Source: Amphiscolops sp. MND2022
Taxonomy: Eukaryota
Length of the DNA stretch: 64,000 bases
Assembly: GCA_964187785.1 (NCBI GenBank)
Contig: OZ076409.1
Coordinates: 60,080,001-60,144,000, forward strand
Reading direction: 5' to 3'
Shown: piece after piece, positions 1 to 64,000 of the stretch
How the letters are laid out: each line of letters opens with the position of its first letter
How positions within the stretch are numbered: position 1 is the stretch's first letter
The notes under the pieces: model-generated
Databases searched by the model: none
The model's input: the letters and a program-made list of their open reading frames with translations, nothing else
Told to the model about the DNA's origin: nothing
Translations under genes and position numbers: made by a program

Positions 1-106
1 GCCAAACGACTAAATTGAATATACTAACATGAAAATGCTTATAGAGCTTATAGAAATCTGTCATTTGGCCGGTCTTTAAAAAAGCCACTGCTACTTGTAA
101 GCACTA

Positions 107-272
107 AAATTGATAATCATAACACTTTCAATTTCTCTCATTTGAAAAGAAGGCGACTGCAAATCCCATCAATCTAGTGAATTAGAGTTCAGAGTTTTAT
201 TGGAAAATTCATGCGGAAATTTTATAATTCAGAGAGCAGAGTTCACAAGTGTTCTCAAACAGTCGCGGCTTC
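107..272. repeat. Dispersed repeat with an inverted copy at ~14233-14400
   Basis: GAGAGCAGAGTTCACAAGTGTTCTCAAACAGT matches the reverse complement of ACTGTTTGAAAACACTTGTGAACTCTGCTCTC, and the similarity extends ~160 bp. Confidence 0.8.
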
Positions 273-1894
273 AAATTAAAAATGTTCAAACGAAGTTTTT
301 GTTGGAAATTGCAATCAGAGCGTGACCATTAGTTTATTTTTGAAAGCCAAAGCTTTTATCAAAATTAACGAGCAGTTGAGTAAATTACAACACAAAAATG
401 AAAAATTTCTGAACCGTATTTTAATACAATTACGCACAATTTGTGAAGTACAAAAATTCAAAGATGCAAAATTTTGACTATTTTTTGACATCACATTATA
501 ATATTATTTCTGTTTTAGGCCGTAATTTTGCATCAATCGAAACTAGCAGCCATAAAATTGCCTATGACCTTTTTTCCGAGTGATGAATTGGTCAAGCTTT
601 ACAGAAATTTTCAATTCCGTTCATTGTAAATTGAATGGAGCTATTTCTATTGACTCAAGAGTGTGTTTATATTTTGTAGACACTGATTTCTCGATGAACT
701 ACGAACATGCAAAAAAAATCGAATAAATCAAAGAATTTTACAGTGGAATTCTTCGATGGCCATTTAGAACCCTATATTCATGTATGCTCAAACTAGTTTT
801 CAGATTTGTAAAGACCCTTTTGTAATTTTTTTCTTTTTAAAACAATGGAGGTACAAAAATGTCCGTTTTTTTCCTAAACGATTCTTGAAACTGAATACGA
901 AAAACTTCAGAGTGCCACTATGCCTCTTGTTTTGAAGTCAAACTTAAAATTTGATCCATCTAAATAAAATTCATCAACGCTTCATCTTGGAAAAAACTCT
1001 CCCAGGTTAAAAAGAATCGATTTTTTCAGATTTGTCATGTTCAAAAATTTGATAATTTTTGGTTGATGGAAAATTGTATTTAAATTGGATAACAATTGGA
1101 TGTGTTACTGGCAGCCGTCTTTGGCAATTAGAACAGGAAATTGAAGTGTACTAAAATGTTGAAAATATGCTGTCTGTTAGCATTATTATATTTTACATAG
1201 ACTTCTTTAATGAACCAAGATTTCTACAATTGGGAGTGAAAAACCTCCAACAAAGATTTTTTGCAGGATAATCCCATTTCCAAATCATAAGCATTTTTTT
1301 GACATAAAATGAAAAGAGAAATACTGTACTAATTATTGAACAAAAAAATTCAGAAATCTAAATTTGAAGTTCTGTCTGAAATGAAGGTGACTACCACCCG
1401 TCACCAAGTGATGTGAAACCTAAAGAAATTAAGAGAGAACTCTGATCAGAAATTTTCGACCACTTAGAGCCCAAAACAAAATGAACAATTTCACTTGGTG
1501 GTTACCGAAATAAAAGACGACAGAAACGAAACGGAAATATGAAAAAATTCTTAGTTATTAGTCGAAATGAACACACGAAACGAAAATATATATTATGAAG
1601 TAGACACTTTTATCAATCTGCGAGGAAGACGCATTCTAAATTTACAGCTAAAGTACCTTCGCTAAATTATAAACTGCTGTTTGAATAATGATGGTTACAT
1701 TAGTTGAGTAGTCGATAAGCTAAACTGTGATAGCCAAGTGATGAATTCAGTAACAAACAGGGAAAAAATTTTGAAGCCCTTAAACTTCATGGTAATTCCA
1801 CAAAATAATGACAATGACGCTGAGATAATTTTCCATGTTTGGTAAAGAATTTAGCAGGCATGATTTTGAAACCTTCAACCAAGTTAGCTGTTTT

Positions 1895-2480
1895 TAGGAT
1901 TCTGAAAAAATTTTCGACTACTTATGCAATCGTGCTGTTTTTTTTTTTCTCCCGACCTTTTCATGAAAATTTCCAATTTCTCAAAAACTGTCCATACGAT
2001 TTTAACGAAATTTTGCACAGTCATTCTACACCCAAAGGGGCCCCTGCGTGTGCAAAGGCATCAAAATCGTATGGCTGTGATGTGAGAAACATAACCAAAA
2101 TCAGCCTAAAAATGGCCAAAAAACAGCCATTTTTAGATTTTTTTCCGATTTTCTCAAAAACTGTCTATACGATTTAAACGAAATTTTCTACTGTCATTCT
2201 ACACCATATTAAGGTCCTTTATGTGCAATTTCATTAAATTCGTATGGCTGCGATCTGAGAAACATAGCCAAAATTAACCAAAAATGACCAAAAAACTGCC
2301 ATTTTTCGATTTTCTCAAAAACTGTCCATACGATTCCAACAAAAATTTCTACAGTCATTTTCTGCACCATAGTATGGTCCTATGTGTGCAATTTCAATAA
2401 ATTCGTATTATTCTGGGATTGGAGTGAGTCAGAAGGAAAAAGACCTAAGCCGACTCTTTTACCGCATATGCGGCTCTGGT
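1895..2480 (+). mobile_element. Helitron-like non-autonomous repeat, copy 1
   Basis: Homologous to ~7700-8123, with internal sub-repeats (CTGTCCATACGATT...CATTCTACACC). The 3' end has the hairpin CCGCATATGCGG (2462-2473) followed by CTGG, fitting a CTRR terminus. Confidence 0.55.
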
Positions 2481-4736
2481 TTCTTTCAAGACCTAATGTT
2501 TCCAGACCCAAATTTTTACGATGTTTTCATACCATCTAAAACTAGCGCCTCCGTTACTAGTAAATTTTTACAAGCATTTGGCTCCATATTCCGAACAAAT
2601 ACCGTATTCCCCCCATGTAGGCGGAAAATTAACGGACATGGAATTTTTTTAGGAATTATTGAAACCAGCAAACATTCGAGAAAAATCATTTAGTTAGAGG
2701 CTCTTTGAACTTTCTGTTGCAGAATGCTGATGTTTTTTTATGAATTTCTAGCATAAAAACTAGTGGAGTTTGCAAATACCGTCCTTACGTGTATTAGAAA
2801 TGGAGACAGGATATATAAGGAAGGATGGCGACAGGAAAATAACTGAATCTGACTTGAAAAATCATTTCAAAACACTTCTTGAAATTTCCCTAGATTTTAT
2901 TGTTTGCTGTTCTCCCATATCATGCAGGAACCAATCTTGTAAACAAAATTCGTTCCAATCAAACGCTTCTGATTGGTTTTTGCTGAAATGCATAAGTTAT
3001 CACAGACTTGTTAAAACCTTCCTTGGTTAAGAAAACAGTTAGCTTTCTGTCATGGATCTTCATGCATGAATCATGGGTTCACATTGCCATGATCATAATG
3101 ATTATCCATGATTCAAATGTAATGTCATTGAAAAGCCATGATCATGGATGAAAAGCCGAGGAAGAGCCTTGGTGGTCAACCTAATCAGCCCATGCAAGCT
3201 CGTACGTATTCTACCGTTTGCATTTCGTTCTTTATTATAATACTCATCGCCGTTGATTGTACTTTCAAGTTTTCTCCTCTTTATAGCTTATTCATCAACG
3301 GAAAATTGAGTACACTTCCCATGTTGACCCCCATACTCAGAAATGGTGAACCATATTATGTCATAGTATGATCATGGTGGAAAATGATCATCATAATATA
3401 GTCAAAGTATGGTTATATTATGACTAATATGGCAACGATTACGGTCATAGTATGAGTGACCATGTTCGAAATTTTTCAAAAATTCGAAGTCGCCTTAGCG
3501 GAAAAATTTGAAATTTGAAACACATCAAAAAGTGACTCATTGCCTTGTTCTTTGGATTTGGAAGATCTAGGATTATCTTGTTGGCCCGGGTTGCATTAAG
3601 GACGCTTTTCGGCACCGCGTTTCCTGAAGCCACTGGGATAGGTTTTTTGGGATATTAGAAACGAATTTCAGGATTTCAAGATGGAAAAAGCGCTTATTTT
3701 GGATGATAAGAGACTTTTATTTTGCCCAAGTTTTAGATCTTATTCGCAATTTAGAGACGAAATTATGCATAAGTAGATACTCTTCGCTGTCTTCTCAAAC
3801 TTTTCGTTTTTAGATCAAATTGACCCAGGATTTAGATCTGATTCCTTTTTCAATAGCTGAAACATGGTCGCAATGGTACGGTCTTGGCATGATCATGATC
3901 ATGGAATGACCATAATCATAGTTTGATCATACTGTGATCATAGCATGGTGAGAATGTTTTGTTATCCTGCTTTTGCAATGCATCTTGGCTGCTGCTTTTT
4001 ATTTTTGAAAGAATCAACCAATATTCTGTTTTCCGCATTGAAATTGTTAAAGATTCATTCATAAGTTGTGACATTGGTTAATTAGCAGTTTTTGACAATT
4101 TCTAATAGATTTCTAACTGAAGTAAGCTTTCTGACGTCAAAATAAGCTTCTAAGTACTCCATGTTTTCTGCTTAAAAGCAACCAAATCCTCCAATTGCAA
4201 ACAACTTTGGATTTTACGATAATCTCACATGTGTAAAAAGCAGAAACGTCATATCTACATTTCTTTACTAAACTTATCATAAACAGGGAAAGCAAATTAA
4301 ATGCAGATAATCGAATATGGTTTTTGTACTTACGGTAGGGAAACGAAATCCTTAGAATTAGCTTTTGTCATGCTTTTTGTAAATAAGCAATCAGAAAATT
4401 GGTCTTGAAACTTGAGAAATTCAGCTCTAATGTTGAAATAACTTCACAGCAGATAAGTTATCCCAAATAACATTCCTTGCGTATACATGTCTGGAACATA
4501 TATGTCCTTGAGAAGTCTTGCCACATTGATAAATTTTGAATGCAAGTTTTATGGATATTAACAGCTCGAACAGCCTTCAAATTTGTGAGCGCAGATTTGA
4601 TCAAACATTTATTTTCACGAAGTTCGTTGATAATTTCGATACCAAAATTACTGCATTGGTATAGATAAACAAGTTTGATAAGGGTTTCTAGCCTTAGGAC
4701 TTTTTGGGATTTTTTAGATCTCCTAGATTCACATAG

Positions 4737-4781
4737 TATATATATAGAAAGAGAGAGACAGAGAGAGGGAGAGAGAGAGAG
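4737..4781. repeat. (TA)n(GA)n microsatellite
   Basis: tatatatatagaaagagagagacagagagagggagagagagagag. Confidence 0.9.
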
Positions 4782-7699
4782 CCCCTATTGCCTTAGCGGA
4801 GCGACGTACCACTACTTGACCAGCAGTGGCCACTAAAAAAGCCAGCAAAAAAACCAGTTCTAGATTTTAAATTTCAATGCAAACTATCATTTTTTCCCGC
4901 AAAGGATGTTTGGGTTCAGTGTTTATTGCCGATTTTGACTCTAGATCGATTAAAATGTACTCCTTTGTTGGAACAGCTTGAACTTTTTACATGTTTTTGT
5001 AGGTTACCAAGCTAATTTTCCATGATCTTATAAAATTCTAAAATAAACGTCCATCCATAAAACTTCACCGATTTGATTTAATTTTATCAAGCTGTCTAAA
5101 AGACGCATCCTAAATTTGGCGGCAATTATGCGCCGCAAAGTTTGGCAGGTTTCATTAGGACGCTGTTCTAATTTTGAAAGCAGCTGAAACCTTCATCAAT
5201 TTTACCGCGCTTTGAATGCAAATAAACTTCAGTAACATCATAAGTTTCAAAGTAGCGTCATATTCAGCGTGCTATTTGACTAACGGTGATTACATGAGGT
5301 ACTTACTGGAGAAACTTACGCGTGAAAACAAAGTGATGATGGCGGTGAAGCAGTGGAATTGTTTTCAGTTTTACTTCGAATAGTTGAAGCTGCATTGTAA
5401 TCCTACAAAATTGTTTCGATGCAGGCTCCATGTTTTCCATGTTTTATAAAATTTTCCATGTTTTATGAAAATTTATAAAAAAAAATTAGCCTGCATGTTT
5501 CCCAGCAGCATGTAAAAAGTTCAAACAATCTCGACTAGGGCTTCCTCAGATTGGAACTTTTTTTATCTCGGAGTTGCAACTTCTACCTTCTACGTTTGCT
5601 CTTTGCATTTAATGTACCGACAAGTTCCGCGCTTTTGTTGTTGCGAGCGGGAGAAGAAATCTAAAAAAGGAGAAGACTTCATTCCTGAATTTTATTCGCA
5701 TGTTTCTGTCCTGGTTTTTTTGAAAAAAAACTTTTGTTTTTGATCTCTATTTGGTTTGCCCTTCATGCTCGGGAGTCATGTCAATTTTTGACAACTTTTT
5801 TGTACACATCGGTCGGCGGTCAGAGGGTATAAATCGTTTTTACATCATAAAATGTCTTGAATTTCCTTTCCTTGTTTTCTCCATCATGAATATATTTCAA
5901 ATAGCATTTTTTCATCGCTTTATGATTTTTTGCTGGTTTTCAGCTAAATTTGGTGAAAAAGTGAAGTTTTCCTTTCAAAACTAATAAAGAAGTCCGCTCA
6001 ATTCCTTTTTCTAGAAGATGCACTTTTAGCAAAAGTCTCAGCAATTTTGTTGTGCCCGACTACTACGGTGACGTATTACTCAATGCCGTATTGCTCAATA
6101 CTACGGTGCATCGTATTTCTAATTTTAGAACGCGTTCGATCAATATAAAAAGCTTTTCGAGACAACATTTAGCTATAATTTTTGACACAAACTCGATAAA
6201 ATGACCATAAAATTTTGGTAGTAATTTAATTTTTTTCTGTACTAAACGCAAACTTGACCAGTTGAATATAAGACATGGTCGGTTTAACAGAAAGAATACG
6301 AATCTGCTATAAATGTTCTATGACCTCAATTTATAGATTAAATTGAAAAAAACTCTGGTTTCAGAAAAAAGGTTCGGAATGACAAAATGAACGTACATTA
6401 GCAGCATCAGACAAGTATCATCTGAAAGCTCTGATAATAAGCTTTTCTTGAGGAGCAATGAAATAAGAAAGAGTGAGTCAAATTCCGTGCTAAAAATGCA
6501 CGAAACAATTTTGTCTGTATTTAAATTTTACAAAACAACATGACATAAAAATGCTCTGAGTGGCTTTAAGGATTGTCATAAATTTCAAACCTAGTCCAAA
6601 ACAAATCCAAAGGTACCCTTTCGCCTTGAAAACCACTTTTCTTTAACTGAAAACATAAAAAAAAGAAAATTGATGAAAAAATTTTGTGGAAGACGAATTT
6701 TCTCGAAAACAACTGTACAGTGCCGAAAAACGCAAAGATGGGATCTTTTTGAATCTTTGCAGTCTTTTCCTTTGGTGAAACAAAAAACTTCCTCGGTGTG
6801 CCCTTTCCTTTCCCAATACAATCCCCAGAGAAGGATACGGTACCATAAATGCAGCTAAAAGATCACACAATTGTCTGCTGGAAGCTGTGCTTCTGCAGTG
6901 TCTAGCTCAAACTCTGACTGCTCTCGGTTGCTCTTCGCATTCTTATTTTCTGTAAATGTATCTTCTCTTTACCAAACCACAAAGCTAGAAATCAAGGACT
7001 TTCCCGAAGTTTTTCGACTTATGATCCGTTGTACCTACTATTTTGATAAATAATTACACTCTTCTCCGAAAAGCAAGTTGTTCTCTATAGAACTATAGTG
7101 CTTCATACCTATAGAAAGATCCGAAAACTGTTCGAAAAATGCAAAAAAAAACGAACCTTAATCTTTCTTCCTCCAAAAGTATGCTTAGATCACAAATGTA
7201 TGCTATTCAGCTCTGTGGAAAGGGTAACTCACAAAAATTCTCCACAACGCTCTAAAGTTGCATATACAGATCATCAAACTTCGACTTTTTGTCTCAATGT
7301 TTTGGTTCTTTCATGACCTTTTTCCGGCTAAACTTTTTATCCCAACAAACAAAAATATTCTGAAGCAAACAACTCATTAGGTTCTTTTTAATTTCCGTGG
7401 TTATTCAAATCCACCAAAACTTCTGAAAATATAAAAAGAAATTAACTCCGAGAAGGAAGTAATTTTTTGACTTTTTAAAAAATTATTTCAATAAATTTTG
7501 TTGGGAAATATCATATTTTTGTAAATAATTTTAATTTGAGTAGCTATTATGTCAAATTTTCAAGACGTTCCGGGTAGCGTTTCAGTTACTGGGTATATAA
7601 TTGTCGCGTCATTTGAGCAAGTGAAGATCTCATACATACTGAAACCTCCAAAAATTGTAGAAAAAATTTCTACAACCGTCAAAAATGATTTATTTTGCG

Positions 7700-8123
7700 T
7701 TTTTAGGAGTCGGAAAAAATTTTCAACTACTTATGCAATCGTGACGTTTTTTTTCTCCCGACCTTTCAAGGAAAATTTCAAATTTCTCAAAAACTGTCCA
7801 TACGATTTCCATAAAAGTTTGCACAGTCATTCTACACCCAAAGGTGCTCCTGGCTGCGCAATGGCAATGGCACCACAATTGTATGAGTGTGATGTGAGAA
7901 ACAGCCAAAATTAGCCCAAAAATGACGAAAAACAATCAATTTTGGACTTTTTTCAATTTTCTCAGTAACTGTCAATACGATTCGAATGAAATTTTCTACA
8001 GTCATTCTACACCATATAAGGTCTTAATATGTGCAATTTTATCAAAATCGCATAACTGGGATTCAAGCGAGTCAGATGGAAAATGACCTAAGCCGACTCC
8101 TTTATCGCACATGCAGCTCTGGT
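7700..8123 (+). mobile_element. Helitron-like non-autonomous repeat, copy 2
   Basis: Shares CTACTTATGCAATCGTG...CCTAAGCCGACTC...CTCTGGTT with copy 1. Confidence 0.55.
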
Positions 8124-10014
8124 TGTTTTTCATTCTTCGTATTTCTCTTTTTGAAAGTCTTGTTAGCAGATTAATCTGGAAGAACCTATTTCATTTGGGT
8201 ATGAATTGGAATATTGCAAAATGATGAAAAAAACGAGGCAAAGTTTGTAATTTTCTTTTTCCCATATGAAAGTATGGGCAAAAACAATGCACAAAATGCG
8301 TGAAAGCTGAGTGGTTAATGAATTTCATTACAAGCATATTTGTTAACAAAGAACTAAGTCAACAGAATCGAAAAAAAATCCCATACTTTCGGGTTGTGCT
8401 TTGTCTTCGCAAATTGAACTTTGTTTGCTTTGCTCTCTGACGTGTTCATCCGGAACACAGAATTTCCCTCTGCTTGATTTGATTTTCAGCAAGATTTACT
8501 GAATTTTTTAATGGAATCCGACACCTTCGAACCAATTCAAATTCATGAAGGGTCGATAAAAAAGAAACTCTCGGTCTGCTTTCCAAAATGTTATTATATC
8601 TGATATTTCCATTTCCATAATCGGATGCCTTGCAGTAATAGCATTTTTGCAAGCACTATCTCCATTAAAATAACGTGAAGCAGTCAAATTCTTTTATCTT
8701 GCCATTTTAGGAAGCTGCAAGACTCTTTATTCCTTATTTAGCTTCTCAACTTTCCGCCCGTATTCCATATAAGGAGAGGCAAAATAATTAAATGAGCTGC
8801 GTTCTTATACAAAGTTTTCCATGTTCCAAATTTATATAAAAGTTAAAGGATTTCACCTATAGAATTCAACTGACGTAAATTTAGTTTCACGCGATATCTA
8901 TTTCTAAGGACTTTTGGACTTTTTTGGTTGACCTCAAAGAACCCAGAATGACACAAAAATGACAAAAATTGCAAAAACTTCAAATCAAATGTTTAACAAT
9001 TTATGCTATTTTTGTCAAATTTCCGATTGTCTTGAGGGGTTAGAATGTTAGCCACGTTCAACAAGGAAAAAAGTCGTTGTCCCGGAAGCTTTTCTGAAGA
9101 AATGAAGCGCTTTTTCAATGGAAAATGCCTCCAATTGACACTGAAATTGACAAAAAACTCCTAAAAATTAGATTTTATACATTTTTATGCAAATTTGGTA
9201 AAAATTTTCCTGAGACTTCGTGAATTAAAATTTGAAAACGTTCCATGAGAAACAAATTCGTTGTCCAGTAGGCTTTTGTGAAGAGATAAAGGCATGAGTT
9301 TGATAGAAAAAAAGCCTCAAATGAACACAAAAACTTGAAAAAAATCAGTCATCTAGTTTCTGTCGTTTTTCGTACTGTTTGTTTACAATTTCCGAAGGTT
9401 TTGATGGGTTAGAAGGATCAAAAAGTTTAAAGACGAAGGAAATAGCTATGAAGTACACGTTTTTGAACAAAGTTGCATCGCTTTGCTTCTAAAACACTTC
9501 ACATTGACTCCAAATGAGAGGAAAAATCAGAGACTTCGTTTATTATGTAATTTATGTATATATTGAAAAACATTTCGAAATTAAAATGATGAAAACCTTC
9601 AGAATATATGAAGAGTTCTTATGAAGAGATATCCGCATGCTTATGTCATGAATTCCTTCAAATTGACCCCAAAAATATCTAAAATATCAAATTTGACACT
9701 TTTATATATATTTGCGCAATTTTGGATGAAATTTCCTGAAATAGATGGCTACTGGAGTCTTAAGCTCCAAACGAAATATATAGCCAACGGTAGGCCTATC
9801 ATAGGAAAATTGGTATTTTTCTGGGGAGAACAGTACCATAGATTGACCAAAACAGTTAACCAGATTTGACGTTTTTTGCCAGTTTTGTAAAGTTGTCGAG
9901 AAGTTTTGTGTGTAAGAATAATAAAAACATTTCAACAAAGAACTGACGCGGTCCGTGGGGTTTGCAAAAATGCAGTTTCTTGTAACGAAAGTGACTCAAA
10001 ATGACGCCCAAATG

Positions 10015-10252
10015 GAACATTACGCCCAAAGCGAACATTACGCCCTAAGCGAACATTACGCCCAAAGCGAATATTAAGCCCAAAGCGGACAGTTAACGAA
10101 ATGTCCTTAGGCGTGATGTCCGTTTTTGACGAAATGTCCTTGGGCGTGATGTCCGTTTTGGACAAAATGTCCTTGGGCGTGATGTCCGTTTTGGACGAAA
10201 TGTCCTTGGGCGTGATGTCCGTTTTGGACGAAATGTCCTTGGGCGTATTGTC
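10015..10252. repeat. Fold-back minisatellite (18-bp x~4 facing 33-bp x~5)
   Basis: GAACATTACGCCCAAAGC units followed by CGAAATGTCCTTGGGCGTGATGTCCGTTTTGGA units that contain the reverse complement core. A related short TIR element lies at 26034-26160. Confidence 0.85.
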
Positions 10253-13200
10253 TTTGAGCGTAGCGTCCTAGAGCCAATAGAAACCTAAAGTCTTTGCAAA
10301 ACAAAGTCAACTTTATAGTTTATGATTATTCAATTTTTCCTTGATTTTGGTCAAATTAACCTCTTAAGAATTTCCAAACGTTTATATGCGTTTTGTCAAC
10401 TTAGTTTCATATGATAGAAAATATAAATCTTGTTAATCAAAATGTTAAGTTGGATTAGAGAATACCGATTCTATTGTAGTTTTTTCAATCTCTTTGTTCC
10501 TTCAACTACTACTTGTCTTTTTTAAGCTTCTTTGCCTAATCATCAAATACTGATTTGCCATTTGCGATGCCGTCTGATGACTTGAAGTTCTTTTGAAATA
10601 TAACCAAAGAAATCTGAGCTTTGTTTTGAATTTCCTAATTAGTCCTCTGAGACGTTTGATAGCTAATAAAATATAAGTAATCGTTTTTAGCCACTACTTG
10701 ACACTAAATTTGCTTTGAACGTTTGAAATTATTGTTTGACAGCGCCGAATAGTTGGTACGTTCTGATGTACGTTCAGGTAACGTTAAAAGCTACACCTTT
10801 TGTTAATCGACAGCGATGAATCTTTGAACTTTCCCGCTTTATTTGATTCCAGAAAATCCACAATGTTGTTTGGCCCAAGAAAAGTACCCGGGTTGACCTG
10901 ACATTTAGTTGATACTATGTTTCTATAAATGGAAAATATAACTATTTGCCAAAATTTAAAGAAAGAACATTTTATAGGCATTTTATGATTTCCACTTGCT
11001 TCAAATAAGATCTTTGTATGACTCCATATGTTTTCCATAATTGATAATAGTAAGATTCTCATGTTAGTGTATATACTTTTAAAACCAGATCATACTGAGA
11101 CTTTTAGACATAGAGAACCTTCGACTGCTCATGTTTTGATTAGAAACGACACTATATCAATATCATGTTTTATAGGGTTCTTAAAATTCACAGGTTTTGC
11201 TGGCCGAAAGACTGTGAAATTTATATTGGATTCAGAAGACGCAATCTGCATGTTATTGAACTGTTTACCGTTACCTTTTTTCACGAAACTTCCAGGGAAA
11301 TTGGAGCTTCATTCGCGATCATGCAGATTTTTTTATTTTGAATATATGCAAAACAAGAAGTTTGAAAGCGATGATGACGATATTGGTTTTACTTTTGGGC
11401 TGACAATTGGAACATTGGCAGCGGAAAAACTGAAAACAAATCAGAGACTGCTCAACTTGACTACGTTATGTTAATCTTGTATTGTTTTGGTATTGTGAAC
11501 AAGTAGAACATGCTATGGCCATAGTTTGACGGTAGTATAGAGTTAAGAAGAACACAATTGAACGTTTTTCATGCCAAAGAACTTTGTTACTTCATCAAAT
11601 TAATATTAATCATTGGCAGAAGATGGAAAAATGTCATACCTGAAGCCCATTTTGATGCTAAAATCCTTAAGGGCAAAAAACATAACGCTCGAACCTGAAG
11701 ACTATGTCGTGACTAATGTTAAGGTCAGAAAATATAACGCTTCTCAGCAGCTGTCCTCTCCTTTTTGAATATGGAAATTGTTTAAGCACATTCTTATGTT
11801 CTTTAGTTTCAGTAAAAATCGATACACTCTGGTAACGTTGGCAAAAGCTACGCCTTTTGTTAAATTTGATGATTTTGTTGAGCTGTGTTCTTCAAAACAA
11901 AGTACGATTATGATAAATTTAGCTTCCTACGATTCGACTTCGAATTCTTCGTGCTGTATACAATATGAGCTGTATACAGTAGTGATATTTCTGAAAGCAA
12001 CAAAAGGCAAATCTCAAAATCAAATATCTCTAAAACAGTAGCGATTTTTGGAAAATGATAGAAGTGAAACTTTCTTAGATTTTATCTAGTTTACAAATAT
12101 GTTTATTTGAAGGTTATGCGATTTTAGAGTTAAGGTTAGGCCATTTTTAACCAAATTTAGGTCAAAATTAACGTTTTTCTCACTTTTAGTCAATTTATGC
12201 TAGGAATTTTAGTTAAATTTTATGTGCAATTGACTCCCCTGATTTAACAAGCCCTTGATATGTTTTGATTTAGATATCATCCTAAAATGGTAGAAAAATT
12301 CGCTGTAAAACTCGACTTTTTTGAAAATACATGTATTAAGATACGATTTCGAAGTTTAACAACTTAAAACAAGCTCATACTAATGCAATTTAGAAAAATC
12401 TCGAGAAAACATTATATCGTCAGATTCGAAATGCTTGGGACAATTTTTCGGTCGATAGCATTTTTTGAAATAAAAAAAATTGTAAATGGGTCAAAAATTC
12501 AAAAAACCAAAAAATGATGTTTTGGAAATTGCTCTCGACTAATGAAATGAGCTCGTGAGACCTTGATCAGCCAATGATATTTGTTTAGTTGCATTTTTTC
12601 CGCGTACTATGTTGCTTCTTCTAGAATCACTACTGTACAACATTATTTGTTCTTCAATAATCATTGGAACCGTGTTTCAAATGTCTGTTCACTTACATAA
12701 AGAAGATTTAATACGACAATTCTAAAATCACACTGCTAGAGAAGTTTTCGGGTTTTTCACAGTTCGAGAAATGACAGCCTGTGTCTATCTCGTCCTCTCT
12801 TTCAGTCATTAAACAACTGACGAAATAGAGGTGCCTGAATAAATGTTTATGCCTTTTATAACTTCTCGTTAATTTGATACCTTCTTAATTATCAAAACTA
12901 TTTTGTATGTACACATCGCACCCGTGCCGGTTGGAAGCTGTTTCGTTTTTGTTATCACTGGTTTTACTTTTTACTTTGAAATGCAATAATACTTGAAAAA
13001 TAATTGTACAAGTTATGTCCAGATTTAATGCAAGTCCATGCATGCAATTACAGTATGGAACCATACCATACTGTAATAAAAGAATTGGACCCCTGATTTT
13101 AAAGAATAATTTGGACTGAAATTAAATTAGCTCGAAGCCCGAGTTATTTTGGAGGTAATCAAAAAATCAAAAATGCTTGATCAAATATCATTGAGTTTGT

Positions 13201-16177
13201 GAAAACACTTCAGAATCAGTTTTGCAAACAACTATGTAGCTTTATAATAACCACTTTCAACAACTCGCATTTACTGCTAAACCCTGATATATGAGTAACT
13301 TTTTGCAAAGTTACAAGTCTCACTGACCTGGTTTTGCAATTTTGAACCTTTGAGAGAAACTAATTTGTCCACTGATGACGATAAAATGTTTGTTTACAAA
13401 AAATCCGAAAAAACAATAGTTTATATATGGGTTTCTCAATCCTGAATTTTCTGCACTATCGTAATACATTGAATTCAAGTTTCTTCCTCTGAAATGTCCT
13501 GTTTAAGAAGGTTTCTTTTCAAAACAATGCAATGAAAATTATCCAAGTGGACACTTTTCTTGAAAAAACGTTGAGAAGATTGAAAATGACGTTTTTTCAA
13601 CACTCAAGGCTTTTGATGTTTGAACTAAAATAAATTATAAACGAGGTCAATAGTGAAATGCGTTGCTTAGTTTTTGTATATTCATAGCAAAATGTTCAAA
13701 CAAAAATGTTTGTAATCAAAATTAAACTTTATTAAACTTTTAAATTAACGGTTTTCGGTAATACTTTTCCGTTCGGAAGATTTTGGTCTCCTTAAATTGA
13801 ATCCAAATCAATTTTTACAATCATAGGTCCAATTTATTTGTTACATTGTGGTATGGCTCAATGCACAAAATTGCGTAGAATCGCATATAGCGTTGCATCC
13901 AGGTAAACACTGTACACTTCGATCTATTCAGAAGGCAGTCATAGGCAATTTTACCGCAGATGGTTTCGAATAATTGCAAAATTAGGGCTCTGGAAAGAAT
14001 CGTATTTTAGCGTCTTGTCAAAAATCAGTCCAAATTTCACATCGTCGAATTTTTCTACTTCAAAATTGCGTGTAATTTTATTAAAATGTTCAGTTATTTT
14101 CGTTCGTTTTCGTACTGTATTTCCCTCAAGTGCTTGTTAATTTTTATAAAAGCTTTTGCTTTGAAGAATAGACTAATGGCAACACCCTGAAAGCAGTTTT
14201 CAAACAAAACGACGTTTGATCGTGTTTAATCGGAAACCGCAACTGTTTGAAAACACTTGTGAACTCTGCTCTCTAATTTATAAAATTTCCGCGTGAATTT
14301 TCTAATAAACCTTTGAAGTGTAATTCACTAAATTGATGTGATTTACAGTCGTTTTTCTTCAAAATGAGGGAAATTGGAAGTGTAATGAATGTCAAATTGA
14401 AGAAAAATGTTCCTAGGAGCTCCCAATGACTTTCTGTAATATGCAAAACAATGACTTTCCTAATGCAAAACTCTGTAATCTTCCCGTTTCACTTAGTCAT
14501 TTAGTTTCCCTAGAATCAGGTATGTAATGATAACTTTTTCCGTTGCTCGTCTAACGCGCAAAAACGAAATTTTTATCAATTTAACTTTTAGACACATAAT
14601 ATTATACTTTTAATAACAAATTTCGAATCATCAAATTCCCATCAAGAAGTGATATTTTGCATTAAATCTGGACAAAATTGTTTTTTAATGAAAAAGAAAC
14701 GTGTCTACTTTCATCTGTTTATGACCATGAAACATGAAAGCTATGAGCATGTGGCGTGTTTTTAGAAAGAATAATAATTTAAAAAATCAAAGCTGTGAAA
14801 TGCAAAAAACATTTCATCCGTTTGATATGTAATTCATATTCATGAACATAATTTACCGCAAAGCTGGTAAATTTTCATCTTTTTAATTGTGGTGTTTGGT
14901 ATGCTTCATCAATTCCAGCAAATATGTGAACTGTAGATTTTTAAAACAAACTGTTCTGAAATGTGTATGGCGGAATATAAATAAACAAACCGGAAAAGGC
15001 ATAAGACGGCACCCCCCTTAAGGCTCAAAAAGAGCCAAAGTACATTAAAGCGTCAATGAATCTTTTTAAAAAAAATTCTCAATCTCATAGGACCAAAAAA
15101 CCCAAAGGGAGACCCTTTGGGCTTAAAAGTACTTTTTGCTCTTTTTTTCTCGAAAGACAAAAAATCAAAGATTTTGCTTCTGTTTCATCGCCACAAGCAT
15201 CAAAGAACCAAGGCGAGAACCCTTTTACGAGATTGAAATGTTCCCAAGAAAAGTTGTGCTGGGCCAAAAACGATCCAACGGGAAGACCCTTTGGGCCTAA
15301 AACGTTTTTCAAACAAACCAAAAGAAGAAAATTGTATATTTTCTGCAAAAAAGTCGCAAAGTTCTCAAACTGAAACTCAAACTCTTTTCAATTCGAAATG
15401 TCAAAATACAGTAGAGGAAACCCCTCCAATCCATTTGCCAAATTGTAAAACTTTTCTAAAATTTTGGATTTTTAAATGGCGACTTTCAAACAGTGCTGAC
15501 TGAACTGAAAAGTGAGTTGATCCTTGGAAAGTTCCGCTATAAACAATAGATAACATACGTGGAATGTAAATTTAACTCATCAAGTAAGGGTTGTACCCTG
15601 GGACAAAAGGCTGTTGCATTCTTCTGGGGGACTACAACTTAAAAACAGTTTGAAAATACAGTGCAAAAAAATACTACAAGTCCTATCGTTTATTGATAGG
15701 GCCTTGTGAGAATGAGCGTAAACTACCGAATGAAGGAAGTCTAGTGATTAACATTTTGTTTCTATAGTTCTTCGAAATTATCCTTCAAAGAGTAATTGTT
15801 TTGAATTTCCAAGAAAGCATTTTTGTCGGAGTAAAAAGCTATTTGACTTTCATTAGATTTTCCAAAACGCAATAGAAAGTGAATTGATTCGTTACTTGTA
15901 CATCGCGCGGTGTAGTTTCAGCTGCCTGTGTATATTTTTTTCTACCCACTTCGGCTTTGAAAGCATCTATCTGCGTAAAAGTGGCTTCGTGGCGATAAAG
16001 TTGCTTTTTAGTCTCCTGCGTTTCATGTAGTGAAAAAAAATGTAATCTTCCTTTTCGTTTTACCTAAAGATAATACCGGAAATCTGTTGTTTCTTATACA
16101 AAGACTTTTCAAATGGGAAATTTTTGGTGGTCTGTTGATAAAGAATTTTTATCAAGCTTTAGCTGAACTGGGGTTCA

Positions 16178-16447
16178 GATCTTCTTAAAATGATTCTTAC
16201 AAAAATGTAGATAGAATTAACACTAGTTGAGAAACCAGTCTATGACATAAGAGCTCATTTGAGGATTCTAAACATCCATTCATCAGCGTTATGTAACCTA
16301 ATCTCGGAATCAAAAAAACAAGAGGATTTTCATCGGTAGCGAACGATAGTTTAGAATGCTCTACTAGAATTACTCTTATGTAAAAGACTGGTTTTTCAAC
16401 TACTGTTAATCCTATCTACATTTTGTAAGGATCGTTTCAAGAAGATC
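16178..16447. mobile_element. MITE-like fold-back element
   Basis: ~75-bp imperfect TIRs, GATCTTCTTAAAATGATTCTTACAAAAATGTAGATAG... and ...CTATCTACATTTTGTAAGGATCGTTTCAAGAAGATC. Confidence 0.7.
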
Positions 16448-17240
16448 AGAATTGAGTTTTTCAAGGAATGTACATGTTTTATGTTAACCTAATAATAGTA
16501 AGCAGTTAGTATATGACATTGAAATTAGAACATTAAAGGTGAGCCGGCTTTCGAATCTACCAGCTTGTTTTCCATTTTGTGTAAGTTTTTCATCATTTTC
16601 ATCAACCTTTTTTCACCTTTCTCCAAATTTGTAGTATTTTTCATTATTCGGTTTTCATACCTTGTCTAACAAAGTACATCCATTATCATAATTGGATCTG
16701 AGCCAGTTGCTGAGAGCTCTCTGAAAATCTATGATACTATTGCTACCAAGTACACGAATGTAGAAGTGAGGGGTTCCCTGAGACGTCCTAACTCAGTGTG
16801 AAACCTCTTGTTATTCTTGATAAAAATCTTTGCAAGATGCTTATCAAGAGTGTCAAGAATTCGTACGACCCAACAATATCTTGTCATGAGTGTCAAGAGA
16901 AAAGCTAACAAATGTGAATGAGAATAAACAAAAAGTTTCGTCAACTTCAGCTTTATCAGTATCAAAGTCGTTGACGCTACCACCCCAGTTATCACAACTT
17001 GAAATTCAATGCTGTGCGTTGTCTTGTAACCAAAATGAGAGACTCTTACCAAGGGCTCTATTAAGAAGCTCAAGAGGTTTGTGTGAAGTAAAAATGAACA
17101 CGATTTTATCAAGGCTTTCAAAAGTGAACGGGAATATGTAAGAATGCGCAAGATTTTGGCAAGAGTTTCAAGATTTTTTGTAATAGGTAGTGAAACACCA
17201 TGTTTCAATACTTCCTGTTAGAAGCCTGTCAATGATGTTA

Positions 17241-18780
17241 GAAGTCAAAGACAAACTCCTTCCTTTGAACCCTTTCATTGACGAACGCCAAATTATACGC
17301 TCTTCCGGACGTCTACAATACGCACCGTTACCGGCAGCTACGCGCATGCCTGTCGTTCTAGATGCCCAGAACGCAAAAACCCGCCTCCTCATGGTACACT
17401 TTCACGAAATCTGCCACCACGCCGGTCCCGAATACGTCAAGTCATTTCTGCAACAACGTTATTTCATTTTTGGCGTCCGTGCCGCACTGCGCAACATCAG
17501 TTATCTTTGCTTCCAATGCCGCCGCTTTAGCGCCAAAAACGTCGAGCCAATGATGGCGCTCTTACCCCGATGCCGATTTCCATCCCCAGATACGCCATAT
17601 CCGTTCGCCAACTCCGGAGTCGATGCGTTTGGACCATTCTTCATTGTCAACGGAAAACGAACTGAGAAACACTACAGCCTGATCTTCACCTGCCTCGTCA
17701 CCCGCGCCTGTCATTTGGAACCTTGTCCCGCCTTGACCACGGACTCCTTCATCAACGCCTTCCGACGCTTCATTGCCAGAAGAGGACAGCCGCAGTACAT
17801 TGTTCTGACAATGGAAAAAATTTCGTTGGTGCCCGTCGTGAGCTTCAGGAAGCCTTGAACGCAGGTATCCGCACAGCTCTGCAAACTACTCCCCTAGCAC
17901 CCGAGATGGAATGGCACCTCAACCCGCCGTTTGCGCCGCACTTTCCAAACGGCCAAGAAAACTCTACTCCTCATCCTAGGATCCAGAAAACTGACTCTAG
18001 AACTGTTTCACACAATCCTTGCCGAAACAGAACTCATGCTCAACTCACGACCTCTGATCCATGGTGCCGACTACCCTGACAACGAAGAACCTCTGACGCC
18101 CAACCATTTTCTTCTCCACAGACCTTATGCAAACCTGCCACCTGGAGTTTTCAAAGATTCCAGTTATCAGCTCACGCATAAGTCTTGGAAAGAAACCCAA
18201 AAACTTGTCAACCATATTTGGAAGAGACTGCTAACTGAATACATTCCCACATTGCACCACCGGTCCAAGTGGAATCAACAACTATCACCAATTACTGTTG
18301 GAGAACTTGTGTGGGTGCTTCGAGACTTCCCTCCTCGTGGGATTTGGCCTATTGGGCGAGTGGAAGCTGTTTTCCCTGGGCGAGATGGACCCGAGTGTGT
18401 TCTGTAAAGACAGCTTACGGAACTTTCGAGCGCCCCGCCGTCTCTCTTTCCCGCGTTTTCGCCCCGTGACGGTTCGTTCGCCACGACTCTTTTCTGGAGA
18501 GATTTTTCCCGGTCCGCCCTCGTCTCCCCTCTCTTCTCCCTGCAGCTTGGGGGGCTGGAGCATGTCAATGATGATTCACAACATTGACTCAACATTAACT
18601 CTAAACTATTTTCAACTTTACTTCCTGACTTTTCACGTTTGTTTTCATACTTTTGTTCAAACTGTTGATCATACTGGTGACTCACTAAATGAAATATAAA
18701 ACGTTTCTTATAAAGCCTAATTTTCTCTTCGTGTGACCGAATAAACTTGGGTGAAAGAAGACCCCAATCATCGGGTCACA
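17241..18780 (+). mobile_element. 5'-truncated BEL/Pao LTR retrotransposon (integrase plus 3' LTR)
   Basis: Motifs HEICHHAG...CFQC, GVDAFGPF, FTCLVTRACHLE, RRFIARRG, SDNGKNF, LNSRPL, LTPNHFL and WPIGRV, spread over frameshifted ORFs 17190-18469. G-rich tract followed by a TGT...ACA segment 18563-18780 with AATAAA at ~18740. Confidence 0.9.
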
Positions 18781-20805
18781 AAAGCGGTCAAGAAGCATGA
18801 AATAAGGCCGATTGTGATGAAAAACCATATCTTCACCGCGATTTGCATGCACTAAATAGCAACGTTTGCGTCGTTTCTCATAAACATGCTCGTTCTGAGA
18901 TCAATAATTTCCATTTTGTGATGTAATTTAAACAGGAAACCCGAAGATCATCCGTGTTTCACCCGAAGAAGAAGTTATAGATTCAGTTCGAAGAAGAGTT
19001 CGACGAAAAACTATACTAGCAGAGCTTACATGAATTAAAACCTCATTTATGTTGAAACAAATGTACTTAAACTGCAACCACGTGACAATCCTGCCGACGT
19101 TGTTACAAGTATAAATGAGGAGCTCTTAAACAAACTTCGGAAAAAGACATTCGAAACAAGTTGAAAAATGCGTCAAAAACCGTAGGTCTTTTCGACAATC
19201 AGTGAGAAAACTATCATCAGTCCTACAGTGTCGTAACTTTCCTCACTATTGTGAGAGTCTACAAAACTCTCCCTAGGCAGATATTTTTGATTGAAATCCA
19301 CCTTCGATCGATTAGGACGCGATGTATGGCTTGAATTAGCTTCAGTGTTCCTGTGTAGTCCCGAAGATTGAAAGTCACCAACTTTTTCGAAATCTAATCG
19401 CCAAACTTTTCAAAATAAAAAAAAATCGAATGGATTATTCCTGAAAACAAAATTATATTTCTTATTATACATGAAACAATGAATTAAATACGAAATCTTA
19501 CAAAGTGAAAGTGGAATAGTACGTATGTACGTATGAACTACGTGTCAATCGATTGGTGACCGTTTTATTGAACTGTCTAATTTTGGTCCCTGTCGTGAGC
19601 ATTTTCATTAGCACTGTCAAACTACTAATTAATAGTACAACTATGTAATAAGAGTGATTCATAATTATGTACTACTTATGTAAAAAGATTGAGTAATTAA
19701 TCCTGTGTATGCGAATCAAACAGTGGAATTATAAATCGACCAGTGTAGTTATCAGAACAACCCGTAATTACCAGAACAACATGTAATTAGGGCGATGCAC
19801 AGTGTAGGTAGTCAAATTGCGTAGAAACGATGTTTGGTGTAGACTAGTCATTTACAGTAATTTCTGCTGGTGTAAACTGGTTAATTTACCAAGCTGTGTC
19901 AACTAGTGTAATGACTTATCAATGCGTGTAAGGTATGACAAGTGTAAATCTTCCAAAAAAAATATTCGCGCTCTGATTGAACAAAGATTGAACTAGCAAA
20001 AACTTGCTAGTTCATTACCGGGATGTGTCTCGTAATGGTGTCATTTTGCGGTAAATTCATTTTCAAGCACACCTAGACTATTCTGGAATTGGGAAAATAC
20101 TTTCCCAGCCATTACTGAGTATATTGCTAGCAAAGTCTAAGCGTTTAGGTGAATTTTGATTTCACCTAGGTTCATGGAAATTTGACCAGTTAACTCTGCG
20201 CTCATCACCCTAGTCGTCTCAGTGGTCACTTTGCTATTCTCTCTACTATTCGTATTCAATAAGGACCTAAAATCCTCCCCTATTGAGTTTGTATTTTCCT
20301 GTAGTCCTCCGGACACTGAAACACTTCTACTTCTGAGCGCTCTAGGCAGTGTGACGTTATTTCCGACATAGAAGAAATGAAAAAGATTTTGAGAAAGATT
20401 CTGAGCGGTTGAGTAAGAAAATGATTCTTTTCAAATGAATAGAATCATTTTCATATCCAATCCTTAGAAAACTTCCCAACATCATATTTATATCTTTCAA
20501 GTCTGATTTTACGTCAGTTCACCTAAAGCGCTTTTCTTTAGCTTTCTGTTTTTAGTTGAAAGCATCACGAAGAATGAATACTATTCAAAACAATGTAGGA
20601 ATGAACTCGGTAACAATAAATGGAGAACGTCTTATGATTTGCACAGTAATGATACGCATCGCTCGAGAGTTTGTAAAAAAAGCTCCCCTCCTTCTCGTGT
20701 TGTGGGTGTTTATACCATTTAGTCCATGACACGCGCAAAGCCCGGTGTCACGTCACTAAACATAACAGCTACGTCACTGAGGCTATCATTAGTCTGTTGT
20801 TTTGA

Positions 20806-21122
20806 CTGAAGCGTTACGTCAGTTTTTACATATGGTATACAACTAGCAACAACAGCAATACTATGTGTCATAACAAATACATGCTGGTAGTTGATAAAAT
20901 AATACATAGTAACTATAGAACTGAGCGTCTTCATGTTCTGTATCAGCTATTTACATATAGTTGGCTGAAGCGTTACGTCAGTTTTTACAAATGGTATACA
21001 ACTAGCAACAACAGCAATACTATGTGTCATAACAAATACATGCCGGTAGTTGATAAAATATTACATAGTAACTATAGAACTGAGCGTCTTCATGTTCTGT
21101 ATCAGCTATTTACATATAGTTG
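20806..21122. repeat. Tandem duplication, 2 x 159 bp
   Basis: Units start CTGAAGCGTTACGTCAG at 20806 and 20965 and are nearly identical. Confidence 0.92.
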
Positions 21123-24100
21123 TTACCGTCAACTAAATGGACTTTAAGTTTCTTTGACTGCAACGTGAATGGATGTACTGTCAATCTAGCAAAATGAGAG
21201 GCTGATTGGAATGCGGACAACGCGTGAACTGGACTAGAGCGTTAGACCAGGTAAATGCGCTTCCTTTCTTACAGCAGGTATTTCAGTTATTGATTGATCA
21301 ATTCAACTATATTTTACAACAAAATCAGCTGTATAGCACCCGTTTGAACGAGTGTTAGTACCTTTTACATTGCAGAACATCATATAATATAATGGTTCAC
21401 ATAACTAAACTATTTGTAGTTAGTTTCGTTGCTGCAGTCTCGGGGACATTAGATCCCGATTCACCATTTTGGCAAATTGCCAAGGTCGGAAGGAACTTTT
21501 TTCCCTCGGATGAAAGTTGGTAGTATGCGACATTCAGAGCCATAAAAAACAAATGAGATCAGCCTTAAGACTCGGAAAACGGTTTTCCTTGACAGAAATC
21601 CTCAAAAACTGAAAACTGAGATAAAAAGGTTCGAAAAATTTTTCGTTACGTTGAATAGTGTCGAAAAACCGCAAGAGGCGCTCTATGGTTGCGACGCTTT
21701 ATATCCACCTAAAATTGAATTGTGGTTTCAGGAAAAAAATCAGTAAGAGTCGCATTGTGCCGAAACAACACCCAGTTGTCTTTTCTTTACTTTTGTAAGC
21801 ATGTAACATTTGGTTTAGTGAGGAACCTACCAGACCTGAAAGTATGCGCTTACCGCTAGGCTAAAAGGCGGAATCTTTTCATATAAAATTTATGAAAATT
21901 TATAAAATAAAGTAGCTTCAGAGTGAATGACGAAAAGATCGTGCTTTTGTAATAGTCGTGTACTTTGTACTTTTAAAATAACCAAATTATCCACTGAATA
22001 ACGACACATGGAATACGGGTTACAATTCATACTAAAGTCTAATTTGGTTCTAATACGGGTTACAACTGAAGTCTAATTTGCTTTTTGTTCGTCAAAGTAG
22101 GATCAGAAAGTTGAAATGCATGCATTTAGAAGGACGGTTCTCAGAAATACTCGAAGCTTGTAGTCTATTACTCAAACGATCATGTTACAACCTTACTATG
22201 ATAGACGTGATCCTCCTATGGGGTCGACTTAGACAGATATGATTGCAATCACTTACCGATTCTTGGAACGTTAAGATTGTTTTTAGAATCAACCCTTAAG
22301 TTTTGTAACCGCTGCCCCGATTTCAGAGTTAAGCTACATTGAAAGACGAAGGGAACGGCATAAGTCGGCGCCGCACTTCAGTCTCAAAAGTAGCGCAAAG
22401 TGTGAAGTACTCTCTTCCACAGTACCCGAAAAACCCAAAATGGAACCGAACTGACACGATAAAAAGGTGACACTTTGGGATTTTTCAGCATCCAATGTGT
22501 TGCCAAATATCAGAAACTTGAAAGGGCCCCCTTTGGAGACTTGAAAACAGTGTCGAAAAAAAAAGAATTTCGAGGCGTCTCATAGTGATGAGAAATGTAA
22601 CAGGGGAACACTTCTGGATTTTGCTGAAAACAAAATTCTGACTGTTTTTGAACTTTTCATGGTAGAGATACTCAGATAAATGTCAGGTCAACTAAGGTCT
22701 GAATCATATCGTATTCTCGTTCAACCAAAGCAAGACAATGATCACAAGTTTCAAACACGCTGGAAAGAAGAACGTGTTTTTTAGTCGACGCCTTTTCCCT
22801 TAAGGAAAAAAGCCCGGCTATTACAGTGAGCAGTTTTTTTCAGTTGACAATCTCACTGAGTGGTCCACTTTTTACAATTTGTTCATTTATTCAACTTCGA
22901 CCAGTTTTCTGAACCCGGAGAGCGTGGGTTCGATTCTCGCACAAAACCATGCTTCCAAAAGTACAAGTGAGACCAAAGGGTCCCCCTTTGGGTTTTTTCG
23001 GCACTATGCGACTTTTTTTCGAAAATTTTCGAATTTAATCAAAGGGTACCCCCTTGCATTTTTTTGAAGTTTTGGGTTTGTAAAAAAACGTTTAATGAGA
23101 CTAAATGACCTCTTTTTGGGTTTTTCGGCATTGTGCGACTTTTTTAACCAAATACTTTTTTTGAAAAAAAAATTTTTTCCAAATGTTTCCAATAGTTGTT
23201 CCTTGAATATTTTTGAGCCTTAGATATGGCGCCGACTTGGGACGTTCCCGTTTGTTCCTTTATATAGTAGAATTGCTACGAAGAAAGTCGTTGACCAATT
23301 GCCTCCAAAAACACACAACTTATAAAATGTTTGGATCTTATCCCTTTTCCACTCTTATCCCTTTGCTCCTTTGACGTCCTATTTGGGTACTTTCGAATAC
23401 ATCCTGTTGTATTTTTATCGCAATCCAATGAAATGAAAATCTCAATCTCAATCACTTTTTAACATCCAATTCGTTTCCAAATATCAAAAAATAAAAGGAC
23501 AACACTGTGGAGTAATGAAAAAGTTTTCGAGAAAAAACAAGGAATAGAGTTTTGAACAGTCTCATAGTGCCGAAAAATGTAAAAAGAGTAACACGTTGGA
23601 ATTTTTTAACATCCATTGTGTTGCAAAGTATCAAGAAAATTAAAAGGACCTTCTGAAATATTAAAAAATTCCGAGAAAAGTCTCACCGTGCCAAAAAAAA
23701 TTGAAAAGAGCACCCTTCATTCTCCCTTTAGGGTTTTGAATGTTACGCTAGAGAAAGGAACAACTATCATAGTTCAGTTCCCTGGGCCAAATGGTACAAT
23801 TTGGCCCTTTAAAGTTCTGTAAATCTTGTAGAACTTTTTTGACCAGTTCGTGTAGATTGAAAAATAAGAGTCACTACTGTAGTCGTGGTTCTCGTCATGA
23901 AGCTCCGAATAAAATCCATTTCGTTCAGTTTTTCACAATACGAAATTTTATCTGGAGAGGCTTGGACAATTTGTGGTATGTCAGTCAGCAAACTTTCGAG
24001 AAGGTCAACATTTTTTCTTCCATTAATTCGTTTTTTCTTTTAGGAAATGTTTCCAAAAATTTCTTAATTTCATGATTAATTCCCTAAATTCGAGAAACTC

Positions 24101-25412
24101 TGCAGAAACGATTCTATCTAATGCTTGTTCATGTCGATAAATGTCTATTGTTACAAAGCAGAATACCAATTGCCGCTTCAGAAGGCTGAATGTTGAAAGC
24201 AAGAATTCAAGTTGAACTTTAAAGTTGTTATCAAAGGACGATAATGATTTCATGGGTTACTACTTTTAAGCCTGGTTAAAGTTGGATACTGTTGAACCAC
24301 AAAGTCTAATTGGAAGGAGATTTTTGCCATTCGAGATTAATTAGGCACGTCAAAACAATCGATCAAGAAAGGCTTTTGTAGTTTCAATCCGCGATTCCGC
24401 TACTTAATGATCCAACCTAATGAAAAAACCCGCTATGGCTCAAAACAACGATTTTGAATAGTTTTGCATGTTTATATCTGTTTTCAATGATTTTCTGAGA
24501 TTTTAAGGAACTTCTTTGAACGTTTTAAAGAACGACGGATTTCGCGAGCCGCAACAAATGAATCAAAAAACAAAAACCCAGAAAAGCTAGTAGAAATTTG
24601 CTAGGTTAGGTATAACAATGGAAATAAGAATCCAATTATCATAAAGTTCCACCAATACGCCTGAGGATTAAAAAAATTAGTTAGTGTAAATCGAGAGAAG
24701 TATTAAACAATACCCAAAGTTGAAACTGCCGGCAAAGTTGAAACTGTGGAATTAGTGGCCATTAATTACCCTGCCCACATGTTTTCACAGGTTGTTACTT
24801 GAAACACATAGAAGCTTTGATACTAAAATAAAACGTTCAGTTCCAAAACTTCGAATAAATTTTTGAGTCGAAACATTTGATTTTTAGTTTCTCTAGAAAA
24901 GAGTCGACTATAGTCATGGCTTTTCGTCAGAGTTTTTTTTCGATACACCTGAAGTGACCAAAGTAGTTCTACCAAAACTTCTTCAAAATTTGAAATTTTA
25001 TCTGTTGGCCCACGGACCTAAACCAAAAAGTTTTTCTTTTTTTCCGCGTAACATACAATACCGGGCGAGACTAAAGGCCTCGAAAAAAAACCCAAAGGGA
25101 CCCCTTCAATTTTTTGATGATTTGCGACAGATTGGATGGAAAATCTCAAAGCGTCCCCCCTGGCGCGCCAATTCGGTCTAATTGTTGGGTTTTTCGGATA
25201 CTTTGACACTTTGAAGTCCTTTTGCTATTTTTGAGCATTAGATATGGCGACCTACCTACTTGTAGGTAGGATGTTACGAATTTTGGGTTAGATTGTTATG
25301 AATTTTAGTTGAGAATATGGTCTTGATGGGGGGATTTTGGTGTAGAATAAGATATAAAGAATACAGATTGAATTATTCCACCCTCCAGGTCCAGATTTGA
25401 AAGATCGCAGAT

Positions 25413-25667
25413 TAAAAATCACTGTATTTTGCTGAAATAGGGCCAAAAATCGTATTTCTGATAGATTATCTAAAAAAACTGTATTTCCATGGAATAAGGC
25501 CTAAAACCGCTGTGATTTGGTGGAATAAGGCCCCAAATTGTTTTTCTGTTTGAGTAAGATCTAAAATCACTGTATTTTGTTGAAATAGGGCCGAAAATCG
25601 TATTTCTGATATATTATCTAAAAACACTGTATTTTCATGGAATAAGATCTAAAAACACTGTATTTCG
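25413..25667. repeat. Degenerate ~30-bp minisatellite
   Basis: Recurring AAAATCACTGTATTT...GAAATAGGGCC / GGAATAAG units. Confidence 0.75.
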
Positions 25668-26600
25668 TCGACTGTATAAAACGTCAACAACTCGGGTAAA
25701 CATTGATAGTTATTATCCGGAACGGTATTAACACCGCTCATTCCGGATAGGTACAAAAGTTGTAACACAGGTTTGTTGCGAACTCCCGCGCTAGGAGGGC
25801 TGTTTGGTGAGAAACAATTTCAAAATATAATCAAACAAATTTCTTCTTAAACTGTTCAATGAAAAAAAACAAGATCCTTCAGCGAGGCCCTTTTCACGAA
25901 AAAACCGCACAGTGCCAAAAATACCCAAACCGTAGAGCGAATAGCTAATTGTTCATTCTTTTTGATGTGGAAAAACGCCTCATTGGTTTTCATGAATCAG
26001 TTAATTAAAATAACATCAGATAAATAGATTTATGGTGTCCGGACATTACGCCCAAAGCGGACATTACCAATAGAAGACCGAGACATACAACATTCTTTCA
26101 AAATATTGGGCTTAATGTTCGCTTTGGGCTGAATGTCCTTGGACGTAATGTCGTAGCACCAAATATATTCATTAGGAATTATAACTCCTTTTTCCTAATT
26201 TTTCCCTCAAAATGCTTATTTCGTTAAATACATGTCGAAAATTTATTTAATATCTTCATAGATTTCATATTTCGGATGAAATTTTCTCCGGAAGCGTTCT
26301 CTTGCTGATTAAAAATTCAATTCAAAAAAATATTTAAATACTTGTTTTTCTTGATTTTCCTCAAACCAAAGAAATGTTTTCTCCAAATACTAAGCAGACA
26401 TGAGATGCAAAAAGATTTGGTCTATCAGTTCTCTGCAGAGGACCGTCAACTCTAGTAGGGTAAATGAAAAGTTCCGATTATAAACGTTCTGGACTGGCAG
26501 CGTTTGAACCCGCACTTCCAAATCTACATATTTACCGTTTTCCTAATTAGTCGCAGTTCAGTTTTTGGAGATTGTCGAATGAATTTTACTTTTAGCCCAC

Positions 26601-28299
26601 TGTCGCAGACGGCCGCCTGCGATGGAAATTGGTATACGATTGCATATGGATACTGCAGGGCTTTACCCGGAACAATCCCATTAGATTGAGAGGGCACAGT
26701 GATTTGAGCCAGGAAGTCCAAAGGAACTATTATCAGAACTTTTGTGATAAAAACTGTTTTGTATTATTGTATTACGTAATTCCATACATTTGATAATAAT
26801 ATTGCTCTTAGTTATGCGATAAAACATGCAATTATACTTAAATTTGCTTTAAATTGGACACCAAGGCGTACAGGTAGAGGAAACGCGTTCAAAGTGTTTC
26901 CTCTCCTGTCAGCGCAGACAAGCAGTCCAATTAAAATCAACCAATCACAGGACGCTATTCATTTATTTGCTGTGCTGTATTCATTCCCGTGCTGTATTCT
27001 AAATTAAGAGACTCAAAGGCCATATGCCGCCTAACTGACACAGTCTTTATACCAAACAAAGGCGCGTGGACACTGAGTCCAAAATTGAATATAAGCTGGT
27101 GCGAATACTAGAGATAGTAGTGTGCTATTTTAGAAACGATGCTACTTTAGAAACGCTTTGATTAAACTACATCTCTGAGATTACAAAAGGACTTCCAGTC
27201 CTTTCCCCCCCCATCTTTGCTTCCTTCCCAAAATATCTTGGGTAAAGAATTAGATGAGTAATTTATGCCATGGAAAGCTGTAAACAATGACCCATGAGTC
27301 TATGTACCATTTTGTGTGTACCTATTACATGTAATTAACATGAAATGTTCTACATGTAGTGTTGCTGATGAAATACAATTGAATGGCCTGAAGGGCCACA
27401 TGAACAATCATGAAAGTAGCTGCTACGTTTATATGCGTGCATATACATATACGTGTGTAAATGAATAACGTCATGGCAGTTACTATTTTTAGAAACATGT
27501 TATTACGTTTGTAAAGACACGTTGTCATACATGTCTATTTATAGAATGTTTGTTACTAAAATTAGACTGATGACTCTCAATATTATGTATGTCATGCAAG
27601 GTCAATTATAAATAACCGGGACCCGTGGTCCCGGGGACATAATTTTCCTATGACAAGTCACAGTCAGTTCGTTATTGAATAACCGAATAAAATACTGTTT
27701 GCAAGCTCAAAGATTCCAATTCAAATTCTTTACTCTTGCAACAATCTCTTATGCCTTCTACTAGACGCCAGAAAGCAAAGGCTAGAAAATCTAGAGAGAT
27801 GGACATGTTGTCCGATATAGAAAATATGGACGTGATGTTAGGAAATGGGGGTAGCAATCCCATAGAAAGAGAATTAACTGATGCTATTGAACAATCATCA
27901 GTACAGGGAGACGTAGAGTCGAATGAACACTTGGGAAATCAGTATACTAGCTTTGCTTATGAAAATAACCTTCCTAGGCAAGATGATATTAGACAATCCC
28001 TTGAGACCTTTTCAAATGAATTCAATCTCAGATTATCACAAGAAATGGATTCAATGATGTCCATGATGCATAGCCAAATAAATAGGGCTATCAGTAGTGC
28101 TATCGCAGAAAGGGTTTTCCCGAAATCCAGAACATTGTGAGTTCTATGTCCTCTTCAGTAAACAGGGACACTGAGGCCAGTGTATCGCCAAATAGCCAGG
28201 AAAACAGGGAATGTTCATCCGGGTTTAAATCAAAATTTGCAAAGAAGGACTCACAGTCTGCATGTGATTTAAGAGACATTGCAGGTCGTAGTTATTACA
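26601..28299 (+). repeat. 5' LTR (1699 bp)
   Basis: Starts TGTCGCAGAC and ends GTTATTACA. About 15 substitutions and one 1-bp indel (~28116) versus the 3' LTR, counted by eye. TATAAATA at ~27607, TCAGTT at 27664, AATAAA at 27686-27691. Confidence 0.97.
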
Positions 28300-29438
28300 T
28301 GGTGACAGGAGCTAACGAAACCCAACAGCCAATTCCCGAATTCCTGTCCGGACGAATCCACTCAATCCCAAACCTGGAGAGACAACAATCTAACCACAAT
28401 GTCTCTCTGGATACGACTCTGCCAGCTCCAGACCCTGAGGTCCCAGAGTCAACCCAGGACCCGCTCAACAGATTGGCTGACGTATTAGTCAATCTGCAAA
28501 ACAAACCACAAACGATGACCATCCGACCAGTCCAAACCACACCAATGACATTTGACGGGAAAAGTGAAAAATTTGAACTTTTTGAGGACCTGTTCCACAC
28601 AATGATCAAAATGCAACCGGCCATGACAGAGCAAATGAAAATTAACCATTTTCACTCCTTGCTCAGGAAAGGGGCCCTACAAACTTTCAGGAACATAAAC
28701 TCAATTAACCGTCAAACACTTGAGGACGTACTGGTCATATTCCGGAGGAAATACGTCAAACCGGAATCCCAAGCAACGGCAAAACATAAATGGCATCGGC
28801 TCACTTTTGACCCCAACACCATGAAATTGCCAGATTTCTTGGAAGAACTGAACCAGGGGGCAGAAAAAGCATTTGGCGAAAATGCAAAGAGCATGATTGA
28901 CAGCTTATTGTACGCAAAATTGCCTCCAAAACTCAAACGATCTGTCAACATGGCCCGCCTGGAGAACGGTACATACGAAGAAATTGTCGCTCATCTTGAA
29001 AGAGAGCTTGAACTCAATGCATTGGAAGAGTCTGATGACTTACCAATGGCCACCATGGCCTCTGCGTCTACCAGCAACAACAATTTGCTGTCGAACGGCA
29101 TAAATACCAATAAAGACGCACAATGCTCTTATTGCAAAGCCACAGGCCACTTTTATAAGAGCTGCCCCAAACTGAAAAAGAAGACGGAATTGGAGGACAA
29201 AAATGGCAAAAAGCCCCAACGCCCTACATACCCAGAATGCCCTACTTGCGGAAAGAAAAATCACCCCGTTGAGAGATGCTGGAAAGGGGCTGGAGCACAT
29301 TTACGCCCCAAAAGGACACGTCCTGAAGATAAGGCTGATGACACCTCTGGAGATGAAAAATCATACAAGAAGTCAACTAGCCCCGAAACCACATCTTCAA
29401 GTCATTCATCTTCTCGAAAAACCGATTCAAAAAACTAA
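27751..29438 (+). pseudogene. gag: Gag (~562 aa reconstructed; one 1-bp deletion at ~28116)
   Basis: ORFs 27736-28140 and 28137-29438 fuse when the A present in the 3' LTR copy (AGGGTTATTCCC) is restored. Capsid-like region TFDGKSEKFELFEDLF...HFHSLLRKGAL. Two CCHC knuckles: CSYCKATGHFYKSC and CPTCGKKNHPVERC. Confidence 0.92.
28300..28312 (+). promoter_or_regulatory. Primer-binding site, tRNA-Leu-like
   Basis: TGGTGACAGGAGC immediately follows the LTR terminal CA. It resembles the TGGTGTCAGGAG type complementary to a tRNA-Leu 3' end; the tRNA identity is tentative. Confidence 0.8.
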
Positions 29439-32400
29439 TTTCGCCACGACTCCAAGTTTCCAACCAGATGTCAGTGCGACAATATGTCATATCTGACCCA
29501 CCAAACATTATTTATAAACAAACTCAAAACGATACCACAGGAATGCCATCGACTGTCTGGCAGCAGCAAATGGCCAACGCCCGCATGGAAACTCAACATA
29601 TTATCCATAGCGACCACCCATACTTATATAGACGTACTAGCTACGACAACGACTCGGAAACTCACTTTCGCCCCTTACAAACTGTCGAAGATTATAACCC
29701 TCAATACTATGACCCCGAGTATGGCAAAGACCCGTACTGGGACGAAGAACTATATGACAAAACCAATTTACAATTTCGAAACGAAGATTACCCTCCAACT
29801 GACGACGAGGACGACCCAGACATTGAAGACAACACACTGTCTCGGGCCCTCATTGATCTTTGGCAGCCAAATTTTGATGCAATAATACAAGGAGTAGACG
29901 CCACTCAACAACAGGAAGGCCACAAAGCCTCTAACAGCCTTTTAGATGAAACGGCCTTCCTGCATCTCTTAGTGGCCAAGGAAGGAGAGCCATCCTACGT
30001 TCCCCTTTCAACAAACCTTGGGCTCAAATTTAAAAGACGAATGCTCTATTTCCCAATGGATTTTGGAGAGTTAACCCTAGACGGCCTAATCGACACTGGA
30101 GCCCACTCCAGTGCAATACCGGAAGCAGACCTTAGAAAGATACGCCTATTGGCCCCCCAGTCGATAGTAAAAGAAGGCCCTGCTCCATCTTTCCAAATAA
30201 TGGTCGCAAATGGTGATTTAGAAACCCCAAAGAGCACAGTCGAACTAAAATTGGAGGTGGGAGACATAGAATTTCATGAAATCTTCATTGTAATGGAAAA
30301 ACTGTCTAGCCCCATAATTGGACTGATGTTGCTGCAGAGGAACCACACCGTCCTGGACATGCGCCAAGGTATACTCAATTTCCCTTACTTCTCGATGCAA
30401 TTAAAAACGGCCGACCACAAGTATTCCAATGTAATGGAGCCAATTCTCAACCCTGAAGACATCACCATTCCTCCGAATGACCTTGCAGTCATCTCTATAC
30501 AGTCCCAGATCTATGCCGAAAATGCAGTCACGGGGATATTACAACCCAGTGACCTCCTCCATGAGGAAGGCGACGTCACATTTTGCGCCGCCATAGTCAC
30601 ATTGCACGAAGGGACTATGAACATACATGTCAATAATTTCACTGATCAACCCTACAAACTTAAGAAAGGGTTACATATTGCGAACTTCTCAGTGATGACT
30701 CCTGAACAAATGAAACATGTCCGACCAATAGACCCGGTGTCCACCTGGCATCTATTGAACGGAAATGAGGAAGACGCCATTTACTATTTTAGCAGCCTTC
30801 TTAAGGCCAATAAAAACAACGACCAATATGAACAGTATTGGTTCCCGACACCTGAGAACCCAGGGGACGAAACAACACATACGCCCATCCAGCAAAGAAT
30901 TCACAGAGAATTACGAAATCTAAAAGATATAGAAAATCTTAACCCGCAAGACAATGCTGAATCTAGACAAAAATTCCTTAGCAATTTTGACTGGAAGGAT
31001 TCAATGCTACAACAGCATGAAATCAAACAAATAGAAGCTCTTTTGGTAGAATTTAATGACATCTTCGCCCGACACAGATTTGATATCGGCGTCAACGAGG
31101 AATTTACGGTCAAATTGACCCCGAAGGACGATTCATCAGCTTATAGCCGGAGCTTACCTACCCCAGTCAATCTCAAAGAGGATATATTGGTGGAACTGGC
31201 TTTACTTCATAAATATGGTATTATAACGACACTACCATTCTCAAAGTATGCCAGCCCCATATTCGCCCAGAAAAAACCCAATGGCAAATTAAGACTACTG
31301 GTTGACTTGAGGAAAATTAATAATCTCATATCTGACGATTATATCAATAACAATCACCCAGTCAGCACCTTAACGGATGCCGCGCAGCATATGGCCGGGA
31401 AAAAGCTTTTCTGCAAACTTGATTGCTCGCAGGCCTATCATTGTCTCCCAATGGCCGACCAGAGGTCTATTGAAATGCTCGCTTTCAATTTTGCTAGCAG
31501 GACCTTTGCCTACCGCAGATTGGCGCAAGGCCTCAGCAGAGCCTTATCGGCTTTCTCCAGTTTTATGCGAGAGTATTTAGACCGGGTGATCAAAGCAGAT
31601 CAATGCGCACAATATGTGGACGACATTGGCATCGCAGCCAATGATGCCGAACATCTCATAACCAACCTCAGGGCTCCTTTTGAATGTATCAGACAAGCCG
31701 GACTCAAACTGTCCATGCACAAGTGCCACTTTGGCACTACCGAAATTGACTTTCTAGGGAGAACCATTACCCCTGAAGGTGTAAAACCCCAAAAAGAAAG
31801 AATCACTAACTTCTTGGAAAAGACGAAATTCCCAAAGTCCAAGAAGGCCTTACAACGCTATCTTGGTTTCCTCAATTACTACAGGAATTATATTCCAAGG
31901 CTATCCGAAAAACTAGTTCCCTTCTTCCAATTGCTCAAAAAAGATGAGAAGGTACTAGTGACGCGAGAGCTGGTTGAACAATTTACTGAGATCAACCGCG
32001 ATTTAGACCGATGTAGTCAATTGGCGTTGAAACAACCTCTGCCGAACAAACAACTGGTCCTCATGACTGACGCAAGTTTTACAGCAGCCGGTTACGCCAT
32101 ATTGACCGAAGACGACCCAAATCAAAAACACACTTCTGTTAAAAAATCCTATGCGCCGATTGCATACGGATCTAAAACTTTCACGCCTTCTCAGCTCAAA
32201 ATGTCGATATATGCAAAGGAATTCCTAGCTATATATTATGCATTTAGAGACTTTGGACATATATTCTGGGGAACACCTCAACCTGTGATTATTCTCACAG
32301 ATAACAAATCGGTTACGAGGTTCTTCCAAACCAAGATAATTCCACCGCCACTTTGGAATGCTTGTGATTTTGTAATTCAGTTCAACTTCATCATAGCTCA

Positions 32401-34541
32401 CATTCCAGGCAAGAACAACACAGCGGCAGACTACCTGTCCCGCAGGGAAATGGACCCCACTGAAAAGTTGGTCCTGAAAATACGAGAGGACGTAGAAACT
32501 AGACCGATCGAAGTCAATGTCCAATCGGCCGGCGTGTCAGAGGAAGAGCAAATTTTCTTCACTGAGGAGGACAACGAAACAGAAGAACAGATTTGGGAAC
32601 GGAAAAAACAATCCAAAAAAGGACTCATGGTCCCTGAGACAGTCATCCACATTGATGCCATATCGGAAAATACAATAGAAGAAATTACCAATTTCACACA
32701 AAAATTACGACGAACTAACCAGATACATACTGCTTGAACAGTGTAAAGACCCGATTCTGCTCCAATTGAAAGCAAAACTTCAAAAGGAAGAATTTGCTGA
32801 AGAAATCCTACAACAAGATATTCGGTATAAGTACTATTTGAACAATATAGACCGAATAGTCCTTAAAGACGAAATTGTGACAAGACAGTACTATGACGAA
32901 ATTGGCCAGATCAAATATCATCAAATTCTGTTACCGAAGCACTTAGTTCAAGAACTATTACAAGCAATACATGGTACAGCACATCGCCATCCAGGCATTT
33001 CTAAAATGCTACAGGAAATTCGCCAAAAATATTACTACCCAGGAATTGCAAAACATGTCAAAAAAAGGGTCGAAGGATGCGAAACATGTGCCAAGGACAA
33101 AAGGGCCCCCAACACGGTAATTACCCCAGAATTACTAAATTTGCCCGAATGGGACCTAGGGCCAGAAGATGCCATGCAAATTGACTTATTACCAAATTTA
33201 CCAACCAGCGGCGGATACCAAACAGTGATGACTGCAATAGACGTATTTTCAAGATATCTTTTTGCCTAGCCACTCACTGAGGCAACAGCCGCAAATGTAG
33301 CTAAAGTCATTATCGATATAATGACAAAACACTCGTATTTGCCAACAACACTCATCACGGACAAGGGGTCCGCATTTACCTCAAAAATTTTAGAAGAAAT
33401 TACTGAGATATTGGGAATCACACTGAAATGCGCCACTACTAAACACCCGCAAACTATTGGCAAACTTGAAAGGACTCACGCCTCTTTAAAAACCAACCTG
33501 AAGATGGCCTCAGGGGAATATCGTCGTCAATGGCACAAATATTTACCATTAGCAGTGCTCAACTATAACACTACTTATCACGCTAGTAATGGTTGTGAGC
33601 CTAGCAAAGTCTTCCATGGCCGAATCCCCTACAATGTCCTTGATCATAAATTAGGAAATAACCCTAATAAAAATTTCCTACCAACAACTGAATTTGCGGA
33701 AGAATTACAGCAGAGGACGCAAATCCTCATTGATCAGACAAAAAAGAATATTATGCAGTCGTATTTAAAGTACAAGGAGTACTACGACCGCAAGGCCAAA
33801 GCGGCTCCGCTACAAGAGAAAGACTACTGTTTTGTTCTTCAACCGAAAGCGGATAGTCAAGGCTCCAAAATACCATTTAGGGACTTCCGATGGATTGGTC
33901 CCTTTGTCGTCCAAAAAACCCTACCAAATAACAATTATATAGTGCGTCGTTTAAATACGAATAAAACGCAGATCTTGCACCGGATCAGGCTCAAAAACTT
34001 TGTTCCAAACACCCCATTAGAGGACAAATTTAAAGAAGAGAAATTACAGCCTGATGAGGAGATAGTAATACCGCAAGATGATTTGTATACCATCTCATGG
34101 GAAGCGGACTTTGAGTACGAGCTATTCGAGCCGAAGACAAATGATTGGCCACACACGGCCACGCGTCTGCCACAGGACGCCGCGAACGGAGAAGTCGACT
34201 ATTACGTCACCGAGAATGAAAGCAGCAGCGTAAACGAAAGTGAGCGCAGCAGCGAGAGAATGAATGACAATGACGTCAACGAGAATGAAGTACGGCCAAG
34301 ATCGGCCAGCATCCGTGACGCGTCGTCCCCTCCGAGCGAATCGCCTAGTAGGACGGAAAATGAAAATGACGTCACAAATGATTTAGAAAATGAGAAAATT
34401 GCTTCAAAAGGAGGCGTAGATATTACCGTGCCCGGAATATCGGAAAATGAAAGAAATGAGGAAAATCCTAGCCCTAGAGGAGGGAAATGTTATCTTCGAC
34501 CTAACCCCAACCCCAACTTTACTGATGAATAAAGATACTAG
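29435..34541 (+). pseudogene. pol: Pol polyprotein (protease, RT, RNase H, integrase) with few lesions
   Basis: Protease LIDTGA; RT LRLLVDLRKIN, KLDCSQAYH, YVDD; RNase H LMTDAS, YAKEFLA, ILTDNK, ADYLSR; integrase HGTAHRHPG...CETC, QIDL, ITDKG, KLERTH. Lesions: 4-bp ATAC duplication at 32723-32730, in-frame TAG at 33267-33269, probable premature TAA at 34530-34532 (FTDE*RY*). Confidence 0.95.
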
Positions 34542-34766
34542 TCAAATATGTAAATTAAAGTCCCGGAGGTTTCTTGGACTAAAATGGACACCAATTCTGT
34601 TGGGACTACTCCGACTGTGAATTTTAACACAAACGTACTGTTGACAATAAAAGACTCATTGGCACATAAATTAACACCAAAAATAAAGGCAGACGAAATA
34701 AATAACACGCGAAGTTTGTGATAAATACATAAAAACAGATAAAACACAAATGTACATTATGTACAT

Positions 34767-37700
34767 TTAAGGCTTAGATGCAGATTGCACGGGCCCTGGA
34801 GTAGAGGAACCTCCCATCGGTGGTGATGCTGATCGGAAACCTACTTTCCGTTTCCCCTTCCCAGGAGACTCTTTTCGACGCTTGCTAGTAGTAGGTGAGG
34901 TGGACCTGGAGGCCGAGCGACTGGAAGATGGCGACTTGGTTTTCTGTGAGAGAGACTTATGCTTCTGCCAAAGAATCTTGTAGAAATGAGCTTTTCCAAA
35001 TACATCAACATGAGTCCAAGGGTCTCCAGCCACATTGCCTGTGTTGAATTCCTGCTCTATCTCTCGTAACTTGCTGAGAGAATCATCCTTGGTGCAAATG
35101 GATAAAGCTTCAGTAACCCGGGCCAGGTAGGATTGTGCAGGCAAAAGGACATCTCCCCAACTACACTTTGGCCTTTGAGCGTGAACATCGTGGAAGCGGA
35201 TGGGGGGAAGCAAAGGAGTGTTTTCAGTTAAGCACATACAGCTTAATTGGAACAGGCGGTAAAGATGAGCCCGATTACGGAGTTCAGGCATGGAAGAAAG
35301 CAAATTGATCATGTCGGGAATACCGTTAGGGGCGTCCTTCAAAGAATGGTAGGCCTGGCGGAAATGTCCAATAAAATCCAGGTACTCATCGCGGCAGTCA
35401 TTTTCAGGCGAACCTTCAAGCCAACCTCGGAGACTGAAACTCTGGTAAAGCGCACTGAAACAAAAGTTGGCTTGCTCGAGCGGTAGACACAAGAGGATGC
35501 TAGGGTCGAAGCAGGCCATCCCACACACAATGTTGGCGTTTAGACTAACATGGCCCAGAAAGTTCTCTAAGAGGGGTACAATATAACTCCTCGCCTTAGC
35601 TACAAACTTCTCCTTAGCCTCTTCAACCAATGAGGTCATGTTGGAAATAGGCCCCTCTTGGTCACAATGGTCTCGTTTCACCTTGGCTGTTGCGGCAGCA
35701 TCCAGGTCTTGCTTTAACCTCAACCGAGTGAGGAAATCTCGAGAGGACAATTGACGGAGATCAGCAGTTCGGAGCACGGGCAACTGCGTCCAGTCAGTAT
35801 CTTTGGGGAGGTGCTTTGGTAAGAGGGCCCGATAACAGAGTTTTCTTACAAAGTTGTTCAGCTGGCCGAAGGTAAAAAACCCCGAATCTCGGTGTCCCAC
35901 CAGGCTCCTTTCGAAACAGATGTTATCTAAACAGTGAGAACGAATAATAGCAAACTGCCCTCAACGTCTCCTGGACTTACCAGACTAGTTCTCCTCCCTT
36001 AAACATGAAGTATGAAGCCTAGACAAAAGATACTTACAATCGTACACGATTCTTCCGTAGAACTCCAATTTCAGCAAGAAGAAGTCGTCGCTGATGATTT
36101 GCCACTCAAGGCTTTGTGGCTAAAAGGAAACAAGAATCACCAGCTATGATCGGGCTATAAGGGGGTAGGAATCAAACCATGACCTAAACCAGCTAATAAG
36201 GCAAAATTCCAACCTTGTTCTTGACTCCAGCCATTTCATAATTGGGTGCAATCAGAGTGATGTGGTCCAAGAATGCTGTCCAATTCACTATGATCTCCGA
36301 GCATATGGTGGGGATAGAAAGGAGACGCAAATCCCAATTGCTAATGGCCCACAAAACAACCTGACGTGATAAAAATGTACGAGGAACTCGACTTTGAAGC
36401 CCAAAGCATAAAAACCAACCTTAGAGAGTTCAGGGGCTTTGACCATCCAAGGCTCGTCCAAACTGTGGGTTAGATATGCCAGCAGATATTTGAGTTGCGA
36501 ATAAAAATCGATTCGCCCAAAAACACTTCCTTCTCGTTTGTGCATAAGTTTGTGGAGAGATGTCACTTGGTAACGAAAAGGGTACTCGATACTCTTCTTT
36601 AACAAGGAAGACTCCTCAACGGCACGAAGAACACTAGCAGTACATCCACTCATGCAGACTATCTGGGGGGCTGTGGACAAGAGTGACAAGAGTCGTGCCA
36701 CGACGAGTAATTGACTTCGATCAGGATCAGCGGCCAGGCTGTACTGGAATAACTGGAGCTTCACGAAAAACCCTAACTTCCAGTAACGGAGCGATGCAAT
36801 CTCCTTGCTTCCCTGTGGCTCAAATTCGATCGAATATAGTCCGCTGTCATTAACTGTCTGCGCCACATCCTCCATTCCACGTAGGAAAACGTGATGGAAA
36901 ATAGCCTGAAACAGAATTCTTACTTAAAAGAATATAGAGGACGAATAGTTTGTTATGGATCCTTCCCCTTTTTCCCCAAACCCATAATTAAAGATGAGGT
37001 CAGTTAACGCTACACATACCGTGATTCTGGTGGAACTCCAGTCAAGATTCCCGAACAGCTCCTGGTGATTAGTGAAATTGCCGACCTCTGTCCAGAGTCC
37101 TTGCAGGGTCGCGAGATCGCCGAAGTACGGGACAAACCGCCCAATCAGAGATATTTGAGTCCCTGACCGGATGTCTTCAAAATTAGTCAATCCCCCTGCA
37201 CTTGACATATATTCGTCATAGAAGGGGAACCGTGGGCCGATGTCAACTAGAGGAACTGACTCAAATAGTGGCTTTTCTTTCTCCAGCTCAAACAGGGTAA
37301 GGATGTGCCCATCTCTTCCTCTGACGGAATGAATGACGTTGCCAGAAATTTTGTCGACCTTGCCAAAATGCTCAAACCTCCATCGCTGGTCTCTACGCAA
37401 ATGGCCCTCGGAGCTGTAATGCCGGATGATCTCTCGTGCACCTTTCGAATATATAGATACGTTGGTCTTACATATCTGGCAATAAAATTTGTGCTTGTTA
37501 TGCACGGGGTCAAGGGGGCCGGTTACAAACACTTTTGTCCACTGTATTCCCTTGAAGTAGGAGGACTTCATCACCTTGCCAGGTCGTGGTTGCAGTTTGC
37601 GCCTTTTTTGAGGAGGGCTAACTTCGGAATGTTGATGCTTGGTTTGTGGACACATCTGACAGAGAGGCTCATAGTCGCCCTCGCTGTACCCTGGACTAGG

Positions 37701-38794
37701 GATGGTGACATCTCCTGATTGTGATGTCACGTTTTCTCTCCTCGTCGCAAGTGTTTGAGTTGCGGAGGTACTTGCATCGGAATCAACTTCCTGACCGAGA
37801 ATTGTACCGGTTATGTCTTCATCAGTCTCATATGCTCCGCTGGTATACCCGTCAGTCGTATAGCCTTCACTGTCCGATTCCCCTTCAGAACTAGCTGATG
37901 TGGCCCTTGCAGGAGGCTTCCTCGGATCAGAGCTTTTCTAAGCTGCCCTGTAGTGTGTCCCTTTCCTCCGTGGACAGCATGCAAAACCAACGACCGCATG
38001 GCATGCAGAGAAGACTTCACAGTTTCATCCGAAATTGTTTTTAGCACGGCATGAATTTGGGGTTCGGTGAACGCAACTGTAGTATGTCCCCGAGGAAGGT
38101 CAACGGGGGCACTTTGAGCGAAATGTTTACGCAGCATAATTCGCCCATTAGCTGACAACTCCGTTGGCAGGGAGGGCCCTTTCTGTGATGAAGGTCCTTG
38201 TTGACTGGTGGTGTTTGAACATTCGGGCTCTGGGGATTTTCCTGGTGCAGTTTGTGGATCAAGTTCAACTATGCTGGATGTGGGCCTGTCAGTCAATCCG
38301 TCCACGCCCGCACTGTCGTAGACGCTTTCAACTTCACTGGCATCCGTCTCAAAATAACATTTTCTCTGCTCTTCTCCGATGTCAAAAGTACCAAGATCGA
38401 ACAAGTCGGCTTTCTTCTGTTGTCCAATGTTGGCCTGCTCTGTTCCAGACTGTGAGGCGGATAGGGCCTCTGACTCAGAAACCTTGGGAGGATGTGGGCC
38501 TGCCTCTCCTTGGGGGAAACCTTCGCTTGGTGCTGACAAAAATGTGACGTCCAAACTAGAATCCATCTGAGCTAAGTGATGTAAGGTCTGTTCCGCGAAT
38601 GTGGAAAGGCTCTCTTCAGTGTTGCCACTGCTCGAAGATAGGTTGGACAAAGGACGAACTCCAGGGAGGACATCTATCTCAGTCGGTCTCTTCCCTTGGG
38701 AAGGGTCAGCATGCCGCTCTGGCAAGCCTTGGACAGGAACGCCGGGACCAGCAGTAGTCAATTCACTATTTTCAGTTTGCTGTTCAGTCGCCAT
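34767..38794 (-). CDS. Spliced antisense accessory gene; hAT-transposase-like protein with BED-like zinc finger (~1216 aa; one frameshift at ~37915)
   Basis: Exons 38794-37020, 36905-36420, 36360-36214, 36119-36038 and 35926-34767. GT-AG introns of 114, 59, 94 and 111 nt join these exons in frame with no internal stops. Zinc-finger motif CQICKTNVSIYSKGAREIIRHYSSEGH. Confidence 0.85.
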
Positions 38795-40059
38795 GCCTAA
38801 GCAAAAGGAAATAAAATCAAGCGGGAACCTTCCTGAATAAGAATCCATCACCGCTTTAAAAATATTCTTCCGGAAGTGAATAATCTGAACTCGAGTGAAC
38901 ACTAGAGTTATTGGACAGGAAGTACGTGAACGGAAGAGAGTTCTGATCAAACCTCAAAAGTTCAATTTTGAAACAGAAAACTGAAAAGAAACCTTAGCCT
39001 ACTGACCTGTTTGAGCGTGGTCTCCAGGGAACTTGTTGTCGGTGTCCTCCATGAGAAAGGATGTATTGAGACAAATTGTTGTTGCTCGGTGCAGATGGTA
39101 AGATCACTGTGGTGGGAGTCGCAAAGCTGGGGACTGGATGTCGATTTTCCGCAGTGTTCCAGAAGAATCCACACGGATAAGGACGAGTGGACACTGAGTC
39201 CAGGGATGAAGCCGGAATGTAATGGAATGAAAATATAAATAGAAGTGACCTAAAGTCTAACTATCGACTAAAATAGAAGTGGATAAGTACAATGATGGTT
39301 AAATACCGGATAATAGAAGAACAAAAAGTTAAATTGAAAGTAAGGAATTGAAAAGACGAATAGGCGATGTGACAAGATGTCAAGATTGGAGTTCGTGGCT
39401 ATACAGTTTGGTGTCAAATTCATTGCTATTTACAATTTATGGCATTATGTGGATAGAGTCTGCCAGCGATATCTACATTTTCCTTATTTATTTCGAAAAC
39501 TTTATTTCGCAAAGTTATTTCATGATTTTATTTTATTTTATTTTACTTTATTTTGTTTTCAAGGCCATATTATTTTATTCCTTATATGGATTTACGGCCT
39601 TGGATCGCCATTTTATCAATGGAATCATATTTACGAAATTTGATTGGTTACCACCAGGAAGGCGAGACAGCGTGGCCTCCGACCGAATTCTCACCCTCTT
39701 AAAACTTTCAAAAGGACTATGAGTGTTAATAAACACTCATCTCGGTACTTAAGAAGTGAAGGTGATGATGAGGGCCATGAGTGTCAATACTGCCGCTGTC
39801 GGCAATTTCAAAGTGATTATAATAACTAGTTAAAAGAAAGTTACCCGGAAAATTTTGTTATTGAAAAATAACTCGGAATCGAAAAAGGAAAACCCGGGGA
39901 ATAGCAAACCGGGAGGCAACGAGACTCAGCGGACTGATAAGAGAAACGATCGCCATTATTAATTTTTCAATCGATCAGATCAGTCGCTCTAGAAAAGCCA
40001 CCTCGACTTGAAACTCTTACATTATCAAAATTGCCAAGAAAATATTAAAAACCAGATCA

Positions 40060-40880
40060 ATGTCTGATTTTCCTGAATTGTTCCCTATGGACTTCCTGGG
40101 TGCTGCTCTATCTGAAGGGGCTCCTGCAATAATTTATATCTCAAGTGATGAAGACGAGAGAATGGACTCCTTCGACGGAGACTCGGTGGATGACGTTAAC
40201 GTTTCATCTGAAGAAGAAATGTCAGACATCGAAATTATGGCGAGATGTGTAGAAAGACAAATGGCTGAACCCATTGCTATTCCTAACTCTGAAAAATCTG
40301 AGACTCAAGTTAGGTGCGGAACGCCCAGACCGGACTTACCGCCCTTCCCCGTCTTCACTCAGCACTTTTTCAACCTGGGCATGGGCAATGGGCCTATTGG
40401 GAGAGATGGCCGTGTAAGACCTAACCACCCTATCAATATCTGCAGGGACTTACGACCTAACGTAGATAGCCCAATGTCACCACCGCCAGAAGACAGAGGG
40501 CCGAATTGTGGACAAGAAACACCAAGCTGTTCCTACTCTACGGACCCTACCCCGGTCGAAAGCGTGGCTAACCACTTCAATGACATGACGGTGTCTGGGA
40601 ATGCTGGCTTACTGGGCTGCTCAGACTGTGTGGTCTGCGGGAAACCAGTCCAGCAAATACAAGACGAGACAGTCAACGACTACCTCAGCAAAACAGTTGT
40701 CCCAGGAGAAACACTGGCTGAGACTGAGAGAAGAAAGAGAGCTTTCTTGGACGGCATGGCAGCTGGAACATTTTATTAATGCCAGGGGGAGTGTCGCAGA
40801 CGGCCGCCTGCGATGGAAATTGGTATACGATTGCATATGGATACTGCAGGGCTTTACCCGGAACAATCCCATTAGATTGA
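40060..40880 (+). CDS. Accessory sense ORF (ORF3), unknown function; probably extends into U3 after a 1-nt deletion at ~40774
   Basis: 239-aa ORF 40060-40779 with an acidic N-terminus and CSDCVVC. Adding one T to the TTTT run continues it as FLLMPGGVSQTAACDGNWYTIAYGYCRALPGTIPLD* to 40880. Confidence 0.7.
40784..40791 (+). promoter_or_regulatory. Polypurine tract
   Basis: AGGGGGAG directly before the TG of the 3' LTR. Confidence 0.8.
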
Positions 40881-42491
40881 GAGGGCACAGTGATTTGAGC
40901 CAGGAAGTCCAAAGGAACTATTATCAGAACTTTTGTGATAAAAACTGTTTTGTATTATTGTATTATGTAATTCCATACATTTGATAATAATATTGCTCTT
41001 AGTTATGCGATAAAACATGCAATTATACTTAAATGTGCTTTAAATTGGACACCAAGGCGTACAGGTAGAGGAAACGAGTTCAAAGTGTTTCCTCTCCTGT
41101 CAGCGCAGACAAGCAGTCCAATTAAAATCAACCAATCACAGGACGCTATTCATTTATTTGCTGTGCTGTATTCATTCCCGTGCTGTATTCTAAATTAAGA
41201 GACTCAAAGGCCATATGCCGCCAAACTGACACAGTCTTTATACCAAACAAAGGCGCGTGGACACTGAGTCCAAAATTGAATATAAGCTGGTGCGAATACT
41301 AGAGATAGTAGTGTGCTATTTTAAAAACGATGCTACTTTAGAAACGCTTTCATTAAACCACATCTCTGAGATTACAAAAGGACTTCCAGTCCTTTCCCCC
41401 TCCATCTTTGCTTCCTTCCCAAAATATCTTGGGTAAAGAATTAGATGAGTAATTTATGCCATGGAAAGCTGTAAACAATGACCCATGAGTCTATGTACCA
41501 TTTTGTGTGTACCTATTACATGTAATTAACATGAAATGTTCTACATGTAGTGTTGCTGATGAAATACAATTGAATGGCCTGAAGGGCCACATGAACAATC
41601 ATGAAAGTAGCTGCTACGTTTATATGCGTGCATATACATATACGTGTGTAAATGAATTACGTCATGGCAGATACTATTTTTAGAAACATGTTATTACGTT
41701 TGTAAAGACACGTAGTCATACATGTCTATTTATAGAATGTTTGTTACTAAAATTAGACTGATGACTCTCAATATTATGTATGTCATGCAAGGTCAATTAT
41801 AAATAACCGGGACCCGTGGTCCCGGGGACATAATTTTCCTATGACAAGTCACAGTCAGTTCGTTGTTGAATAACCGAATAAAATACTGTTTGCAAGCTCA
41901 AAGATTCCAATTCAAATTCTTTACTCTTGCAACAATCTCTTATGCCTTCTACTAGACGCCAGAAAGCAAAGGCTAGAAAATCTAGAGAGGTGGACATGTT
42001 GTCCGATATAGAAAATATGGACGTGATGTTAGGAAATGGGGGTAGCAATCCCATAGAAAGAGAATTAACTGATGCTATTGAACAATCATCAGTACAGGGA
42101 GACGTAGAGTCGAATGAACACTTGGGAAATCAGTATACTAGCTTTGCTTATGAAAATAACCTTCCTAGGCAAGATGATATTAGACAATCCCTTGAGACCT
42201 TTTCAAATGAATTCAATCTCAGATTATCACAAGAAATGGATTCAATGATGTCCATGATGCATAGCCAAATAAATAGGGCTATCAGTAATGCTATCGCAGA
42301 AAGGGTTATTCCCGAAATCCAGAACATTGTGAGTTCTATGTCCTCTTCAGGAAACAGGGACACTGAGGCCAGTGTATCGCCAAATAGCCAGGAAAACAGG
42401 GAATGTTCATCCGGGTTTAAATCAAAATTTGCAAAGAAGGACTCACAGTCTGCATGTGATTTAAGAGACATTGCAGGTCGTAGTTATTACA
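40792..42491 (+). repeat. 3' LTR (1700 bp)
   Basis: Near-identical copy of 26601-28299, preceded by a purine tract and followed by the TSD CCCAC. Confidence 0.97.
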
Positions 42492-42499
42492 CCCACTGA
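41942..42499 (+). CDS. Intact LTR-encoded Gag N-terminal segment (185 aa) in the 3' LTR
   Basis: ATG 41942 (MPSTRRQKAKARKS...) stays open to the LTR end and stops 8 nt into the flank. It is the same sequence as the gag 5' part. Confidence 0.75.
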   Translation: MPSTRRQKAKARKSREVDMLSDIENMDVMLGNGGSNPIERELTDAIEQSSVQGDVESNEHLGNQYTSFAYENNLPRQDDIRQSLETFSNEFNLRLSQEMDSMMSMMHSQINRAISNAIAERVIPEIQNIVSSMSSSGNRDTEASVSPNSQENRECSSGFKSKFAKKDSQSACDLRDIAGRSYYTH

Positions 42500-42836
42500 T
42501 TCAAGTTCAATATTAAGCTCCAGTCCTTATAACAGTTTAGTTTGAACAATTGGTTCAGACCAATTCGCTTAGCACATGATTTTTTCACGTTGAATTACTT
42601 TATCAGTAATTCTTCGAATCTTGCAAAAAGTTGCCAAGAAAGGTATATCCGGGAATATTAATGCCACGAAATTAAATTTATGTCCTTGATTTCCATGAAA
42701 GAAACTGTTTGATCCTTTGAGCATAAAAATGAAGAATGGCAAAATTGATTGAAAATCGCGGCTGGGGGGATAATTTTCCGCTATCCCTTATTTGAAACGT
42801 TGGATAGTGAATACTGATTGTTTTTGTTCTTTTCAG

Positions 42837-43023
42837 GCGGCGTTCAAGTACAGCAATTTGTTTTACAACATCAATTTTTTCCTCATGCCCTCAGTGTATG
42901 CCAAACTGAACAAGCGGTTCACCAAGGAGTACACTGCTTTTATGCACAAGTTCATCCCCTTCTGCGACGACACCAACCCCGCCGCAAACAATGACGTCAC
43001 CGATATGCGACGTATCGACTCAG
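42837..43023 (+). CDS. Host exon encoding a class A GPCR-like TM7 and helix 8
   Basis: Acceptor tttttgttcttttcag at 42836 and donor CAG|GTACC at 43023. Translates AAFKYSNLFYNINFFLMPSVYAKLNKRFTKEYTAF..., resembling the rhodopsin-family YxNxxxNPxIYxxxNxxF pattern with MPSVY in place of NPxxY. Codons are C-rich at third positions. Confidence 0.65.
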
Positions 43024-43931
43024 GTACCTGTTTGAAACCTAGATCATGCAATACTCGTTCATTGCAAGATCTTGTGTATACTGATTGAGGCAACATGCAA
43101 TCCTTGCTATGAATGAGTGATCTTACAAAAATATGATATCCTTGCAATAATTTTACAAGAAAATTTATTATTGCAGGATCTTTCGAGCAAACATTTCCCT
43201 TCCGAGAAATTGCAAGAAACCTAATTCCATATAAGAATTTTGCGAGGAATACATTGCTTGCAAGGATCTTGCAAGAACCCATTATAGACAATGATCTTGC
43301 GAGCTTCTTCCATGCAATTCAAAACAATGCATTAACTTGCAAGATCTTGAAAGCTTTTTGGAAGAGCTTTGTATATAAAGCATATTTCTTCAACCAAGAC
43401 AAATAAACAAGTTTCAGGGAGTTGGCAAAATCAGAATGACACACCCAACAAATTTCAATCAATTTTGTGAATTTTTTTCTCACGCAATTGTGTGCAAAAT
43501 ACATCTGGCTCCACTATGAAAACACGAACAAAACACTTCTATTTGACACGTCAATGGTCTAAACAAAACAGACAAAGTTTTCAAGAATTGAAGTTGTTGG
43601 TCTTGTTTGATCTGTGTGATAAAGTCTCTATCAAAAAATCAATCATAATTAGTAACAATTAGGAAAGTAAAATTCAATAAAAGAAAGACAGTGACATTTT
43701 GAACGAAAAAAAAAAGAAATTTAGGCGACAATAAATTCAAAACAAAAAAGTCTAAAACCAAAGTTTGAATTCCAGGTACTTCAATCCAATTTTCAAACTT
43801 ACTTTTTCAGGAGCCTTGTTTCAGTTATGCAATTTCTGTCAGGCAAAAATGCATGCACGTCAGAAGTCAACTTTTCCTCAGAAACTTTGAGCAAAGAAAT
43901 CAATATAGTTATATTTTATCAATACTGTATA

Positions 43932-46900
43932 TGTAGTATTTTGAAAAGGTTACTAGGTAAAAACGAATTAGTAGTAGGAGATTTCTTTATGGCTCAATAT
44001 GAAAGATGTTCACGACTTTTTCTATCTACACTCTAGCAAAACATGTATAAAATGGTATCACGATTTAGTACAAACAAAAAGGGTTGTTAACAAATACAAC
44101 AAAACAAAAGAAGTCATTTGATAATTGCTAGTCTAAAGTCGTCATTGTTTTTGATTGGCACTTTTTTCCGAATAATTCGGTTCGGTATTTTACACCGTAT
44201 AACCGGTTATCAGTTCTCCATCCGCGTGGAGATTTAGCTCGTCTTCCGGTGATGTTGTAAATGGCCGGTATCCGTCTCTTTCGGAAGTGTCATTGTTTTC
44301 GAAGTCGCTCTCTTCGTCTTCTACCTCTCCTTCTTAGCTCTCAGTGTCGGTTTGGGCTTTTTTATTTTGCACTCTTTGAGTTTTCCGTTTAATACATCCC
44401 TCAGGATTTCATTCCATTGGATGTATTTGCCGTCGACTCCTCTCAGGCAGTGTCTGTTTTTCGGGGTGATGGTGTCTCCGATCTTCGGTGCACGTTCTGT
44501 TTTCTTTTCTTTCGAACTTTTCTTTTTCGGTGATTTTTCTGTCATTGCTTTCTCTTCTGTGTTTGTCTGGGCAACGACAAGATGGTTTGATACTTCTCCG
44601 TCACTGTTGCGTGATATAATATTGGTATCTTCGGTCTACTTTCGGCTGGAACGGATCATTTCAACCATTTAGACAGGAATGATTTACCGCCTTGTATTAA
44701 ATTTGTACGTTCGGTTCTCCGTTTTCGGCTGTGATGTAATTCAAATGGTGTTTTTTCAATCCCGTGTGTATTTTAAGTAGCATTACGTTAAATGCTCTAA
44801 TTACGCAATCGGTGAAACACAGACTGTCTTCCAGATTGGCTAATATTAGGTTCTTCGTCGTCTGTATAGCACCTTCTCCCGCGCCGGTGCCGGTATGTAG
44901 TCTCAGTGTACTATATTCGATTTCAATACTTCAGGATTTGCAAAATTCTTTATATTCTTTCGACTTAAACGCTCTGCCTTCGTCAAGTTCAATTTTTTCG
45001 AGAAGTCCGTATAAATTGAAATTTTGGTTTAAGAAGCTCAATTCTTCTTTTGTTTCCGACGACTTGCAAATTTTTGCGGTTGGCCATTTACCGAACCTAT
45101 ATACGGCTATTAATAGTTGTTATTCGCCGTTTAATTTTTTGTTGTTCAATTTCCCGGAGAAATCATTTTTTCTATTTTCCCGGTTCGGTTAATGTTTGTA
45201 GTTCTCTTGTTTCATTTTTTGGTGTTTGATAGATTAAATTCTTACCCGATGCCATGCAATCTACACAGAATTTTTTTCGGTCTTCGTTATCTATGGAGAT
45301 GCTTGGCCACCAATATACCCGGGCTTCGGTTAGCATTTTAGTTGTTTCGGCGTGGCCGAAGTAGTGTTTCCATTAGGTTCTTTCTCAGTTCTGCTGAGAC
45401 AAAAATTTTCTCGTCGTTAAATGTTTGTCCCCATGTGTTGCATAACTTCTCAAATGTCGGTAGATATTGCTCTAGTGCCGTGTTCTTCTGTCCTCGTCTC
45501 ATGGCATCTCTGAACTGGTTGAGCTCGGCGTCGGTGGCGGACGCAGCAATGAGCGTCTTTAGGTCAAGCATGAAGTTGAATTCTGCTTTTTTTCACTTCT
45601 TCGGCGGCAGTTTTGTCTCCGGTCTTCTTGTCGATGATTTGGTTGATTTGGATAAAATGTGCTTCCTTTCCGTCAGCGTTGTAGGCCTTCAATTCTACGA
45701 TCGGGAAGTTGTCTCCTACGGTCTTCTGTCTTTTGCCTTCACTCTCCAGTTCATTCTGTTCGACCTCTTCCCGTGGCTGATTTTCTTCTTTTCTGTCTTT
45801 GAGTGGCTGGTATCCTCCGTCGAATCTATTTGCTCGGTTGAGCAATTCTCCGTCTATTTCCGCTAATTCTTCGCGGCTCTTTTTATTGGGTCTTGGCGGA
45901 ACTCAAACTTGGCGTTGACCATTCAGGTCAAACTTCCTTCTCATCGTTCCGGGGCGTGATACTAGCCTCCGATCCACTAGTCTCCGGGCTTTTTTTCCTC
46001 TAATTATCTCCATGATTTCTGCGGTATCTCCCCAGTGAAAGTAATCTTGATCCATGTTTCTCTTTGGAGAAAATTAATTTGGTGAAATTTGATTTGAATT
46101 TTTGTCGGTTGAAATAAAAGTTTCGAACTTTTCTCGGTAAGTGATGCAAATTTCGCTGTTATGTGCTGTTTCTTAACGTTTCAGTCTTCGTCGAACGTTC
46201 TAATGCGTTTTGGTTGGTTGTGAGATTTTATTTCGCTCGTTTTACGTATTTCGGTAGTGCTTTGTGATTCGTCCGCGAGAAGTGAGCCGTATTAGATGTT
46301 TATTTCGGCTTGCTCGGAAAGAACATTTATCACGTATTTTTCATCCTACGCGTTTTCGGTCGTTACTTCTTCTACCGCATTTCTACTTAGAAAGTCGGTA
46401 AACTCTAAATTACTTCCTGCAATGTGTTGGAGGGCATTATCAAAGTGAGCTAATCGATCTAGCCATCTTGTTAGCTTTGCGCTGTATTGTTTATTACACC
46501 AGTTTCTTTTAATCAACGGTTCATTTGCTTGATGGGTCTGTATAACGAAAGACTTTCTTCCCGTATAAATAAAATCAAATTTTTGTAAGCCCGATACCAC
46601 GGCTAATAGTTCCTACTCTCCAATCGAAGAGTTTTTCACTTTCGTTTAAGTATCTGCCACCGAATGCTATCGGTTTAATTTCTCCGTACGATTGTTTTTG
46701 ACACAATGTTATTCCAAGACTTGCGTCGGTCGTCACTATGTTTTCCCGGTCTTTCGCATAGTGAGCCAGACAGGGTTCGTCGGTTAATAACTTCTTAATG
46801 CTCTTGAAATCATCTTCTTGTTCATTTCCCCAATCCATTGGGATCTTTTTTAATAGTCCTCGCAGTCTTTCGGTCCTTTCCTGTAGTGTCAGTAAAACTT

Positions 46901-49376
46901 TTGCAAGATATTGGATTGCTCTCAGTAAGGATTTTAATTGTTTTTCATTCTCCGGGTGTTTCAGATCAATAATTGCCTCCACTTTTTCTTTGTTCGGTTT
47001 ATTACCGTTTCCATCGTTTCATCGTTTTCATGTTCGGCCATTTGTTTTGTTTAGGAAAAGATTGGATTACTTTTCACTTGCTAGGTATCCAGCATCTTCT
47101 AGTTTGTTCAAAACAATGAATATTTTCTTTTCGTGATCTTCCTGGCTTCCTCCGGTTTCGAAAATTATGTCGTCTTACCGGGCAGGTGTTGAATATTCTA
47201 ATGTTCGGTCAATTGTTTCTTGAAAGATAGTCAGGATGTCGGCCAATCCGTAAAAGCCTTTCTTGAATATTTAAAATCCGGTAAAGTTTCCTTCGGTTTT
47301 TGAGATTACACATTGTCGGCTGGCTTATTTTGACAAATTCATCTGGCCGTATGTGTAGTCTAAATCTATTTTCGAGATCATTAGATTCTTTGTCCGGTCT
47401 CTAGTGATTTCTACAGAAATTTGGTTCAAAAACTCCTCCAAGTTTTGCATGTGTTGTCTGATTTCGTACAACTGTCGTTTAATGTTCTCCAATCTAATGC
47501 GATCTTTTTTGAATTGTCATTTTTTTACCGTGATAACCATCGGGTATACGAAACAATCTTCGTCCACGTGTTTCTCTTTCTCCAAGTGTCGCGTTTTTAT
47601 TTAATTTTTCCACTTCTTTACCGACTTCTTTTTGGAGATGTAGTGGTATCGGTCTCGCTTTTTGTTTTACCGGATAATGTACCGTTTGAGTTGCATATTT
47701 ATTTCGGTATCTTTTATTGTAGTGTTGTTCTTGAATAGATCCGGAAATTGTTCGATCACTTGTTTCTTTTCTGATTGGTTATTTTCGTCCAATCGGAAGT
47801 TTCTGATCGTCAAGTTGAATTTCTTTAACCAAACCATTCTGAGTAGCAATGTTATGTCATTTCTTTCGGTAATCAGTACTTGAATCTTCTGTTTGTTGTT
47901 CTCGTATTCAAAATCTACCGGTATTTGTCCGCGGAATTTCACTTCATTTTTGTTAACATCTTGATACCGATGTTTTACATTTTGGATTTCGGTTTCCTTC
48001 AGGATGTTGTCGTCTGCCGGCTTTTTTGAAATTGGTGATCCGGTATCAAACATAAATTCTTTTTCGGTTCCGTTTATTCTCACTCATGTCGTCAAGTATT
48101 TGTTTTGGTCGGTAGTTCTATTTATCTTCTCAATCCGGTGTATGCTTGATTCTGATTGGTCAGATTTGTTTCCAATCATTGTTGCTTCTTCTTCGGTAAC
48201 ATTGCGTATTCTCGTTTGTTATTCTCCTTTTGTCTGCATGCTCGTGCAAAGTGTCCTTTTCTTCCAAAGTTATTGCATAATTTGTCTATTGCCGTGCAAT
48301 TGTTTGAAGGGTTCCAGTTTGGTGCGTTGCAGATATTGCACGGTTTTTTATTTGTTGTTCTCTTTTTCGGTCTAGTACCGAATTTTTCTATTTTCGTATT
48401 GCTCCTTCTTTTGTTTTTCCCGGTTTGTGATGAGGGCTGCTGGTATGTTTTTTTGGTTTTTTCTTTCGTAGGTGTTCTGTTTGACCATTTCGATTGTTTT
48501 TTTCAAATGCAGTTTCATTTCTTTCATTAATTCGTCTCAGATTTTTGTGTCTGTGATTGCGGTATAGAATTTTGAGATGAGTAAATCTTCGGCTGTTATT
48601 CCTTCGAAAGCGCACTTTTTTTCGATTTCTATCAGTCTTCGCTAGAAATCTTCCGGTCGGTGTCTGGGCTTCTGACTGTCTGATCCAGACGAATTCTGCG
48701 CGGTTGTGATAAATGTTTCGTTTCGGTAAGAAGTTATTCGTTGAACAATATAATCAAATCTTTGATCTTTATTTTGTCCGGTTCTGTTTTGTACTCTGCC
48801 CGCGTCATTTGGTATGAGGCTTCGGGTCCAATACCCCATTTGAAATCTTTTTGTATTTCTCATTTTCTTTTTCGACCCAACCGTTTTGTGTTATGTCAGC
48901 TCCTCGTATCAATTCGGCAAAATTTATCTTGTATTTTCTCTTTGATTTTTGTCTGAATCTCTCGAGCCACTGTTTTGGTGTATAAATTCTTTTCCCGTCT
49001 GATGTGGCCTCGAGGTTCGGTACTTCAATTTAACTTGTTTCTTGGGTCATCTTTTTTGTTGCGGTAAAATTAAATGTTTGTTAGTAATGCTGACTGCGCT
49101 ATGTAATATTTTGTAAAGGTTACTAAGTAAAAACGAATTAGTAGTAAGAGATTTCTTTATGGATCAATATCAATGGTGCTCACGACTTTTTCTATATATA
49201 CTCTAGCAAAACATATGTATCAAATGGTATCACGATTTAGTACAAACAAAAAAGGTTGTTTACAAATACAACAAAACATAAAAGAGTCATTTGATAATTG
49301 CTAGTCTAACGTGATCACTGTTTTTGATTGGCACTTTTTCCGAATAATTCGGTTCGGTATTTTACATCGTATAACA
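43932..49376 (-). mobile_element. Decayed Ty3/Gypsy LTR retrotransposon (possibly Mag-like)
   Basis: ~273-bp LTRs at 43932-44204 and 49102-49376, roughly 90% identical by eye. TSD GTATA at 43927-43931 and 49377-49381. Degenerate PBS TAGCGCAGTCAG on the minus strand at 49101. Fragments: protease FMFDTGSPI (47667-48083), RT/RNase H IVTTDAS and LTRWLDRLAHFD...DFLSR (46346-46982), integrase remnants ~44750-45400. Many stops and frameshifts. Confidence 0.9.
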
Positions 49377-49509
49377 GTATACTGCGCTACATTTTCTACA
49401 AACGCTTTGCTATATTTTCAAAAAAACATGAAAAAAAAACAAACTTTTAAAGACACGGAAGTGTACAAACTAGGCCGAAAGGCGGATTAAGGCGCTGCCT
49501 GAATTTTAC

Positions 49510-49641
49510 CTTCTTTTCAATTTTCAAATCATTGACATAGTCGTTCTTTGATTCAGCTAACGCAAACTCGACCTTCAACACCAATCTCGCAACTAAAGTG
49601 TGCAAAAGACAGTCTACAGTGGAATGTGCCACCTCTGCGTG
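49510..49641 (-). CDS. Candidate host exon, unknown protein
   Basis: Acceptor tttgttttcag and donor AAG|GTAAAA bound 132 nt open as HAEVAHSTVDCLLHTLVARLVLKVEFALAESKNDYVNDLKIEKK. Confidence 0.4.
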
Positions 49642-51884
49642 CTGAAAACAAAAAGAGAATCAAGGCTCTAATAGTCAGGCCACGTCACTTCTTTCTACGT
49701 GGAGACCGGAAGCATATGTTATCAAAAATTGCAAAATCTCAAGATTTCGGATTTCCAGATGGTTCGCTGATCATCATTTAAAAGCTTAAAACAAATCTAT
49801 TTAGCTGAAATTACGACAATTACATCTCCAAAATCACAGTATTTTTAAAATCTTCGGGTATTTTTCAGAGAATTTTTTTCTTGATTCCTGATTGATGCAA
49901 AAAAGCAGTTTCTTTTTTTAAAAATTCAATTGTTCTGAGAATGGTTTTGTCAATTTTAAATGAGAAAACAGCATGAATAAAAAATATACGAGCCCGGGGA
50001 TATCAAAAAATGAGCAAACTAAAGAATTCCATTTGACAAAAATGAACCAAGTATCTATACTTCTGTTGAATTTTTTTCGTTGCTGCTGCTATTTCATTGA
50101 AATCATCATCAATATTTGGATGCTGAAAACCTGCTTACTCTCAATCAATATCTCCATTGCCTTGCCAATGGCTACTTAATTCTTCGAAACACTCACTTTC
50201 TCCGTTCAGCAAATTCTCAAAAAACCCTGAAAGTTTTCAATTTTTCAAAATTATATATATCACGCATTTCAACAAACAACGTGCACAAGACGAAAAACTG
50301 ATATAAATATGTTGGGGAAAAACATTTCCGGACTGTTATTGCGGAAAATTTTATCGTGAGTGTTTCATTGTTGCAAAAACAGGGTCCTATTTTTTATAAA
50401 TTAGGTGTTTAAATAGACTGTCATTCGAAGAAACTCAGTACACTATGGCGATATAGTCAGATGTTCCCATGTTCAGTTGTATCTTTTATATATTGTTAAT
50501 GTTCGTTTCAACTGGAATTTTTCATCGGGATAGGAGATACTTATTGCATTGCCTGACGAAAAAGAAAACTTATTTCCAATTTAAGCCTTTGGACATCCCA
50601 AAAGTAATTACATGTGAATAGTTATGACTACATATACAATATAATAAACATCTGCAGACTTCATTTGGAGGACAGGATCAGCAATTAGTTGTGCCAATTC
50701 GTAAAGAAAGGAAAAACTGGCGAAAACAATTTCTTTTCAATTATGGAAATTATTCTGCTGTAGTTGAAAGAATATTTGCTTACAACGACCCCAATTTCGT
50801 TAGGAAAAAATCCCGAAATGCTACCCATCAAGAAGAAATAGCTCGCTTAGCAACTGGGATCTGGAGATTCGAAAATCGAATACGATAAATATGTCCATCC
50901 CGATGAATATACGCATGTGCATGTTCTAAAATAGTTTCTCATTGATAATGACAGCAACAATTTTCTTTTCCTCAAACCAGTTAAACGCAAAATGCTATTC
51001 CCGTTGGGAATATTGGTCTATGGTAATGTAAATTGTAAATGCAAGCTTCGATTCACTTCAAAAAATTCTCAATTACGGTGGAAAAGAAAAATTCAAAAAG
51101 CTTAAAAAACCAATAAAAATTAGATAACTAGTGCTAGAAACTTTCCAAACCTGCTAATGTTTAACCTCGAAATGAATTTATTGCTTCAAAGTTTTTTAAA
51201 TTGCTATTTGTCATCGAGTGTCATACTTTTCTATTAAATGTGCTTTAATATTCTCAGATATTTTAATGGGTTTGATTTAATTGTGTAGTTTGAAAACTAT
51301 GATGTTGAATGGTTTTGTGTCTCGAATGATTTAGATCATTTGAAGCTGGAACTTGGATAAGTTAATGTTTTTGATTTGTTTCTTATAAAAAATATATTTC
51401 AAAATTTTGAATTGATCCCCGCATGCAATTGTAAAAATTATATGCTGCTGTTCAATAGATTTTTCCCCATTTTCATTTTCTACAGAGTTTCCAGGTATTA
51501 ATTAGACTTGCTGCACGCAGAAAAAAACTGCTATAGTTCAAATTTTGAATGCTTGACTCTGAAATTCATGAAACTCAAATAACGAAGCTGAGAAAGTGGG
51601 GTGTCAGTTGATGTAACGTAATTAAATTGTAATTATTTGAAAAAAGAAAATTGTTATATGAACCTGAAAGTTCTAATTAGGTAGTACTACTTGTCGAAAA
51701 TGGTAACTGCAAACACCGAAAAATGCGTTACGTGAATTTAATGAATCTTTTTAAACTATATGTTTTCGCAGAAAAAAAATCATCAAAATCAAAAAAATCA
51801 ACCATAAATTTTTAAAAAATCGGATTTGATTGATTTTAAAAAAAATCGGATTTTAATCCATTCCTGGAGATGATCGCCTGGATA

Positions 51885-52533
51885 CCCTAGTCGAAACGTC
51901 AAACATTTTACGCAATAATCTTTCATGTCTCCAGAAACTTAGACGAAACGTAATTGTTTTGTAAGTCAAAATTTACTCACAACATCAAACAAATTTTCCG
52001 AGCCAAAAGGTTTATGGACAAACTTCGACCATCTTACAAATTCAGACCAAAATTCAGATCTTACGCAATCAGACAAACCTCTCTAGTCCTCAGGTAAAAT
52101 AATGCCTTGAACTCCAAGACTTTGGACAAGGAATCTGCCAGCTGATTGCATGTTATGACGGAATTTAAAGGCGTAGACTTGAGAAGGCTCTAAACAAGAC
52201 TTCAAAAATCTGTATGTTGTTTACTCTGTAAACGTTTATTGACTACAATTCAACTGATTTGAAGCACAGCCCCCTAGAACATTTGGAATTCTCGAGAGAT
52301 CCGAGCGCTGACGTTCGGGAAAGAAAAAAATTCAGGGACTTTTTTCAAAAATTTTGTAAGTTGCAGCGACTTTTTTTCAACGCGCAGTGAACTGCTGCCA
52401 GGATTTTCCAAGCTGCAGAATAATTTAACAAGTTTTTTCCTTGCGCGCACTCTGAATTTTCTTTGTTTTAGAAAAAAATTACCCTGCGTGCATGCCTGCA
52501 ACATGTAAAAAGTCCCGGCAGTTTCGACTAGGG
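51885..52533. mobile_element. Non-autonomous CACTA/CMC-like element
   Basis: TIRs CCCTAGTCGAAAC / GTTTCGACTAGGG; flanks TA and TC give an imperfect TSD. A related end occurs at ~5490-5540. Confidence 0.6.
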
Positions 52534-54030
52534 TCCCTTAATACAAGCAAACCCAAAACGTTACATCTCGAAAAACTTCACGCCTTAGTTTCTCATAGTA
52601 TGCCCCCTATGTTTCAATAGTGGCTCGAAAAACATTCTGTCGGTAAATGAAATTATCAAGAAAATTGTGCCTGCAGGAAAATCTTCTAATAGGAGACAAC
52701 TACATTTATCAATGCTTTCATTCATTTTTTGCTTGTAGTTTAATTAACTGAAGGTAAAGCACTTTACCTTCGTTGGAGATTTAAAAAAATATTCGTTCAA
52801 ATTTCAGGGTGAATATCATCTATATGAGGATTTAATTGAAATGTTTTCCTCTGAATTGAGTGTTATCGGTTATTATGAAAGAAGTTCAGTATCTGAGCGT
52901 TGAATTTAGAATCCGGCTCAATTTTTCGAAAAAGGAAGAAAAAGGTTTTTTTCTACAAACTTCCTTCCAAAAAGGAAGTATTTTAATTATTATTTGTTAA
53001 TTCTAACAAAAAGCTTTTCACAACTGTCTTCACACTTCCGGTATCAATTTTCTAATGAGAACCTCAGTTATGGACAAGAATTCTTTTTCGAACCTTTCCT
53101 GTTTTTCCTACTCAATTATTCACGCATTTCCATTAAATAGATACCGTCCTTGTCAAATTTCTTGCCAGAATCATCTTTCTGCGCAGAATGGAAGAATACA
53201 CTCAAGTGTATGAAGAATGGAATATGATATAATTATCAAAATGAACCAATTCATTTTGTTTTCCAAGAAGTTTAAGTCTCTCAAAATTTTTGCTGATTGA
53301 AGCTCTTTTGCTAACATCGGGTGAAAATCTCTAGGAAAACATCGAAGTTTGTTCGGAAATTTCACCCAATACTCGAACCTAAACACATTTCTAAAACCGG
53401 AATTAGTTTTGAAACAGGTGCTAAGGCACTGCGATGTTTCTCGCAGCAAATTAGCTTTTGGGAAAAAGTCTAGACCTCTTTTAAGGCACTAAAACTTGAC
53501 GGAAGAAAATTGACCAGGAAAGTTCATAAGAATGAATCATTATTCGGGGCTGAAAACTATTAAAAGAATATTCGGGTCCAACAATGAGAATTTTGGGCTA
53601 GAAATTCTATAAACAGCTGTAGAAAGTGCAATATCAACCATTTCCAAAGTATTTGTCCAGTAAATTGTCTCTCGAGAGAATTTCTAGCAAAAATTCTTGA
53701 GATGAAGGACAACGAAAGCGCGCCGTTACTTTGATGTATGAAAGTAATGATACCATAAAAAAGGGCAGATTTGAGTTGAATGAGTTCAAACATGAAAATG
53801 ACTTTCCCAACCATCTTTGCGAGCTTGTGAAAACGCTCACTTAAATCATTGCATACTTCCCTTAAAAACAAGCCAAACTCCTTTCTCCGGAACAGCCTAC
53901 CTCTGTGAGCTGTCTTCAGATTTTTTGGCAAAAAATTCTCGATAAAGACGTATTTAATATTTCGAGAAAACGGGATATAATCTTGCACGAGCCGGTTTTT
54001 CCGATTAATTATGGGAAACAGCATACAGAG

Positions 54031-54953
54031 CCCTAGGTTGAAAAAATGTAATTCTTGAAAATATCTTCCAAGATGTCTTGCAAGATCTTGCAAGTCAATG
54101 CATTATTCTTGCAAATTGTCTTGCAAGATTCTTCCAAGATTTTTGCAAGAACTGAATTGACATTGTGTTATAATTGCTAGGAAAGTGTCGAACTTTCAAG
54201 ATATTTGCAAGCTTCGACTGAGAATTCAAGGTGCCCAAAAATCTTTTCGTTCCATTGAACATCACCATTAATAATCAACTCCACTAGTCCCTATACTCTA
54301 TTATCAAAAAAGCGATTCCAGACATTTTTATTCAGAATGTTTTGAATAAGATTTTAATAGACAAAAAATCTGAGTTCAGTCACCTCAGTTTTGTCAATTT
54401 AATATGACTTAAGGGATACTGCCGGATAGATACAGCCAGAGTCTCACTTCTTAAATTGTGAAGGACCCAAAAATGCAAACTCTAGAAAAATAAAACTCTA
54501 GTGTGATTTTAGAAATAGGCCCTAAAAGCCTATTGTTTGTAATAAAAAACCGATATTTGAAACTCAGTTTTGATGTAGTACATTGGAAAACAAATGGCTT
54601 TCTTCTATCATATACACGATGGAGACTTTGAAATTAGGCCGAACGAACCTAAATGGATTATAGGTGTACATTTTTTGAAAAAAAAACGCAAAACAAGAGA
54701 AAAAAAATCTTTTTCGACAATTGGAGTGGCTGTTGACTACGTTATCATAATTCATTTGTTGTCTTGCAAGTTTTGCATGGTCTTGCAAGATTCTTGCAAG
54801 ACTGGTATTCTAATTTATCATCTTGCAAGGTTTGCATTGTCTTGCAAGATTCTTGCAAGACTTGCATCGGTTTGCAAGAAGCTTGCAAGAATACCAAGTT
54901 TTGTAAGAAACTTGCAAGATAAGTGCAAGTTTTCAATTTTTTCGAAACTAGGG
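54031..54953. mobile_element. Non-autonomous CACTA/CMC-like element
   Basis: Terminal inverted repeats (TIRs) CCCTAGGTTGAAAAA / TTTTTCGAAACTAGGG, 2-bp TSD AG, subterminal CTTGCAAG arrays at both ends. Confidence 0.75.
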
Positions 54954-55535
54954 AGCTGATGCAGTATTGGGTCTCGATACAATGAAAAAAGTTGGTAACT
55001 GAAGAACTGAAAGAAATTGTTGGCAATTACGTGTTACATGTCTCAATGCATTAAAAAGCATAACGACTGGTTGTTTTTGCATTATTTTGACTCGGGCAAA
55101 TCTCGAGGTAACGAATAACTGATATCATTCGGAGTTAGAAATGTTCAATATATTTCATCTCTCAAGGGCAGTCTTTGTTGAAACGCTTGAACTATTTGCA
55201 TGTTCTTGGAAATTGTCACCACTATTTCTAACAATTTACCGAAACCTTTACAGACACTTTCATGCAAAAGTAGTTCCTTGTTCTATATGATATCTATCAA
55301 GCTGCTTCAGAGAACCGTACTAAATTTGGCGGTGATTTAGGACTTGAAAACATTCTGGGTTCATTGAAAAACAGTTTGGATTTTGAATGCAATTGAAAAA
55401 TTATCAATTTTACCGCAATTTTGATGCAAAATAACTAACAGCTCAAAACTAACAGCTGATTTGGTCTTTACGCCGGTCCCTGATTTTTTCTACTTTCCGG
55501 CAAAAAGTCAGAACAACTTTCAAAATGGCTGTATA

Positions 55536-56669
55536 CCCGGATTGACCCTCTTACTAGCATCTTGGCTATCTTGGCAAGATCTTGCCAAATTCTTACTACA
55601 TCTTGGCAACCATGGAACCAATGGCAAGATTCTTATTAAGATCTTACTAAGATAATACATTATCCCAAGATCGTATCTTAGCACGATGGACAAAAATCTA
55701 AGATTTTATAAAAACACTATACCTTCGGTACAAGCAGCCGAAACTCTATCTAAACGCTAATTTCACCCAACAACGACTATTTCTACCCAATTTCATAATC
55801 AAAATGCCTCAACCCGCTAAAATAATGTGCGAAAATTTACGATAACGTATTCTGGCTTCCGAAGTCCTGACGAGAATCTTAATAACTCTTCGCCTGCTTA
55901 AGACTGAAAAATGCGAATGCACCAAATGGAAGCTCATTTTAGGAACTTTTGAAAACTTGTAACGCATCACTCCTGTCGATTCCAGACGCGGAGACAAATG
56001 CGCTTAAACGTCCAGAGCTACTATCGGAAAATTATACAGCTCGGGAATTATAATAAATTATTATAAATCGGGAAATGTTTTCAAATTCATATCTCCAGCT
56101 TTTTTGAGCCTGTTTCAGCAGTCCTATTCCTGCTGGAAACAGCGGCCATTGCCCAGTTTTTGGGTAATGATGTAGCTCGAGGCTTTTCTGACGCCGTTAT
56201 TGGCCTCGATTTTGCCATTGATCGAACAATTCAATCAGTGCCTCCTTAAATATACAGTATAAGCACTCTTCAATTAAATTTTATACCTTGCTAACAGAGA
56301 ATTGTCATGTCTAACATTGTAAATCTGCATAGATCATCTATGCAGATTTACATTGTTAGACATGACAATTTTTTATTAGCAAGGTATAAAATTTAATTGA
56401 AGAATGCTTATGCTGTATATTTAGGGAGGCACTGATTAAATTGTTCGATACATGGTGTATATTTTTGTTGACTTCCTTTCAGATTTTTTCTGCCCAAATA
56501 GGATTTTACAATGAAATTTTTCTTGGTAACATGGCTCTCTTGATAAGATTTTGCCATGGAATTTTGCAATTCTTGGCAATATCGGCAAGATCTTAGCTAA
56601 GATTTTTCCAAGATCTTCGCAAAATCTTGCCAAAATCTTACTAAGATATCCATGGAGGGTCGACCCGGG
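55536..56669. mobile_element. Non-autonomous CACTA/CMC-like element
   Basis: TIRs CCCGGATTGACCCTC / GAGGGTCGACCCGGG, 2-bp TSD TA, subterminal CTTGGCAAGATCTT repeats. Confidence 0.75.
56221..56449. repeat. 229-bp near-perfect palindrome
   Basis: 114-bp arms around a single C at 56335, with about 8 mismatches by eye. Confidence 0.93.
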
Positions 56670-57084
56670 TATACTCAGCGTGGCGTCAATGGACAGAAAT
56701 CCTGGATTTCTCTCATCCACATTCCTTAAACAAGGCAGCACTTTGATCTCGTTCCCATATTCGACCTCAAATCTGCTGCACGTCTTGTACACCCAGAAAG
56801 AGCAATTGACTTGTCTCCCCCATACACTGAAAACGGCTTTTTGGTATTCAATTTTGTAGCTCTTCCTATGAGCTTCCAATATCGCTTCTACGATAGGTGA
56901 AATATACCATGGTTTTCTAGATCTTTCGCCTACTAGGTTGATGCTTGCTGATCAAAGTGTTCTTTTGCGATTGCTTTTGGACACTCAGAGCACCGTTTAT
57001 CGGTGCAATGCTAGCACAACCCCACCCCCCAGTCATCACTAAATTCAGCCGGAACCGAAATCACTGCTCAAAAGCTGGTAAAAC

Positions 57085-58127
57085 CCCTAAGTTACAAAAA
57101 TCACAACTCTTGCAAAATTCTTACAAGAATTCTTGTAAGATCTTGTAAGAAAATGCATTTTTAGAATCTAACTCTTGCAAAAATCTTGCAAGATTTGCAT
57201 TTTTCTGCTCAGAATGTTACAAAAAATGCATAAATCCGACCATTTTTTTGCATTTCCTGCCTCAAAAAAAATGAACGGCTGCAAAAGAAAACTATCTGTA
57301 CGCGAAAAATGACAAATTGCCCATATTAGAGCATCTAGATTTTATATTATCGGGATGCCTTATTTGCATCATGAGCATTGTTTGATGTTATATTGTTGTA
57401 AAGCTTTCGCTTACAACATTAAAGCCCTGCGTGGAGTCAGTGCCTCTGAGAGAGCAATGTCCTCCATTCTCAGCAGTCTCATGACTAGTTGAAATGGGCT
57501 GGAGAAGAAATGAAACCGATGGTTGAATTTTGCTAGAATTTTCAGGGTTTTTATAGTTTTCAATATGACATTGCACAGGTGGTTTTGTAGTATTTTTTAC
57601 AGATTTTCTCCATCACAGTAGCTGACAGCAGGTTCGGGTTAGAATCGTTAGAAAGCCCTTGAAATGTATTTTCAATTGGTATCATGTTCATATTCCTATC
57701 ATCATTAGCTGAAGAGTTCTCGGAGTTTTTGTCCGGAGATTCATAGCTGGAATACGTTATAGTAATTTCTGGGGTAAAATTGCATGTAAAATCTTCTTGC
57801 TCAAAATTAACAATTTGGAGCCTTTTGCTGGGATCCTGGGACAGTTTGTGCATTGTAAACGGCAACTGTGGCTGTTGTTGCTGGTAGTTTGATGATTTTT
57901 GAAGTTTTGGTCGAATTAACACATCACATTTTTTGTAAGAATTTTTTACCAAAAAAATGCATTTTTTGCAAAAATGTTATCAGAATCTTGTAAGAAATGT
58001 TCGACATTGTAACAAATTTGCAAAATTTGCGATTCTTGTACAAACTTGTAAGATTCTTGCAAGAAATGCAAAGCTGACGAGAATTTCGGAAGAATTTTGC
58101 AAGATTTGTGATTCTTGTAACCTAGGG
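57085..58127. mobile_element. Non-autonomous CACTA/CMC-like element with coding-like interior
   Basis: TIRs CCCTAAGTTACAAAAATCACAA / TTGTGATTCTTGTAACCTAGGG, 2-bp TSD AC, subterminal CTTGCAAG/CTTGTAAG arrays. Confidence 0.78.
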
Positions 58128-60799
58128 ACAAAACCTGATCAATTTTAGGAGTACTTTTATTACCGTTCTGATTATGTTATCCAAACCTATCATGTTTAGA
58201 GCGAATTCATCGAGCAAGCACATTAAAAATTTTACTTTTGACAGATATGCTAATTAGATCCTTGCATAAAATCCTCTTAAATTTCGGTATTTTGGTGAAG
58301 CAAATTTCAATATAAAAGACTGTTCGACCGACTGTTTCAACAATATGACTTTTCACTGAGATCATAGCACCAATTTTGTTGGCAGATTTTTCATTGACAA
58401 CTAACGTTTGAACAAGCACTAGATCGTCAATTTTCTAAGCACTGTACTTGAATAAAAAAATCTTTTGTTCTCCGACATCACTGACATCTTGAATCAACTG
58501 ATTTTTTGTAGCCTGAAGTATGCCTTTCTTTACAGTTCTTGTATGTCAGCATAGAAAACAAGACGCCCACTATGCACTGGGATATTTTCCGCCTTCAATT
58601 GACTAACAAAAGACACTTAATCGAAAATTTACCTCCTCCTTGGTAAAACGCAATTTTTTTCGGATATAGCGTCTAATTCGGATATAGCGCCATTTTATCG
58701 AACCTCAGCTTCCTCCGTTGTAAAACACAATTAACTTCGGATATAACGTCAAAAGTTCGGATATAGCGTGCGGAGACAAATGGGAACGCTTGTTTTCGAA
58801 CCTCTGCCTCCTGCTCCGTAAAACGCAATATTAAATTTAAAATGGAGTAAAAAGTGGAGTTTTGGCAGAATTTGGAAAAAAACCAACATAGATTATGATT
58901 TTCCTCCCCCGTACACAATATATTTTGTTTGGTGCGGAAAACAATAAAAGAAAGCAAGATGTAGTTGAAACTGAAGCAAAAATTGCACACGGACTTGGTT
59001 TATGAATCACAATTACTTTTCGTTGAAACAATCGTATTTTACAGACTAGTCCAAACTGATGGAATTTCCTCGATGCTGGATTTCTCCAGCGCATCATGAA
59101 AGATAGTTCATTAAAAGAACCTAGAAAATTCAGTAAACTCCCGGTGGGAAGCCTCGTGTGATCACACTGCAGTTTTACTGTTTTCCATTTCGTTACCGAC
59201 AGGGTAGCTTTGTTTTCACACTTTAATGTCTCAGCTACCCATCTGACGTATTCATCGCTTCTGGAATAGCAAGCTTACTTACAGTTTAAATCGTGAGGAG
59301 ATTTTTTGGATTGGAAGTGCGGTAAAATTGATGATGATATCTGAGTTGCATTCAAAAGTAAGACTAATACCTCTTGAAACTTGCAATACTTGAAGGCCTA
59401 AAATTGCAGCCGGATACCAATGCTGCTTTCAATTAGCTCGATGAAAATAGACAGGACAGTAAAATGTTTTCCCCATCAAAGTTTCCGCAAGAGTTTTGGA
59501 AAATCACAGTAAAAGTTCGTGAGAAATTTCAATTACATGCAAAGTTTTCAACAATTTCAATAAGGGAAGACTAGAAACTCACCGATGTTTTAAGTTCCTT
59601 ATCTTATTTGTCTCGCAGAAGAACTCTATAATCCTATAATCGCAATTAAGATTCCCACAGTAACTCTATTTGTAACCTTTACGTGAAAATTTAACAATTG
59701 TTAGTGAAATTTCCTGCAGTGGTCTCAATTTTTACTTTTTTGCAAGTTTTTAGTTTACTCCTAGACAAACTAGTGCCTCTTGAAAAATTGTTCAAGGAAA
59801 ACCATTTCCTCGCCTAACCTGTCAAAGGATAAATTGTTTTGCAAGATTCTTCGCAGTTGCTCATACCTCAGGCTTATATTTTTTGAGGAGAAAAACAAAA
59901 ACATGTCACATTTGTGTTTTTAGATCGATGCTGTTTAACAACTAAATCATGCTTTGAGTCACAATTTTGTTTTGGAAAGTTTTTGATTAGCGTTCAAAAC
60001 TCAAGTCACTTGTCATATTCAGTTCACAAATTTTTATCTATAAGAATTTCAAAACTATTACTCGGTGACCGTTTATACTCTAATTGGTTTCTAAAAAAAT
60101 TTCCGCCTGTACCGAATCTTTAGCTCGTTCATTGACCCATTACAATAATTCCACAAATACTGAATACTGATTTTTTAACAATCTAAAGGAATGGCTCTTA
60201 TCTTTCTTATCGAACAGCTAGAGGTCGTTTCGAAACTACCTCCAGCTAACCTTATGTAACCCCTACCAGCATCGCGCTTTGAGTTGTCTCTGATTATTGC
60301 TCTAATTGCGCACTTTGATTGACCTGTAAGTTGTAATTCTCAAAGGACAGCATGTGGTGAATTCTTAATGACATAAATCCGTTGTAATAACTGAAAAAAT
60401 TGTGTGAAATTTCCAATTGCTCCACAAAATTACCCTCTGCTTGATAAATTAATTCTGAATTCCCCCAAATCCGGAATTCAGCTGTAATCTTGGTATTTTG
60501 AAGGAAACGTGGTACGTAATTTGCAGGGTCTTACTGTCGGAAAAATACAAGCACGTCAGTTGTGCAACCTCGCTTCATAATTTATTCAATTCACTTGCTG
60601 TCCAAGCTTGATTCAATCTTATCCTGGCTCACTTGGGATACAAGATAGACAGTTGGTATGACAAATTTGGCAGTCCGTAAGGGACGAACTCAATAATTCA
60701 CGCACGTTTCTGAAAAAGGAATGGATAAAAATCATCGAATTAAAACAATCATGAACTTCCAATTTCGCAGAGTGAACGTACATGCAGAAAACACATGCT

Positions 60800-60855
60800 T
60801 TGTTTACTCGTAAGGGATTCTTGGTGCGCACCAAGAATCCCTTACGAGTAAACAA
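60800..60855. repeat. Perfect 56-bp palindrome
   Basis: TTGTTTACTCGTAAGGGATTCTTGGTGC followed by GCACCAAGAATCCCTTACGAGTAAACAA, no spacer. Confidence 0.95.
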
Positions 60856-61072
60856 TTGCGCAATTCCAATTCGTCGAACATTCAAATCGGCGAAAAATGA
60901 AAAGCTATTAAATGCGTCGAAAGAATTCCATATAAGCGATTATTTTCATTTGGTTATAGTTTGTGGCGATTAGCACGTTTGTTGTATGATGGCTCGGTCG
61001 CTTCGCTCCCTTCGTCAAGTAGCAATATTGAGGCATGGCCATATGGCACGTCGCTTCGCTCGTGCATTTGTC

Positions 61073-62725
61073 GGGACCATGTCATCTATTTCTAGGTACA
61101 CCTTGTTGAGAATTTCCCCTCAACACTTAAGCACATTTTGTTCTTAAATAAAAATGTTTCACTCATAAGAGAAAATTATATGAATGTATATACTGAGAGG
61201 ATTGTATCTACAACTGTTTGCAAATTAGATGAATTGTGATTAGGAAAATCGTGATTTTTGACATATTTTTTTTGAACATTTTCATCTATTTCTCAGGACC
61301 TAAAATTAGGAACATGACGAAACTTCTTATAAACGATCCTCATAAAATGTAGAACAATTGTGGAAAGTTTGAGCAAAATCGTCTCGATAGTTCTTGAGAT
61401 TATAATGAGTTTGAGATGAAAAATCGCGATTTCCAAAATTTTTTCAATCATTTTCGTCTATTTCTCAGGACCTAAAACTAGGAAATTAATGAAATTTTAT
61501 ACACACGATCCTCATAAGGTGGACAATAATTTTGGAAAGTTTGAGCGTAACCATGCCAATAGGTTTTGAGAAATTAGATGAATTGTGATTAGGAAAATCG
61601 TGATTTTTGACATATTTTTTTGAACATTTTCATCTATTTCTCAAGACCTAAAATTAGGAACATGACGAAACTTCTTATAAACAATCCTCATAAAATGTAG
61701 AACAATTGTGGAAAGTTTGAGCAAAATCGTCTCGATAGTTCTTGAGATTATAATGAGTTTGAGATGAAAAATCGCGATTTCCAAAATTTTTTCAATCATT
61801 TTCATCTATTTCTCAGGACCTAAAATTAGGAACTTGACGAAATTTAAACTTCTTATACACAATGCATACAATCTTACCGAGAAAGTTCCTTTGGGGCGAT
61901 GAGTTGAAATAAATTTACTATCGTGAACATTCATTATTCATGGATCTGAAAAAAAAACATCTCCTAAGACCCAAAAAAATGTCAAAGGGATTAATGTCAA
62001 AGAAATAACGTCTAAATTCAATGTATTAAGATTTTGAATAGGCATGACTGGCGGTAGACGTTATTCCCGTTGAGCATTTAGACGTTATTCCTTAGACGTT
62101 ATTCCTTAGACGTTATTCCCGCTCGCCGATATGATGACAACCAAAAATGATAAAATTCAAAATGGCCGCGTTCATCAAATTCGAATTTTTCAAAGTTAGA
62201 AATTTTTTCAAATGGAAGTTTTTCTTTGACGCAACTTCAAGTTTCCAAAAAATGAATTCAAAACTTTTTTTTCGCGATTTGAAGTTTTTCAATTTCCATG
62301 AATAGTCCCATGCATGGCCATGCATGGTCCATGCATGGCCATTCATGGGATGTGACTTTTTACATGGACCATGCATGGGATCGCATGGGATCGCATGGGA
62401 CCTCAGTACGGGTGGACACTTCAGGTTGAAAAAATACCATCATTTTTTGATATTATTGTCCAAAATAGCAGAAATTCACGTTTGAAACGAGCTAAAATCG
62501 TATAAAAAGGCCCCTATTTCAGCGCAAATGTTGTCCGCTATAAAATCTAATGAGCAACTTTTGACTGACAGTCATTGTGATGGACAGGATTATGTCGACA
62601 TCAATTAGTTTATTGGACCAAAGTTTCAACGCAAACGATGTCGACATAATGGTATTTGAACCTTCTGTCATATTTTCCCCCGCCGCAGTTCTTTTTGGGG
62701 GGGGGGGGATTTATGACAGGGTCCC
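61073..62725. mobile_element. Inverted copy of the same MITE, interrupted by a ~1.2-kb insertion (61221-62412)
   Basis: 61073-61220 and 62413-62725 match the reverse complement of 63490-63945. The insertion holds a ~349-bp tandem repeat (units at ~61222 and ~61571) and CATGCATGG arrays ending CCTCAGTACGGGTG. Confidence 0.75.
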
Positions 62726-62879
62726 GTTATCGTAATTTTGAATGCTCGAATTTGATTGGCCAAAATCAATTCATTCCATTACGTCATACAATGCTCCCCG
62801 GGATTCTTATGTTTAGAGCATTCATAATTGGTAAAACATCAGGTATACTGACAGCAAATTTTATTGCGAAGTTTTTACC

Positions 62880-63458
62880 ATTTTTAGTCGGCGCTTTATC
62901 CTTTTAAGGAGAAATGCCCGACTATAGCAGTGACCTTTTTTTCTTTAGACTACAATCCTCACACTGATCGGTCCACTTTTCTTACAATTCTCACAATCTT
63001 AAGATCTTACAATTCTTACTTTAAAAGCTTGCGAAGTAGTATTTTTACATCATCTAAGAAACTCAAAGGGACCAAAGGGTACTCCCTTAGAGTATTTTCG
63101 GCTCTGTGAGACATTTTTCGAAAAACAAATTTTCCCCAAAGGGTCCCCCCTTCAATTTTTTTGGAGTTTTCCGACAGAACGGATGTTGAAAAATCCCAAA
63201 GGGTCCCCCCTTTCAGTTTTATCGGCATTGTGAGACTTTTTTCAAAAATTTTTTTTCACCAAAAGTGCCCCTCCAATTTTTTTTGAAGATTTGCGACAGA
63301 ATGGATGAAAAATTTCAAAGTGTCCCCTCTGGTGCGCCAATTCGGTTCTACTTTTGGGTTTTTTGGTACCGTAGAAGAGAATACTTTAACACTTTGAAGT
63401 CCTTTTGCTGTTTTTGAGCCTTAGATATGGCACCGACTTGGGCCGTTCCCGGCTTGTT
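62880..63458 (+). repeat. Dispersed repeat family ending GATATGGCGCCGACTTGGGCCGTTCCCGGCTTGTT (possibly Helitron/Helentron-like)
   Basis: Related segments at ~22780-23256, ~25070-25250, and inverted at ~14985-15050 and ~22345-22620. Small terminal hairpin GCCG-TTCC-CGGC. Confidence 0.55.
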
Positions 63459-63489
63459 TAACATTTTGCGAAAATTCTAAACACCTTTA

Positions 63490-63945
63490 GGACCATGTCA
63501 TCTATTTCCTCACCCCCCCTCCCGGGGAGGAGATAAGACAGAAGGTTCAAATACCATTATGTGACATCGTTTGCGTTGGAATTTTGGTCCAATAAAACAA
63601 TTGATGTCGACATAATCCTATCCATTACATTGACTGTGAGTTAAAAGTGGCTGATTAGATTTTATAGCGGACAAAATTGCCGCTGAAATAGGAGCCTTTT
63701 AGTACAATTTTAGGTTTTTTCAAACGTGAATTTCTGCTATTTTAGACAATAATATCAAAAAATTATGGTAATTTTTTTACCTGAAGTGTCCAAACAGTTG
63801 AAGAGACCATCCTCTAAGTATATAAAATCATATAATATTCTCTTATTAGTGAAATTTTTTTACTCATGGACAAAATGTGCTTTCGTGTTGGGGAGGGGGG
63901 AATTCCCAACAAGGTGTACCTGGGGGGGATAGATGACATGGTCCC
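63490..63945. mobile_element. ~455-bp MITE, uninterrupted copy
   Basis: TIRs GGACCATGTCATCTAT / ATAGATGACATGGTCC. An inverted second copy lies at 61073-62725. Confidence 0.75.
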
Positions 63946-64000
63946 ATTTTTAAAACTCCTCTGGCCGAGATGTCAAATATTATATGCAGAAATTTGCGCA

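Follow-up and report, generated by a model that had tools for sequence, protein, structure and literature searches.

An LTR that likely encodes the N-terminal third of Gag in a Ty3/gypsy-type element of Amphiscolops

The analysed window, a stretch of 64,000 nt from Amphiscolops sp. MND2022, contains a 15.9-kb Ty3/gypsy-type element whose 1.7-kb long terminal repeats (LTRs) are 99.1% identical (Table 1). The last 550 nt of the LTR form a single frame that is joined to gag across the LTR end and the primer-binding site (PBS). The gag frame opens about 183 codons before the LTR end and is very likely translated from position 27751 as one Gag protein of about 562 residues, so that the LTR, besides its part in regulation, likely supplies a third of Gag. 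Because this frame is kept, fused and conserved, we infer that an RNA containing both position 27751 and gag must be translated.

Table 1. Features of the element, in coordinates of the window.
Feature	Position	Strand	Basis or remark
Left target-site duplication, 5 bp	26596..26600	.	same 5-mer at 42492-42496
5' LTR, 1699 nt, TG...CA	26601..28299	+	LTR alignment, ends, target duplication
TATA-like box	27607..27614	+	sole TATAAA of the LTR; putative function
Perfect 8-bp inverted repeat, 3-nt spacer	27616..27634	.	between TATA-like box and initiator
Initiator-like TCAGTT, predicted transcription start	27664..27669	+	motif
AATAAA, predicted poly(A) signal	27686..27691	+	3'-LTR copy at 41877
LTR-encoded N-terminal part of Gag, 183 codons in intact copies	27751..28298	+	LTR alignment, relatives, conservation
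Junction ATG, Gag codon 184	28299..28301	+	last LTR base and first two PBS bases
Internal part of gag, 379 codons	28299..29438	+	linker, capsid, zinc knuckles
Primer-binding site (PBS), putative extent	28300..28311	+	adjoins LTR directly; TGG start; in-frame reading (M)VTG
pol: protease, dUTPase-like, RT, RNase H, integrase	29381..34532	+	Pfam
A AAA AAC slippery heptamer	29429..29435	+	just ahead of gag stop
Polypurine tract (PPT)	40784..40791	+	adjoins 3' LTR
3' LTR, 1700 nt	40792..42491	+	LTR alignment
Open 3'-LTR copy of the Gag N-terminal frame	41942..42499	+	183 codons, LTR part stop-free
Right target-site duplication	42492..42496	.	5-mer CCCAC, matches left copy

In pairwise alignment, the two LTRs (26601-28299 and 40792-42491) show 1684 matches, 15 mismatches and one 1-base gap. 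The notion that the LTR border is mis-drawn, a copy-specific duplication having stretched the repeat over the start of gag, is scarcely tenable: the TG...CA ends, the 5-bp target duplication, the PBS and the PPT all adjoin exactly the drawn LTR ends, and an identical breakpoint was found in 55 of 57 relatives with unrelated tails (see below). The flanks and the recurring breakpoint refute it. A primer tRNA matching the PBS was not found within the window, an acceptor-stem pattern scan for it returned 116 loci of which none (0/116) was a tRNA gene, and Rfam gave no match within the element. A stem spanning the LTR/PBS junction folded no better than shuffled sequence (63/200 shuffles).

In the 3' LTR, the frame starting at ATG 41942 runs through 183 codons to the terminal A without a stop and meets one two codons into the host flank. 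In the 5' LTR, a one-base indel near 28117 disrupts the frame from 27751, which ends at a stop at 28138-28140, after 129 aa; the post-break frame passes the junction as RSYY-MVTGA into the 379-codon remainder of gag. Three substitutions separate the LTRs inside the frame; all are non-synonymous, and they are uninformative for drift after insertion. The layout described in the first-pass annotation is borne out by these readings, including an ATG at 60 nt past the AATAAA, a 3'-LTR copy open for 550 nt to the terminal CA, the RSYY-MVTGA joint (in the post-break frame), a junction ATG built from the last LTR base and the TG of the PBS, and a basic N-terminus, which can be read directly from the sequence.

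A stop-free frame of at least 183 codons arose, in any frame on either strand, in only 38 of 20000 random LTRs with the same dinucleotide make-up. Searching the LTR frame against longer proteins yielded 195 relatives, and 118 of the 120 listed run in frame into the Gag core; most of these fused proteins measure 560-562 residues. As such a search selects for fusions, the reverse search was made from the Gag core. Among the best 120 of its 4628 matches, 113 carry at least 160 upstream residues, six a partial extension and one none, in a protein set that displays open frames only and whose 90% clusters favour long representatives. At least 56 members of four clusters were obtained, and among the members listed 34 have at least 540 aa and 22 are shorter; the latter comprise seven core-only fragments, 12 proteins in which the LTR frame has an unrelated tail, and three truncated fusions. 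The claim that the 3' third of the LTR is coding and forms part of a Gag of about 562 aa has accordingly held up, natural proteins of 560-562 aa being the family norm and conserved blocks being present in the LTR part.

Four families of relatives were distinguished, whose identity is 68, 46, 37 and 31% over the LTR-encoded residues and 86-94% over the capsid region; the last three, with 86-93% over the capsid region and 185-195 residues ahead of xMVTG, were reached by a profile of distant matches. The fusion is kept in all four: xMVTG follows after 183-195 residues, the tip is basic and a long helix is predicted. The length of the LTR part varies across families between 181 and 195 residues, and alignments A3 and A4 show no exception to Met1.

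The position of the LTR end in relatives could be read, in the protein set only, from the tails left by 3' or solo LTRs. Among 150 listed representatives at the 50% level (out of 672), 67 extend as far as the frame does; six of these continue into Gag, four terminate at that point, and the other 57 have unrelated tails. In 55 of these 57, similarity ends with codon 183 and the residue that opens the tail can be encoded by an A-initial codon; the 55 include all 49 in which it follows Tyr or His (background 0.42, binomial p 8e-19). Such a fit is predicted because the LTR ends in CA. When short proteins were pooled, the A-codon tail was found in 66 of 67 from the window's family, in 2/2 from the 46% family and in 1/1 from the 37% family; no row of the 31% family passed the filter, and one relative in that family fits by eye. 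Within the protein set, the tails show that the LTR end sits at codon 183/184 across the family, and the opening of the Gag frame inside the LTR is confirmed family-wide. Two proteins carry the 183-residue LTR frame in unusual company: P0053 (913 aa) has it fused in frame to the Gag of another element, and P0049 (645 aa) to RT/RNase H/integrase of the same family. Both fusions are probably nested insertions or deletions.

Conservation within the LTR part is uneven. Identity is 65-83% at residues 1-40 and 46-80% at residues 85-130, and falls to 11-41% in the linker at 41-84; none of 10000 column permutations was as clustered. Thirty-six columns are identical in all four families, as compared with 6.4 expected under independence. 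Inside the conserved blocks, which were named after the alignment had been seen, changes are conservative: their mean BLOSUM score is +0.3 to +0.5, and neutral single steps score -0.28. Taken over the entire LTR part, the mean is -0.02 to -0.48, and the substitutions are then no more conservative than neutral ones. These data bear on an alternative in which the open frame is a by-product, U5 being kept for reasons of DNA or RNA and Gag starting only after the LTR. The linkers do drift as neutral sequence would, open frames are all that protein databases display, and the conserved blocks could stem partly from constraint at the DNA or RNA level. Nevertheless, this alternative is very improbable: it would have to accommodate the rarity of such a frame in random LTRs, an in-frame fusion that persists at 31% identity with lengths of 181-195, an invariant Met1 and conservative changes in two blocks. 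In addition, neutral drift over these family distances would lead one to expect 4-13 stops per comparison, a figure to be read with the visibility of open frames only in mind.

If the LTR part is read as a piece of Gag, it would supply a basic RNA- or membrane-binding tip (residues 1-20), a conserved acidic-hydrophobic motif (residues 17-40) and a long helix (77-133). The helical segment claimed in the first-pass annotation survives as a prediction: AlphaFold places a long helix at 77-133 with a pLDDT of about 65-77, within a low-confidence model (mean 48.9). The LTR-encoded part gave no Pfam match at the cut-off and no usable Atlas match, and a homodimer prediction for residues 72-138 scored 0.02, which is not evidence either way. 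The module would probably be an oligomerising, matrix-like unit ahead of the capsid; the matrix-like role is put forward as an interpretation because the model is of low confidence and Pfam and Atlas are silent on this part.

Downstream of the junction, the capsid region of Gag showed weak fold matches to PNMA2 and retroviral capsids, none of them at E<=0.001, and a comparison of Gag features with the Atlas gave matches to Ty3_capsid/Retrotrans_gag/zf-CCHC clusters at 0.92-0.94. The pol frame lies at -1 relative to gag, and frameshifting between the two would take place at the A AAA AAC heptamer. In this copy pol is broken twice, by a frame change near 32.7 kb and by a stop at 33267-33269. A capsid-type Gag with CCHC knuckles, the order PR-RT-RH-IN by Pfam, TG...CA LTRs, a target duplication of 5 bp (4-6 bp in the group), a PBS and a PPT all agree with Ty3/gypsy (Metaviridae), and the integrase-before-RT order that defines Ty1/copia was not found. 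Against solved structures (PDB), the RT matched foamy-virus RT (E 3e-16) better than Ty3 RT (3e-11), and on sequence grounds the lineage may lie near the retrovirus side of Metaviridae. Within the RT (31160-31780, +) the motif RLAQGL corresponds to MPFGL in Ty3 and LPQGF in foamy virus; a dUTPase-like segment (~30450-30700, +; Pfam E 0.012) lies between protease and RT. Two other placements were considered and rejected. Retroviridae and Loki-Odin elements are described as marked by a tether domain with a second RNase H after it (PMC12440569), and here Pfam matches comprise a single gypsy-type RNase H between RT and integrase. Troyka elements are described as having CG...CG ends and a 3-bp target duplication (PMC12440569), and the present ends are TG...CA with 5 bp.

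Further reading frames were observed in the same element as the LTR-coded Gag, together with the slippery site at 29429-29435. An antisense block of about 4.2 kb (34767-38953, -) contains frames of 397, 211, 337 and 380 codons, a C2H2/BED-like finger by a weak Pfam match only, and GT...AG-like borders between the frames, an arrangement that suggests a spliced antisense gene. An extra sense frame of 255 codons (40012-40779, +) with a Cys-rich end lies just ahead of the PPT and has no Pfam match. Elsewhere in the window, a BEL/Pao-type integrase remnant (Integrase_H2C2, DUF5641) is located at ~17187-18407 (+), and a second, degraded LTR element with protease and RNase H remnants and ~120-nt repeats 89% alike at 43930-49219 (-). 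Short tandem arrays of ~173-nt units occupy 1970-2295, 7776-8103 and 61262-61845.

The promoter elements of the LTR follow the canonical order TATA-INR-AATAAA. A distance of about 50 nt, greater than usual, separates the TATA-like box from the initiator. Upstream of 27664 there are 31 ATGs, and the stretch between the initiator and 27751 is free of them. The initiator can be compared with the INR motif TCAKTY (PMC3601003). The inverted repeat at 27616-27634 is GC-rich within an AT-rich LTR and recurs in the 3' LTR at 41807-41825; seven of 200 shuffles folded as well. From these motifs, to which the assignment of U5 is also due, a transcription start near 27665 and a split into R and U5 are plausible. 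If transcription starts at the initiator near 27664, 27751 would be the first AUG. The AATAAA, 22 nt past the initiator, would be skipped at the 5' end, where it is cap-proximal, and used at the 3' end, leaving a short R of about 45 nt and a nearly entirely coding U5 of about 590 nt. As in Ty1, ribosomes would read across the PBS of the same RNA, and the N-terminal module would be copied in a minus-strand strong-stop DNA of about 635 nt and hence duplicated into both LTRs.

The same translation would result if the LTR were divided differently, with an earlier start or a later 3' cleavage and the coding sequence lying largely in a long R. We consider this rather unlikely, although the borders of U3, R and U5 are stated to need RNA data (PMC3601003) and a second AATAAA exists at 28077. 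That hexamer overlaps the codons Q-I-N, which read Q-I-S/T/Q/E in other families, so it was rejected as a conserved signal; an earlier start would bury the AUG behind the 31 upstream ATGs, and the canonical order of the signals likewise argues for the short R.

A separate question is whether, besides full-length Gag, a capsid-containing isoform of about 379 aa starts at the junction ATG, arising from a promoter within U5 or from internal initiation and perhaps acting like p22 as a brake on copy number. Met184 is nearly invariant, the capsid and zinc knuckles all lie downstream of the junction ATG, three more TCAGT motifs occur within the U5 frame, and Ty1 p22 is described as made from an internally initiated mRNA (PMC4974528). 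Yet CA followed by TGG without a spacer yields this ATG by construction. It is preceded by 19 ATGs from 27664 onwards, one of which (28146) is already in the post-break gag frame; it has a T at -3, codon 184 is Ile or Leu in the single copies P0082, P0131 and P0301, and an RNA starting just upstream of it is without support. The terminal CA of an LTR is recognised by integrase, and the TGG of the PBS is complementary to the CCA of the tRNA. Since CA + TGG forces an ATG and VTG is the PBS itself, conservation of Met184 and VTG says nothing about initiation. The junction Met would be an ordinary internal codon, and the short isoform is decidedly unlikely. Of the two isoforms proposed in the first-pass annotation, that of about 562 aa agrees with the protein length usual in the family, and that of about 379 aa is not supported, given the forced ATG and the 19 ATGs ahead of it. 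The accompanying idea that it bypasses this copy's frameshift fails as well: with pol broken too, there is nothing to rescue. A p22-like product is conceivable but finds no support here.

LTR part and Gag core do not always travel together. Among 156 full-length proteins, one Gag-core cluster pairs with five LTR-part clusters. In 148 proteins of the window's family, 4295 pairs share a core identity of 95% or more, and in 37% of these the LTR parts are less than 80% identical; the identity profile along Gag was drawn from pairs picked on these same core and LTR identity values. For one clear recombinant, core data reject its LTR-part group (p-AU 1.6e-5) and the reverse test was not significant (p-AU 0.17), the groups having been chosen after the trees were seen. 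This recombinant switches near residue 130, not at the LTR/PBS junction. Template switches at the strong-stop step would reshuffle the N-terminal module against the Gag core, and the observed pairings would fit reshuffling at that step or close to it; the LTR part also evolves faster, which contributes to the mismatch.

With this layout, strong-stop DNA would be unusually long, ribosomes would translate through the primer site, a Gag module would be duplicated into every LTR, and hundreds of 3' or solo LTRs would have a ready start codon and a frame open into host DNA. Annotation pipelines take LTRs as non-coding and seek gag past the PBS; here, such annotation would overlook a third of Gag and place its start wrongly. 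A further proposal, which we put forward as speculation with the odds against it, is that all 3' and solo LTRs of this abundant family act as stop-less expression cassettes whose fragments, each a basic tip with a long helix, co-assemble with full-length Gag as a brake on copy number, that in-frame fusions such as P0049 and P0053 seed chimeric proteins, and that first-strand transfer swaps the module between subfamilies. If true, the brake would grow with the number of solo LTRs, the swapped module would be a fast-evolving, host-facing cassette, and each cassette would consist of a promoter, a start codon and a 183-residue Gag module reading into whatever follows. The layout offers a direct test of LTR recombination reshuffling protein modules and of solo LTRs restraining their own family.

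A description of a long, domain-sized, LTR-encoded Gag N-terminus was not found by an exact-phrase literature search, outside whose scope lay subscription papers as well as Repbase and GyDB. The closest precedent is Ty1 of Saccharomyces, with which the element shares a start codon in the LTR and a frame read through the LTR end and the PBS. In Ty1, about 13 codons of gag reportedly precede the PBS. Its gag is described as beginning in the 5' LTR (PMC3522557), and its PBS as occupying nt 94-104 of the RNA, within the GAG ORF and with only 93 nt ahead of it (PMC4974528). From the nt-94 position given there, at most ~31 codons precede the PBS, in contrast to 183-195 here, which include a conserved helix. 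Unlike in Ty1/copia, the domain order is of the gypsy type. Ty3 (Ty3/gypsy) is resembled in PR-RT-RH-IN, TG...CA LTRs, 5-bp target duplication, PBS and PPT, as well as in a frameshifted pol and an AATAAA in the LTR, as described in PMC3601003. The Ty3 PBS segment, however, is placed by the 5' UTR and not in gag in the account of PMC4974528, whereas here a third of Gag is LTR-encoded.

Truncated LINE-1 ORF1p, consisting of the N-terminal domain and coiled coil, inhibits LINE-1 according to work cited in PMC10951436. The likeness lies in an N-terminal, helix-bearing piece without the downstream domains, as would come from a 3' or solo LTR; LINE-1, however, is a non-LTR element, and the fragment here is predicted from sequence alone. 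A further comparison concerns coding sequence that is duplicated as part of the LTR.

Genes overlapping U3 in the 3' LTR are exemplified by HIV nef, MMTV sag and the C-terminal extension of CRM-type integrases. All of these share with the present element that protein-coding sequence is duplicated as LTR part, but they lie in U3 and are read at the 3' end of the RNA. In contrast to these genes, the frame described here is located past the promoter, forms the beginning of the main structural protein and is stop-free within the LTR. The principle is that of Ty1; what is new here is the scale, the domain content, the mosaic LTR parts and the stop-less 3' and solo LTRs.

Follow-up and report, generated by a model that had tools for sequence, protein, structure and literature searches.

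A minus-strand gene between pol and the 3′ LTR of a Ty3/Gypsy retrotransposon is, judged from its sequence, protein-coding; it has four conserved introns, evolves under purifying selection between subfamilies and travels with pol. The preliminary description of the 64,000-nucleotide stretch analysed here (the window) had proposed a maintained accessory gene of the element, a proposal supported by the many copies recovered, their conserved splice sites, exon dN/dS and the divergence of the introns. Taken as a whole, we read the family as an animal Ty3/Gypsy clade with a standing minus-strand accessory gene of hAT-like origin that acts as a self-regulator and is exchanged between elements in divergent versions, a composite reading to which we assign a probability of roughly 0.5.

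Structure of the host element

The antisense gene is housed in a 15.9-kb LTR retrotransposon at 26601-42491, which comprises the following features.

26601..28299, plus strand: 5′ LTR (TG..CA), with the 5-bp target-site duplication CCCAC just upstream
27751..29438, plus strand: gag, starting within the LTR; frameshift near 28120 in the window copy
28300..28317, plus strand: putative primer-binding-site-like sequence, beginning TGG and abutting the 5′ LTR
29381..34532, plus strand: pol (protease, weak dUTPase-like stretch, RT, RNase H, integrase), with two breaks in the window copy
40060..40779, plus strand: second accessory ORF (239 aa), ending at the purine tract and oriented head-to-head with the antisense gene
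40784..40791, plus strand: polypurine tract, upstream of the 3′ LTR
40792..42491, plus strand: 3′ LTR, with CCCAC directly downstream

The earlier assignment to LTR retrotransposons of Gypsy type holds, with LTRs, target-site duplication, primer-binding site, polypurine tract and the PR-RT-RNase H-IN order of Ty3/Gypsy pol all present. The LTR pair differs at 16 of 1,700 alignment columns, and the two pol lesions of the window copy are a frame change near 32700 and a stop at 33267-33269. Lying antisense between pol and the 3′ LTR and present in most copies, the gene is of the aORF-3R type; an env-like ORF3 identity was ruled out, the gene being antisense whereas ORF3 is a sense frame downstream of pol.

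Several further properties of the element were observed. Approximately 183 gag codons (27751-28299) lie in the LTR and the frame continues through the primer site; because gag starts inside the LTR, the same frame is repeated in the 3′ LTR (41882-42499). An X-XXY-YYZ-type heptamer at the gag-pol overlap (29429-29435) would be consistent with −1 ribosomal frameshifting. The segment at 29381-30700 holds ~230 additional residues ahead of the protease and the weak dUTPase-like match between protease and RT (E 0.012). The second accessory ORF is under purifying selection (dN/dS about 0.1) and has no match in Pfam; it contains a Cys-rich motif and a hydrophobic-acidic stretch, which we take to resemble a SUMO-interacting motif. 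Related elements also form head-to-tail arrays with ~14 kb spacing, near element length minus one LTR, at G000:C11 10.23-10.28 Mb, C11 38.66-38.70 Mb, C9 14.56-14.62 Mb and C5 3.37-3.40 Mb.

Elsewhere in the window, a decayed integrase fragment (17187-18407, plus strand) carries Integrase_H2C2 and DUF5641, a combination typical of the animal BEL/Pao group, and is probably from a BEL/Pao element; its presence is our reason for taking the host to be an animal. The plus strand is strongly T-rich at 44000-49000 (AT skew −0.29 to −0.46), and 275-nt direct repeats at 43930 and 49100, 91% alike, bracket this stretch, possibly another old element. A 33-nt tandem array (10063-10260), a palindrome with 120-nt arms and a 1-nt spacer (56215-56455) and ~174-nt tandem repeats (61222-61845) were also recorded.

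Model of the antisense gene

Comparison among genomic copies led to the following model, given in transcriptional order after the two upstream features.

39330..39480, no strand assigned: conserved non-coding block, close to the upstream boundary of the exchanged cassette
38943..39006, minus strand: candidate 5′-UTR intron
37020..38848, minus strand: exon 1, coding part; private frameshift near 37915
36906..37019, minus strand: intron 1 (114 nt, phase 0)
36420..36905, minus strand: exon 2, predicted long helix and RNase H-like alpha/beta core
36349..36419, minus strand: intron 2 (71 nt, phase 0), acceptor damaged in the window copy
36214..36348, minus strand: exon 3 (45 codons)
36120..36213, minus strand: intron 3 (94 nt, phase 0)
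36038..36119, minus strand: exon 4
35927..36037, minus strand: intron 4 (111 nt, phase 1)
34767..35926, minus strand: exon 5, with helical region, basic tail and stop
34751..34765, minus strand: two TGTACA motifs just past the antisense stop, retained even where cassette versions diverge strongly

The TGTACA pair may be a 3′-end processing signal (UGUA). At the candidate 5′-UTR intron, GT and AG are each found in 20/20 copies, which is weaker evidence than elsewhere because the whole region is conserved.

All four GT..AG intervals first proposed are present, and the exon frames join without a stop in the window copy. Many further copies were found in the 1.07-Gb genome, including 26 near-full-length matches at 68–100% identity; 20 copies were aligned, with ten partial loci and six copies at 68% set aside. 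Across this alignment the splice sites are kept at introns 1, 3 and 4 (donor GT in 20/20, 19/20 and 20/20; acceptor AG in 20/20, 19/19 and 19/20, respectively). For intron 2, the proposed donor at 36419 is retained (GT 20/20); the proposed acceptor at 36361, which gave a 59-nt intron, is not the family site, with AG in only 13/20 copies and an in-frame stop next in 10 of those 13. The family acceptor lies 12 nt deeper, at 36350-36349, where AG occurs in 19/20 copies and is missing from the window copy alone, and with this correction all four introns have conserved sites. The donors of introns 2 and 3 (36419 and 36213) read GTTG, far off consensus, yet are mostly kept across copies; conventional donors occupy these positions in L041, a distant locus.

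The coding start needs revision. It had been placed at 38794, giving ~1,216 codons, and is more probably at 38848, for a length of 1,231 codons, stop included, in the majority of copies: ATG is present at 38848 in 19/20 copies versus 17/20 at 38794, changes between the two positions fall at third positions in the 20 copies, and 43 of the 71 relatives of at least 590 aa among the matches listed share an N-terminal motif matching the upstream start. The frameshift near 37915, described as the only lesion, is confirmed and occurs in the window copy alone (18 of the 19 others are one base longer and one has a different indel), and the damaged intron-2 acceptor adds a second. Since pol of the window copy also has two lesions, the claim that lesion density is no higher in the gene than in pol roughly holds. 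Intact frames are scarce, with 3/20 copies free of stops and length shifts in every exon, one of them bearing an insertion at a splice boundary; most genomic copies of the gene are decayed.

Intron divergence and purifying selection

Introns diverge faster than exons, as the preliminary description had suggested checking. Among the six distant copies, introns accumulate 20.9 indels per kb versus 2.1 in exons and are 66% identical versus 78%, while boundary dinucleotides are kept in 45/47 cells versus 135/306 for GT or AG inside introns. Exon dN/dS is below 1 in all six pairs scored against L002 over ~1,200 codons (0.30, 0.17, 0.12, 0.11, 0.12 and 0.09), synonymous sites being saturated in a seventh; between more distant subfamilies it is 0.09-0.17. 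Constraint extends to the two short exons (72 codons) and is nearly as strong as on integrase. In four control frames pN/pS was 1.06-2.0; the sense frame in register gave 0.26-0.33, the usual shadow. Near-identical pairs, scored by pN/pS, gave 0.46-1.04, and selection would thus appear to act while the element replicates rather than on single inserted copies.

Depth of the gene family

Profile searches returned 206 exon-1 proteins, the best 120 of which are 48-97% identical and all derive from ENA, one being identical to the source genome, and 494 relatives of exon 5. Of the exon-1 proteins listed that reach the boundary, 109/110 continue with Val and 91/110 with Val-Ser, the reading given by a GT donor that is translated through. 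A scan of the non-viral JGI metagenome contigs found no relative.

At L041, integrase is 61% identical to that of the window and antisense exons 2-5 only 33-52%; the locus keeps four GT-AG introns (94, 68, 69 and 76 nt) with positions and phases unchanged. In this branch, at least 48 of the 62 exon-1 matches listed have an opposite-strand integrase downstream, 45 of them at 2.2-2.4 kb, and among the integrase matches listed none lies downstream of an exon-1 match on the same strand (chance ~0.02). The family indicates that intron-containing genes can pass through reverse transcription over long evolutionary periods.

Exchange of the gene as a cassette

By sequence comparison, the antisense gene is exchanged between elements as one unit. 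Five elements with pol 97-98% identical to that of the window (L037, L040, L044, L045 and L046) carry other versions of the gene, these being all five of the examined pol copies that lack the window version. Exon 5 is 64-65% identical to the window's in L045 and L046 and ~47% in L040 and L044, with L037 matching L040; the far flank of the swapped-cassette elements is again 94-97% like the window's. Near-identical pol beside gene versions 47-65% identical therefore indicates cassette exchange. Phylogenies that included L037 and L040, and not L044-L046, place both within the window's integrase clade (support 100/98) and far outside it for exon 5. In the L041 family, likewise, at least 23 loci combine integrase identity of at least 95% with exon 1 identity of at most 70%. 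The intron-4 acceptor and the TGTACA motif past the stop are kept in all nine versions examined. Template switching between co-packaged RNAs, a standard retroelement mechanism, would explain the exchange.

Mosaicism was also seen at a finer scale: in L008-L014, intron 2 and exons 3 and 4 are 96-100% identical to the window copy, and exons 1, 2 and 5 and introns 1, 3 and 4 are 84-93% identical, so that recombination occurs inside the cassette too.

Predicted protein and likeness to hAT transposases

Structure prediction suggests that exon 1 encodes an acidic, mostly disordered N-terminus with one helical segment and a basic patch. A C2H2/BED-like zinc finger at 37401-37481 has two nearly invariant Cys and two nearly invariant His; its Atlas matches lead to zf-C2H2_12 and zf-BED, and Pfam gave weak C2H2 matches only. 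The predicted order of zinc finger, RNase H-like fold and helical region is that of hAT transposases. The best fold scores of the models belong to generic RNase H-like proteins; the match to Hermes also spans the upstream helix, and of the exon-5 alignments that with Hermes is the longest (167 residues), its segments correctly ordered and spaced. Of 30 Atlas hits, 24 have in common the family set PF05699, found on 60% of the best such cluster, and the Pfam model PF05699 (C-terminal dimerisation domain) matched 0/123 members.

Other searches were negative within their scope. The second catalytic Asp of the DDE triad, expected after strand 4, is absent from 10/10 rows, as positioned from the predicted structure, and no conserved Glu-Arg motif was found in exon 5. 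Pfam gave no informative family for any exon and no match to the TRP28 domain (PF04195). Nothing was returned by a first homologue search with exon 5 among longer proteins, and neither PDB sequence profiles nor Foldseek against PDB and viral models gave a clear match; nor did a second structure comparison with exon 5, in whose list Hermes was absent. hhalign found no match in Ac-type hATs, whether single or profiled, DUF4371 matched nothing, its controls included, and Rfam and ARAGORN were blank. The source genome itself holds long open Ac-type hAT transposase frames (L042 and L043), with no detectable kinship to the antisense gene. The hAT link is suggestive rather than proven.

Proposed mechanism and alternative explanations

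An internal promoter near 39250-39500 very probably drives transcription of the antisense gene, whose transcript is then spliced, and the conserved block at 39330..39480 is a candidate for both this promoter and a crossover site. The spacer promoter, perhaps common to the head-to-head 239-aa sense ORF, would yield a spliced mRNA encoding a nuclear DNA-binding protein, while the sense genomic RNA would be reverse-copied with the antisense introns still in place; these would survive retrotransposition, since the RNA that is packaged is sense and lacks splice signals for them. The zinc finger, acidic N-terminus and basic patches point, tentatively, to a regulator that acts in the nucleus, binds specific DNA sequences and switches on or de-silences copies of its own element, a role we rate at somewhat less than even. 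Regulators of the dead-transposase type offer the analogy for our best guess, a self-activator or anti-silencing factor. Divergent versions would be exchanged, probably via template switching at conserved flanks, and the exchange may be the outcome of an arms race, either with host silencing or among lineages of the element.

The coexistence of several deeply diverged versions on one backbone, repeated in the L041 family, would also suit a competition or copy-control module that represses rival or sibling elements or shields its own, with rare versions favoured, and HBZ of HTLV is described as a spliced antisense repressor of its own provirus (in the part of PMC10186651 concerned with it). Diversity by itself, however, cannot separate activation from repression, and we consider this role quite unlikely. 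A protein of the same gene and origin might instead tether or nuclear-import the integration complex and select target sites: zinc finger and basic patches are there in the sequence, selection nearly equals that on integrase, and nuclear import has been suggested for plant antisense ORFs (in a passage of PMC7264820). Gene versions as divergent as those found beside pol of 97-99% identity argue against a tight, co-evolving contact with integrase, and we consider such a role very unlikely.

As to origin, the negative Pfam, PDB-profile and hhalign results and the generic RNase H-like proteins at the top of the fold scores would fit a real gene drawn from another RNase H-fold source, either another DDE superfamily or a host gene. 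Both halves of the protein nevertheless lead independently to hAT-derived families in the Atlas, and the Hermes match covers the helix, exon-5 length, order and spacing noted above, so we hold a non-hAT source to be rather unlikely. A one-off nested insertion is excluded by the many copies, the fixed antisense position across families and the introns shared with L041. More broadly, a nested DNA transposon or hitch-hiking insertion could draw on the transposase-like domain order and the many hAT elements in the genome; with position and orientation fixed between families that share 61% integrase identity, neither terminal inverted repeats above chance nor an 8-bp duplication at the cassette ends of the window copy, and the second catalytic Asp absent, its probability is negligible. 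On balance, we favour descent of the protein from a hAT-like transposase gene with introns; inserted antisense into an ancestral element, that gene would then have lost its termini and catalytic Asp. That an animal retrotransposon clade domesticated a DNA transposon in this way, retaining a hAT-like transposase, catalytically dead yet still with its introns, as an antisense regulator whose divergent versions are swapped between elements like retroviral env, falls just short of an even chance in our estimation. If the hAT origin is true, one transposon class was domesticated by another rather than by the host.

Comparison with known systems

Antisense cargo with several introns probably has a precedent, since the fungal brtn gene is reportedly multi-exon. 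That gene lies antisense in the Gypsy-type element Boty of Botrytis cinerea (Zhao 2011, PMID 21802103, as cited in PMC7264820, PMC8365987 and PMC4227169); here the host is an animal, and the citing passages mention no transposase link or cassette exchange for brtn. Antisense additional ORFs are well documented in Gypsy elements of plants and fungi, where, in the relevant passages of a review, their origin and function are called unknown and spliced antisense transcripts are named as worth seeking (PMC7264820). For such genes the present family supplies a traceable origin candidate and a conserved four-intron architecture, together with hundreds of naturally occurring variants and with swaps that nature has made while pol stayed nearly constant, and the question becomes testable from RNA and chromatin data. 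In the literature outside subscription journals, Repbase and supplements, as far as its accessible passages go, we found neither an animal case nor hAT-like cargo nor allelic exchange, and no report of an intron-conserving, transposase-like, exchangeable antisense gene in an animal element.

Plant aORF-3R genes, exemplified by Retand, Grande gene23 and RIRE2, share the strand, the position and the presence in most copies. As described in sections of PMC7264820 and PMC11963269, the Grande ORF has its own promoter and a nuclear product, the Retand ORF contains a domain named Transposase 28, and plant antisense ORFs show no similarity to other transposable elements according to the review. The present gene differs in its animal host, four conserved introns (introns go unmentioned in the passages of the Retand survey), lack of TRP28, length of ~1,230 aa, RNase H-like fold and allelic cassette exchange. 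HTLV-1 hbz and HTLV-2/3/4 aph are likewise spliced antisense protein-coding genes carried through reverse transcription, with a nuclear regulator as product; as portrayed in parts of PMC10186651, they belong to retroviruses, are LTR-driven, encode small proteins (HBZ being a bZIP protein) and are not four-intron genes. Bdelloid LTR elements offer an animal precedent for captured, modular extra ORFs, with dUTPase in some lineages; their ORF3 encodes Env, GDSL or DEDDy proteins, and the main text mentions no intron or transposase (PMC5408684).

In domain order (zinc finger, helix, RNase H-like core, helical C-terminal half), the predicted protein resembles hAT transposases such as Hermes and the hAT-derived proteins GTF2IRD2, FAM200 and ZBED5; it differs in a 430-aa acidic N-terminal extension, the lack of a recognisable triad and of terminal repeats, and the absence of a significant sequence match. 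TnpA, a transposase-derived regulator (10.64898/2026.08.24.746577), and VANC (PMC5735166) are, from the portions of these sources that describe them, possible functional analogues as element-encoded, sequence-specific regulators. Both serve plant DNA transposons, whereas here a retrotransposon would use a DNA-transposon protein.

Follow-up and report, generated by a model that had tools for sequence, protein, structure and literature searches.

An antisense transposase-like gene shared by Ty3/Gypsy retrotransposons and a giant CACTA-type DNA transposon of Amphiscolops

The locus

The window, the whole 64,000-nucleotide stretch analyzed here (C1:60,080,001-60,144,000 of the 1.07 Gb Amphiscolops genome that was searched), contains a complete LTR retrotransposon at 26,601-42,491 with a gene in antisense orientation. 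The element is bounded by the TSD CCCAC (26,596-26,600, and again directly after the 3' LTR), and its 1.7 kb LTRs (26,601-28,299 and 40,792-42,491, plus strand) are of the TG...CA type (TGT...ACA) and 99.06% identical pairwise. A PBS-like sequence, TGGTGACAGGAG (28,300-28,311, plus), and a polypurine tract (40,782-40,791, plus) were recognized by sequence. Gag has a zinc knuckle (27,751-29,438, plus), and Pfam matches in pol (29,381-34,541, plus) follow the Ty3/Gypsy order of protease, RT, RNase H and integrase. Because gag starts inside the 5' LTR (ATG at 27,751), the PBS lies within the gag frame (27,751-28,311, plus) and the first ~180 gag codons are repeated in the 3' LTR. The insertion is recent yet dead: gag is frameshifted near 28,118, pol is frameshifted near 32,726 with a stop near 33,269, and the antisense gene and a second conserved accessory ORF are also broken.

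The second accessory ORF (40,012-40,877, plus; frameshift near 40,775) encodes ~280 aa with one CxxC, runs into the 3' LTR where it ends, and tracks LTR type; a Pfam search returned no match for it. A dUTPase-like stretch between protease and RT (30,452-30,700, plus) lies below the Pfam cut-off (E 0.012) and was found in every Gypsy relative mapped (28-100% identity). Such a stretch in pol is unusual for Ty3/Gypsy.

On the minus strand, the antisense gene has a long exon (38,796-37,020) that encodes a Ser/Thr-rich N-terminal extension, a basic NLS-like stretch, a finger and a helical domain, and that has one frameshift in the window copy, near 37,911. It is followed by an exon for an RNase H-like core (36,905-36,420; fold taken from relative L149), an exon with a degenerate TRW-helix region, LRLLSIPTICSEIIVNW (36,360-36,214), an 82-nt exon (36,119-36,038), and a last exon (35,926-34,767) for the helical insertion domain, the C-terminal part and a basic Ser-rich tail. 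The four introns are GT-AG (37,019-36,906; 36,419-36,361; 36,213-36,120; 36,037-35,927), and splicing joins the last four exons into one open 624-aa 3' part. The initial annotation had bounded the gene at 34,767-37,560; it really begins farther upstream, probably at the ATG at 38,794, just behind a splice acceptor. A stretch that precedes this acceptor, MDSYSGRFPLD (38,884-38,797, minus), is conserved across alleles and may be a trans-splice or promoter signal. An upstream 46-nt micro-exon (39,052-39,007, minus) is tentative, with support in 1 of 13 relatives.

Conservation of the antisense gene

According to a spliced aligner, subfamilies as little as ~39% identical share intron positions to the codon and phase, with lengths free to vary. 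The third intron is missing exactly from the L047/L049, L150, L153 and L158 copies, and the second from the distant L103/L109 branch. Three informative pairs gave dN/dS of 0.11, 0.06 and 0.08; synonymous sites are saturated in 15 of the 20 pairs tested (dN 0.12-0.64), and two near-identical pairs (dN/dS 0.72 and 0.42) are uninformative at dS < 0.01. Because codon and phase are kept, single introns are absent exactly and dN/dS is low, the pattern is more than chance, and this is almost certainly a conserved, functional gene.

Three protein searches of the genome returned at least 150, 108 and at least 150 matches. In the database, the last exon has 432 relatives and the core exon 145; ten that were looked up are unnamed ENA gene calls, and most core-exon matches resemble the L103/L109 branch. 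The best matches of P0131 and P0061 in the Amphiscolops genome reach only 29-32% (among 105 and 114 candidates scored, respectively), and the family therefore probably extends to other genomes.

Probable hAT ancestry and loss of catalysis

All motifs listed in the initial annotation are present in the minus-strand translation, in the order given there. Its structural expectation, similarity to Hermes transposase, was also borne out by predicted structure: Hermes is the top match for the N half in both VIA lists, and both protein halves tile Hermes in order. The antisense protein shares with Hermes (PDB 4D1Q/8EDG) the succession of finger, helical domain, RNase H-like core, helical insertion and C-terminal part, its predicted fold being colinear, at only 8-12% identity in structural alignments. 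The large helical insertion after an RNase H-like core is characteristic of hAT, and a weak Atlas feature match to hAT is independent of the structure comparison. Pfam and HHalign gave no match to Dimer_Tnp_hAT (PF05699) or any other profile. We consider descent from a hAT-type transposase likely.

hAT elements have TIRs and an 8-bp TSD, whereas the gene has neither around it; its flanks offer only one AT-rich 12-bp inverted match, and none of the 36 fetched loci is a free hAT element. The protein further differs from hAT transposases in lacking DDE, CxxH and TRW and in having a long N-terminal arm. The protein does not belong with the active hAT transposases, as the triad and TIR tests both fail; an intact DDE triad together with hAT TIRs and an 8-bp TSD, the combination that the initial annotation had named as contrary to its reading, was looked for and not found. 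ZBED, ZNF862, GTF2IRD2 and SLEEPER are hAT proteins domesticated and kept by the host; the antisense gene, in contrast, is kept by another transposon.

The annotation's view of a catalytically dead hAT-like transposase agrees with 30 aligned copies, none of which has the DDE triad; the acid sites were assigned from motif register and secondary structure, not by residue-level superposition. The first acid, which had been taken as lost, is not simply so: an E-x-E is kept, the column being E in 26 rows, D in two and L or V in two, and in 27 rows another E stands two positions before it. The second site is S in 28 rows, followed by G (28) or C (2), and both candidates for the third are non-acidic throughout (C, S, G, R or W). 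In the window, the first-acid E is at 36,821-36,819 and the second-site S-G at 36,650-36,645; the last exon lacks the catalytic Glu, and the best guess for the third site is a Cys (35,165-35,163). Ten of 16 rows have an E/D behind the LSC helix, but it is not invariant and its register does not fit. CxxH and the TRW tryptophan are absent in all 30 copies. None of 120 core-exon database matches has D[GN]A or CxxH, and D[GN]A is present in 90 of 120 genuine hATs. Judging from these residues, the protein very probably lacks DDE catalysis.

The C2H2 BED-like finger (37,487-37,401; C-x2-C-x15-H-x4-H) is conserved. It aligns to the Hermes N-terminus and equally to TUT fingers, superposes on the TUT1 finger (45 residues, rmsd 1.2 A) and on TUT4 fingers, and has no zf-BED Pfam match. 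A basic stretch directly before it recurs in several lineages, and the C-terminal basic tail contains KRRK. The N-terminal extension, initially described as acidic and Ser-rich, is indeed Ser/Thr-rich (S+T 21-27%) but only mildly acidic (D+E 13-17%).

Alleles and backbones

Many old alleles of the antisense gene recombine onto near-identical LTR/pol backbones. Among the 14 full elements compared, three backbone types have LTR, spacer and RT 93-100% alike (the window element with L031 and L045; L041, L049 and L099; L043, L047, L095 and L107). Antisense alleles do not follow LTR type: one backbone carries alleles just ~60-66% alike in DNA, and the same allele occurs on two backbones (95% for L047/L049, 89% for L041/L043). 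Between L041 and L095, integrase dN is 0 (dS 0.046) and antisense gene dN is 0.44. One border of the swap falls ~0.5 kb upstream of the gene start, the other roughly where pol ends. Within the window's clade, identity across eight alleles is 83% in the finger region, versus 51-60% in other regions; the putative DNA-reading part is therefore constant within the clade while the rest diversifies. Finger identity between clades is 50%. Internal tandem duplications of 2.3-3.5 kb in L033, L105 and L119 include part of the antisense gene.

Transfer into a giant CACTA-type transposon

The 36 loci fetched were selected for diversity, not at random; 28 are in a Gypsy context, with pol or integrase antisense downstream (counting L101, which lacks pol but whose twin L119 has it, and L153, which has fragments), and eight are in a CACTA-type element. 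The latter is 35.3 kb long, with copies 98-99.7% identical to each other. It has the features of EnSpm/CACTA (CMC) elements, with the ends assessed in the first variant: TIRs that start CCCCAG in all four copies, a 2-bp TSD clear in three of the four, a 31-bp subterminal repeat and a tnp2-type transposase. The transposase ORF (654 aa) matches DUF1258 above the cut-off (38.3 bits) and, below it, Transposase_21 (E 7e-4) and DUF4218 (E 1.5e-3). There are also two weak SET-domain ORFs on the minus strand (L125 1127-2017, E 0.075; 3392-3931, E 0.015), which presumably resemble H4K20 methyltransferases. One copy, L129+L125+L093+L094, spans C2:29,298,732-29,334,034, and two ORFs (L125 8655-8960 and 9553-9888) look BEN-like by eye, with no Pfam support.

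Among the matches listed, the cargo gene occurs in at least nine copies 96-100% alike and in a second variant 78% alike. Longer second-variant copies lie at C6:13.73-13.77 Mb, C6:60.04-60.07 Mb and C8:57.61-57.65 Mb; in this variant, introns are expanded to ~1,012 and 453 nt (L155/L156) and there are many more 88-bp units.

Quick ML trees place both cargo variants among Gypsy rows within a single clade of nine rows. The other two major clades and the distant branch are Gypsy only, and grouping all CACTA rows together is rejected (p-AU 0.03). The last codons of Gypsy pol follow the gene stop, antisense, in both CACTA variants (58-70% identity). This fossil and the nesting within a Gypsy clade give the direction of transfer, and there is little doubt that the gene moved from Gypsy to CACTA. 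CACTA probably captured it twice.

The pol tail as a candidate target

The donor's pol-tail unit has been multiplied along the CACTA element. One copy carries 29 instances of an 88-bp unit, grouped in about seven clusters. The unit matches the donor-clade pol tail (80-85% to L121 and L153) and is the sister-clade counterpart of the window's pol-tail region (34,180-34,440, plus), a candidate target region with TGACGTCA at 34,271 and 34,367. Of the genome's 96 exact 28-mer matches, 84 are no more than 40 kb away from the CACTA family's best 14 transposase matches; at two of those 14 (C4 and C7) the repeat is present with no cargo among the matches listed. Matches of the unit with no nearby transposase match (C10:22,767,167-22,769,283; C11:44,727,725; C4:23,257,477) may be non-autonomous derivatives, or a satellite that arose from it.

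Pol tails of the window's clade have two to three TGACGTCA palindromes at 96-bp spacing, and all 19 pol tails examined have at least one. L103 and L109 have ten and seven, versus 0.3 expected. These palindromes could equally be host bZIP sites or reflect coding constraint. L103/L104 and L109/L110 form a distant Gypsy branch with 2.45-kb LTRs, integrase 56% identical to that of the window and a strongly diverged antisense gene.

Possible function

So, what might the antisense protein do? In the explanation that we prefer, at a probability of roughly 0.55 as a whole, the gene would be an ancient accessory of a Ty3/Gypsy lineage, derived from a whole hAT-type transposase in which DDE chemistry was lost and zinc finger, fold and probably multimerization were retained. 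The initial proposal that a class I element captured a class II transposase fits an antisense Gypsy gene with a hAT-like fold. Because the gene is antisense, its introns would stay in the genomic RNA and survive reverse transcription, and the conserved introns suggest that the gene is expressed through a spliced mRNA of its own. The protein would most likely enter the nucleus, where the finger would bind a short motif repeated within the element that encodes it, the pol-tail repeat being the candidate, and the long Ser/acidic N-terminal arm would activate transcription or keep host silencing off. Allele diversity would fit conflict with host defence. The CACTA element captured the gene and amplified the pol-tail unit, as VANDAL transposons do with VANC targets. 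A DNA-binding activator or anti-silencer is modestly favored, and the findings suggest a portable helper protein by which mobile elements stay active. More tentatively, and with some doubt on our part, a dead hAT transposase may now serve animal transposons as a portable module for sequence-specific anti-silencing or activation, having been domesticated by an LTR retrotransposon and not by the host, diversified into many interchangeable alleles and exported to a giant DNA transposon that built binding-site arrays. If true, the gene would have been relayed from class II to class I and back to class II, and animals would have a counterpart of VANC whose candidate target can be named; the recipient CACTA also has histone-methyltransferase-like SET ORFs.

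A protein of the same origin might instead act by contact, as a decoy or dominant-negative that titrates a host silencing factor or enters the multimers of genuine hAT transposases and poisons them, with allele diversity reflecting escape from, or pursuit of, a partner. The divergence of non-finger regions and their free reassortment across backbones would suit this, as would the many genuine hATs in the genome (at least 150 matches) and usefulness to both class I and class II elements, which fits a general anti-host function. However, it is the finger that is best conserved within a clade and changes between clades, and a pure decoy would not need the donor clade's own pol-tail unit to be amplified; we regard this as unlikely. 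A direct role in retrotransposition, as an RNA-binding export or packaging factor (matrin/TUT-type finger) or an integration-targeting tether, is improbable: the TUT1 and TUT4 superpositions and the gene's presence in Gypsy lineages with integrases just ~56% identical are in its favor, but the gene is intact, introns included, in a DNA transposon with no RT or integrase, and it reassorts independently of both. An origin in a different RNase H-fold family (Mutator/IS256, P element or a host protein), with the hAT motifs as mere coincidences of the common fold, is a poor prospect in light of the first rank of Hermes for the N half, the ordered tiling of both halves and the independent Atlas indication. 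That the gene is a neutral passenger, an old decaying hAT insertion, is hardly credible unless the data are misaligned, given open frames with saturated synonymous sites, dN/dS of 0.06-0.11 and conserved splice sites; many copies, like that of the window, are broken, but these are broken in gag and pol as well.

Comparison with known systems

To our knowledge, counter-silencing by animal transposons is largely open, and the proven sequence-specific systems are those of plants. The gene family provides natural alleles and two unrelated carriers, along with candidates for both the factor and its DNA target, which makes binding and function directly testable; the 88-bp arrays of the recipient CACTA are a natural experiment that singles out the candidate target. 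Gypsy elements have antisense extra ORFs that have long gone unexplained, and for one of these the family suggests an origin; it also records gene traffic between two transposon classes with a direction readable from a fossil.

The TRP28 ORFs of plant Retand/Grande Gypsy elements are likewise a conserved antisense gene between pol and 3' LTR, proposed to encode a nuclear DNA-binding regulator, with tandem repeats nearby; they are described as having no similarity outside these elements and no known origin (PMC11963269). Unlike TRP28, the gene here is spliced, looks like a whole class II transposase in origin and moved into a DNA transposon. VANC of VANDAL and TnpA of Spm, the latter derived from a transposase (bioRxiv 10.64898/2026.08.24.746577), are also transposon-encoded non-catalytic factors whose targets are amplified as tandem repeats (PMC5735166; bioRxiv 10.64898/2026.08.24.746577). 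They are factors of plant DNA transposons with proven function, whereas here the gene belongs to an LTR element, its function is putative, and there is no one-to-one pairing between alleles and targets; 'retrotransposon' and 'LTR' have no occurrences in bioRxiv 10.64898/2026.08.24.746577.

The plant mobile domain (PMD; PMC5418596) and fungal TET/JBP (PMC12730594) are accessory genes similarly found in unrelated transposon superfamilies, with anti-silencing proposed for both. MULE PMDs came from host genes (PMC5418596) and TET moved among DNA transposons (PMC12730594); here, in contrast, an integrase fossil records direct Gypsy-to-CACTA transfer, and the cargo is a transposase relic. The giant planarian Burro Gypsy and the 16-20 kb Chondrus En/Spm elements are also large, with accessory ORFs aimed at host systems (PMC6431247), but the CACTA-type element here differs in its 35.3 kb length, SET-like ORFs and hAT relic. 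PMC6431247 does not mention hAT or antisense as whole words, and no such gene is described in the available text of PMC6431247 or PMC9911081. A literature search, with Repbase entries, subscription papers and supplements outside its scope, found no description of the gene.

Other features of the window

A 5.2-kb unit at 43,930-49,340, between direct repeats 78-89% identical, has strong T skew and many minus-strand ORF fragments and is probably another decayed retroelement. TTGCAAGA-rich repeats at 54,754-54,897 resemble CACTA subterminal repeats and are possibly a MITE. Long inverted repeats lie at 107-14,398, 56,215-56,455 and 62,413-63,792 (arms of 296, 120 and 230 nt), and the flanks of the window contain several 33-175-bp tandem arrays.

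Follow-up and report, generated by a model that had tools for sequence, protein, structure and literature searches.

Judged by its conservation across copies, ORF3 of a Ty3/Gypsy LTR retrotransposon from Amphiscolops sp. MND2022 is a real third gene and represents a new accessory-protein family within a known class of element. The window, which is the whole stretch of 64,000 nucleotides analyzed here, contains the element as one complete, young insertion of 15.9 kb. Whatever its function, ORF3 represents an unannotated protein family and a case of protein-coding constraint extending across the polypurine tract (PPT) and into U3 outside the retroviruses.

The host element and the extent of ORF3

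The 5' LTR (26601..28299, +) and the 3' LTR (40792..42491, +) both begin with TG and end with CA, and a 5-bp target-site duplication, CCCAC, lies just before the first and just after the second. The LTRs are 99.06% identical (16 differences in 1700 columns), and this similarity, together with the CCCAC on both sides, shows the insertion to be recent. The primer-binding site (TGG..., 28300..28312, +), identified directly from the sequence, is read through by the gag frame, and its likeness to other such sites would make tRNA-Leu a candidate primer. The order of the genes, gag (27751..29438, +; DUF1759 at E 1.8e-5 and a weak zinc knuckle) followed by pol (29381..34532, +) with protease, a dUTPase-like region, reverse transcriptase (RT), RNase H, and integrase, is that of Ty3/Gypsy, as are the TG...CA LTRs, the duplication, the primer-binding site, and the PPT (40784..40791, +). 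In this copy gag is broken near 28116 and pol near 32700 and 33267. An RT search returned 932 matches at E<=1e-30, and RT clusters contain up to 1547 members; the 120 RT matches listed are 75 to 96% identical, except for one at 49%. The family is thus very abundant, with hundreds of copies. The dUTPase-like region between protease and RT is weak (about 30450-30700, +; Pfam E 0.012), and PF00692 occurred on 3 of 120 pol relatives among the matches listed.

ORF3 has its ATG at 40060 and is open for 239 aa (40060..40779, +), ending at a stop codon at 40777-40779 after GTFY. A tail in a second frame (40776..40880, +) then encodes P-G-G-V over the PPT and 29 codons within U3 before a TGA at 40878-40880, which is the extension that an earlier, sequence-only reading of this DNA had expected of a one-base repair. 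Comparison with other copies identifies the frame break near 40771-40776 as a lesion of this particular copy, whose product, being frameshifted, would be without the U3-encoded end.

Other copies were compared at the protein level. With the 239-aa open part as query, 65 proteins were retrieved at E<=0.001 (48 to 96% identity), and the profile search that had been recommended as a check found 386 representatives at the same threshold, the best 150 of which were examined. The full-length form of about 273 aa predicted from the repaired frame was found in the nearest cluster of 70 members, the representative of which shows 96% identity; there, 10 of the 15 members listed are 273 aa long. The modes of a second cluster (163 members) and a third (66 members) are 272 aa (7/15 members listed) and 279 aa (13/15 members listed), and full-length forms mostly span 271 to 279 aa. 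The last helix motif is held by 125 of the 265 family proteins examined; in 97 of these 125 the reading frame stays open across the PPT and reaches the U3 motif, and a single protein terminates within 8 residues, contrary to the possibility that other copies would also end at GTFY. The end point is well defined, falling 28 to 31 residues past the LTR-start codon in 82 of the 97 proteins that continue into U3, and 61 of 70 full-length matches end exactly at the profile end, an end kept by lineages at 26 to 38% identity. The U3 was matched in the ORF3 frame by 128 of 265 proteins, versus 17 in the other two frames together.

No ORF3 relatives were found in the viral or metagenome contigs searched, and no Pfam family matched ORF3 or the 87 alignment members at cut-off. 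The best match in a sequence search of the PDB (E 0.21) was judged to be chance, the ESM Atlas gave no usable match, and Rfam gave none within the 64-kb window. A literature search found no account of this family, although one may exist in subscription papers, Repbase, or supplements.

To assess coding constraint, we used decayed copies translated in shifted frames, which reveal the third positions of the true frame, and counted unique variable nucleotides in columns with local identity of >=45%, dropping ambiguous changes. Third positions accounted for 31 of 40 variable nucleotides in the ORF3 body (0.46 expected, p=5e-5; 14 proteins) and for 14 of 18 in U3 beyond 40815 (0.44 expected, p=0.004; 18 proteins), and at the amino acid level the U3 part showed 24 synonymous and 5 nonsynonymous changes. 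No such excess was seen in the PPT (4/8), in the first U3 codons (4/8), or in small flanking controls before the ATG (6/11) and after the stop (1/4). These counts indicate that the U3 codons of ORF3 are constrained as protein code. Codon-level conservation in the first 90 nt of U3, which the earlier reading had proposed as a check, is seen beyond 40815, and the case against the gene that had been set down in advance, a lack of coding constraint, finds no support in these figures.

Conservation within ORF3 peaks at the first nine U3 codons (pairwise identity, 0.80); the remaining U3 tail (0.32) and its last block (0.56) still exceed the linkers (0.12 to 0.17). A 20-nt near-perfect palindrome at the LTR start (40794..40813, +, and 26603-26622), read directly from the sequence but absent from the earlier reading, overlaps these codons, so that their identity mixes DNA and protein constraint. 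By itself the palindrome, a 7-bp hairpin with a z of -1.27, is not significant. Even distant subfamilies show hardly any variation in the codons it covers, and this near-invariance may reflect a binding site for integrase or another protein. The overlap with the palindrome and PPT, together with the missing third-position excess at that point, is what could be expected if the frame were kept for cis reasons (PPT, LTR end, or RNA structure) and encoded no protein. However, the third-position bias of the ORF3 body and the rest of the U3 part, the alternation of conserved blocks (pairwise identity, 0.42 to 0.56) with linkers (0.12 to 0.17), and an ordinary RNA fold over 40776-40885 (z -0.16) largely refute that explanation, which we consider very improbable.

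Because gag begins inside the LTR and ORF3 runs into U3, coding sequence overlaps both LTR ends, the overlap at one end being mirrored at the other. The gag start (27751-28312) comprises about 180 codons that run through the LTR end and the primer-binding site, and an open copy of the Gag N terminus is also present in the 3' LTR (41942-42491, +).

Anatomy of the ORF3 protein

The chain begins with 50 disordered, acidic residues, followed by a helix at residues 51 to 69, predicted to be amphipathic. Next comes a Pro-rich region, which includes a conserved block, and after it a CxxC knuckle, a hairpin of two helices, and a predicted beta-hairpin encoded in U3. The three motifs from which the sequence-only reading had argued, IIYISSDEDE, VNVSSEEE, and GCSDCVVCGK, are all present where it placed them: residues 24 to 33 (40129..40158, +), 40195-40218, and 40615-40644, respectively.

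Conservation was examined in 27 full-length proteins, nonredundant at 80% and drawn from 70 full-length matches. The pattern hydrophobic-hydrophobic-x-hydrophobic-S/D/E, resembling a SUMO-interacting motif (SIM), occurs in 20 of the 27, versus 0.6 expected from shuffles, a contrast that is inflated because the pattern was written after the motif had been seen; it occurs in 1 of 92 control windows from the disordered region of the antisense protein described below. When only the plain hydrophobic core was counted, 20 of 27 proteins had it versus 6.6 expected, and such cores are common, with 4892 reported in the yeast proteome in the accessible part of one study (PMC4476178). The assignment of IIYISSDEDE as a SIM-like motif thus stood up well, with conservation in 20 of 27 lineages and a pairwise identity of 0.51, whereas VNVSSEEE, put forward as a second such site, proved weakly conserved (0.39) and lineage specific. 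The core followed by S-S-D is kept across lineages more than 2 substitutions per site apart. In a tree of the family, the motif is retained in most deep branches and is absent from one well-supported clade of four. SIMs occur in either orientation, and in three of these four proteins an acidic-then-hydrophobic (reverse) site lies further on, which suggests a pattern expected if the SIM changed orientation. Another possible reverse-orientation SIM-like site, SDIEIM (residues 55 to 60; 40222..40239, +), lies at the start of the predicted helix in this copy.

The ORF3 motif has the features of a phospho-SIM as defined in the accessible text of PMC4476178: a V/I-rich core of four residues, flanking serine and acidic residues, and a disordered setting. 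IIYI also fits the reverse of the SIM consensus given there. The phospho-SIMs of PML, PIAS, and HCMV IE2 are likewise described, in the parts of the reports available, as lying in a disordered region and having serines and acidic residues after the hydrophobic core (PMC4476178, 10.1101/655282). Those proteins bind SUMO demonstrably, whereas the likeness of ORF3 to them is at the level of the motif. We consider it probable that the N-terminal motif of ORF3 is a phospho-SIM.

A conserved block at 40426..40485 (+) carries C128 and a [ST]-P-x-S-P motif (23/27) resembling a proline-directed phosphosite. Downstream, the CxxC knuckle (C190 and C193) precedes a confidently predicted two-helix hairpin (40627..40764, +; hairpin residues 197 to 235, pLDDT 89-96 in blocks), and the U3 beta-hairpin is predicted with middling confidence. 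The cysteine cluster noted earlier is conserved as CxxCG (24/27) and not as C-x-x-C-x-x-C (4/27), its first cysteine being lineage specific. Candidate metal ligands are C128 (30/31), H172 (27/32), C190 (31/32), C193 (29/32), and C251 (31/31), whose codon at 40809-40811 lies inside U3. The invariance of C251 may be a DNA-level effect, because the residue sits in the LTR palindrome where a third-position excess is absent (4/8). In the structure model (pLDDT 63.9, pTM 0.31), the U3 segment 242-250 has a pLDDT of <50, too low to place these candidate ligands relative to one another. A fold search with this model, effectively covering residues 184 to 238, returned generic helical-hairpin matches only (best Z, 5.2), and a viral fold search with the same coverage returned no match at E<=0.001; an earlier model (pLDDT 48.9) was too poor for fold searching. 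No nuclear localization signal is conserved; 20 of 27 proteins do contain a stretch of at least three K/R, but mostly within the helical hairpin.

The position of ORF3, on the sense strand and 3' of pol, is where an Env-like or fusogenic protein could be encoded. However, none of the 27 proteins has a membrane or signal segment (highest 19-residue hydropathy, 0.82 to 1.61), the chain is mostly disordered and acidic, and no Pfam family is common to more than 2 of 87 alignment members. As ORF3 lacks a transmembrane segment and matched nothing in Pfam, the PDB, or the fold searches, we concur with the earlier view that ORF3 is not Env; barring a spliced exon with a membrane anchor, the Env reading is refuted, and we give it the least credence of any considered here.

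The antisense gene and comparison with known systems

Between integrase and ORF3 lies a 4-kb antisense gene (34767..38848, -), broken in this copy. It has intron-like sites of the GT-AG type and encodes a C2H2 (BED-like) finger, and its last exon is similar to the hAT dimerization region. At least 95 relatives were found for the first long frame, and likeness to them mostly ends at one T-V site where a GT donor-like sequence is present in the window, and the C-x-x-C...H...H finger is invariant in 16 of 16 relatives. The last frame matched Dimer_Tnp_hAT clusters weakly (Atlas feature score, 0.91, with a low recognition value). The antisense pieces had no Pfam match at cut-off, PF04195 included, and the ORF3 profile is unrelated to the antisense protein (probability, 0.2%). 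We rejected an origin of the gene as a nested hAT insertion because its flanks carry no terminal inverted repeats. With at most 15 members listed per cluster, 3 of 40 ORF3-antisense cluster pairs, including the window's own, shared 2 to 3 contigs, whereas none of 45 antisense-antisense pairs shared more than one; these shared contigs, recognized by their length, indirectly suggest that the antisense gene travels with ORF3 by subfamily. The conserved beginning of the antisense gene calls, 'MDS...FISFCL', overlaps a splice-acceptor-like tract (38797-38848, -), and for that reason translation may truly start at the ATG that comes right after 38797, with an intron on its 5' side.

The antisense gene and ORF3 stand head to head across about 1.2 kb, a neighbor that the earlier reading, as with the palindrome, left unmentioned. 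An A-rich element just 5' of the ORF3 ATG (40025..40043, +) recurs in other subfamilies and is a putative internal promoter or 5' untranslated region. Most gene calls that extend beyond the ATG include this stretch in frame, but a coding N-terminal extension of ORF3 was rejected: because sequence further upstream shows neither frame conservation nor a third-position excess (6/11), we read the A-rich stretch as a noncoding element. The location of ORF3 behind a 4-kb antisense gene, with a conserved A-rich element before its ATG, points to an internal promoter, and the head-to-head arrangement together with the recurrence of that element points to a divergent one. The CpG observed/expected ratio is 1.12 at 39640-40059, versus 0.66 to 0.69 in ORF3, the LTR, and the antisense gene, as fits a promoter region.

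The layout of the gene is retrovirus-like, but ORF3 belongs to none of the retroviral 3' accessory families that it resembles in this respect. Like ORF3, HIV-1 nef and MMTV sag/rem are 3' accessory ORFs that run into U3, according to the accessible part of one account (PMC12789967). Those genes are retroviral, and Sag is a type II membrane protein, whereas ORF3 lies in an env-less Ty3/Gypsy element and has no detected homology to them. ORF3 has neither a membrane segment, as in Sag, nor the N-terminal glycine of Nef, which serves myristoylation. Foamy virus tas and bet, as presented there, are regulatory genes that lie 3' of the enzymes, ahead of the 3' LTR, and have a promoter of their own (PMC12789967), as appears likely for ORF3, but no likeness in sequence or fold was found.

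The closest parallels in plants are Retand, Grande, and RIRE2, Ty3/Gypsy elements with a long region between pol and the LTR and a conserved, transposase-related antisense gene whose product is probably nuclear (PMC11963269, PMC7264820). The antisense domain of the Retand type is TRP28 (PF04195), to which neither ORF3 nor the antisense pieces here gave a match; ORF3 itself is sense, and the antisense gene looks hAT-derived and spliced, unlike the TRP28 gene. In the available portions of the Retand, Grande, and RIRE2 accounts, no conserved ORF on the sense strand is described that reads over the PPT and enters U3 (PMC11963269, PMC7264820). Among animals, the LTR elements of bdelloid rotifers are similar to this one in that pol includes a dUTPase region and third ORFs other than Env occur, but the ORF3s listed in the accessible text are Env, TM, coiled-coil, GDSL esterase, or DEDDy exonuclease proteins, none of which is matched here (PMC5408684).

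Proposed function and its alternatives

We tentatively propose, with a confidence just short of even, that ORF3 is a SUMO-binding nuclear adaptor that would sustain transcription of the element in the face of SUMO-dependent silencing, the latter assumed to operate in this host. This reading is favored because SUMO acts in TE and ERV silencing in flies and mammals (PMC7676866, PMC10144533) and because HCMV IE2, a viral transactivator, uses a SIM tuned by CK2 phosphorylation (10.1101/655282), as the parts of these reports available indicate. Its components are given in order of falling strength. IIYISSD(E) would act as a SIM with its serines as CK2-type sites. C128, H172, C190, C193, and the U3-encoded C251 would be ligands of a small zinc site beside the two-helix hairpin, and completion of the site by C251 would explain why ORF3 cannot be trimmed from the LTR. 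ORF3 would be expressed from an internal, probably divergent, promoter common to the antisense gene, and the net effect would favor the element, through activation or anti-silencing, rather than restrain it. A more elaborate version, which is speculative and on balance unlikely, combines these genes in an accessory cassette like that of a complex retrovirus, in which a divergent promoter drives a SUMO-binding counter-silencer with a U3-completed zinc site and a hAT-derived DNA-binding protein that aims it at the element's own copies, giving VANC-like, family-specific anti-silencing via SUMO.

VANC of the VANDAL transposons is a TE-encoded accessory protein that opposes host silencing of its own family, a role that for ORF3 is a proposal only (PMC6719617). 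As described in the available text, VANC is encoded by DNA transposons of plants, and its action on DNA methylation depends on a sequence motif (PMC6719617). No homology between VANC and ORF3 was found. Proven TE-encoded silencing suppressors are rare, the best case in this source being the plant DNA transposon (PMC6719617). A SIM-like motif kept across deep divergence would offer a test of whether retrotransposons attack or exploit the SUMO hub.

A SUMO-binding activator, a targeting factor, and a self-repressor would look alike, whichever the direction of the effect. As an integration or targeting cofactor, ORF3 would use its SIM to tether the integration complex or particle to SUMO-rich chromatin while its C-terminal domain grips integrase or Gag. 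The conservation of the SIM fits this equally well, the small folded hairpin suits protein binding, and the protein, with a pI of 4.05 to 5.7, has no obvious DNA-binding basic surface; however, the ORF3 and Gag profiles are unrelated apart from a 16-column CxxCGK match (probability, 3.9%), and we think this role rather doubtful. As a self-limiting repressor, it would recruit SUMOylated silencing factors to its own copies and so control copy number or the tissue of expression. The motif alone gives no direction, and the host SIM/SUMO partners Daxx, SETDB1, and TRIM28 silence ERVs (PMC10144533). A family as large as this one, with RT clusters of up to 1547 members, fits restraint less well, a weak argument, and we regard repression as the least likely of the three SUMO-binding roles.

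Another explanation dispenses with SUMO and makes ORF3 a Tas/Tax-like acidic transactivator or coactivator, the N terminus being an activation domain that the zinc-finger protein of the antisense gene might recruit to the LTR; the 3' position and likely internal promoter are as in foamy virus tas/bet (PMC12789967, accessible part). The acidic N terminus with its spaced aromatic and aliphatic residues, the amphipathic helix predicted at 51 to 69, and the DNA-binding-type gene standing head to head with ORF3 all suit such a protein. Acidic-hydrophobic stretches mark activation domains too, but activation domains usually drift freely, whereas the exact core-then-S-S-D pattern has been kept over the deep divergence given above, and we place this explanation level with the targeting cofactor.

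The surroundings of the element in the window include other repeats. A decayed BEL/Pao-type integrase region (17187-18404, +) has Integrase_H2C2 and DUF5641 matches. Fragments of another LTR element (46578-48083, -), with RNase H and protease matches in a strongly T-skewed stretch, are bracketed by 120-nt direct repeats at 43930 and 49100. Tandem arrays with units of 18/33, 159, and about 172 nt lie at 10004-10261, 20802-21122, 61268-61842, 1970-2295, and 7776-8103.
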